Part shown: positions 1-33,502 of the stretch, one piece after another | Layout of the letters: each line of letters opens with the position of its first letter | Position numbering within the stretch: the stretch's first letter is position 1 | From: Elusimicrobiota bacterium | Lineage (GTDB): Bacteria > Elusimicrobiota > Elusimicrobia > UBA1565 | Length of the DNA stretch: 33,502 bases | Assembly (NCBI GenBank): GCA_043827405.1 | Contig: JBDRPD010000015.1 | Location: 1 to 33,502, forward strand | Reading direction: 5' to 3' | The notes under the pieces: model-generated | Database searches by the model: none | What the model saw: only the letters and a program-made list of their open reading frames with translations | What the model was told of the DNA's origin: nothing | Program-made: the position numbers and the translations under genes

Positions 1-473
1 ACGATTACAAACGCCACGGCACGACCACCTTGTTCGCCGCCCTCAGCATGATTGATGGGAAAGTGATCGGAGACTGCATGCCGCGACACCGGCATCAAGA
101 GTTCATCCGTTTCCTCAAAAAAATCGACGCCGAGACTTCGCCCGAACTGGACCTTCATCTGATCGTTGACAATTACGCGACCCACAAGCATCCCCGCGTA
201 AAATCCTGGATGCGAAGACATCCGAGGTTTCATCTGCATTTCATCCCGACATCAAGTTCCTGGCTGAACATGGTCGAGCGATGGTTCCGCGAGATTACCG
301 ACAAGCGAATCCGCCGCGGAGTATTCCGCAGCGTCCCGGAGTTGATTGCCGCTATTGAGGAATACTTGGACAATCACAACCAGAACCCGCGGGTTTTCAC
401 ATGGACCGCCTCGCCCGGGCGTATCATGGCCAAGGTCCTCAAAAGTAAAGAAGTGTTGGAGACACTACACTAG
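1..473 (+). mobile_element. IS630-family insertion sequence, 3' part (DDE transposase C-terminus, cut by window edge)
   Basis: Frame from base 3 reads [14 protein letters not shown]...[10 protein letters not shown]...[17 protein letters not shown], typical IS630 DDE motifs. It ends in ACACTACACTAG with the stop in the terminal CTAG. Confidence 0.93.
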
Positions 474-516
474 CTGTTTTCTCCGTCCGGGAACTTTTGT
501 CCGTCCGTGGTGTCCT

Positions 517-1443
517 ATGATTATGGACATCTACGCACGCTTGGGATCTTCCCCGCTGCTCAGCCGCAAGAAGGAGAAGGAGATCGCTCGGCGGCTTCGC
601 CGCCTGGAAAAGGAACTGCGCCGCCGGCGCCGGCGGCGTGAGGCGCTGCGCAGCGGCCGCCGCGGTGCGGCCGAGCGCCGGCGTCTGAACCGCGCGATAA
701 GGGCGTTGGAGGATGACGTCCGCCGGGAGCAGAACATCCTGATAGAGGCGAACCTGCGCCTCGTGATCTCGATCGCGAAAAGGTATTTCCACAGCCATTT
801 CGAGCTGTCCGATTTGGTCCAGGAAGGCGGGGTCGGCCTGATGCGGATGGTCGCGCGCTACGACCCCGGTGCGGGCTGCCGCTTCTCGACCTACGCCACG
901 TGGTGGATACGGCAGTCGATCAGCCGGGCGATCTCCGACAAGGCGCGCACGATCAGAATCCCGGTGCATGTCCTTGAGCTGATCGCGCGCATGCACCGTT
1001 TCTCGGACAGCTACCGCCAGCGGCACGGCCGCGAGCCCGAGGTCCGTGATTACTCCCGCCGGCTCCGCGTGCGCTGCGATAAGATTCGGCTGGCGCTGGC
1101 GCTGATGCAGGTGACGCTGTCGCTCTCGGACACCGCCCGCGAAAGGCCGGAGGACTTGGCCGAAAAGCTGGAGGACCATGATTCCCCGTCGCCGTGGGAC
1201 ACCGTCTGCGAGACGTTCCGCAACGAGGCGCTGGCGCGGGCGATCGCGCGTCTGTCGGCGCGCGAGGCGGGGATCCTGCGGCTGCGCTACGGCCTGGACG
1301 CGCCGCGGACGCATACCCTGCGCGAGGTCGGGCGCCGCTTTAACGTGAGCCGTGAGCGCATACGGCAGATCGAATGCGAGGCTCTGGATAAGCTGCGCGA
1401 TCCCCGGATAAACAACGGGCTCCAGGACTACTATCAGGCATAA
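517..1443 (+). CDS. RNA polymerase sigma-70 factor, RpoD/RpoS-like, lacking region 1.1
   Basis: Region 1.2-like PLLSRKKEKEIA; region 2 EANLRLVISIAKRY, DLVQEG, RFSTYATWWIRQ, ARTIRIPVH; region 4 TLREVGRRFNVSRERIRQIE. The ORF-track start at 346 lies inside the IS, so ATG 517 or 523 is more likely. Confidence 0.9.
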   Translation: MIMDIYARLGSSPLLSRKKEKEIARRLRRLEKELRRRRRRREALRSGRRGAAERRRLNRAIRALEDDVRREQNILIEANLRLVISIAKRYFHSHFELSDLVQEGGVGLMRMVARYDPGAGCRFSTYATWWIRQSISRAISDKARTIRIPVHVLELIARMHRFSDSYRQRHGREPEVRDYSRRLRVRCDKIRLALALMQVTLSLSDTARERPEDLAEKLEDHDSPSPWDTVCETFRNEALARAIARLSAREAGILRLRYGLDAPRTHTLREVGRRFNVSRERIRQIECEALDKLRDPRINNGLQDYYQA

Positions 1444-1512
1444 CGCGCGCGCCGCGTCATGTACTAGAATATGCTCCGGTATGCGAAAGTCAGCATCGAG
1501 CGGCGGCTCAAT

Positions 1513-2643
1513 ATGAGGCGGACACGGAACCTGTGGTTCGTGCTGCCTCTGGCGGCGGCCTTTATACTCGGTCTCTGGGCGGCGCGCTCGCGGCCGGCGG
1601 GCGAGACGCCGCCCGCTTTCGAGCTGCCCCGGCCGGCGGCCAAGGCCGAAGCCCCCGCAGCTCAAGAGGAGGGGCTGTCGCCGGAGGAAAGGTCGACGAT
1701 ACGGCTCTTTCAAAGGTCCATGAATTCCGTCGTCTACATCACGACCTTGGTCGTCCGCCGCGGCTTTTTCAATCTCAACGCGACCGAGGTCCCGGCCGGC
1801 ACCGGCTCGGGATTCTTATGGGACGATAAGGGCCATATCGTGACCAACTACCATGTCATCCGGGGGGCCGACGCGGCGCGCATTACTCTCGCCGACGGCT
1901 CCACGCATGAGGCACGGCTGATCGGGGCGGCCCCGGACAAGGATATCGCGGTGCTCAAGATCGACGTAAAGGGAAAGAAGCTTTCGGCGCTCAGCATCGG
2001 TCGATCGCATGATCTTAAGGTGGGGCAGCGGGTTTATGCGATCGGCAATCCTTTCGGTCTCGATCACACCTTGACCACCGGCATCATCAGCGCTCTGGGC
2101 CGGGAAATCCAGTCCATCACGCGGCGTCCGATCCAGGACGTCATCCAGACCGACGCCGCCATCAATCCCGGCAACTCCGGCGGGCCGCTGCTGGACAGCT
2201 CGGGCCGGCTGATCGGCGTCAATACGCTGATCTACAGCCCTTCCGGGGCGTTCGCCGGCATCGGCTTCGCCGTGCCGGTCGATATCGTCAAACGGATCGT
2301 TCCCGAGCTTATCAAACACGGCAAAGTGATGCGGCCGGGGCTGGGGATTCTGCCGGCTCGCGACGACGTGACGCGCCAGATCGGCGTCAACGGCGTGCTG
2401 ATCCTGAATGTGACGAGCGGCAGCGTCGCCGATCGCGCCCAGCTGCGGCCGACGCGCCGGGACAGCCAGGGGAACCTCCATTTAGGAGACGTCATTACCG
2501 CCATCGACGACCGCCCGGTGCGGGAACTCAACGACCTCTTCAAGGCATTGGACAACTATCAAGTCGGCGATGAGGTCGAGGTCGCCTGCTTGCGCGACGG
2601 TCGCGAGCGTAAAGTCCGCCTGAACCTCCAGTCGCTGGACTAA
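1513..2643 (+). CDS. HtrA/DegP-family trypsin-like serine protease with one PDZ domain
   Basis: N-terminal TM segment, GTGSGF, VTNYHV (His), DIAVLKI (Asp), QTDAAINPGNSGGPL (Ser), C-terminal PDZ GDVITAID. Start 1471 or 1513. Confidence 0.93.
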   Translation: MRRTRNLWFVLPLAAAFILGLWAARSRPAGETPPAFELPRPAAKAEAPAAQEEGLSPEERSTIRLFQRSMNSVVYITTLVVRRGFFNLNATEVPAGTGSGFLWDDKGHIVTNYHVIRGADAARITLADGSTHEARLIGAAPDKDIAVLKIDVKGKKLSALSIGRSHDLKVGQRVYAIGNPFGLDHTLTTGIISALGREIQSITRRPIQDVIQTDAAINPGNSGGPLLDSSGRLIGVNTLIYSPSGAFAGIGFAVPVDIVKRIVPELIKHGKVMRPGLGILPARDDVTRQIGVNGVLILNVTSGSVADRAQLRPTRRDSQGNLHLGDVITAIDDRPVRELNDLFKALDNYQVGDEVEVACLRDGRERKVRLNLQSLD

Positions 2644-2730
2644 TATCCGCTCCGCCGGCCTTGCCAGGCGCGGCGCAAACTCTCTAAACTACATGCGCAG
2701 CGGACGTTTGCTTCCGTTTGCGGAGGAGCT

Positions 2731-5349
2731 ATGAAGCGCACAATTTTACGTCGATCCATCCGGGCGGACTTCCTGCTGATGCTGCCCGTCCTGCTGCTGG
2801 CCGGCTGCGCGGGAGGGCTGGGCTGGGGGCCGAAGGGGAGCGCGAGCCGCAGCAGCGGCAAGGCGTCTTCGGCGGCGAATATCCTTCCGGTTCTCGTGCA
2901 GTCTCTGCAGCACGATAACCCCGAGATCCGCTACAAGTCGGTCGTGGCGATTGATGAGCTGGGCGCGGCCGCGGAGACCGCCGCTCCCGATCTTATTTTC
3001 CTCTTGGACGATCCGGTACGTAAGGTCCGTGAATCCGCGGCCGATGCGCTGGTGAAGATCGGTCCCGGCGCGGTGGCGCCCCTGATCGCCGCGGTTAAGG
3101 ACAAGCGCTATCCGGGAATCCGGCAGGGGGTGTTTCCCGTGCTGGCGAAGATGGGCGGGCAGGCCGCGCCGGCGCTGCCGGCGCTGCAAAACGCGGCGCA
3201 GGAAAGCGATCCCAATATCCAGTCGATGGCGAATGCCGCCATCAACGTTATCAGCCGCCGGAGCGGGGGGAAGGCCGCAAGCAAGGGCAAGTTCTGGCGC
3301 TGGGGACGCAAGAGCAAGGGCGAGCGCGTGGAGAAAGAGTCTCCGGCGGTCGAGCCGCAGGCCGCACCGGCGCCTCCGCCGCCGGCGCCCCAAGCCATGA
3401 TTTCCGGTCCCATCAGTATCGGCGAGCTGGTGCGCGCGCTGTCGCGTCCGGAGGCGGAGTATCGCCGGCAGGCTGTCGCCAATTTGGAATTCAAGGAGGC
3501 GGAAAACGCCGAGGTGCTGCCGGTGCTTATTCATGTCGCGCTCAATGACACGGACGATGCGGTGCGGGCGGCGGCCGCGGGCACGCTGAAGGAGCTGGGC
3601 GCGCAGCCCGCCTCCGTGCTGATTTTGTCGCTGACGCATCCCGACGCGAAGGTGCGGCAAAACGCCGTTAGCGCGCTGGGCGTTATCGGCCCGGTTACCG
3701 ATTCCGTAATCCCCGCGCTGATGGATGCCTGCTTGGACGGCAAGACGCAGGACGGTGCGGTTACCGCGCTTTCCAATATCGGGCTGCCCGCGGTCCCGGC
3801 GCTGATCAAAGCGCTGAGTTATGACGCGGCGCAGGGCTCGGCGGGGAAGGCCTTGGTGCGCATCGGGCGGCCGGCGGCGCCGGCCGTGGCCCAGGCGCTC
3901 GCCGACGCCGGCGCCGCCGGCCGCGCGGCCGACGCTTTGGCCGCGATCGGCGCCCCGGCCGTCCCGGCGCTGCTCGACAGCTTCGCCGCCGGGGAGCATA
4001 AAGACCGGTCGGCGGTGCTCGTGCGCATTGGCCGGCCGGCGGTGCCGCTGCTGATCACCGCTTTACGCGAGCGAGAGGAAAAAATACGCCAGAGCAGCGG
4101 CTTGACGCTGTGCCAAATGGGACCGTCCGCCGCGGATGCGCTGCCGGCTTTCATTGAAGTGCTTAAGAAGCACCGCTCCGAGGTCGAGCTCTACCCGCTA
4201 TGGCGTTTCGGCGCGGCCGGCGCACCGGCGCTGATTGAAGCGACGCGTGATAAAAGTCCGGAGATACGTCTGCTCGCCTTCCAGTCCCTGGCGCAATTGA
4301 GCCCGGTCCCGGAGGAGGCCGTTCCTTCCTTCATCGTCGCGCTGCACGACACCGACCAGCGCATCGGCGATTTCGCGGTGATCGCGATCAAGGATTTGGG
4401 TGACCAAGCGGTGCCGGCTTTGACGGCGGCGCTGAGAAGCCCGGTCCAGGCCGACAGCCGGTCGGCGGCGGAGGCGCTGGGTTTTATCGGTGAGCCGGCG
4501 AGGAAGGCGATCGAACCGCTGCGCGAAGCCTTGCTGCGGCATGCGGATGCCGGGGTGCGCAAGCGCGCCGCGTTCGCTTTGGGGGCATTGGACCAGAAGG
4601 CGAAGAGCGCCGTACCGGACCTCATCGCGGCGCTGGAAGACGAACCCGTCCGTTGGTGGGCGGCTGAAGCTCTGCGCAAAATCGGCCCGGCGGCCGTGCC
4701 GGCTCTGACGCGGATGCTGCACGACGATATGAATCCGCTGCAGTTTCGTGCGGCGCTGATGCTCACCCAGCTTGCGCCCGGACATGAGCGCATTCCCGTC
4801 GTGCTGCTTAGCGCGCTTCAGGCGGAAGATCCCGGGGTGCGCTACCAGAGCGCTCTGGCGCTGGGGGCAAATCCCGGCCTGTCCGAGCAGTCGATTCCGG
4901 CCTTGATCAGGGTGCTTGAGGATGCCGACGCCGGCGTCCGGTTCGCCGCCGCGGCGGCGCTCGGACGTCTCGGCGCGCCGGCCGTCGAGCCGCTGCTGCG
5001 GGCCGCCGTCAAGGTGGATTCGCCGCTTTCGCCGGGCGCCATGAACGCGCTGCGGATGCTCGATTCCGCCGCCGCGCCGGCGCTCACGGCGTCACTGAAG
5101 GACAAGGCAACGCGGGCGCTGGCTTCCGATACCCTGCTGCGGATGGGGCCCAAAGCCGTTCCGTCATTGATCGCGGAACTTGACGCGGCCGGTCCGCGGG
5201 GCCCCGCCGGGAGCATCCTGGCGCGTATGGGCAATGACGCGGTACCGGCGCTCAAATATGCGCTGACCGAAGGACGCGACGCCCTGAAAAGAGGCGCCGC
5301 GCTCACGCTCAAGGAAATCGGGACGCCGGAAGCGCTCGCCGGACTGTAG
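2731..5349 (+). CDS. HEAT-repeat (PBS-lyase type) putative lipoprotein
   Basis: GGAGGAG RBS, lipobox LLAGC, many AVPALIxAL..D..VR..AA.ALG.IG repeats. Confidence 0.85.
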   Translation: MKRTILRRSIRADFLLMLPVLLLAGCAGGLGWGPKGSASRSSGKASSAANILPVLVQSLQHDNPEIRYKSVVAIDELGAAAETAAPDLIFLLDDPVRKVRESAADALVKIGPGAVAPLIAAVKDKRYPGIRQGVFPVLAKMGGQAAPALPALQNAAQESDPNIQSMANAAINVISRRSGGKAASKGKFWRWGRKSKGERVEKESPAVEPQAAPAPPPPAPQAMISGPISIGELVRALSRPEAEYRRQAVANLEFKEAENAEVLPVLIHVALNDTDDAVRAAAAGTLKELGAQPASVLILSLTHPDAKVRQNAVSALGVIGPVTDSVIPALMDACLDGKTQDGAVTALSNIGLPAVPALIKALSYDAAQGSAGKALVRIGRPAAPAVAQALADAGAAGRAADALAAIGAPAVPALLDSFAAGEHKDRSAVLVRIGRPAVPLLITALREREEKIRQSSGLTLCQMGPSAADALPAFIEVLKKHRSEVELYPLWRFGAAGAPALIEATRDKSPEIRLLAFQSLAQLSPVPEEAVPSFIVALHDTDQRIGDFAVIAIKDLGDQAVPALTAALRSPVQADSRSAAEALGFIGEPARKAIEPLREALLRHADAGVRKRAAFALGALDQKAKSAVPDLIAALEDEPVRWWAAEALRKIGPAAVPALTRMLHDDMNPLQFRAALMLTQLAPGHERIPVVLLSALQAEDPGVRYQSALALGANPGLSEQSIPALIRVLEDADAGVRFAAAAALGRLGAPAVEPLLRAAVKVDSPLSPGAMNALRMLDSAAAPALTASLKDKATRALASDTLLRMGPKAVPSLIAELDAAGPRGPAGSILARMGNDAVPALKYALTEGRDALKRGAALTLKEIGTPEALAGL

Positions 5350-5450
5350 GGTCCGCCGTATATAGCTTCCGCCTGCCGCCCTGTTAAATATTCGGGGCTG
5401 CGGGACCCTTGCGCGGGCGGGCGGGATGGCGCAAAATAGGTGGCAGGACC

Positions 5451-7328
5451 GTGCAGAACTGGGACTATAGGTTAAAGGAGCTTTCCCGCAAGCCCGCGGT
5501 GTGGGCCGCCGGCGCCGTGCTGACCATCGCGGTTCTCTACGCGGCGTTTAGCGGCCCGCCGGCGCGGCGCGGCGCTTTTTTGTTTCCGACCAATGAGGGA
5601 CCGCTCACGGCGAGAGGAGACCGTGGGGGGCTTGCCCCCGGCAGGCCGTACGGCGCGGAGGACGTGGGAGGCTCGCTCGGCCTGGCGCCGGGCTTCGACG
5701 ACAGCCCCGGTCCGGCGGAGGAGGCGGCGGAAAAAGGGGACTTTATCGAGGCGCTCAATGAGATCGCCGCGGAGCCGCCGGCAAAAAAGCCCAGGAAGGA
5801 GCGCGGGATCATCGCCCGCATGAAGTCGGCCTTGTCGAGCTGGGGCGGCTCTTCGGGGAGCGGTTCTTCCGCCGGTTTGGCCGCCCCCAGCGCGCGCGCG
5901 CTCGCCAAACGCGGCAGCGGCCCCGGCACCATGCATCAGGTAGACTCTTCCCCGGATTTTCGCGCGGTGTATCAAAACTCGGATCCCGGGGCGGTGCGTC
6001 ATTCCGAACGCGGAGACGGCATCCTGGCGGCCGCGGGCGAGAAGGCGGCCAATGTTTTCAAGAACCTGCTGCCGGGGAGTCTGGCGGACGGCAAGCCTTC
6101 GGCCGGCGCTTCGCTCGCGAAGGGCGCGCCCGACGGCAAGACCGCGCAGAGCGACGTTCCGAAGGATATCGAAGGCAAGCCGGTCGAGAAGAAGGACGCC
6201 AAGAAGCCCGAGTCGCAGCCGGGCAGCGGCAGTCCCTCCGCGCCGAGCGCGGGAAGCCCGGGAGCGGAAGAGGAGAAGAAGCCGCCGCCGGGCGAGAAGG
6301 AAGGAGAGGGAATCAATACCGGGGTCAGCCAAGCGGGACTGCACGGCGATATGAAGGCCGCCGTCGAATACGGCAAGGCTTTGCAGAAGGCCGGTGAAAA
6401 AGGGTGTTCTGATGACGGCGGGGGAGCGACGCGGCCGAGCTATACCGGCGGCGCCTGCATGGCGCGCGCCTCGGGCCCGAAAAATCAGCTGCAGTCCGTG
6501 AGCGACTATAAGCCGGACGATGTCGAAAAGGCCGCCCGTAGAGGCCTTGACGGCGTTCCCGAGCCGCCTAAGTCCGACAAGCCGATCACGCTAAGCTTCA
6601 AATACGACATCAAGAAGGCGCAAGACCTGATCGGCGATGGGCACAGTGCGCAGCAAGCCGCTCTGGTCAGCGGGAATGCCTACAAAGATGCGCTTGGACG
6701 CAGCGGTCGCGCCGTACTGGAGCAAAACGAGCTGAATGTCGGTTTGAGCAGGAAGGTGGTGCCCTACGTCAAGACCGAGCTCCTTACGGGGGGAGATGCG
6801 AATCTCTCCGCGCTGAGCGGGCAAATGAGCGGTGCCGGTACGCAGTGGGATACGGCGACCGCTCTGCCCCCGGCCGAGCAGACGGCGATGAAGCAGCAGG
6901 CGTGGGGAACAGCGCAGGGCGCTATGGGTACGTACTCCGGGAAGACGACCGCCTTGGTCGGGAAAGGCCAGTCCTTGGAGGGCGAGGCCAATGCGGTCGG
7001 GGAGAAGTCGCAGGCGGTTTACGCGAGTGTGAGCAAGGATGCGCAGAGCTATGACTACAAGTATCAGGAGGACCTGATCGTGCTAAAGTCCAACATCGCC
7101 GCCCTGCGCGGCGAGCTGCAGCGTTCCGCCGACGCGCCTATCGGCCAGGAAGATCCCGCCAGCGCTTGGAATTTGACCCGCGGCGATATCGAGGGGGAAC
7201 TCAGCAATCTGCAGTCGCTTGCCGACCGGCATGCCGGGATTCGAACCGAATACCAGAGCCGCTACGACAGCGTCAAGGCGGCCGCCAAGGCCGCCTGCCA
7301 GTCGGTGGAAAAAACCTGCGGCAAGTAG
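5451..7328 (+). CDS. Large hypothetical protein: N-terminal membrane anchor, low-complexity G/S/P/K middle, helical C-terminus
   Basis: Long ORF with hydrophobic AVWAAGAVLTIAVLYAAF. GTG 5451 is preceded by AGGA. No recognisable family. Confidence 0.7.
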   Translation: MQNWDYRLKELSRKPAVWAAGAVLTIAVLYAAFSGPPARRGAFLFPTNEGPLTARGDRGGLAPGRPYGAEDVGGSLGLAPGFDDSPGPAEEAAEKGDFIEALNEIAAEPPAKKPRKERGIIARMKSALSSWGGSSGSGSSAGLAAPSARALAKRGSGPGTMHQVDSSPDFRAVYQNSDPGAVRHSERGDGILAAAGEKAANVFKNLLPGSLADGKPSAGASLAKGAPDGKTAQSDVPKDIEGKPVEKKDAKKPESQPGSGSPSAPSAGSPGAEEEKKPPPGEKEGEGINTGVSQAGLHGDMKAAVEYGKALQKAGEKGCSDDGGGATRPSYTGGACMARASGPKNQLQSVSDYKPDDVEKAARRGLDGVPEPPKSDKPITLSFKYDIKKAQDLIGDGHSAQQAALVSGNAYKDALGRSGRAVLEQNELNVGLSRKVVPYVKTELLTGGDANLSALSGQMSGAGTQWDTATALPPAEQTAMKQQAWGTAQGAMGTYSGKTTALVGKGQSLEGEANAVGEKSQAVYASVSKDAQSYDYKYQEDLIVLKSNIAALRGELQRSADAPIGQEDPASAWNLTRGDIEGELSNLQSLADRHAGIRTEYQSRYDSVKAAAKAACQSVEKTCGK

Positions 7329-7329
7329 C

Positions 7330-7920
7330 TTAGAACGAAGAGCCCGGCCGCTTGAGGAACTCTACCTCAACCGGGGAACTGGCGCGTCCGAGGATGGTGT
7401 TGCGGTGGGGAAAGCGGCCGAACTCGGCGACGATGTCGTGGTGCCGCTGGGCGAACTCCAAGGTGCCCTCGAAGTAGGCTTTCTGCTCGGGCGGTGCGGC
7501 TTCGGCGATGACTCCGAACTTCTGCAGCGACTGCTTCTGCCGCTCCAGGTCTTCGGAGTGCATGAGCGGCAGGTAAAAGAAGCAGCGTTCGATCAGCGTC
7601 AGGCGGTAGTCGCTGCCTTCCGCCAGGCCCCGCAGCAGCGTATCGAGCGCCGTCTCGTCGCCCATGAAGGCCTCCGGCTTGCCGCGGTGGATATTGCGCG
7701 GGAACTGATCGAGGAGGAGAATGAGGGCCAGCGCCCCGTGCGGGTCCGCTTTCCAGCCCGCGAGCTCGCCGTTGAGCGCCTGCGCCGTCAGCGCTCCGAA
7801 CCGGCGCCGGATATCTTCGTCGAAGGCTGGGTCCTTTTTCCACCACTTGCCGCGATTCTCCAGCGGCCGGGACTTGTCCTCGCCGAACCAGAAGCGGAGC
7901 ACTTCCTCGATATCTGCCAT
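7330..7920 (-). CDS. DUF924 family protein
   Basis: VLRFWF...LALILLLDQFPRNIHRG...FFYLPLMHSE...FGRFPHRNTILGR. Confidence 0.9.
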   Translation of the reverse strand: MADIEEVLRFWFGEDKSRPLENRGKWWKKDPAFDEDIRRRFGALTAQALNGELAGWKADPHGALALILLLDQFPRNIHRGKPEAFMGDETALDTLLRGLAEGSDYRLTLIERCFFYLPLMHSEDLERQKQSLQKFGVIAEAAPPEQKAYFEGTLEFAQRHHDIVAEFGRFPHRNTILGRASSPVEVEFLKRPGSSF

Positions 7921-7926
7921 CGGCTC

Positions 7927-7983
7927 ATGATACCAAAAGCCCGTTTGGAATTGATTGACAAATCGGGGCAAACGGGATATTCT
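7927..7983. promoter_or_regulatory. Divergent sigma-70 promoters, probably leaderless transcripts
   Basis: Plus strand: TTGACA (7955-7960), 17 nt, TATTCT (7978-7983), 8 nt before ATG 7992. Minus strand: TGgTATCAT, 6 nt before ATG 7920. Confidence 0.65.
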
Positions 7984-7991
7984 GCATAGCG

Positions 7992-8774
7992 ATGGGATAT
8001 GCGCTCGCTTCTATTGTGCTGTTGGCGTTCGCGGCCGGCGCTTCGGCCGCGCCGCCCCAAGATATGTCGCTGATCCCCGGCGGCGGGTTCTCCATGGGTT
8101 CCTCGCTCGGCAAGGGTTATCCGAACGAACACCCCAAGCATACCGTCGAAGTGGACGCTTTCTGGATGGACCGCCATGAGGTAACGGCCGCGCAGTTTCG
8201 GGAGTTCTCCAAGGCGACGGGCCACCATATGAACAAGCAGCCTTTCCCCGATGAGGAGAACTATCCCGTCGTTTACGTCAACTGGAACGACGCGCAGGCC
8301 TATTGCGCGTATCACGGCAAGCGCCTGCCTACCGAAGCCGAATGGGAAAAAGCCGCCCGCGGCGGGTCCCCCGACGACTACTGCTTCGGCACCGCCGAGG
8401 TGCTGTTGGAAGAGTATGCTTGGTATGCGAGCAACGGAAACAAGCGTCCGCATCCGGTCGGACAGAAGAAGCCCAACGATTACGGTTTATACGACATGCA
8501 CGGCAACGTGCTCGAATGGGTCAGCGACTGGTACGCCCCGGAGTACTATTCCGTAAGCCCGACGCGCAACCCGCAGGGGGCCGTGGAGGGCAAGTACCGC
8601 GTGGTGCGCGGGGGGTCGGTCTATTTGAGCGCCGCGCTGCTGCGCGTGACGCATCGCATGAAGGGCAGCCAGGCGACGCGCTACAGCGGCCGGGGATTTC
8701 GCTGCGCGGCGTCCTATGCTCCGGTCAATGATGCAGAAAGCCGCAGGAGTCCGGCGGAGAACAGTAAGCCTTGA
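7992..8774 (+). CDS. Secreted formylglycine-generating-enzyme-like (SUMF1/EgtB/PvdO fold) protein
   Basis: Signal peptide, FSMGS, EHPKHTV, YPVVYVNWNDA, RLPTEAEWEKAARGG, GLYDMHGNVLEW, GFRC. Lacks the catalytic Cys pair of true FGE. Confidence 0.9.
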   Translation: MGYALASIVLLAFAAGASAAPPQDMSLIPGGGFSMGSSLGKGYPNEHPKHTVEVDAFWMDRHEVTAAQFREFSKATGHHMNKQPFPDEENYPVVYVNWNDAQAYCAYHGKRLPTEAEWEKAARGGSPDDYCFGTAEVLLEEYAWYASNGNKRPHPVGQKKPNDYGLYDMHGNVLEWVSDWYAPEYYSVSPTRNPQGAVEGKYRVVRGGSVYLSAALLRVTHRMKGSQATRYSGRGFRCAASYAPVNDAESRRSPAENSKP

Positions 8775-10362
8775 TGAGCCGGTCCCGGCTGTAGCGTCCC
8801 ATCTCGTCCGTCATAACCTTGGCGTAGCTGGCACGGGCTTCCTCGTGTTTTCCCGCGGCGCTCAGCGCGCGGGCGTTCTGAAAGCGGGCCTCCAGATACC
8901 CCGGCCACAGCTCGACGGCTTGGCCGTACATCCGGGACGCCTGGGCGTAGCGCCCGGCCGTTTGCTGCCGGTTCCCTTCCTGAAAGCGGCGCTCGGCGTC
9001 CAGATAGGTGCGGAAAGCGTCCAGCTTCGCGTCGGCTCCGGTCAGCGGCTCCCAAACCTGCGCTAGATAGCGCCAGCGGGCGTCGCCGCTGTCCAGCCGG
9101 CCGCTGCCGAAAAAGTCCGTCAAGTCGGCCGGCAGCGGAGCCGTAAGCTCGCGGTAGAGACCGGGTGCGCCGTCCCGGATGAGCGGCAGCGACAATGCGC
9201 CGCTGACGCAGTCGATCTTGTCGGCCGGGCCCGCGCAGGTCGCGAGGTTATCCCGGATGTTCTTGAGCTGCGAGCGCCGGCCGGAGCAGCCGAGCTCCCC
9301 GCGGCCGTCCAGCATGACCGCCAGCAGGAGGAGCGCGCCGGCCGGCACGCACCACAGCGCGCCCCGCCGCCGGGCGATGGCATCGAGCGCGGCGGCCGCC
9401 AGGAAGGCGGCGCCGATATATGAGAGAAAGAGATAGCGGCCGATGAGAATATAGCGGTTGGGCAGGAGCAGCAGCACCGAGGTCCCCACCAGGAACCAGG
9501 CGGCGCAGAAAACGGCGGTGCGCCAAACCGCCGGTGCTGGACCTTGGCGGCGCCGTGCGAACAGCAGCAGGACCGCGGAGACGAGGACGGACCAGCTGGC
9601 GGCCGCCTCCCAGAGATGCTTCGGCACCGCCGAGAGCGTCACGGACGCCGCGCCGCCCGCCAGGCTTAGACGCAGGGCGCCGTAGAGCAGCGCGGTCGCT
9701 AAAAGTGCAGCGTACTCGCGGCGCGAGCGCCGGCCGGCCAAGGGCCGGTTCCCGCGCTCCAAGGGATCACACAGATCGTAGGCGAGAAGCAGCGCCGGCA
9801 GCAGCAGGCCGATTTCCTTGGCCAGCATCGCCAGCAGATACAGCGCGCACAGCAGAAGGGTGCGCGCTACGCTCGCCTGCCGCTCCCCGCCGCGCATATG
9901 CGTATAGAAGCCCAGGAGGATGAACAGGACAGCCAGATACATGGGTATCCCCAGGCAGGTCGCGTTCTCGTTATGCATGGGCAGCAGGGTGTAGAAGAGC
10001 GCCGCCGCCAGCGCCCAACGCCGGTCGCGCACGAGATGCGCGGCGATAAAGAACACCATGCAGGCGTTGGCGGCCAGCAGCGTGACGGCGAGAGCGCGAA
10101 AGCCCAGCGGCGAGCCCCAGCCCAGGGCGGGCGGGAGCCGGAAGGCGAAATGCGTCAGCGGTGAATAGCTGAAGCCGCCCTGAAGGAAGGCCCAGCGCAC
10201 GGTGTCGGCCAGGCTCGTGCCGGCGGCGTTAAACAGCGCGACGGCGCCATGGATGTCGTCAACGCAGAGGATGAAGCTGCGCAGGCAGTCGAGGCTGCGC
10301 AGCACCGCGGTCGCGGTGATGAGGAGACAGGCCGCGACAATGCCGACGTGTCTTCGCGACAT
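8725..10362 (-). CDS. Polytopic membrane protein, GT-C glycosyltransferase-like, with C-terminal TPR
   Basis: DD after TM1, YSPL, LLPMHNENA, LAMLAKE, RYLFLS motifs as in TMTC/PMT-like proteins. TPR-like YAQA..YGQAVELWPGYLEARFQNARAL. Confidence 0.65.
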   Translation of the reverse strand: MSRRHVGIVAACLLITATAVLRSLDCLRSFILCVDDIHGAVALFNAAGTSLADTVRWAFLQGGFSYSPLTHFAFRLPPALGWGSPLGFRALAVTLLAANACMVFFIAAHLVRDRRWALAAALFYTLLPMHNENATCLGIPMYLAVLFILLGFYTHMRGGERQASVARTLLLCALYLLAMLAKEIGLLLPALLLAYDLCDPLERGNRPLAGRRSRREYAALLATALLYGALRLSLAGGAASVTLSAVPKHLWEAAASWSVLVSAVLLLFARRRQGPAPAVWRTAVFCAAWFLVGTSVLLLLPNRYILIGRYLFLSYIGAAFLAAAALDAIARRRGALWCVPAGALLLLAVMLDGRGELGCSGRRSQLKNIRDNLATCAGPADKIDCVSGALSLPLIRDGAPGLYRELTAPLPADLTDFFGSGRLDSGDARWRYLAQVWEPLTGADAKLDAFRTYLDAERRFQEGNRQQTAGRYAQASRMYGQAVELWPGYLEARFQNARALSAAGKHEEARASYAKVMTDEMGRYSRDRLIKAYCSPPDSCGFLHH

Positions 10363-10374
10363 GAGGGGATTCTA

Positions 10375-11769
10375 CTACTTACGTAAAGCGACAGCCGTGA
10401 CGGCGTTTTTTCCCAGTTTCCTCGCGAGTTCCCATACCGGCCCGGGAAACTTGTGCAGGTTTACCATGCAGCGCTCGAAAGCGTGCAAAAACCAGCGCAC
10501 GTCCTGTTCGCTGATCGTCAGCGGCGGCGACAGCTTCAGGACATCCAGGTGGTGTCCGGCGACTTGGGTCAAGATGCGATGGTCGTCGAAGAGCGGGATA
10601 ACGACCGCCTGCGTGAACAAATCCTTGTCCAAGCGGTGGATCATCGACCAGGCGCTCTTGAGCCCGATTGAGTCGGGCTTGCCGAACTCGATGCCGACCA
10701 TGAGCCCCCGCTGCCGGATCTCCTTGATGAGCGCGAAGCGGGGCCGCATGGCTTCCAGCCCTTCCCTGAAGAGCGCTCCCATGCGCCGGGCGTTCTCCAG
10801 GAGCTTGTAGTCGTCAAGAACCTGCAGTGAAGCCAGGCCCGCGGCCATGGCCATATTGCCCATGCCGAAAGTCGTGGAATGGATCATGCCGTTTCCCATG
10901 GTGTTAAAGACGCTCTTGTAGATGGAATCCCGCATTATCACTGCGCCGACGGGGACGAAGCCGCCGGAAAGCGCCTTGGCCAGCAGCACGATGTCCGGCG
11001 CGACTCCCTCCTCCCATTCAATGCCGAGGAATCTCCCCGTGCGTCCCATCCCCGTCTGCACCTCGTCGCAGATGAAGAGAGCCCCGTACTTGCGGCACAG
11101 GCGTTGGGCTTCCAGCAGATAGCCCTTCTCGGGAATAAATATGCCCTTCCCTTGGACGGGTTCGAAGATGAACCCCGCGGCGTCTCCTTGCGCCAACGAC
11201 CGCTCGAGAGCTTCGAGATCATTGAGCGGTACTTCCGAGCTGGGAAGAAGAGCGCCGAATCCCGCTCTAAATGATGCGTCGCCGTTGATGGAAAGCGCCC
11301 CGGTGGTCAGGCCGTGGAACGCTCTTTTGAGGTGGATGATGCGCTCCCTGCCGGTGGCCGCGCGCGCGAACTTGATCGCGGTCTCGGCGCATTCGGTACC
11401 GGAGCTGCAAAAATATACCTTCCGCAAATCACCGGGCATGCGCGAGATGAGTTTCTCAGCCAATACTCCGGCGAGTGCCGGAGCATCAAATGCGATCCAT
11501 CCGGGGAAGTCCGCCTCCAGTAATTGGCGCAGCGCCCGCTTGATGTCGGGATGGTTTCGTCCGAAATTAAAAGTGCCCCAGCCGGCTAGGAAATCCAGGT
11601 ATTTGTTCCCGCGGTCATCGAAGAGGTAGGCTCCCTCGGCCTTTACATAGGTCCGGTTGAATCCGATCGTTCGCAGGAGTTTCGCCCACTGCGGATGGAT
11701 ATGTTCGCTGAATAGGCTGAAATTCCGTCCTCGCGATTCCGCAAGGATATTTCCGATATCAATAGCCAA
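10375..11769 (-). CDS. hpnO: Class III PLP aminotransferase, HpnO-like (aminobacteriohopanetriol synthase type)
   Basis: YLDFLAGWGTFNFGRNHP, AFHGLTTGALSING, FEPVQGKG, DEVQTGMGRTG, LAKALSGG, HSTTFG, ILTQVAGH. TTG start after GAGG. Confidence 0.75.
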   Translation of the reverse strand: MAIDIGNILAESRGRNFSLFSEHIHPQWAKLLRTIGFNRTYVKAEGAYLFDDRGNKYLDFLAGWGTFNFGRNHPDIKRALRQLLEADFPGWIAFDAPALAGVLAEKLISRMPGDLRKVYFCSSGTECAETAIKFARAATGRERIIHLKRAFHGLTTGALSINGDASFRAGFGALLPSSEVPLNDLEALERSLAQGDAAGFIFEPVQGKGIFIPEKGYLLEAQRLCRKYGALFICDEVQTGMGRTGRFLGIEWEEGVAPDIVLLAKALSGGFVPVGAVIMRDSIYKSVFNTMGNGMIHSTTFGMGNMAMAAGLASLQVLDDYKLLENARRMGALFREGLEAMRPRFALIKEIRQRGLMVGIEFGKPDSIGLKSAWSMIHRLDKDLFTQAVVIPLFDDHRILTQVAGHHLDVLKLSPPLTISEQDVRWFLHAFERCMVNLHKFPGPVWELARKLGKNAVTAVALRK

Positions 11770-11933
11770 ATTATATACCTCGATGCGCGCGGTAGTCGTG
11801 ATAGTCAGCAGCCGATAGAGCCGCTCCCGGCAGGTTGTTTAGATAGTAGCAAAGAGCGGGACTGCCGTACTGCCGGCTTCATTGCGCATCCGCGAAGACT
11901 AAAACTGGTATAATTACGGATAAGGAGTTATTC

Positions 11934-12191
11934 ATGGCTAATGAGACCAAAACCAAGATGCGCTCGCCCCACCCGCGTATCGTCGTCGGACTACCGAACC
12001 TGCAGGACCAAATTGGAATGGTCAATCGCGTTATCGGCAAGTCGGCCGACCCCGAGCTGGAGAGATGGGAGGATGTCGGGGAACTCCTCGCGGAACTGTA
12101 TAGTCAGCTGCAGCACCAAAAACAAGTTACGGTATATCGAATCGGCAACAAGAACCAGGCAAAAATTCGCGCGGTCGAGGATGCTGATTAG
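11934..12191 (+). CDS. Small hypothetical protein (85 aa), monocistronic
   Basis: Extended -10 TGGTATAAT, strong TAAGGAG RBS and a downstream terminator. Confidence 0.7.
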   Translation: MANETKTKMRSPHPRIVVGLPNLQDQIGMVNRVIGKSADPELERWEDVGELLAELYSQLQHQKQVTVYRIGNKNQAKIRAVEDAD

Positions 12192-12224
12192 GGCGCGCTG
12201 CGCGCTTTAAGCGTTCGACTGAAT

Positions 12225-12251
12225 AAGCCCTCAAAATATGAGGGTTTTTTT
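12225..12251 (+). terminator. Intrinsic terminator
   Basis: AGCCCTCA-AAATA-TGAGGGTT followed by a T run, between convergent genes. Confidence 0.7.
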
Positions 12252-13332
12252 ATTGGGCTGCTTTCTCGGCGGTTTCCGGGAAGGCGAGCAGTCTTTGCCG
12301 GAGAATGTCGGCCACCAGCTTCTGCCCTTCTTTTGTGTAGTGCGCGTTTCCGCGCAAAAACAAGCGGTTGAATTCCTCCTTGGACAGCTGGTCGAATTCC
12401 TCGGCCGCATCCACAAAGAGAATGCGTCTTGCGGCTAATTCCGCCTGCAGATATTTTCTGAGCGGGAAGGTGCCGTTTTCCAGCCGGTCGTCCTTGGCGG
12501 GGAGATAAACGACCACTAGAACACTGTTCTTGCGCTTGTTTACCTCATCCAGAGACTCGAATATCCTCAGCATAACCTCGTAGATCTCATTGTCGGAAGA
12601 GTGGACGGGTCCGGGAGCCGCTTTGGCGGACAGCCGGCGGAGCAAACTGCGCAGGATTTTTGCCGTCGACAGGTGCTTGAGGAGCCGTTTGGCATAGGTC
12701 AGGCGCGGCCTGCTGATCGCCCGTCGGGGGACCGGGACATTCTCCGTTACAAGCTTCCCATTTTGCATTCTCAGGACAGGACGGCCATATCCATGAAAGG
12801 CCGGATACTTCATTCGCCGCAGGTCGTCTTGGATAAACGCAAAAATGTGGATGTCGTGTTCGAGCTTAATGCCGTCGCGCATATACCATAGATATGCCTG
12901 GTCGATGCCGTATCCGCTTTGGCCCATATTGACCACCTGCAGGCAGTCATTTCCGGATGCGAGCTGCTGTCCCCATGCGGCGTCGTCGGCAACGCCCAGG
13001 CCGAGAGTGAAGGAGTCTCCGGAGGTGATAATCCTCGTCTTCCCGTTCGGGACGCTTTGCGAGTAGGTCTCCCGGCCGCGAAAGCCTTGGGAGTTGATGC
13101 TCAGGTCCAGCCCGCGGCCGTACATGTCCTTGATGAACAGATCCGGGATATGGCTCCAGCCCAGCTCCTTGTCGTACCGGGTATGAGCTCTTTCGCTCAG
13201 GATGCTGGACTTGGCGACGGCGCGGAGAAAATAGATGCTGCTGCTCAATCCTTCAAGCAGCAGGAATGCGGCCAGAGCGAGGGTGAAGAATAAGCTCAGC
13301 CGCTTGAGCCGGTCTCTCAACTTTTGGTTCAT
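12250..13332 (-). CDS. SGNH/GDSL hydrolase-family membrane-anchored protein
   Basis: N-terminal TM, INSQGFRG, GDSFTLG, VVNMGQSGYG, C-terminal NAHYT.EGQ. Confidence 0.85.
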   Translation of the reverse strand: MNQKLRDRLKRLSLFFTLALAAFLLLEGLSSSIYFLRAVAKSSILSERAHTRYDKELGWSHIPDLFIKDMYGRGLDLSINSQGFRGRETYSQSVPNGKTRIITSGDSFTLGLGVADDAAWGQQLASGNDCLQVVNMGQSGYGIDQAYLWYMRDGIKLEHDIHIFAFIQDDLRRMKYPAFHGYGRPVLRMQNGKLVTENVPVPRRAISRPRLTYAKRLLKHLSTAKILRSLLRRLSAKAAPGPVHSSDNEIYEVMLRIFESLDEVNKRKNSVLVVVYLPAKDDRLENGTFPLRKYLQAELAARRILFVDAAEEFDQLSKEEFNRLFLRGNAHYTKEGQKLVADILRQRLLAFPETAEKAAQ

Positions 13333-13413
13333 CCCCGTGGACAGTATAGTATTGCGGCTTCAGGGACGAAAGAGAATAAAATATGAAGGATGGCAAGTGA
13401 TGCAATCCCGCTT

Positions 13414-14500
13414 ATGAGAGACCGTTTACGAAGCATGCGTTTCGATGATAAGCGTCTGCGGCCTCGACGCCGGAACGGTCCTGGTCTTCGCGGGGCTCTT
13501 CAACGTCTTGACAGGGATCGCGTTCAATCAGCCCCTCCCGGTTCAGCCGATGAAGGCCATCGCGGCCGTGGCGATCGCTGAGCATCTCGCGCCCGGAGAG
13601 ATCGCCGCCGCGGGCTTCGTGTCGGGCGCTGTCGTTCTGGTCCTCGGACTCAGCGGCCTGGTATGCTGGGCGGAGAGGATTATCCCCCGTCCGGTGGTGC
13701 GCGGCATCCAGTTAGGCGTGGGGCTCAAGCTCGCGGCAAAGGGAATCGGGATGGTCCTTGGACTTGACTGGCTGAGTCTCGATGGCCGTCTTGTCGCTGT
13801 AGTCGCGGGGGGGATAGTCCTGGCAACGAGCCAACGGAAGAGATTTCCCGCCGCCCTCGTCATCTTCGTCGCCGGGCTGGCGATTTTTCTCGTTGGCCGG
13901 GCGGAGGTTCTTCAGGGACTGTCTTGGGGGTGGGCTGGGCCGCGGCTGGTTCTCCCTAATTGGGCTCAATGGCAGACCGGGATCCTCCAGGGGGCCTTGC
14001 CCCAAGTGCCGTTGACGCTGCTGAACTCGGTAATCGCGGTTTGCGCACTGAGTTCCGATCTCTATCCCGGCAAGGGCATCGGAACGCGTCCCATGGCGGT
14101 GAGCGTCGGGCTTATGAACGTCGGTGCCTGCCTTTTCGGAGCGATGCCTGCCTGCCATGGCTCGGGCGGTCTTGCCGGCCAGCATCGCTTTGGCGCGCGT
14201 ACGGGCGGCAGCGTGGTCATGCTGGGAATTGGGAAAATCCTCATCGGAGCGGTCTTTGGCGGCGCCGCGATGATCGTTCTCGCAGCCTATCCTGCTTCCA
14301 TCCTGGGGATACTCCTCGTGTTCGCGGGACTCGAACTCACTTTGCCGGCCAGGGATTGTGTCGAACGCGAAGCATTCTTCGTCGCGGCCGCGACCGCCGG
14401 CGGGATTCTCGCTTTCAACACCTGGCTCGGCTTCATCCTGGGACTATTTGCCGCCGTCTTTATCCTTCGAGGCGGTAAGGATTCTGCCGACTCTAAGTAG
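13414..14500 (+). pseudogene. MOT1-family sulfate/molybdate transporter with probable N-terminal deletion and frameshift (main ORF 13445-14500)
   Basis: PVQPMKAIAAVA, SVGLMN and MPACHGSGGLAGQHRFGARTG are present. The MRFD start is out of frame and the GDLGT motif is absent. Confidence 0.65.
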
Positions 14501-14568
14501 ATCTTCCAACTTGGCTGCGGGATGTATTAACGGTTCAGCGAGGGATCAATGCGCCCCCCTCAGTTCGA

Positions 14569-15603
14569 TCACAAGCGCTTGACCCAAATATTCAGGTCTT
14601 CGAATTCGCCGAAGATTTCGCAATTATTGATGAGGCGGCCGGAATACTCGTATTTCATCCGGAAGAAGCACTTGTTCATCCCCGGGCTCAGCGACCGCGC
14701 GAGACTGTAGGAAGTCTTGATGCCCTTTCTCTTGATCAGGGATTCGAGTTCTAGGAGGAGAAACTGCATAAGCCCTTGTCCTTGGGCGTCTTTGACCGTG
14801 GCGCAGTCGGTGAGCTCGGCGTTGGAGTATTTCGTGTTGATGTCCGCACTGGCAGCCGCAATCGGTTCCTCGCCCTTGAACGCGAGCACGAAGTGGACGT
14901 CGCGCTTTATAACAGAATTGATGTAGTCGGGGTTGGTCAGCGGCGACGGATAGGTCTCGAAGACTTGCCGGTATATGAAGACCAATTGCCGGATATGCTC
15001 CTCCGTCGCCGTGACGATGCGTATGTCGGATGGGAGTTCCCGGGCGGGGGCGGCAGCGGAATTGTATATGATGTCCTCGATCATCTTCGATTCCTTCAGC
15101 AGATTTATGCTGGATACTCTTTCCGCCGAGGAAAAGCGGGATAATACATAGGCGTCGTCGCCGTTGAAGTAATACCGGAGGATCCCTTCGTTCATGTAGC
15201 CGTGCGACAGGAACTGCTGGAAGTCCTCGTGGCGCGCTTTGACGAAGATCTTGTCGAAGGAATTCGTTTCCGCCAGCCAGGCGAGCCTTTGCAGCATATT
15301 CCGGTAGTCGGAGCACTCGTAGTCCAATATCTTCAGCCGTTTATTGTAGTAGTCGAAAAACACGTTGACCTGGTAGCCATCCCCCTCGATCTCGAAGTCG
15401 AGACCGTAGACCGTCCCGATGACGGTCGTCTTGACGCCCTTGTCCAACGTAAGCTGGACGACTCCCATATCCTTTTTCGAAGGCTCGACTCCGCTCCATT
15501 CGTCGGTGACCCGCTTAAAGGCGTCGGATTCAAGAGAGTCGATCGCTTCGTCCAGGCGAATCGACTCCATGTTATCTTCTTTTATTTGCATGTCTTGTTT
15601 CAT
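14569..15603 (-). CDS. ablB: Putative beta-lysine N-acetyltransferase (GNAT)
   Basis: DKIFVKA, EGILRYYFNG, VFETYPSPL, NAELTDCAT, GQGLM, SLARSLSPGMN, YSGRLINNC.IFG.FEDLNIWVK. Confidence 0.85.
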   Translation of the reverse strand: MKQDMQIKEDNMESIRLDEAIDSLESDAFKRVTDEWSGVEPSKKDMGVVQLTLDKGVKTTVIGTVYGLDFEIEGDGYQVNVFFDYYNKRLKILDYECSDYRNMLQRLAWLAETNSFDKIFVKARHEDFQQFLSHGYMNEGILRYYFNGDDAYVLSRFSSAERVSSINLLKESKMIEDIIYNSAAAPARELPSDIRIVTATEEHIRQLVFIYRQVFETYPSPLTNPDYINSVIKRDVHFVLAFKGEEPIAAASADINTKYSNAELTDCATVKDAQGQGLMQFLLLELESLIKRKGIKTSYSLARSLSPGMNKCFFRMKYEYSGRLINNCEIFGEFEDLNIWVKRL

Positions 15604-16661
15604 GGCACTTCCTCCTTCGACAAATCCGCCGCATCGAGAAACCCTTCCAAAAAACTTTTTACGTTGAGCCCCAGGCTCGATTCTTCGTAGCCGCCTTCCT
15701 GGACGATCATGGTAGGGACGTTCAGCCCGGCGAGTACCCGGGCGACGGCGTTAAAATCTTCCGTCGTCAGGGAAAACGTCCCGACGGGGTCGGACAGATA
15801 GGTGTCGAAGCCGGCGGAGACGATCAGGGCGGAGGGCTTGAACTTAAAAAGTCTGGGGACGACGACGGATTCCAGTATGCGCAGGTATTCATCTCCCCCG
15901 CATCCGTCCTCGAGGGGGATGTTCAAGTTGTGGCCGTAGCCGTCGCCGAATCCCTTTTCCGAGGCGTAGCCGCTGAAGAACGGATAGTGTTTCGCAGGAT
16001 CGCCGTGCAGGCTTATGAACAGGATTTTACGGTCGTCATAGAAGAATTCCTGAGTCCCGTTGCCGTGATGAAAATCGATGTCGACGATGGCGACTCGGCC
16101 GTGCTGGCGCAGCTGTTTGGCAGCCAAGGCCGCGTTATTGAAATAGCAGTAGCCTCCGAAAAGCCGCGCCGAAGCGTGGTGCCCCGGCGGGCGGCATAGA
16201 GAGTAGGTGAGCCTGCTTTTCCCCTTCTCGATATACTTGGCGGCGTCCAGCGCGCAGGCTGCGCTCCACGCGGCCGCGGCCCAGGTGGTCGCGGTCAGCG
16301 GTGTGCCTGAGTCGAAGCAGTAGTAGCCCGCGTGCTGGATGCGCTTCGGATTCGGCTTCGTCCGCGTCCTCTGAGGGAAGATCGTGGGATAGAAAGTCTC
16401 ACCGACGGGTAACGACATCGCGTGCTTATAAAGCTCGACGAGGTCCGGATGGTGCAGGCTCTTGAGCGCGCTGACCGGCAGCTTGCTCGGAGATATAAAG
16501 CGGTAGCGGCCCGCGTCCGCCTGCAGGGCGGCGACGATCGACTCCGCCCTCTTCGTCGTCTCGGGATGGTTCAATCTCTCGCCGAAACTCCATTCGTATA
16601 GCGGCTTGTGCTCCAACTGGTCCTTATGAAAGAAAACGGGGATGCTCTTATGTGTGCTCAT
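15600..16661 (-). CDS. Histone deacetylase family / acetylpolyamine amidohydrolase
   Basis: [41 protein letters not shown]. Confidence 0.92.
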
Positions 16662-18097
16662 GGCGAAGCCTCGCTCGCTTTATGGTTCACGGCGTCGGGG
16701 AAGAGCAGGGACGCCGGTACGAAAACGGTCCCGGAAGCGAGGATGCCCCAGAACGCGGGGTCCAGACCGAGGGGCGGCCGGGCGCCGGTTAAAATTAGTC
16801 CCAGCGCCATTGTGCCGCCGGTAAACATCCCCGCCAGCGCGCCGGTCGTCGAACGCTTCTTCCAGAAGTAGGCTCCCAGCGTGGGAACAAGCAGGCCGGC
16901 CACCATAAATGCGTAGGCATACAGAATGGCGCTGAGGACCGAGTTGAAAAGGCTCGCTAATAGAATCGCAACGAATCCGATAAACAGCGTGCCGGCCTGG
17001 GACACGCGGATGCCCGTTTTCGCGGAGAACCGACGTCCTCGCCAACGTTCCAGAACGTCGTTTACGAGATTCCCGGAGGCGGCCATGAGGCAGCTGTCGG
17101 CGGTGGACATAATGGCCGAATAGTACGAGGCGACCACGATCCCCGTGATTCCCGCGGGAAGCACCGTCTTAAGAAGCATCGGTAATGCCATTTCGGCGTC
17201 CACATTCGCGAACAGCGCGCGGGCGCAGATTCCCAAAAACACCCCCGTAAACGCCATTACTGGATACTCGAACACCCCCGCGATATACCAGGCTTTTTTA
17301 GCTTCCTCGACGCCGCGGCAGGCGTACATCCGCTGATACAGCGTCATTCCGACCACCCAGATGGGAACGATCGTGACCATCCAGTTGAAAAACTTGACCG
17401 GTCCGATGTTCGTAAGGCTGAAGTGCGCCGGAGGGACCGCCGCGCGAAGGGCCGCGAGTCCGCCGATATGGCGGACGGCTAAGGGGACGGCGAGAAATAT
17501 AAGACCCGATAAAAGCACGATCCATTGCAGCGTGTCCGTATAGATAACGGCCTTCAAGCCTCCCAAGACCGTATAGACGATGATGATGGCGCCTATCACC
17601 CACAGCGAGAGCTGAAGCGGGTCCATTCCGAAAGGGGAAACCGGCATCACCGTGCCCGTCATGAGTTTCGCGCCGGCCAGTATCTGCGCCCCGGTAAAAC
17701 CCAGATAGCCCACTCCCGATATCACGGCGGCGGCGAGAGCAACTCTGCCGTCGTATCGGATGCGCAGAAAGTCCGGGTAGGTCATGAGTTTTTCCTTTAC
17801 GTCGATCGCCTTGATCCGTGGAATCAGGAAGACCGCCGAGAGCCACGCGCCCAAGAGGCCCGTAAAGAGAAGCCAGCTCCCCGACAATCCCATGGCGTAG
17901 CCCAGGCCGCCCAGCCCGATAGAGAAGCCTCCTCCGACGTCCGTGGCGACTATGGAAAGTCCCACATGCGAGGCCGGCACGGAACGCCCGCCTACGTAGT
18001 AATCCTCGGCGTCCTTGTTCTTGCCGTAAAAATGGATTCCGATTCCCATAACGACTGCCATGTAAATGGCGAAAATCGAAAAATCGAGAGCCGTCAT
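16658..18097 (-). CDS. Sodium:solute symporter (SSS family)
   Basis: [38 protein letters not shown], about 13 TM segments. ATGA overlaps couple it to the downstream genes. Confidence 0.92.
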
Positions 18098-18127
18098 GCG
18101 CCTCTTCCGTCGGATAAGAGCGTTCGC

Positions 18128-18232
18128 CTAGTCCTCAATGAAAGCCTCATTACCCGAAGGCTCGTACGATAATTGGATGCGGGTTTCCGCGCGGCGGTTG
18201 CGCGCCATGCACGCATCGGTCGTCTTTTTCAT
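18128..18232 (-). CDS. Small ORF, 34 aa, MKKTTDACMARNRRAETRIQLSYEPSGNEAFIED
   Basis: GGAGGAG RBS 6 nt upstream of ATG. First ORF after the leader terminator of the symporter operon. Confidence 0.5.
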   Translation of the reverse strand: MKKTTDACMARNRRAETRIQLSYEPSGNEAFIED

Positions 18233-18284
18233 TTTTCGCTCCTCCAATTCACAAAATCGCCAAAAGTTTTCCATTCCCAAATAC

Positions 18285-18392
18285 AAAAGCCCCACTCCGG
18301 AGTGTCCCGGTTGTGGAGGCTATCGTGGCCTACGGCTGCGCACCGTCCATGAGCGCGCGTTAAATTATAGCATTAAAATAAGCATTTTTCTA
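18285..18392 (-). promoter_or_regulatory. Promoter plus ANTAR-type twin-hairpin antitermination leader (symporter operon)
   Basis: TAGAAA-17-TATAAT with TG extension. P1 18338-18358, P2 18317-18331. The P2 3' arm overlaps the terminator AGCCTCCAC...GTGGGGCTTTT (18285-18321). Confidence 0.7.
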
Positions 18393-18395
18393 GAG

Positions 18396-18986
18396 TCAGG
18401 GTTTTAGGCCCTCTTCTGCCAGGAGGATGGCTTGCGCCACTTCCATGAGCTTCTTGTTCGATTTCCGGGCCATCTGCTGCAGCTTCTTGTGGGCGGCGGC
18501 CTCGGTCAATCCGGAAGCCTGCATCACCAATCCTTTAGCCTTCTCGATTATCTTGCGCTCCTCCAGATCCTGGCGCAGGGAGCTCAGCTTGGCATTGAGC
18601 GACTCGTGTTCCTCGCAGCGGGAAACAGCCAACTGGATCGCCGGCTTTAAGTCTTTCTCCTCGATCGGCTTGACGAGAAACGATGCCCGGTGCGCCTGCG
18701 CGGCGGCCCGGTCGATGAGGTCTTCCTCGTGATACGCCGTTATAATCACAAACGGCGTCACCTTCTCCCGGCATACCTGCGAGGCCAAATCCAACCCGGA
18801 CAACCCCGGCATCTTGATGTCGGCGATCACGAGGTCCGGATCGAGTTTGCGGGCCAGGCGCAAGGCTTCCTGGCCGTCTCCGGTGTCCGCGACGATGATA
18901 TGCCCGAGCTTCTTGATCATCGTCTTAAGATGCAGGCGTATGACCCGCTCGTCCTCGGCCAATAAGACCCGCAGTTTCTTTCTCAT
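18396..18986 (-). CDS. Response regulator with REC and ANTAR RNA-binding domains (AmiR/NasT/EutV type)
   Basis: LLAEDE, ADIKMP, FLVKP, then coiled coil and RKIIEKAKGLVMQ..GLTEAAAHKKLQ..AR.SNKKLMEVAQAIL. Confidence 0.93.
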   Translation of the reverse strand: MRKKLRVLLAEDERVIRLHLKTMIKKLGHIIVADTGDGQEALRLARKLDPDLVIADIKMPGLSGLDLASQVCREKVTPFVIITAYHEEDLIDRAAAQAHRASFLVKPIEEKDLKPAIQLAVSRCEEHESLNAKLSSLRQDLEERKIIEKAKGLVMQASGLTEAAAHKKLQQMARKSNKKLMEVAQAILLAEEGLKP

Positions 18987-20137
18987 GTGTTTTCCGCCAT
19001 AAAGGTCAAAGTGAACGTGCTCCCTTGTCTCGGGGCGCTCTTTATGGCGATGTCCCCGCCGTGGAGTTCTACGACTTTCTTGACGATAGCCAGACCCATT
19101 CCGGTGCCGGCCGTTTTGAGTGAAAAAAACGGATCGAAGGCCTGCTCGATCTCCGTGGGCTTCATTCCCTTGCCGTTGTCCTTGAAACGGATGCGTACAA
19201 GGCGCACTCCCTGGCGAATCACGACCTCTGATTTCAGATACAGCGTTCCGTTTTCGGCCATGGCATCCATGGCGTTTTCGATGAGGTTCCGGAATACCGA
19301 GGCCATCCGGCGGGAATCGAGGCGGCAGGGCTTGATGTCCGCATAGTCCTTGTGAACCCGGATTTTATTGGCGGAGAGTGACGCGCGCAGATCACGGAGG
19401 GCCCCGTCGAGTAGGGTGTTAACGCCGGCTCGCGTGACGTGCAGCCGGACGGGTCGCGAGAAATCCCGAAGATCGGAGAACAGGTTGTTGAGCTCACTGA
19501 TTCCATCCTGAAGGGAACGGATGATCATTTGGGAGTTCTTGCCCCGGGGCCGCATCTCCATTAAGAGAAGCGCCACAGAGGACCGGAGTTTCTGTAGGGG
19601 ATTCTTGAACTCGTGGACGACCGATACGATCATTTCGCCCAGTCGCGCCAGGTCTTGGGTATGGGAGAGTTCGTGCTCGATCTGCTTTTTCTCCGTGATG
19701 TCGATGCCGATATAGAGGTATCCGGCGGGTTCGTTCCGGTCGTGCACCGGCACGATCGTCAACTGCAGGATGCTGCTGCTTCCGTCCTTGGCTTTGCGCA
19801 GGATCTCTCCGCGCCACGCGCCATGTTTCTCGACGGCTTGATAATGCAGCAAGCGGTCCTTTTCGAAGGAAGGATCGGCGGCCAACACATCTATCGACCG
19901 GCCCACGATCTCCCGCTCCGAGTATCCGAAGAGCCTGGAAAAAGCGGGGTTCGCTTCGACGATCTTCCCGTCCAGGTCGGTGACCATCATGGCCTCGGTA
20001 AAGTGCTTGAACATGTCCCACAGAAGCTGGATGTTGCCTCGAGGTATGCGCTCCGGCTCCTTGCCGATAAGGATCGCATCTTTATCCGGCCTTTTCGGAA
20101 CGGTCGTGTTTTTGTTTTGAGTTTTAGCCGGCCGCAT
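18983..20137 (-). CDS. Cytoplasmic PAS-domain sensor histidine kinase
   Basis: PAS (ANPAFSRLFGYS, WRGE, KDGS), H-box HEFKNPL, N-box NLIENAMDA, DNGKGM, FDPFF, GTGMGL. No TM segment. Confidence 0.93.
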   Translation of the reverse strand: MRPAKTQNKNTTVPKRPDKDAILIGKEPERIPRGNIQLLWDMFKHFTEAMMVTDLDGKIVEANPAFSRLFGYSEREIVGRSIDVLAADPSFEKDRLLHYQAVEKHGAWRGEILRKAKDGSSSILQLTIVPVHDRNEPAGYLYIGIDITEKKQIEHELSHTQDLARLGEMIVSVVHEFKNPLQKLRSSVALLLMEMRPRGKNSQMIIRSLQDGISELNNLFSDLRDFSRPVRLHVTRAGVNTLLDGALRDLRASLSANKIRVHKDYADIKPCRLDSRRMASVFRNLIENAMDAMAENGTLYLKSEVVIRQGVRLVRIRFKDNGKGMKPTEIEQAFDPFFSLKTAGTGMGLAIVKKVVELHGGDIAIKSAPRQGSTFTLTFMAENT

Positions 20138-20140
20138 AGA

Positions 20141-20650
20141 TCAAATTCGATTCATAGTTTCGTCGAGGTATGCCTCGTCTTCTTTCTCTTTGAGTAGGAG
20201 ATTTCCCCAAACCAAGGACCGGTGGATCCAGCCCGTGACCGCATCATCGCCTCCTTCATCGTAGACTTCGATCCATCGCCCCTTCACGGAGCGGACTTGG
20301 AAGGTAACGCCTCGGTCCACCTCCCAAACGATATCAAAACGTGCGCTCGGGCCGCTACGGATGTTCGCGGCCTTGGCTATGACAACGACGGACGGATAGT
20401 CCGACAGCAGACTCGAATAAATCCATCCGGTGTAACCCTCGAAGTCGCGCACTTCGGTCCACGGACCGCTGTGCCGGAGAGACTGCAGCGGTTCGTGCTT
20501 CCAGATATACCAGAGCACTTCATACTGGGTCCCGGGACCGGAGCGGACGTTGGCCTTTTTCGCGGAGACACTGAACATCCCCGCGTTCGCCAAAGCCGGC
20601 GCCAGCGCTAGAAAAAACGACAGAATCCCGGCTATTCGGCTCCGCTTCAT
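20141..20650 (-). CDS. Secreted protein with two bacterial SH3 domains
   Basis: Signal peptide, then ANVRSGPGT..W..V.D..G.TGWI twice. ATG 20650 follows GAGGGG. Confidence 0.85.
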   Translation of the reverse strand: MKRSRIAGILSFFLALAPALANAGMFSVSAKKANVRSGPGTQYEVLWYIWKHEPLQSLRHSGPWTEVRDFEGYTGWIYSSLLSDYPSVVVIAKAANIRSGPSARFDIVWEVDRGVTFQVRSVKGRWIEVYDEGGDDAVTGWIHRSLVWGNLLLKEKEDEAYLDETMNRI

Positions 20651-20671
20651 GTTCCCCTCGCATCCTCCAAT

Positions 20672-20772
20672 AAAAAACCCCGCGCTCCATGAGCGTGGGG
20701 CTGTCTTAGCCTTTGGCACGCCGACCGTGGGCATGCTCTATACAAGGGTAGCCCGATTAGAAAATTTGTCAA
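20672..20772 (-). promoter_or_regulatory. Promoter plus ANTAR-type twin-hairpin antitermination leader (SH3-kinase-regulator operon)
   Basis: TTGACA (20767-20772), 16 nt, TACCCT. P1 20716-20736, P2 20699-20711. The P2 3' arm overlaps the terminator AGCCCCACGCTC-ATG-GAGCGCGGGGTTTTTT (20672-20702). Confidence 0.72.
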
Positions 20773-20856
20773 TACCCTGCCGGTTTAATCAGTCTCCGGG
20801 TCGTCTGCAGATTCCCCGACGGTAAACTCCGGCAAGTCGGCGGGATGCTAGGGCAG

Positions 20857-20885
20857 TTGTTTTTATATGACGGGCGGGCTATAAT
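20857..20885 (+). promoter_or_regulatory. Sigma-70 promoter for rsgA
   Basis: TTGTTT-17-TATAAT. Confidence 0.6.
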
Positions 20886-20921
20886 AGTTCTGTTGTCAAT
20901 TCTGGACCCTGGAGGCTGATT

Positions 20922-20975
20922 ATGGTGATTGTATTGAACGTGGAATCGCCGTCGGCCTGCGGGGATCTCTCCTAG
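20922..20975 (+). CDS. Putative leader peptide MVIVLNVESPSACGDLS upstream of rsgA
   Basis: GGAGG RBS at 20911, followed by hairpins and a terminator-like stem before rsgA. Confidence 0.5.
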   Translation: MVIVLNVESPSACGDLS

Positions 20976-21058
20976 CGATTTGTCTCCTCACCTCCCGCAT
21001 GGGCCCGCGCGTGCTCTTTCTGGGGCGCGCTTTTGAAATTGTGTTTATGAGGGCTAAC

Positions 21059-22129
21059 ATGTCATCGCAGCTGAAGAAGTACGGTTGGAACAAGCACTGG
21101 GAAGCTCAATTCAAAGGCCATCGAGAAGCAGGCTTCTCTCCGGGGAGGATCATCGGCCAGGAACGGGAACTATTCCTTGTCGCGACGACGAAGGGCGAAA
21201 GGGGGGGAGTGCTCGCGGGTAAGATGCGTTACCAGGAAGACGTACGCCCCGCCGTCGGTGATTGGGCGGCGTTTTCCGGAGAGGGCGACGACGGTCCCGT
21301 CCGCATAGAGGCGGTGCTGGAACGCCGAAGCCGGCTCGCCAGAAAGGAGGCCGGCTTGAAGGTGCGCAAGCAGGTAGTCGCGGCCAATATCGACGTTGTG
21401 TTCCTCGTCTCCTCGCTCGACGCGGATTTCAACCTCCGGCGCCTCGAGCGTTACCTGACGGCTGTCTGGGAAAGCGGAGCTCGGCCCGTTCTTGTTCTCT
21501 CGAAGCTCGACGCGGCGGCTGACCCTGAGGGGATGCGTCTGGCTGCGCAGACCTGCGCCTCCGGCGTTCCCGTCATATCCCTAAGCGCGAAATCCGGCGC
21601 AGGGATGGACGCTCTTGGCGCCCACATGGCTCCCGGCGAGACGGCGGCCCTGGTAGGCTCTTCCGGGGTCGGAAAGTCCACCTTAATCAACCGGATGCTG
21701 GGGCGTGAGGTTCAGGCCGTTGGGGCAGTGCGCGAGGACGACTCCAAGGGCCGGCACGTGACCTCGTCACGGAAAATCTTCCTGCTCCCGTCCGGAGCGA
21801 TGCTGGTGGATACTCCCGGAATGCGAGAGCTCCAGTTGTGGGACGATGAGGGAGAGGGGATGGTGCGGACCTTCGAGGATATCGAGGATCTTCTGACCCG
21901 ATGCCGCTTCGGCGACTGCCGCCACGATACTGAGCCCGGCTGCGCCCTGACCGAGGCTTTCGCCTCCGGCGAGATCTCCGAGGAGCGCTATCAGAGCTGG
22001 CGCAAGCTCAAGCGCGAGTTGGAATTCCTGCGCAGGAAGAAGGACAAGGCGGAAGGCGCGAACGCAAAGAAACGCTGGAAGAAGATTTTCAGCGCTGCCG
22101 CCGCCCGGAAAAAAATCGAGGGACTCTGA
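21059..22129 (+). CDS. rsgA: Ribosome small subunit-dependent GTPase A
   Basis: PAVGDW, QVVAANID, RRLERYL, SKLD, GSSGVGKSTLIN, KGRHVT, DTPGMRE, CRFGDCRHDTEPGCA Zn finger. Confidence 0.95.
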   Translation: MSSQLKKYGWNKHWEAQFKGHREAGFSPGRIIGQERELFLVATTKGERGGVLAGKMRYQEDVRPAVGDWAAFSGEGDDGPVRIEAVLERRSRLARKEAGLKVRKQVVAANIDVVFLVSSLDADFNLRRLERYLTAVWESGARPVLVLSKLDAAADPEGMRLAAQTCASGVPVISLSAKSGAGMDALGAHMAPGETAALVGSSGVGKSTLINRMLGREVQAVGAVREDDSKGRHVTSSRKIFLLPSGAMLVDTPGMRELQLWDDEGEGMVRTFEDIEDLLTRCRFGDCRHDTEPGCALTEAFASGEISEERYQSWRKLKRELEFLRRKKDKAEGANAKKRWKKIFSAAAARKKIEGL

Positions 22130-22198
22130 GCGTTCCAAGCCGGCGTTCTATTCGTTCCGCGGGGATCAACGCTTTCACAAAGGCCTCTACAGGTTAAT

Positions 22199-22278
22199 AT
22201 GAGTGTGGAGGCATTCTTCGCTACCTTAGAAAGCGCCGCGGCCTGACTTTGATGGAACTGGCCCGGCGAACTGACGTC
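22199..22278 (+). pseudogene. XRE-family HTH N-terminal fragment, frameshifted
   Basis: ATG AGT GT then GGILRYLRKRRGLTLMELARRTDV in another frame. Confidence 0.55.
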
Positions 22279-23322
22279 CTCAAGACCAGCTTCTACGATC
22301 TAGAGCAGCCGCAGGTCCTTGCGGAGTTTAACCGTTCCGATTAAGAGATTGTCGCCAGAATCAAGAGCTCCGGCGATGTCGTTTTTATCGACGAGTTCCA
22401 ATATCTGCGCAACGCTTCAAAAATTCTTAAAGCAGTCTATGACTCGTCGTCAAAAGTGAAGGTCTTCTCCTCCGGTTCATCGTCCATCGAGATACACAAG
22501 CATTTGAAGGAGAGCTTGGCGGGCCGCCGCCTCCTGTTTCGAATTCATCCGCTTCAGTATTCCGAGTTAAAAACCAAGCTTTCCATGCCCCTGACCCGCT
22601 ATCTATGTTACGGCGGGATGCCCGGCCTAACCCATACGGACTCCGCCGAGAGAAAGCGCTTGATCCTGTCGGAACTCCTGAGCGCCTATATCCTCAAGGA
22701 TGTGAAATCTCTTTTAAAGGAAGAGAACATCCGGGCTTTCAATCACCTTCTCTGCCTATTGGCTCAAAACCAGGGGTCCGTAGTCTCGGTCCATGCAATA
22801 GCCCAAGAAATCCAGATGAGCTCAAAGGCCGTCAACCGCTATCTGGAAATCCTCGAACAGACGTTCGTTAATTTCAGGGTGCATAGTTTTTCCAGAAACT
22901 TAGGAAACGAACTAAAAAAATCTTCGAAATACTACATGTATGATTCTGGCATTCGCAACGCGATCCTCAAGGACTTTTCGGCTCTGGGGGAGCGTACGGA
23001 CAAGGGCGCCATCTTGGAAGGATTCGTCTTTTTGCGGCTTCACACTCTGCTGGCCCCGAACGTGGAAATCAGGTTTTGGAGGACAAAGGACGGCGACGAG
23101 ATGGATTTCGTCCTGCTTAAGGATCGCAAACCCCTCCCGATCGAGGTAAAAAGCTCTCTTTCAAATCCTAAAGTCTCAAGGGGGCTAAGGCGTTTTCTCT
23201 TGCGCTATCCCGAGACCGCCAACGCCATCGTTGTCAACGAGCGGCATGACGCTACAGTGGCTTGTGGGAAATGCGCTGTAAGATTTTTGACGTTTGAAGC
23301 GTTTTCTTCTTTTACCCTTTAG
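22279..23322 (+). pseudogene. AAA+ ATPase with DUF4143 / nuclease-like C-terminus, 5'-truncated with internal stop
   Basis: Walker B VFIDEFQ, SGSSS, YGGMP, KYYMYDSGIRN, FWRTKDGDEMDFV, PIEVK. In-frame TAA at 22342-22344, Walker A missing. Confidence 0.85.
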
Positions 23323-23444
23323 AGAGGCGCTTTTCCGCACAAGCGGGAGAGGCGGCGGCGATCCTGCCCAAAGATCCTGGATTACATCGGGGTTCCAAAT
23401 GCGCCGCAATTTATTTTTATATATTGAGAAGTTGGAAAATGAAG

Positions 23445-23520
23445 AAACCGCCCCGGAAAATTCGAGGCGGCTCTTACATTTTTAAAATTTCTCCCCCGGT
23501 TGGACAAACTTCGAACTTGG
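23445..23520 (-). repeat. att-like site A: tRNA-Asn-like 3' fragment plus terminator
   Basis: Minus strand GTCCAACCGGGGGAG (23491-23505), then hairpin AGCCGCCTCG...CGGGGCGGTTT. Confidence 0.6.
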
Positions 23521-23787
23521 ATACGGGATGCGATGGCGGTTCAGCAAGGAATTGCTGAGCTGGAATCGATGAAATTTCCCTTCAGTTGATCCGGAAGCAT
23601 AGTTGGGAGCACCGAAGCGGCCTAACCTCACCTAGGTAACCTTACCCCCGGAGTCGAAATCCCGCGACTCAGTCGGGAAACCGTAAGGCATCATGGGCGC
23701 CATCTGGTTCGTCACATGAGCATCGCGATGGCGTTTATAGCGAAGAATAGGAGGAAGCTTTGCTGTGGCAGCTCGCATATCGTCAGC

Positions 23788-24435
23788 TTAAGCGCGTCGC
23801 CTAGGACTCAAGAGTCCAGCCACACCCTTCTTGATCGCCATGACATAGACAAAATCCTGTGTTCCCCCGGACGGTTTTCGGTGTTTCTCGTTTAGACGGC
23901 GACACACCCTATATCCAGTCCCCAGTTCCCGGCCGAGAGCAGCCGCGCTGTAACGTCGCACGGGCAGGCCGCTGCAGCGCGCCGGACCCGTGGGCGCGAA
24001 CGTAGACATAACCACTGCGCCGCCCGGCTTCAGGCAGCGCTTCAGGTTGCTCAGGTAGCGTCTTCGGTCTGCGGCGCGCGTCAAAAAATGAAAAACGGCC
24101 CGGTCATGCCAGAGGTCGACCTTTAAGTCGAGGCGTTCGCTCGCCAGATCGGCACGTAAGAATTTTACGCCTGCCCCGGAACGTCCCAGCCGCTTCTTCG
24201 TCTCGCGCAAGGCTGCGGCGGAAAGGTCCACTAGGACCAACCGCTTTCCGCCCGCTTTCAAGAGGTGGTCAGCCAGGTTTGAAGCGCCGGCTCCAGCGTC
24301 GAGGATGCACGCATTCTGAGGAAGACGCGCCGCCCGAATCAGAGCCAGCGATTTTGCCGGCCGCCCTTGCGTCCAACTGCGTTCCCCAGGCTGGCGCGTC
24401 CTGTAAATTCCGTCCCAATAGGATTTTGCTCTCAT
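23788..24435 (-). CDS. Class I SAM-dependent methyltransferase
   Basis: YWDGIY...SWTQ, ILDAGAGAS, VDLS, WHDRAVFHFL, GPARCSGL. ATG 24435 overlaps the permease stop (ATGA). Confidence 0.88.
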   Translation of the reverse strand: MRAKSYWDGIYRTRQPGERSWTQGRPAKSLALIRAARLPQNACILDAGAGASNLADHLLKAGGKRLVLVDLSAAALRETKKRLGRSGAGVKFLRADLASERLDLKVDLWHDRAVFHFLTRAADRRRYLSNLKRCLKPGGAVVMSTFAPTGPARCSGLPVRRYSAAALGRELGTGYRVCRRLNEKHRKPSGGTQDFVYVMAIKKGVAGLLSPRRRA

Positions 24436-25718
24436 TTTTTCCATTGAAGGGATGCCATGCCATGCCATGCCATCCCGACGGCCAGCGTCGCGAGTCCCGC
24501 TATCCAAATGGCGGGTTCGACCCAGAATGCGAGGAACGCACAGCCCGCGAGCCCGGCTCCGGCGATCCATCGCGGATACCTTTGGGATTCTTCAGGAAGA
24601 CGCAGGGCGGCGAGGTTGGTAATCGCATAGTAGACGAGGACGGTGAAGGCGCTGAATGACCATGTCGTCTTGACGCTTCCGATCGCGACGAGCCCGACGA
24701 TCATGAGTGCGGTCGTTATCACGGCTGGGACGGGCGTGCCGCCGTCTTTCGAAACGCGGGAGAAAATCTTCGGCATATCGCCCCGCCGTCCCATCGCAAG
24801 CAATACCCTGGATAGTCCCAGGTTTAGATTGAGCAGAACACCGAGCATTGCCGTCACGGCTCCAACCGCTAGTAGGAGGGGGATTCCCGGAAGGTCTAGG
24901 TTGCGGGCGATTTCCTCGAGTGGAGCTCCCGTCGTTTGCGTGAGTTCGCCGTATCGATGGGCTCCCACCGATGCGATCGCGATGAAAGCGACGGCCGCGT
25001 AAAGGATGACGGTGACCGTCAACGTGGACAGAACCGCCCGGGGAATGGTGCGACCAGGTTCGACGACCTCCTCTCCAAGCGTCGCAATCCTGCCGTAACC
25101 CGTATAGGCGACGAAGAGGAGGGCGGTCGCATGGAGGAACGAGCGCGGGTCGGGGGGTGTCGAAAGTGCCGAGGTCAATTCTGCGATTCCGGTCTCCGGC
25201 AAAGCGAAGAACCCCATGAGTACGAATGCCGAAAGCGAAACGAGCGTGAGACCGACGATCGCCGCGTTCGCCTTATTGGATCGCCGCATTCCGGTGAGTA
25301 GCAGGATCATGACGGAGATCGTCAAGCCCGCTGCCAAGGGGCTCAGGCCTTTTTGAGATTCGGCGCCAACCAGCGCGAGGATATATCCCGCTCCTCCCAG
25401 AGCGGCGGTCGCCGCCGAAGCCGACTTGGCGCACAGGAACATCCAGCCGGCGGCGAACCCGGCGGCAGGATGCAGGTATTGGTAGCCGTATTCGTAAGAA
25501 CCACCACTGGTCGGGTGGCTGGCGGCGAGTTGCGCGCTTGAAAGCCCGTTGAAGAGGGCGATCAGCGCGGCGAGCGCGAGCGCGGGCAGCGCCCATGCTC
25601 CGACGATCCCGGCCGCGAGACCGATGCTGACGAACACGCCCGTTCCGATGATCGAACCCAGGCCCAAAAGGACTGCTCCCGGAAGTCCTATGACTCGCTT
25701 AAGGCCGGCAGAATCCAT
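24432..25718 (-). CDS. APC-family amino acid permease
   Basis: LGLGSIIGTGVF, PTSGGSYEY, FVAYTGYGRIATLGEEV.EPGRTIPRA, about 12 TM segments. Confidence 0.9.
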   Translation of the reverse strand: MDSAGLKRVIGLPGAVLLGLGSIIGTGVFVSIGLAAGIVGAWALPALALAALIALFNGLSSAQLAASHPTSGGSYEYGYQYLHPAAGFAAGWMFLCAKSASAATAALGGAGYILALVGAESQKGLSPLAAGLTISVMILLLTGMRRSNKANAAIVGLTLVSLSAFVLMGFFALPETGIAELTSALSTPPDPRSFLHATALLFVAYTGYGRIATLGEEVVEPGRTIPRAVLSTLTVTVILYAAVAFIAIASVGAHRYGELTQTTGAPLEEIARNLDLPGIPLLLAVGAVTAMLGVLLNLNLGLSRVLLAMGRRGDMPKIFSRVSKDGGTPVPAVITTALMIVGLVAIGSVKTTWSFSAFTVLVYYAITNLAALRLPEESQRYPRWIAGAGLAGCAFLAFWVEPAIWIAGLATLAVGMAWHGMASLQWKK

Positions 25719-26017
25719 TAGTGAACTAACTCCTTGAAGAGTTCCGTGATCTTCTCGCGGGATTTCCGCAGCACTCGCTTTCCGCGGGCCGTCGCGCGGT
25801 AGATCTTCCGCACGCGCCCGTTTCTCTCCTCAGGGTTCGATCGGAGGTAGCCGCTGCGTTCCATCGAATGCAGCAGAGGATAGATCGTCCCGGGGCTAAG
25901 GTGATAGCCGTGCCGGGACAACTCCTCGATGATCCCGAAACCGAAAACCGTCTCGTGGGCGGCGTGATGGAGGATGTGAAGCTTGACGAGTCCTAAGAAG
26001 AAGTCCTGGTCTTTCAT
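25718..26017 (-). CDS. PadR-family transcriptional regulator
   Basis: LHILHHA...GIIEEL.RHGY.LSPGTIYPLLHSME..GYL...RKIYRAT.RG. Confidence 0.92.
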   Translation of the reverse strand: MKDQDFFLGLVKLHILHHAAHETVFGFGIIEELSRHGYHLSPGTIYPLLHSMERSGYLRSNPEERNGRVRKIYRATARGKRVLRKSREKITELFKELVH

Positions 26018-26076
26018 ATAACGAAAACCGATATCGTGATTCGTTATATAATATATGATGCGCCTAATATTGTCAA
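26016..26076 (-). promoter_or_regulatory. PadR operon promoter and palindromic operator
   Basis: TTGACA (26071-26076), 17 nt, TATTAT. Symmetric ATATAACGAA...CGATATCG...TTCGTTATAT at 26016-26049. Confidence 0.75.
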
Positions 26077-26087
26077 GTTAAGACGAT

Positions 26088-26176
26088 AAAAAGCCGCCCC
26101 GACAAACGTCGAGGCGGCTTCGTGATATTTAGTGTTATTTAAAGCAACTCCCCCAGTAGGACCAAAAGGGTAACTC
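26088..26176 (-). repeat. att-like site B: tRNA-Asn-like 3' fragment plus terminator
   Basis: Minus strand GTCCTACTGGGGGAG (26148-26162), then AAGCCGCCTCGAC-GTTT-GTCGGGGCGGCTTTTT. Confidence 0.65.
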
Positions 26177-26646
26177 TTAAAAGCACTGTAAATATAGACT
26201 ATTTTTTCCCGCCTGACCTTTCCTTAGCGCCTTTGGGCGAGCGAATCCGCTATTTGAGGCGCCGATTGAGGATAAACTACGCCGCAGCGGCGGCGGGCGC
26301 CGGCGTCAGCCCGAACACCTTGCTGCGCCTGGAACGCGGCGAAGGTCGGCCGCAGGATTGGACCATCAGCAGGCTTCTCCGCTACCTTGGGCGCGCGCTC
26401 AAGGAGGTCTTTCCGGGGGCCGAAGATGTGTACGACCTCATCATCCCGCCCAAGGACTTCGGCAGCTGGCTGCGCAATCTTCGATTGAGACGCGGCCTGC
26501 AGCAAAAGGAGCTTGCCGAAATCCTAGGACTTAGTAAGGTAAGCGTGTGCAGGTATGAGAAGAATATTGTCAAGCCGCAGGAAGCCATACTAAAACGACT
26601 CAGGAGGAGGTTTAGCCTTAATGGAGAATTCGAGCGCTACATATAG
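26149..26646 (+). CDS. Tandem double XRE-HTH protein, copy 1 (no convincing start codon)
   Basis: LGERIRYLRRR...GVSPNTLLRLERGE and FGSWLRNLRLRRGLQQKELAEILG...RYEKN. Homology to copy 2 starts at 26149; in-frame TAA at 26140; first usable start is TTG 26233 without an RBS. Confidence 0.75.
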   Translation, partial: SPSRTKRVTLKSTVNIDYFFPPDLSLAPLGERIRYLRRRLRINYAAAAAGAGVSPNTLLRLERGEGRPQDWTISRLLRYLGRALKEVFPGAEDVYDLIIPPKDFGSWLRNLRLRRGLQQKELAEILGLSKVSVCRYEKNIVKPQEAILKRLRRRFSLNGEFERYI

Positions 26647-26789
26647 TCCGGTCCCTCACGACCGGCAGCTAAGAAGAGACTGGTGGCCGCTTGCGCGGCG
26701 ACTGATCGTGGCGTCCGTTCTCGCGTCACAAGCCTATTGGGTCTTCGGGTGGCGGGTTCCTCTCGCGGATCTGCTGACGTTGGGGGGGA
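26621..26789 (+). pseudogene. Truncated copy of the membrane-protein gene at 29746-30168
   Basis: Near-identical translation up to ADLLTLGG, where similarity stops. Confidence 0.7.
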
Positions 26790-26825
26790 CCTCATCTCCA
26801 TGGAGGTCTGTTGCGTACAGAATCG

Positions 26826-27659
26826 TCATTCGCGGTGCTTGTAGCCCTTCTTGAAAGCGGCCAATAGCGCCAAGCCCTCTTTGCGCTTCTGCTCATCCAC
26901 GACATCGAGAACGCCTGCCGCTAAGATGTCTAGAAAGGGCGAATAGAGGTCCTTGGATTCACTTAGGAACCGAGCCACGCACTCTGCGGCCGCCTCGGAT
27001 GCCAGCGCCCCGACCTCCATGCCGAGCAGTACAGCTCCGGCGGTCGCATAGTCTTCATGCTCGATGCCCGGCTTGTTTGCTAGGTCGTAGCGCCGGTCGT
27101 CTTCGGTGCCGCCGACATAGTTTTGGAGCCAGTAGTCGATATCCTTGGCGTCGTCCTTATGTTTCTCTTTGCCCTGGGCTTTCCGATCCAGGAAGGCGAT
27201 GATCTTCAAAAGCACGAATCCCGGCACAGTGATCACCGAGACAGAGGGGCCGTCCTCTAGTTTGACCTTGCTCGCCGCGGCGCAGACCTCATCGAACCCT
27301 ACTACCGACATCTCGAATTCCGACTTCGGCCAGACCAAGGTCCCGCCCGGCGCAATCTCAGCACCATAAGGGATCAAATCCACCATCGCGGTCCTGCGAT
27401 GCAGCCGATGCTCAATGCTCCGATCGGGTTCGAACTTGCAATCAGGCCCGAGCAGCTTCTCGCGGAGCTTCTCATAGGTCGGCCAGTCGCGCACGCGCAC
27501 TCCAAAATCGGCATCGTTGGTCCTGCGGAATTGTGGGTAATCGGAACCTTTTTCGGGTGTGAGCTCCGTCATCAACGCGCCGACCAAAACGACTTCAACT
27601 CCCAGCCCTTCGGCGGCTCGGCAAACGTCCCTGACGACTTCCGTAAGTCCACTATCCAT
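26826..27659 (-). CDS. Nucleotidyltransferase, AbiEii-like type IV toxin
   Basis: VLVGA...RRTNDADFGV, VDLIPYG, GFVLLKIIAFLDR, KDDAKDI. Confidence 0.82.
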   Translation of the reverse strand: MDSGLTEVVRDVCRAAEGLGVEVVLVGALMTELTPEKGSDYPQFRRTNDADFGVRVRDWPTYEKLREKLLGPDCKFEPDRSIEHRLHRRTAMVDLIPYGAEIAPGGTLVWPKSEFEMSVVGFDEVCAAASKVKLEDGPSVSVITVPGFVLLKIIAFLDRKAQGKEKHKDDAKDIDYWLQNYVGGTEDDRRYDLANKPGIEHEDYATAGAVLLGMEVGALASEAAAECVARFLSESKDLYSPFLDILAAGVLDVVDEQKRKEGLALLAAFKKGYKHRE

Positions 27660-28707
27660 TGGTGACCTTGGGTTCTATGAAGCGTTCGTAGATCATCTGA
27701 GCCGTCTCAGCTTCGCGCGCGCCGCCGGCCTCTAGAAGCTCCGCGTAGATCAGAAGCGGCGTCGCCAGAGGCCATGGCCCCTGGGTTTCATCCCCCACGG
27801 CTGCCGTTCCGAACAGACGCAGCAAAGTGACATTTCCGCCTGCTTCATCGCGGAGCATGGGCTCCTGCTTGAGGGCTTCTCTTGCCCGATCATTCACGAA
27901 GAGCGTGATTGCATCCGGCTCAAGATAATGAGTCAGCTCACGAGCGGCCATCCCGCCGGTGATCGCCCAGCGGCCTTCTCCCATGTTGGCAAAACGAAGG
28001 GCGAAGTCATCCACGATTTCCTCGGGTTTGCGCGCCTTGTGCCGGTAGCGTCCCAGGAGGCATGTCGGACGCAGCTTTAGCGCATACCCCCGCACGAAGA
28101 GCTCGATCAGTGCCTTGATATCCCCGAATCGGCGCTTGCCTTTGGCCGCAGGCAAGATCCACTGCCGCCGCTTGAGTTCCCGCATGACCGCATGTACGGT
28201 CGCTAGGCCGACACCGGCTTGTTCAGCGATCGTCCGCAAGGGATCGCCCACTGCGGGCGGATGGGTCAGCAGGTAGTGGACGACCTTCAAGCCTCCAGGC
28301 TGGATCAGCCTACCGGGCTCAGTCTTGAGCGGACGATCAGGCTTCTTCCCGCGGATATCCACGACCACATGCGGAGGCTTTCGGATGAAGATGTTTCCCT
28401 GCGCGTCAACGAAGAATACCCCGGCTTTACGGAACTCCTCTGCGACCGGCTCTGGAATCCAATCCGCGAAAAGCACGGCCTCGCCCGCCAGGGGTCTCAT
28501 ATGGAGGATGATGTGGCCTGCCTGGTTTCTAGTTGTGGGCTGGGCTTTGGCCTCGCCAGTCAAATTTAGGGGTGGCCTTGTGCCGATGTGGAGGAAGAAA
28601 TCATGGGGCCCCCTGTTGATTTGGTCCAGATCTACGGGCAGATCGGGGCCTAGGGCATCCCGGAGGTGTCCAAGGCAAGCCTGGATGAATGGGGTCATGT
28701 TCCGCAT
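27652..28707 (-). CDS. AbiEi-family type IV antitoxin / winged-helix regulator
   Basis: FVDAQGNIFI, HTH LRTIAEQAGVGLATVH, WAITGG.AA..LT.YL.P, ATPLLIYAELL, ARE.ETA. Overlaps the toxin start. Confidence 0.82.
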   Translation of the reverse strand: MRNMTPFIQACLGHLRDALGPDLPVDLDQINRGPHDFFLHIGTRPPLNLTGEAKAQPTTRNQAGHIILHMRPLAGEAVLFADWIPEPVAEEFRKAGVFFVDAQGNIFIRKPPHVVVDIRGKKPDRPLKTEPGRLIQPGGLKVVHYLLTHPPAVGDPLRTIAEQAGVGLATVHAVMRELKRRQWILPAAKGKRRFGDIKALIELFVRGYALKLRPTCLLGRYRHKARKPEEIVDDFALRFANMGEGRWAITGGMAARELTHYLEPDAITLFVNDRAREALKQEPMLRDEAGGNVTLLRLFGTAAVGDETQGPWPLATPLLIYAELLEAGGAREAETAQMIYERFIEPKVTNG

Positions 28708-28762
28708 ATCGCCTCTGTTCCGTTATATGGAACAGTATAAATTACGGAACATATTTTGTCAA
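28697..28762 (-). promoter_or_regulatory. TA promoter with four nested TGTTCC operator boxes
   Basis: TTGACA (28757-28762), 17 nt, TATACT (28734-28739). Boxes at 28698, 28716, 28728 and 28745. Confidence 0.8.
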
Positions 28763-28857
28763 TAGCAAATATTCTATTAGTAAAAACAAGCAAAATCGCA
28801 AGTCCAGCCGGCTGCGCCTTGCTTTCTTGGTAAACCCACGCTAGAGTCATGGAGTAA

Positions 28858-28975
28858 GTGGCTTCATATCTCGAACGCTTCACTGAGCATCTTGCCCGGC
28901 AGCGCCGGTACTTCCTTCGTAGCATCGAGACCTATGGCTACGCGGTCAAAGCGTATCTGGCCTCTCTCGCCTCCA
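28858..28975 (+). pseudogene. XerC/XerD-like tyrosine recombinase N-terminal fragment
   Basis: YLERFTEHLARQRRY..RSIETYGYAVKAYL matches the integrase N-terminal SAM-like pattern. No catalytic domain follows. Confidence 0.55.
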
Positions 28976-29105
28976 GGGCCAGCCCCGCTTCTTCCATCTC
29001 TCCAACAATTCTCGTTGCTTTCACAGGTACGTCCTCCTCCGCCCTACTCACTAATTCCGGAACCTAAATCTGTCTCATCTTATCTTGGCAAAAAGGGAGG
29101 CGGCG

Positions 29106-29771
29106 ATGCGGCTTGAGGCCGCTGAGAACCGTAGAGAGGAAAACCATGCAAAAAAGTTCAGTGCCCTACCTGCAGGGGCAAGTAAGACCAAAAGGGTAAC
29201 TGGACAAAAAAGTCATAAAAAATCGGCCCTTCCCAATTCAGGGAAGGGCCGAAGTTACCCTATCCAAAGATTCTCCCCAGGTAGGACGAAAAGGGGAACA
29301 CTGAAAACCGTCGTAAATATCGACGGAATCCTTCCACCAGACCTGCGCACGGCCTCGCTGGGCGAGAAAATCCGCTATGTCCGGCGCCGTTTGGGGCTCT
29401 CATGTAAGGAACTCGCACGCCGCGCCGGGATCGGAAACAACACCCTGACGCGGCTTGAGAGGGGGGAGGGTAAGGCGATCGACGCGGTGGTCGGCCGCGT
29501 CCTCCGGGCGCTCGGACCCGCCCTGGCCGAGGCATTTCCCGGGACTCAGGACATCTTCGACCTGCTTTTTCCATCCACGAGCTTCGGAGATTGGCTGCGC
29601 AACTTTCGGCTGCGCCGAGGCCTCCAGCAGAGGGAACTTGCCGAAATTCTAGGACTTAATAAGGTAAGCGTGTGCAGGTATGAGAAGAATATTGTCAAGC
29701 CGCAGGAAGCCATACTAAAACGACTCAGGAGGAAATTCAATCTCAATGGGGAATTCGAGCGCTACTTATAG
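29106..29771 (+). CDS. Tandem double XRE-HTH protein, copy 2, with N-terminal leader crossing att-like sites C and D
   Basis: AAGGGAGG RBS 5 nt before ATG 29106. Two HTH domains; paralogous to 26149-26646. Confidence 0.78.
   Translation: MRLEAAENRREENHAKKFSALPAGASKTKRVTGQKSHKKSALPNSGKGRSYPIQRFSPGRTKRGTLKTVVNIDGILPPDLRTASLGEKIRYVRRRLGLSCKELARRAGIGNNTLTRLERGEGKAIDAVVGRVLRALGPALAEAFPGTQDIFDLLFPSTSFGDWLRNFRLRRGLQQRELAEILGLNKVSVCRYEKNIVKPQEAILKRLRRKFNLNGEFERYL
29173..29201 (-). repeat. att-like site C
   Basis: AGTAAGACCAAAAGGGTAACT (29181-29201) matches site B 26155-26175 at 20 of 21 positions; the left half differs. Confidence 0.6.
29216..29302 (-). repeat. att-like site D: tRNA-Asn-like 3' fragment plus terminator
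   Basis: Minus strand GTCCTACCTGGGGAG (29273-29287), then a perfect 12-bp hairpin (29223-29252) and T run. Confidence 0.65.
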
Positions 29772-30168
29772 CACAGTCCCACACGACCAACAGCTGAGAA
29801 GAGACTGGTGGCCGCTTACACGGCTGCTGATCGTGGCGTCCGTTCTCGCGTCACAAGCCTACTGGGCCTTTGGGTGGCGGGTTCCTCTCGCGGATCTGCC
29901 GGCGCTGGGGGGGAGAATCTTGACGGCTATGTTCGGTATGGCGCTTATATCCGGCGCGCTGGTTTATCTCTGCGCTCTGCTTCTCATGTTGTTGCTGTTG
30001 GCCTTCATATTGATGAACGGCTACAGCTACGACGCCTGCTACTGGACGTTCCGAAACATTTTCAGGCTTCGATCCCACCGTCTTCGCGCAGGCTTCTCGC
30101 TCGCGGGAGAACTCGCTCTCTTTGTCTACGGTTTCTTCTTGCTACGCTGCCTTCTCGCCGTGTTATAA
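29746..30168 (+). CDS. Small hypothetical membrane protein (3-4 TM)
   Basis: Hydrophobic ORF overlapping the end of the HTH gene; its N-terminus is conserved in copy 1. Confidence 0.65.
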   Translation: MGNSSATYSTVPHDQQLRRDWWPLTRLLIVASVLASQAYWAFGWRVPLADLPALGGRILTAMFGMALISGALVYLCALLLMLLLLAFILMNGYSYDACYWTFRNIFRLRSHRLRAGFSLAGELALFVYGFFLLRCLLAVL

Positions 30169-30311
30169 CTCCGTTCCAATCATGGACTGCCCATGTCGGA
30201 TGCGCATACAACCAGACCTCTCTCAGACTCAATACTTAGGCAGAAAGCCGTACGCTTTTGTGGGGGAACGTCACGAGGAGGACGGCTAGCAGGAAGACCA
30301 CATTCATGGCC

Positions 30312-30671
30312 CTATTCATTAGAATGGCCAGGACAATCTTGTATGTGCATTGATATGTCGGTATACATCTCGTCACATCTGGGACAGCGCTGAGGCCTCA
30401 AGGGCAGATGCCTCGGGTTCCTCGGGCGGTGCGGGGCGCTCTCATGGACAAGTCTGAGCGCATCTTCCAAAAGCATCTTCCGCTTCACAGGTTCCGGTTT
30501 AGGAGTCCCGCATTTTTCACAAGGATATTCGGCCGCTATAGTATTCGCATACGCTTTGTTAACGCCGCCTGGAGGCAACTCCAGTCCATGCTTCTTTATG
30601 AGGCAGTTGATGTAAGTCTCATGTCGACATTTCGCGCAAACAAAAAAGAAGGCTGGTATTTCTTTGGACAT
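30312..30671 (-). CDS. Hypothetical Zn-binding protein (CxxC x3)
   Basis: CAKC, CEKC, CPRC...H...C. Confidence 0.6.
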   Translation of the reverse strand: MSKEIPAFFFVCAKCRHETYINCLIKKHGLELPPGGVNKAYANTIAAEYPCEKCGTPKPEPVKRKMLLEDALRLVHESAPHRPRNPRHLPLRPQRCPRCDEMYTDISMHIQDCPGHSNE

Positions 30672-30808
30672 GGTTAAACGTCGCGAGTTGTTGACGGGCG
30701 CATACGGGGAGTTTACTGCTCGGCGGGGAGGAGGGCAAGGGGGGAAATCCCCCCTCGTAGGTGCTATTGCTAAACGGGTTTTCTGAGCTTATATTATGTA
30801 CAGATCCC

Positions 30809-31062
30809 ATGTCGAAATCCATTCTTCTGGTTTGTAAGAATTGTGGCTACGAGAAATCGCTCAATAGTGTGCGTCAGCGCATCGCAGACGCTTGGCGAAT
30901 TTCTCTCACTGCCGTTGAGGGCAGGGTGCGCCGGAATTCAGGGAAATTGAGATGCTCATCATGCGGCCAAAAGGGCGGAGTTCGGCTAAAGAGCCTCGGT
31001 TCTCCTGATCCAGAAAAAAAGAAATCAAAGGAATACCACGGCCCTACGACTATCCAGGGTTT
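30809..31062 (+). pseudogene. Hypothetical Zn-ribbon protein interrupted by the IS3 element
   Basis: MSKSILLVCKNC...CSSCG; the frame runs into the IS end at 31063. Confidence 0.55.
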
Positions 31063-31088
31063 TGTTGAGGCTAAGGAAGTGTTGCGGG

Positions 31089-32099
31089 TCAAGCGTTTTG
31101 GGACTTTTCTCCGTCATTTGATCTTTGCGACTCGAGCCGCCGAGCTCGGTTATATTCCTTCCGTCTTTGAAGCGTCTGCCGCTTAATCTCGGCTCTCCGC
31201 TTCAATATCTCATCCATCCGCCCCGCGTAGACATCATCAGGGCAGACGTTCTTCAACTTCTCACGCGGCGTCTTATTGTGCGCTTCCACTGCTGCCGCGA
31301 CCGCCTCCCTCAACTCCTCCGGCGAGCAGTAGACCAGGAGCCGCACTCGCCCCTTGATCTTCTTGTTCACCGCCTCCACCTTTCCCTGCGTCTGAGGATG
31401 GTAAGGACGCCCGAAGATGTGCCGGATGCCGTGCAGCCCTAGATATTGCCGCAACTGCGACCCCGTGAAGCCAGGGCCGTTGTCCGAAAGCAGCAACGGC
31501 TTCTCTTTGAGCTCATGGCCGGCTGCTCGGGCCGCCTCCATCGCCTCTTCCACCGCGTCGGCGATCGACAGCGAGGATTCGTCCGGCATGACCGGCATCG
31601 CCAGAATCTTACGCGAGTAGTCGTCGACGACCGGGATGGCTTTGTAATAACCCCAACCGGCGACGAACATGTTGGTCCCGTCGCACTGCCAGATCTGGTC
31701 GGGAGCTGTCGTCTTGTGCTGCCATTCCTTCTTCGCAGGCAGGTCTGCGAGCGCGCGAGGCTCGATGAGGCCGCGGGCCTTCAGCATCCGAAACAGCGTC
31801 GATTCCGATACCGCGATCTTGTCCTCGTCGAGGAGCTTCGTCGAAAGCAGTCTCGGGCTCAATTCGGGGTGAGCCTTCGCTACTTCCAATGAGCGCTTCT
31901 CTTCTTCGGGAAGAAGCTTCATCCAGGAATCCGGCGGACCGCCTTTCCGTTCAAGGCCTTTGATCCCGCCCTTCTCGTAGTTCTTCCGCCAGCGATAGAA
32001 GGTTGAGCGAGGGATCTTCGTGGCCACGAGCCGTTTTTCGCGTCCGCGTCCTCCAGATTCTACCGCTTCTACGAGCCCCGCGCGCTCCACAGCCTTCAT
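31089..32099 (-). CDS. IS3-family transposase OrfB (DDE integrase core)
   Basis: WQCD, VVDDYSR, LLSDNG, PYHPQTQGKVE. Confidence 0.9.
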   Translation of the reverse strand: MKAVERAGLVEAVESGGRGREKRLVATKIPRSTFYRWRKNYEKGGIKGLERKGGPPDSWMKLLPEEEKRSLEVAKAHPELSPRLLSTKLLDEDKIAVSESTLFRMLKARGLIEPRALADLPAKKEWQHKTTAPDQIWQCDGTNMFVAGWGYYKAIPVVDDYSRKILAMPVMPDESSLSIADAVEEAMEAARAAGHELKEKPLLLSDNGPGFTGSQLRQYLGLHGIRHIFGRPYHPQTQGKVEAVNKKIKGRVRLLVYCSPEELREAVAAAVEAHNKTPREKLKNVCPDDVYAGRMDEILKRRAEIKRQTLQRRKEYNRARRLESQRSNDGEKSQNA

Positions 32100-32497
32100 C
32101 CTTCGGTGCCAGCCTCGCCCGATACGCTCAGACTTTTTTTAAAAAGCGCCAGTTGGAGCGCGTGCTCTGCCAGGAGTTCCTTGAGCTGGCTATTCTCGCG
32201 CTTCAGGCTCTTCACCTCGGCCGCGTTAGCCTGACGCAGACTATCGCCCTTAAGCCGCGCCTTGCCGGCCTCCATGAAGTCCTTGAGCCAACTGTAATAA
32301 AGCGCCGACGAGATGCCTTCCCGGCGACAGAGGTCTGCGATCGAGACCTCTCGCTTCATCCCTTCGATGATGATCCGAATCTTTTCTTCAGCCTGAAACT
32401 TCTTCCTCGTCCGACGCCGCACACGCTTCAGGAAATGATCCGCGGTGGGCGCTACAGCCTTATCTCCATTTCCAGCTACCTGAACTGCTGTTTCCAT
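32096..32497 (-). CDS. IS3-family transposase OrfA (HTH)
   Basis: RKKFQAEEKIRII...IADLCRREGIS..LYYSW.KDFMEAGK. A7 slippery run at 32134-32140, with the -1 frame open into orfB. Confidence 0.9.
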   Translation of the reverse strand: METAVQVAGNGDKAVAPTADHFLKRVRRRTRKKFQAEEKIRIIIEGMKREVSIADLCRREGISSALYYSWLKDFMEAGKARLKGDSLRQANAAEVKSLKRENSQLKELLAEHALQLALFKKSLSVSGEAGTEG

Positions 32498-32585
32498 GAC
32501 TGCCTCCGTGTCTATTTTACCGCCTCAGACACGGCTTGATTCGCAAAGATTTAAACGGCACGAACTGTCCCACAGAGTATAAACC

Positions 32586-32822
32586 TCAACAATAGATTCG
32601 AATTGAAGTTTTAACATCGTTTCGCTGAAGCCACTTTTCAAAAGTTAATGTCTCTCCCGTGTTTTCCCGCGCAGTATTAACGTCCCATGCTGCATAGCCA
32701 TTAATTGTCTTTTTACTCCTTAGATTAACCTGGACCCCGCGAAGTTCCCAACATCCCGAGGTCGTAGGCAATGCCAGAGATAAGACCAGTGCGCCTAAAA
32801 TGGTTGGTAATTTACTGGTCAT
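32586..32822 (-). pseudogene. Integron cassette ORF (signal peptide), truncated by IS3
   Basis: GAGGAG RBS just after the attC R' box, low GC; the final TGT TGA comes from the IS end. Confidence 0.6.
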
Positions 32823-32866
32823 CAACTCCTCATTATTTCTGTAATCAGATTGTTTTGATCAAGTGC

Positions 32867-32942
32867 GTCTAACGGATTACGCTAAGCCGCCGCTACCCAG
32901 CGGCGGGACCTAACAAGCGGGCGGCTTAAGCGCTTGTTAGGC
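32867..32942 (-). other. Integron attC recombination site (76 bp)
   Basis: Minus strand R'' GCCTAAC, L'' arm CTTAAGC with an extra base against L' GCTTAG, R' GTTAGAC. Starts 10 nt after the upstream stop codon. Confidence 0.85.
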
Positions 32943-32952
32943 GCTTTTCATC

Positions 32953-33381
32953 TCACTGTACGTGTTTTCCACTCTTCTGTTGAGAAGTAAGACCCTTTGT
33001 CTTCAGCTCTCCGAGTGCTTTATTCAAAATCCATAGTGCGCAAATTGCCGCTACGGTAAATAACGGGATGGAATATATTCCGGCAAAATAAACGATCTCA
33101 AATGCCCAGTCGGGGAAGGGGGCGATACCAATCAAAAACCATCCGAAAACGCCACTAATAAAGACTTCCCCGCAAGCCACTTGATATACAAGATTATTCC
33201 TCCCTCGAACCAATTGCCACAACTGAAAGGCTACCAGTATTAAGAAACCACCCCAAATAGCAGATACTCCGACAAAGATGCAGGCATAAAGCACCGTTCC
33301 GTATTGGCTAACAGAATTGGCAACTGAGAGGATGTGTGTAAGTCCCTGTGCTAGCACTATGAGTGTCAATATGCAAAGCAC
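32953..33381 (-). CDS. Integron cassette membrane protein (about 4 TM), start uncertain
   Basis: Low-GC hydrophobic ORF ending just before the attC. Confidence 0.65.
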   Translation of the reverse strand: MLCILTLIVLAQGLTHILSVANSVSQYGTVLYACIFVGVSAIWGGFLILVAFQLWQLVRGRNNLVYQVACGEVFISGVFGWFLIGIAPFPDWAFEIVYFAGIYSIPLFTVAAICALWILNKALGELKTKGLTSQQKSGKHVQ

Positions 33382-33418
33382 CCAAGAGGCGGCGTCCCGA
33401 TAGCTGGAGAAATTTAAA

Positions 33419-33488
33419 AAGCGTAACCTCTGGTTGATGAAATCAACTTAGGCCAGTTAGAGCTGGCCGACACCGAGAGGTTACGCTT
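33419..33488. other. Branched inverted-repeat element (three-way junction), possible atypical attC
   Basis: Perfect 13-bp stem AAGCGTAACCTCT/AGAGGTTACGCTT enclosing two hairpins. Confidence 0.5.
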
Positions 33489-33502
33489 AATGAATGGTAC
33501 CA

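Follow-up and report, generated by a model that had tools for sequence, protein, structure and literature searches.

What built the row of tRNA-Asn-like sites that bounds integrase-less gene segments in this Elusimicrobiota genome? We analyzed a 33,502-nt stretch of contig C15 (the window) that carries four such sites, A to D. The initial annotation had taken them for hybrid attachment (att) sites left by tandem integration at one tRNA-Asn locus, and this part of its reading was borne out. The locus is probably a stack of elements inserted by large serine recombinases (LSRs) at the tRNA-Asn 3' end, in which a tandem Xre helix-turn-helix (HTH) frame is the split-off tail of the integrase; the window would hold the far end of that stack.

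All four sites lie where they were first reported (Table 1), and the sequence pattern derived from A, B, and D matched the 4.33-Mb genome at those three places only. With a spacing of 7 nt, the pattern gave two matches in the window (B and D) versus 0.02 expected; the spacing at A is 8 nt. Site C falls outside the pattern, yet it is identical to B at 20 of 21 nt. The sites are separated by 2657 nt (A to B), 3125 nt (B to D), and 99 nt (C to D). A, B, and D share a layout of 24-nt element arm, GA core, short tRNA-downstream arm, and terminator, and the core corresponds to tRNA positions 71-72. The short arm could be made out at D and C, not at A or B.

Table 1. Features of the window (positions are those of the whole stretch)
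Feature	Position	Strand	Details
Site A, predicted attR type	23471..23517	-	Element arm 23494-23517, core GA 23492-23493, tRNA-downstream arm
Site B, predicted attR type	26128..26174	-	Element arm 26151-26174, core GA 26149-26150
Site C	29156..29200	-	Element arm like that of B 29177-29200, core CC 29175-29176, 19-nt short arm
Site D, predicted attR type	29254..29299	-	Arm 29276-29299, core GA 29274-29275, 20-nt short arm ending in recombinase motif
Intrinsic terminator behind A	23445..23473	-	
Intrinsic terminator behind B	26090..26121	-	Resembles the terminator of A and that following a D-type site in relative G002
Intrinsic terminator behind D	29223..29252	-	
First tandem Xre-HTH frame	26149..26646	+	Open back through the arm to core B
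Second tandem Xre-HTH frame	29274..29771	+	Open as far back as core D; shares 68% identity with the first frame
Cargo of unit A-B	23788..26017	-	PadR regulator 25718-26017, APC amino-acid permease 24432-25718, SAM methyltransferase 23788-24570
Cargo of unit B-D	26826..28707	-	AbiEi_2 antitoxin 27652-28707, partner 26826-27659
Frame starting at core A	23491..23589	+	32 codons; weak likeness to P0164 tail (6/10, E 0.05)
Truncated copy of the membrane-protein gene normally after the HTH	26621..26789	+	
Membrane-protein gene 3' of the HTH	29746..30168	+	Same order in several elements
Broken N-terminal SAM-like tyrosine-integrase fragment	28849..29067	+	Match at 28861-29067
Decayed outer unit	22201..23322	+	HTH remnant 22201-22341 and broken AAA/DUF4143 gene

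LSR att sites have a 2-bp core flanked by arms that form an imperfect inverted repeat, and attP spans about 50 bp. The arm motif of attB sits nearer the core than that of attP, by about 5 bp. Both features are found here: 24-nt arms stand on both sides of the core, with a natural 24+2+24 junction in relative G182, and the tRNA arm measures 19 nt against 24 nt for the element arm. Their sequences mark A, B, and D as attR-type junctions formed by LSR elements that integrate at the tRNA-Asn 3' end. The arms of all four sites are predicted to be serine-integrase element arms, whose likeness to the T-arm of the tRNA is shifted by about 5 nt. An arm matrix built from the arms of seven LSR genes ranked B, D, and C as its best three matches in the window; genome-wide it is weak (278 matches at 10 bits or more) and misses A. 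The arms and frame of B and D come closer to the L081/L082 LSR subtype (17/24) than to the two LSRs of this genome. The four sites had been described as related, which fits C insofar as it shares its arm with B, but the core of C is CC and the outer motif of A resembles a second LSR family, more distant than that of B, C, and D. C is predicted to be a second LSR-binding site with a nonmatching core, and our best guess is that it is a decoy or scar and no unit boundary. More specifically, it may be what is left of an attL in inverted orientation, a decoy of attP, or one member of a pair used for cassette exchange. Its layout recurs behind tRNA-Asn and tRNA-His in relative G049.

We then asked what the genome offers as target and enzyme. 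ARAGORN missed tRNA-Asn genome-wide when run without introns and found it when introns were allowed. The gene lies on contig C84, where a group I intron interrupts it and an LSR gene overlaps it; this LSR gene reads across the tRNA-Asn end, and its arm bears the same motif as the sites. The tRNA-Asn and the recombinase that had been predicted are both present, next to each other, but on another contig and with the tRNA interrupted. The attL there (tRNA, GA, 24-nt arm) lies inside the 3' end of the LSR gene. The C84 module comprises the LSR, an HTH_17 excisionase-like gene, and two unnamed genes. The best NCBIfam match of the LSR is CcrB (score of 185 versus a cut-off of 900); its catalytic (Resolvase), Recombinase, and zinc-ribbon domains stay together on the attL side. 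A second LSR of the same clade lies on C59. Both genes run in another frame than the HTHs beside B and D, so that translation of a joined gene would stop before the HTH, and a search of the assembly for a frame-matched LSR found none. Because of this mismatch, our early reading of D as the plain attR of the C84 element was weakened. The assembly contained no IntI match above the TIGR02249 cut-off.

C15 and C84 are not joined in the assembly, and C15 ends in a collapsed IS256 repeat. Both unit ends are attR-type junctions, with the linkage to the C84 element unassembled. Contig C24 was considered as a continuation of C15 and rejected: the overlap is an IS256 end common to C5, and C24 more likely belongs with C5, each of the two carrying one end of an island at tRNA-Ala. 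C24 also has a tRNA-like gene, but this gene is not the target. In sequencing run X1, which may be the source sample, one contig ends at 29276, the base at which D joined to the genome's tRNA-Asn would leave the window sequence, and one contig crosses A and B unbroken. The larger step in X1 depth falls at 29097 and not at D; contig depth in these runs does not equal copy number. No joints were listed in the contigs of three sequencing runs, and no RNA run containing the sequence was listed.

An LSR profile search of all six frames of the window returned nothing, and the only recombinase trace is the N-terminal tyrosine-integrase fragment (Table 1), in agreement with the claim that the segments hold no intact integrase. 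A tRNA search of the window found none, and an Rfam search of positions 20000-33502 gave nothing near the gathering score. The hairpins with T runs also behave as first described, folding better on the minus than on the plus strand at A (-18.6 versus -14.4 kcal/mol) and B (-26.7 versus -21.6 kcal/mol); that at D is symmetric between strands. The units contain neither integrase nor transfer genes and carry their own promoter-like sites. The partner of AbiEi_2 has no Pfam or NCBIfam match and a weak PADLOC match to PDC-M21B, and its AbiEii label rests on gene order. A homologue of the intact membrane-protein gene adjoins the LSR on C59. The short frame at core A may possibly be a cut-off integrase tail, given its weak likeness to P0164, an LSR reading across a junction. 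No att site was recognized beside the decayed outer unit.

When the DNA of 40 relatives was searched with the left flank, neither an empty site nor a close relative turned up. The junctions themselves recur. The B/D arm pattern occurs in eight other genomes (five cases look like real sites, and three like chance coding matches), and tRNA-Asn lies upstream of the junction on the same contig in G020, G050, G017, G006, and G049. Elements target tRNA-Asn, -His, and -fMet, and 15 of 16 tRNA-adjacent segments ending in such a junction in relatives lack an LSR. The close LSR clade was found in 7 of 301 genomes, and all seven also have the HTH, compared with 27 of 393 genomes of the class. Viral contigs gave one weak HTH match and three arm matches, the latter with no element genes beside them.

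The tandem Xre-HTH had been counted as cargo, but more probably represents the severed end of an integrase gene. An arm lies upstream of the HTH in 34 of 45 distinct copies, compared with 13 of 2000 random places; the other 11 copies score below the arm cut-off. The cores upstream of the HTH are GA (13), AC (10), and CA (7), corresponding to the ends of tRNA-Asn, -His, and -fMet/-Gln. Core and HTH are 92 nt apart in 23 of 34 copies. The linker contains an ATG in 3/34 copies and a stop in 2/34, and the HTH body contains stops in 5/34. In the 92-nt class (26 copies), linker pS was 0.53 and pN 0.27, with 0 stops versus 9 and 13 in the other frames. LSR tails and HTHs alike occur in two frames. 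Four metagenomic proteins fuse an LSR to the HTH: P0005 (a full LSR with two HTHs), P0004, P0006, and P0012. Across the site, the last shares 68% identity with the B frame, and its start is an LSR tail of the L081/P0177 type. All four are single sequences from 1- to 5.5-kb metagenome contigs without DNA context, and three pair the HTH with other LSR clades. A search for further fusions with P0005, at too strict a cut-off, returned only P0005 itself. Because the HTH has no conserved start, codes back to the core, and is fused in four metagenomic proteins, we infer with good support that it is the C-terminal end of a split LSR gene, joined only at attP; attP would thus lie inside the integrase frame. 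When the P0012 model was used in a fold search, nothing matched at E 0.001, and single Xre domains such as HipB and ClgR ranked best. Within a literature collection with limited coverage of subscription journals, searches listed no paper on an LSR-tandem-HTH fusion at attP.

It is unlikely that the junctions, though real, bound immobile debris and that the HTH is a stand-alone regulator or dead remnant with an incidental frame match. The missing frame-matched LSR, the decayed HTH copies, and the absence of an HTH tail from all 66 full-length close-clade LSR proteins are what such debris would leave, and the constraint between the B and D HTHs (pN/pS of 0.38) may date from the parent elements. 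Two close-clade LSRs that cross a junction in frame stop 13 to 14 residues later. These stops, the 66 tail-less proteins, and the out-of-frame LSRs of the genome also count against a split integrase. Against inert remnants stand the lack of a conserved start, coding constraint that reaches the core, the cognate join in P0012, and the contig that breaks off at D exactly where predicted.

To build the stack, conjugative LSR elements would have integrated in turn and then shed their integrase modules, so that units without an integrase remained. Since attR does not pair with attR in standard chemistry, a unit would move when recombination joins the attL of a tRNA-located helper to an attR farther away (D, B, or A); the units between would be carried along and later dropped behind the tRNA of a new host. 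These site types make coexcision in cis with a helper the most likely route, rather than the integron-style mobilization in trans proposed at first. In that scheme, units would excise singly (attR x attR, or through the CC-core site) and be reinserted at the tRNA by an LSR acting in trans. It suits the scheme that 18 of 19 segments examined lack an LSR, that G003 has four sites with near-identical arms, that G050 and G020 contain arrays without a Recombinase-domain match in their assemblies, that a well-formed short arm, a terminator, and a CC-core site mark the start of some units (as at D-C), and that a unit in G182 lies between tRNA-His and a full attP-type junction. We nevertheless consider it quite improbable. 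Units span 1.5 to 15 kb, have promoters of their own, and contain genes in mixed orientation; several keep pieces of conjugative elements (an excisionase-like gene, an LSR tail, or a tyrosine-integrase piece), A stems from another LSR family, and a second arm follows only 7 of 49 junctions. For phiC31, one study reports no synapsis of attL and attR without the RDF (bioRxiv 10.1101/2025.05.02.651858). Integrons, moreover, have attC sites and promoterless single-gene cassettes, unlike the LSR hybrids with terminators and the units with promoter-like sites seen here. The initial model of displaced tRNA-Asn 3' fragments left by T-loop-crossing tyrosine integrases is largely refuted, despite the resemblance to T-arm and acceptor end and the tyrosine-integrase fragment in unit B-D (a similar one lies behind tRNA-Asn in G017): such islands carry a fragment identical to the tRNA 3' end, whereas A, B, and D match the genome's own at 11 of 15 bases, their arms match LSR-gene arms in a 24-nt register, and the core changes with the targeted tRNA.

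If the LSR gene runs through attP, the circle would make LSR-HTH-HTH and the integrated form LSR alone. After excision, the fused protein could plausibly, though tentatively, repress its own relaxase-excisionase-integrase operon and so favor reintegration. Extra DNA binding at attP is a more doubtful role, and a fused HTH without any role is slightly less likely still. More speculatively, and with doubt, the integrase might gain the HTH only on the excised circle, switching its activity or regulation; units would then be selected hitchhikers in which arm and HTH tail are retained because they allow a composite circle to make a complete enzyme, with the CC-core site as an orthogonal recombination channel.

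The array itself fits known decay and tandem accretion, as in CIMEs and Dehalococcoides ssrA islands. In CIMEs and ICE-IME accretion, integration and transfer genes are likewise lost while att sites are kept, and the elements are stacked by later integration and moved with a neighbor; one worked example uses tyrosine integrases (PMC5704250). Here the junctions are of the serine type, their core measures 2 bp, and every unit would retain part of the integrase gene. In the Dehalococcoides ssrA islands, the LSR 3' end also overlaps attL, but the target is tmRNA with a 20-bp repeat, and the six-gene module includes a second small serine recombinase that C84 lacks. The authors speculated that dsiB may be complete only on the circle, and the accessible text describes no HTH tail at attR (PMC3146451). 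The serine integrases of streptococcal rumA ICEs and the integrase of phage Mx8 have attP inside the gene, as proposed here, and integration of Mx8 swaps a 112-residue end of its integrase for 13 residues (PMC4701971, PMC6070905). SSV-type suicidal integrases are reported to form hybrids from halves of different origin, which P0004 to P0006 resemble (PMC7253208). Mx8 and SSV use tyrosine recombinases, and SSV integrases split into two inactive halves; here the recombinase is of the serine type, all three core domains are kept together, and a tandem Xre-HTH of about 165 residues would be cut off. In mycobacteriophage BPs, an attP inside a gene is also a switch on a DNA-binding protein, but the repressor is reported as a separate gene active after integration, whereas here the HTH would be in the integrase only before integration (PMC4557955). 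Among tandem cassettes, SCC/SCCmec elements (CcrAB/CcrC) are LSR built, some without a recombinase, and target rlmH rather than a tRNA.

What looks new, in an array of known kind, is the double-HTH frame beside B and D as an integrase tail. The direction of serine integrases is usually set by a separate directionality factor. If our reading is true, an integrase that rewrites its domain content through the reaction it catalyzes would carry a built-in switch. The split-LSR reading, with its defined sites, opens the idea put forward for DsiB to a direct test, and the family would provide natural integrases for tRNA-Asn, -His, and -fMet ends. It would also account for how groundwater Elusimicrobiota gather defense and metabolic genes at tRNA genes.

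The window spans contig C15 in full, which belongs to a 4.33-Mb assembly (98% complete) of an Elusimicrobiota bacterium (G000). We confirmed the four att-like sites, A to D, at their annotated coordinates, and a genome search with the site pattern of the initial annotation returned three matches, A, B, and D; the N7 form of the pattern matched twice in the window against 0.02 expected. Site C was identical to B at 20 of 21 nt. Minus-strand terminators were located behind A, B, and D. B and D are each followed on the right by a 650-nt stretch; the two stretches were 74% identical, and both contained a tandem Xre-HTH frame (here HTH) and a membrane-protein gene. In named records, homologues of the HTH gene came from Elusimicrobiota at 16 of 16 loci. 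The units had been described as lacking an intact integrase, and no intact recombinase was found anywhere in the window.

Coordinates of features in the window, elsewhere in G000, and in a related genome
Feature	Location	Remark
Gene resembling a molybdate transporter	Window 13445-14500	
Similar-looking gene (by eye)	Locus L031 6617-7786	Inside an array unit of relative G003
Site A	Window ~23491	
Site B	Window ~26148	
Site C	Window ~29174	
Site D	Window ~29273	
IS3/IS481-like transposase pair	Window 31089-32497	
Presumed attC-like integron site	Window 32867-32942	Recognized by eye from its motifs; lies behind the next gene
Gene	Window 32953-33381	
Left end of IS256-like element	Window 33388-33502	Shared with contigs C24 and C5; breaks the assembly
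tRNA-Asn	C84 (L073) 35154-35749	Interrupted by group I intron
Locus of the second large serine recombinase of G000	C59 (L074) 268-2971	
Odd tRNA-like gene	C24 15576-15652	GTC anticodon, U1-A72/G73 ends; just past attR of tRNA-Ala island

Contig C50 begins with a short row of cassettes, at the head of which is a copy similar to the presumed integron site (87% over 75 nt). IntI had no match over the cutoff in the assembly.

An initial ARAGORN run did not find tRNA-Asn in the genome; the gene is split by its intron, which contains an HNH-like open frame. Intron-bearing tRNA-Asn genes are also present at loci L100 and L101. On contig C84, the 3' end of a 547-amino-acid large serine recombinase (LSR) gene overlaps tRNA-Asn on the opposite strand. 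The initial annotation had predicted an intact tRNA-Asn and a recombinase gene to the right of the window; the tRNA is interrupted and lies on another contig. Behind the LSR gene comes an excisionase-like gene (HTH_17), then two unnamed ones; the libraries gave no name to the last of these, which is presumably relaxase-like. In related elements there are long sets of genes that, judged by eye, look like conjugation genes. Since A, B, and D match the end of the G000 tRNA-Asn at only 11 of 15 bases, they are not the displaced tRNA 3' fragments they had been taken for. The second LSR of G000 extends into 13 nt that match the end of tRNA-fMet and adjoins the same membrane-protein gene as in the window, without HTH; the actual tRNA-fMet, on contig C39, appears unoccupied.

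At LSR loci in this bacterial class, the arm behind tRNA positions 71 and 72 measures 24 nt, and the tRNA's own arm measures 19 nt. A matrix built from seven LSR-gene arms ranked B, D, and C at the top of the window; across the genome it was weak (278 matches at ≥10 bits, with B third). One of the seven arms was misaligned by one base in this matrix; the counts of upstream arms below use the corrected arm. The matrix did not detect A, in which the outer motif looks like that of a more remote LSR family. The arm lay upstream of 34 of 45 distinct HTH copies (those with enough upstream DNA, counting the two in the window) versus 13 of 2,000 random places. Cores among these 34 were GA (13), AC (10), CA (7), and others (4). 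Given this layout and the arms upstream of HTH copies, the sequences of A, B, and D read as attR: element arm, GA, short arm, and terminator. Site C consists of an element arm, CC, and a 19-nt arm. A second arm followed 7 of 49 junctions or tRNAs, compared with 22 of 600 background windows, a set that includes loci with real sites. In relative G049, the D-C layout occurs immediately behind both an intact tRNA-Asn and an intact tRNA-His.

Arrays were also present in relatives. In genome G003, one contig bears four sites, and another has, at its tRNA-Asn, an LSR of 83% identity. On a single contig of G050, tRNA-Asn is followed by an 11-kb unit, a first site, a 4-kb unit, and a second site. The 11-kb unit (C37; L033, L075) has host-like GC content and looks by eye like a cluster of nitrite-reductase, hemerythrin, and Rrf2 genes that may have been captured. 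An LSR was found in one (G025, distant clade) of 16 tRNA-adjacent and 3 inter-site segments, which were chosen because the tRNA or site shares a contig with HTH and some of which have a partial HTH and no recognizable far site. A Recombinase-domain search had no match in G050 and G020, two of the five genomes tested. The close LSR clade occurred in 7 of 301 genomes, all 7 with HTH, versus HTH in 27 of 393 across the class, although kin are not independent. On contig C97 of G104 (L114, L115), four tandem LSR genes of two families are accompanied by mixed-family junctions, with single-HTH genes behind one family.

We considered whether HTH is the cut-off C-terminal part of the LSR gene, joined to it only on the excised circle (attP). 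No start codon is conserved in the HTH frame (3 of 34 linkers contain an ATG), and the core-to-HTH distance is 92 nt in 23 of 34 copies. Among 26 copies picked from the 92-nt class, the linker showed pS of 0.53, pN of 0.27, and no stops; the other two frames contained stops in 9 and 13 copies. Five of seven close LSRs cross the core in the frame of the 92-nt class, and the remaining two (L081, L082) in that of B and D. Neither LSR of G000 is in frame with B or D. A search for longer HTH relatives gave seven proteins. In P0005, a complete LSR is joined to two HTH domains (LSR part only 25% identical to the C84 LSR), and P0004 and P0006 have weakly recognizable LSR ends. In P0012, 68% identity to the B frame runs uninterrupted through the site, and the protein begins with an LSR tail of the L081/P0177 subtype; in its predicted model the two HTH domains form a module of high confidence, preceded by a linker of low confidence, with weak structural matches to single Xre domains only. 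These four fusions are singletons without sequence context. None of 66 close-clade LSR proteins carries HTH, and two close-clade LSRs run across a junction and stop after 13 to 14 residues. The sequences suggest an excision-dependent LSR-HTH domain fusion, which for a full-length cognate protein is still putative.

Contigs of run X1, possibly the source sample, were continuous across A and B. One terminated at 29276, the last base common to the window and to D joined with the G000 tRNA-Asn. A second break with a depth step, at 29097 (~60 nt left of C), had no explanation, and no excision joints were listed among the contigs. Because of this second break and the lack of a listed joint, the break at 29276 is only a hint of excision at D.

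Site anatomy, the tRNA target in relatives, integrase loss, and coding continuity from core to HTH are established here; the elements probably integrated serially and then decayed. Recombination between two attR sites is not a standard reaction. The attL and attR sites of phiC31 require an RDF for synapsis (bioRxiv 10.1101/2025.05.02.651858). On these two grounds, movement would proceed by attL and a distal attR with a helper. The fused HTH tail on the circle may act as a repressor.

The array resembles the tandem LSR islands of Dehalococcoides that lack an integration module; an LSR that overlaps attL is also known there (PMC3146451). CIMEs and accretion have been reviewed (PMC5704250). The attP site lies within the integrase gene in Mx8 and rumA ICEs (PMC4701971, PMC6070905) and SSV-type integrases (PMC7253208) and within a repressor gene in BPs (PMC4557955). 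Among the papers listed by literature searches, none was a report of an LSR-tandem-HTH fusion. The array is of a familiar type, and the putative excision-dependent domain fusion would be unusual and testable.

Follow-up and report, generated by a model that had tools for sequence, protein, structure and literature searches.

Where does a protein begin when its reading frame opens at a recombination site and carries no start codon of its own? The window analysed here, 33,502 nucleotides of a contig from an Elusimicrobiota bacterium, holds two frames that each encode a pair of XRE-type HTH domains. Both start at junctions between an antisense tRNA-Asn 3' end and a putative integrase-binding arm (Table 1).

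Geometry of the sites and coding constraint in the linkers

The similarity between the two HTH copies begins at the sites themselves, as the initial annotation had noticed: 18/29 linker residues are identical, with differences of 9/7/15 by codon position, vs 19/60 identical bases directly upstream. The sites lie where the HTH frame opens, at its 5' end. The annotated frames also stood up to inspection. In copy 1 an in-frame TAA at 26140-26142 is followed by an open frame up to 26646, in which codon 26194 is ATA and the first ATG, GTG or TTG is the TTG at 26233, 28 codons past the S of SPSRTKR; copy 2 stays open from the ATG at 29106 across C and D to 29771. A 21-nt motif recurs at 26155, 29181 and 29280, so that C and D lie 99 nt apart. 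C itself, taken earlier for a second att site, is an arm only and lacks the CTCC core. The purine-rich sequence read as a strong RBS is present before 29106, but it spans position 29097, where an IS3-family remnant ends. Contigs of run X1 end at 29247-29276, directly after the core of D.

Table 1. Features of the double-HTH locus and neighbouring units (positions in the window).
Feature	Position	Strand	Basis
Third HTH module fragment, same family	22201..22347	+	HTH_31, E 1.3e-5
Site A: putative att junction, older (arm on a tRNA-end core), hairpin before; opens just a 33-codon tail	23488..23589	+	att reading from homologous junctions
GC hairpin + U-tract, terminator-like for antisense tRNA transcript (putative function)	26091..26121	-	
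Site B: antisense tRNA-Asn-type core (CTCC 26148-26151) + integrase half-site arm (26152-26175)	26145..26175	+	
Copy 1: start-less module, 29-codon linker + two XRE-type HTH domains	26146..26646	+	
Truncated copy of the small membrane-protein gene found behind copy 2	26645..26788	+	tblastn 69% over 45 residues
Cargo: AbiEi-type antitoxin (27652-28707) + partner gene (weak PDC-M21B match)	26826..28707	-	
Tyrosine recombinase 5'-end remnant	28813..28988	+	Phage_int_SAM_1, E 2e-4
IS3-family element left end, remnant; terminal bases within RBS of copy 2 ATG	28961..29097	-	
Copy 2 in-frame leader, 55 codons, without conservation in relatives	29106..29270	+	
C-D mini-unit: lone arm C (29178-29201, coreless), hairpin 29223-29253, degenerate left arm + core of D	29178..29276	+	
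Site D: CTCC core 29273-29276 + arm 29277-29300	29270..29300	+	
Copy 2: same linker + double XRE-HTH module (67% identity with copy 1)	29271..29771	+	
Small membrane-protein gene	29746..30168	+	

Coding constraint persists past the arm, where the copies differ by 7/5/13 over the codon positions of 20 further linker codons. The same start point of similarity is shared by 46 distinct junctions from Elusimicrobiota relatives and the window, a recurrence beyond chance, although the junctions are kin, several per genome, rather than independent cases. Across them the linker is open in the HTH frame in 44/46 (vs 22/92 other frames and 18/45 upstream stretches), and linker differences over 75 pairs carry a third-position bias (0.27/0.22/0.39). 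In 27/28 junctions of one frame class the core lies 96 nt from the HTH (two rows retyped by eye). No start is common to the junctions, neither at the LGE motif singled out earlier (TTG at its L in 5/46) nor elsewhere: 19/46 hold no ATG, GTG or TTG up to the HTH and 4/46 hold an ATG. In the DNA retrieved, a single large serine recombinase (LSR) gene lies directly 5' of a module (G010, L051); it ends in a stop, and the module there, a distant homologue, starts with an ATG of its own.

The modules contain HTH_3/HTH_31 domains with the five-helix fold of XRE (Cro/C1-type) proteins, and a fold search returned weak XRE matches only, none at E <= 0.001. No longer form of copy 1 occurred among 2706 candidates, no relative on viral contigs and no usable match in the ESM Atlas; in two RNA runs the HTH frames had no coverage.

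Integrases that cross att, natural fusions and module swapping

LSR genes of the order cross att and stop inside antisense tRNAs, in relatives as in the C84 LSR of this genome (57 distinct junction arms). Their elements target tRNA-Asn, -His, -Gln and -fMet, and the catalytic serine, recombinase and zinc-ribbon domains all lie before att. An arm profile recovered the two LSR tails of this genome in mirror orientation, both absent from its training set. A large serine integrase attP spans about 50 bp, with inverted half-sites around a central dinucleotide. One LSR clade shows inverted half-sites plainly, as do two complete elements; with the pooled profile just 1/35 LSR arms and 4/42 left arms of modules came out as mirrors, and B and D have degenerate left arms.

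The arm of site B mirrors the tail of L227, a relative's tRNA-Asn LSR read in the window's frame, at 12/12 distal bases. In the frame comparison that the initial annotation had suggested, this relative's LSR fitted, but the genome's own tRNA-Asn LSR was out of frame with both B and D and is probably not their cognate. By a 16-base mirror score, an LSR of the other frame is the best match for 12/14 modules in the window's frame class, among them D. Left ends mirroring 11 LSRs were searched for: two LSRs led to sites matching at 13-14 of 16 bases, two to weak unrelated matches, and seven, among them L216, L227 and L135, to none. The four sites of the two successful LSRs open 128-156 codons in the LSR's frame only, as do 22-30% of random positions. 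A sister ParB-like HTH module is in frame at all four and occurs in complete elements together with its LSR. A pattern for the clade's tRNA-Asn arm matched in 2/401 genomes. Two contigs (G176:C12 and G320:C60) that carry a module together with an other-frame LSR were rejected as cognate pairs because another junction separates the two, and a relaxase on the C84 element had no Pfam support.

The annotated idea of a swappable C-terminal module, with a recombinase to the left of the site supplying the N-terminus, is supported by natural LSR+double-HTH proteins. P0161 (677 aa) combines Resolvase (16-163), Recombinase and zinc-ribbon domains with HTH domains at 540-598 and 620-669, joined at the motif, and the partial P0015 runs from an LSR tail, recognised by eye and 70% identical to the LSR of G326, into the module. 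Modules are swapped between integrases: P0161 and P0015 share 80% identity past the junction with no match ahead of it, and P0162 and L185 share 82% in the ParB-like HTH module vs 27% in the LSR. LSR tail remnants precede three further homologues in frame (P0005, L007, L066), and in P0005 the tail is L227-like and the module behind it has 69% identity with copy 1. A module of the window's type lies 3.6 kb before tRNA-Asn in L075, which likewise fits. The att site is translated as part of the integrase with the frame kept across it, a reading that for the window's own class would follow from L227 and P0005. P0161 and P0015 each come from a single Logan contig, and neither of their LSR families is the clade with arms that mirror the module, so that both fusions resemble tandem chimeras. 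Four LSR queries matched none of the 154 proteins from a profile search of 1.84 billion representatives, and a single-sequence structure model of P0161 was unusable (pLDDT 39.6).

A probable detachable integrase tail and its alternatives

Because the linker is open, the LSRs stop in tRNAs, fusions exist and the ParB-like sister is in frame, the HTH module is most likely an LSR tail detached by integration. We accordingly regard both frames, with good though not full confidence, as orphaned LSR C-terminal modules, detached by integration at a tRNA 3' end and rejoined on excision. The attP would be a quasi-palindrome of ~50 bp sited among the final codons of the LSR gene. When the element enters a tRNA gene (in this case tRNA-Asn) at its 3' end, the catalytic and DNA-binding LSR would stay on the tRNA side, terminated by a stop within the antisense tRNA, and the linker and double HTH would be stranded at the far end of the element, their start codon lost. 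Excision, through a presumed circular form and crossover point, would restore LSR and module in frame, and tandem integration would join the LSR of one element to the module of another. The window would then hold decayed units in tandem that have no LSR, leaving their modules unpartnered; copy 1 would probably be silent, and a fortuitous ATG may allow translation of copy 2. Against this reading stand the out-of-frame tRNA-Asn LSR of this genome, the mirror scores that favour the other frame, the stop in the one LSR adjoining a module, the chimeric look of the two fusions, the search that yielded no longer form of copy 1, the module-to-tRNA units without an LSR, and the fact that a double-HTH left end was never observed in an intact element together with its LSR.

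Could the double HTH instead be an ordinary repressor beside attL, with weak or non-canonical starts and fusions arising by accidental read-through? The G010 homologue with its own ATG, the TTG and ATG available in the window, the plain tandem XRE fold and the constraint on the first nine linker codons as DNA in any case would all fit, yet a stand-alone gene is unlikely given junctions that share neither start position nor start codon, constraint that continues past the arm, a core-to-HTH distance fixed within one frame class, and sister sites that agree in frame with their mirror-matched LSR in 4/4 cases. The short leader of copy 2, proposed as the other possible N-terminus by which recombination at B, C and D would turn a regulator on and off, fares far worse. 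It is a mosaic of the IS3 end, an unknown 70 nt, the lone arm and a terminator rather than a designed alternative, no conserved counterpart occurs in 101 genomes of the order, the RBS straddles the IS3 end and C has no core; the open frame from an ATG with a purine-rich RBS across C and D, and the X1 contig breaks, speak for it, and we consider it largely refuted. A suspected resemblance between the leader's MRLE and a small gene of C84 found no support.

The double-HTH units might also be non-autonomous cassettes that never had an LSR, integrate downstream of a helper LSR and append a tail that redirects or silences it. Against such satellites stand the arms, which mirror the tails of one LSR clade, the presence of the sister ParB-like module in complete elements, the rarity of LSR-adjoining-module pairs in genomes (one locus, unfused), and L049, which retains the two genes preceding the LSR in the C84 element with the LSR gone, as if deleted. 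This reading is improbable, even though 9/9 module-to-tRNA units lack an LSR, LSR-free arrays reach five modules, and one module type is joined to two unrelated LSR families in the two fusions.

If the tail is fused as proposed, it could turn the free integrase into a different protein that binds extra operator DNA on its element, which would favour integration and damp the integrase's expression; the integrated form, without the tail, would act with the upstream HTH_17 gene in excision; we give this a little less than an even chance. The regulated object is more likely the integrase itself than the separate regulator switch of the initial annotation. More tentatively, there may be a widespread, undescribed class of serine integrases with two forms made by recombination: a long free one, carrying a DNA-binding tail encoded beyond attP, and a short one when integrated. 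The tail would set direction or expression, come in interchangeable kinds (double XRE, ParB-like) and pass from one integrase family to another through tandem integration, and an incoming element could in this way reprogramme the resident integrase.

Several known systems share parts of this arrangement. In the ssrA genomic islands of Dehalococcoides (McMurdie et al. 2011, PMC3146451), the 3' end of the LSR gene DsiB overlaps attL with a stop only outside the island, the islands form tandem arrays at a stable-RNA 3' end, and the authors speculate that the gene is complete only on the circle or beside a neighbouring island. The frame crossing att into the target RNA gene and the tandem units are alike; however, the window's units lack the LSR gene, and whereas the accessible part of that account identifies no domain beyond the site, here a DNA-binding module of 130-170 residues follows, in two kinds, with fusions and swaps. 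SSV-type 'suicidal' archaeal tyrosine integrases (Badel et al. 2020, PMC7253208) likewise target tRNAs, carry a translated attP within the integrase gene, sometimes in different frames, and form hybrids of N- and C-parts. They are split into two inactive halves, Int(N) and Int(C), whereas here, in the serine family, only the accessory HTH module is removed, the other domains stay together and tandem arrays are common. In the integration-dependent immunity of mycobacteriophage BPs (Broussard and Hatfull 2013, PMC3694055), recombination at a coding attP also yields two protein forms and acts as a switch, but there attP lies in the 3' end of the repressor gene and a short degradation tag is removed; here the site lies in the integrase gene and opens the HTH frame at its 5' end, and whole HTH domains are removed. 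A C-terminal domain can switch the direction of a serine integrase or inhibit it in engineered integrase-RDF fusions (Olorunniji et al. 2017, PMC5737554; PMC12286644); unlike those artificial proteins, the module is XRE- or ParB-like with no sign of RDF activity. The accessible text of PMC12884075 holds nothing relevant.

The proposed detachable HTH tail was hinted at earlier, and we found no description of it in the literature; supplements of the cited papers, notably the DsiB alignments, may bear on its novelty. It offers a concrete answer to the question left by the DsiB islands of what follows att in an integrase without its own stop codon, accounts for start-less 'XRE regulators' at island edges, and suggests how, in nature, DNA-binding domains could be shuffled onto recombinases. 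Serine integrases are mined from genomes as editing tools, and activity and directionality may be misjudged if annotations often record the truncated, integrated form.

Units and remnants in the rest of the window

None of the 35 ORFs scanned in the window is a recombinase gene, hence the unit has no LSR; the contig ends ahead of any tRNA, and its link to C84 is not assembled. Tandem units are bounded by displaced RNA-gene 3' ends at sites A, B and D, as in the arrays L034, L036 and L075, and site A forms the left end of an LSR-less unit with a methyltransferase, an APC permease and PadR. The hairpin ahead of site B has a computed energy of -26.7 kcal/mol for a 65-nt stretch. The IS3 family label rests on an rve-type transposase pair in L253, judged by eye. 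Arm-and-hairpin units resembling C-D recur in L050, L066 and, more weakly, L076, with L038 added by eye. The small membrane-protein gene is also found behind the LSR junction on contig C59 and behind other modules.

Reading frames that open at tRNA-derived junctions

The two double-HTH frames of the window, which is contig C15 of an Elusimicrobiota genome, each carry two HTH_3/HTH_31 domains and resemble one another from the att-like sites onward, as the initial annotation had claimed: the linkers agree at 18 of 29 residues and differ 9/7/15 by codon position, whereas 19 of the 60 bases upstream match. Its reading of copy 1 also held, since a TAA is followed by a frame open over 26143-26646 whose earliest ATG, GTG or TTG is the TTG at 26233. 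The frame of copy 2 is indeed open from ATG 29106 across sites C and D, but the strong RBS ascribed to that ATG straddles the end of an IS3-type element, which has varied flanks in relatives. Site C is an arm without a core and is not supported as a second att site; C-D form an arm-hairpin-arm mini-unit with parallels in two relatives' loci, L050 and L066. Sites B and D read as an antisense tRNA 3' end (core CTCC) that continues into a different, non-tRNA arm, and each is preceded by a hairpin with a minus-strand U-tract. The module (linker plus two HTH domains) was predicted to fold as two five-helix domains (pLDDT 82), and a fold search with this model returned weak XRE matches only.

Features of the window and their positions
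Feature	Position
Copy 1, double-HTH frame	26146-26646
Match to left end of IS3-type element	28961-29097
Copy 2, double-HTH frame	29271-29771
rve-type IS	31089-32497
Contig end also seen at the starts of contigs C24 and C5, likely a further IS end	33388-33502

Among 401 genomes from the phylum, 18 carry homologues (the window's genome counted), mostly in its order, and metagenome contigs have them too. We kept 53 distinct junctions, leaving out 13 hit rows without an anchor and 4 whose upstream DNA was too short; removal of 6 without a recognisable core (two copies from genome G010 among them) and 1 duplicate left 46. In 44/46 the HTH frame stays open through the linker, compared with 22/92 for the other frames and 18/45 for the 30 codons upstream, counts that overstate independence because the junctions are kin. 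Linker differences by codon position are 0.27/0.22/0.39 (75 pairs). No ATG, GTG or TTG precedes the HTH in 19 of the 46, an ATG is present in 4, and the L codon of 'LGE' is TTG in 5. The same starting point, at the motif, recurs across these 46, which share no conserved start codon; a distant G010 homologue has its own ATG. With two rows retyped by eye, 28 junctions fall in the WL reading-frame class, 14 in the GS class of the window and 4 are damaged; the core-to-HTH distance is exactly 96 nt in 27/28 WL junctions. Some homologues (P0004, P0006, L076) carry a duplicated module, with three or four HTH domains.

Natural fusions to large serine recombinases

Fusion of homologues to a serine or tyrosine recombinase, which the initial annotation proposed to look for, was found with serine recombinases in two double-HTH proteins, each from a single Logan contig and known here as protein sequence. 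P0015 (262 aa) joins a large serine recombinase (LSR) tail via a WL motif to the module; this tail shares 70% identity with the LSR of G326, whose own end lies at tRNA-Gln. Longer forms were sought among 5199 candidates, yielding 10 proteins, one of which, P0161 (677 aa), combines resolvase, recombinase and zinc ribbon with both HTHs. The P0161 module shares 48-49% identity with the two copies in the window, and from the junction onward the protein matches P0015 at 80% identity, with no match before it. P0162 and genome locus L185 have LSRs fused to a second type of module, a ParB-like HTH (weak Pfam match); between the two, the modules are 82% and the LSRs 27% identical. LSR tail remnants precede the module in frame in P0005 (L227-like; E 7e-4 when compared with 94 LSRs) and in L007 (L216-like).

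The ParB-like module likewise begins at att junctions (L185, L275, L273, L312, L313, L324), and two genome loci have it joined to an LSR. In a single case (L191 vs L244), the module is of the GS frame and the LSR tail remnant ahead of it, of WL class, appears to be shorter by one base, so that tail and module are in frame.

Recombinase ends and the frame test

The window's 35 ORFs include IS genes and the remnant of a tyrosine recombinase but no recombinase gene; two LSRs lie elsewhere in its genome, on contigs C84 and C59. The C84 LSR enters an antisense tRNA-Asn with its stop codon inside, and order-wide many fetched LSR loci end within antisense tRNA-Asn, -Gln, -His, -Asp, -Met, -Ser or -Glu, in three frames. 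Distinct junction arms numbered 57 (34 WL, 21 GS, 2 third frame; C59 added by hand). In a search with the module-arm profile, B and D, which belonged to the training set, came first, and next came the LSR tails of C84 and C59, matched in the reverse orientation, so attP appears quasi-palindromic and overlaps the LSR end in this clade; most other LSRs lack a mirror of the pooled arm profile (1/35 mirrors). L075 has a module of the window's type 3.6 kb ahead of tRNA-Asn, which fixes the target. The tRNA-Asn(GTT) of the window's genome (G000:C84:35154-35749; L319:1175-1459) carries a 521-nt insertion matching a group I intron, and the L075 tRNA end breaks off at the same point.

The proposed frame test with the nearest integrase went against the initial annotation for this genome's own tRNA-Asn LSR: the C84 LSR reads the WL frame, in which B and D meet a stop within four codons. 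The closest integrase with this target is therefore not in frame, though it is probably not the cognate one. L227, which belongs to the same clade (47-50% identity) and also targets tRNA-Asn, reads GS; its mirror fits the site B arm best of the 57 (14/16 bases) and agrees at 12/12 distal bases, where C84 and C59 each reach 8. Site D gives 10 for L227, 7 for C84 and 9 for C59. Against an L227-type frame match, 12/14 GS-frame modules, D included, fit a WL-frame LSR best by the 16-base mirror score. Among 11 LSRs searched for a mirror-matched left end of a complete element, two gave 1 and 3 sites; all four open 128-156 codons of ParB-like module, only in their own LSR's frame and with no start codon in the first 48 codons, while 22-30% of random control positions open equally far. 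No complete double-HTH element with an LSR was found, 9/9 module-to-tRNA units lacking one, and the sole LSR directly upstream of a module (in G010) stops before the homologue.

Proposed mechanism and its traces in the window

Building on the junction geometry, coding constraint, natural fusions and module swaps that these data establish, we propose that integration would truncate the LSR and strand the module, and that excision or tandem integration would rejoin them. The window would be a decayed tandem array without its partner LSR. The tail would most likely bind additional DNA of the element and so alter the free-form integrase; the integrated, truncated enzyme may excise together with an HTH_17 gene. 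Such a gene, presumably encoding a directionality factor, lies upstream of the C84 LSR. Engineered C-terminal fusions on serine integrases can change direction or inhibit (PMC5737554; PMC12286644). Precedents are DsiB, with its attL overlap and a speculated missing 3' fragment (PMC3146451), archaeal suicidal integrases (PMC7253208) and BPs repressor truncation (PMC3694055). Searches of the openly accessible literature, covering listings and the openings of abstracts, found no account of whole HTH modules joined to serine integrases across att.

Sequencing run X1, possibly the origin of the window DNA, has contigs that break at 29068-29097 and at 29247-29276. The second break falls on the last base of the D core, depth being lower on its right side, and would fit a possible fork at the crossover. 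RNA run X2 has a short contig that aligns to 29097-29163 and differs from it at 9 positions, which shows that the community contains a related sequence. The array may extend much further left, as GC drops from about 11 kb onward and a 77% copy of the site A arm at 14503-14546, without the core, follows the molybdate-transporter gene.
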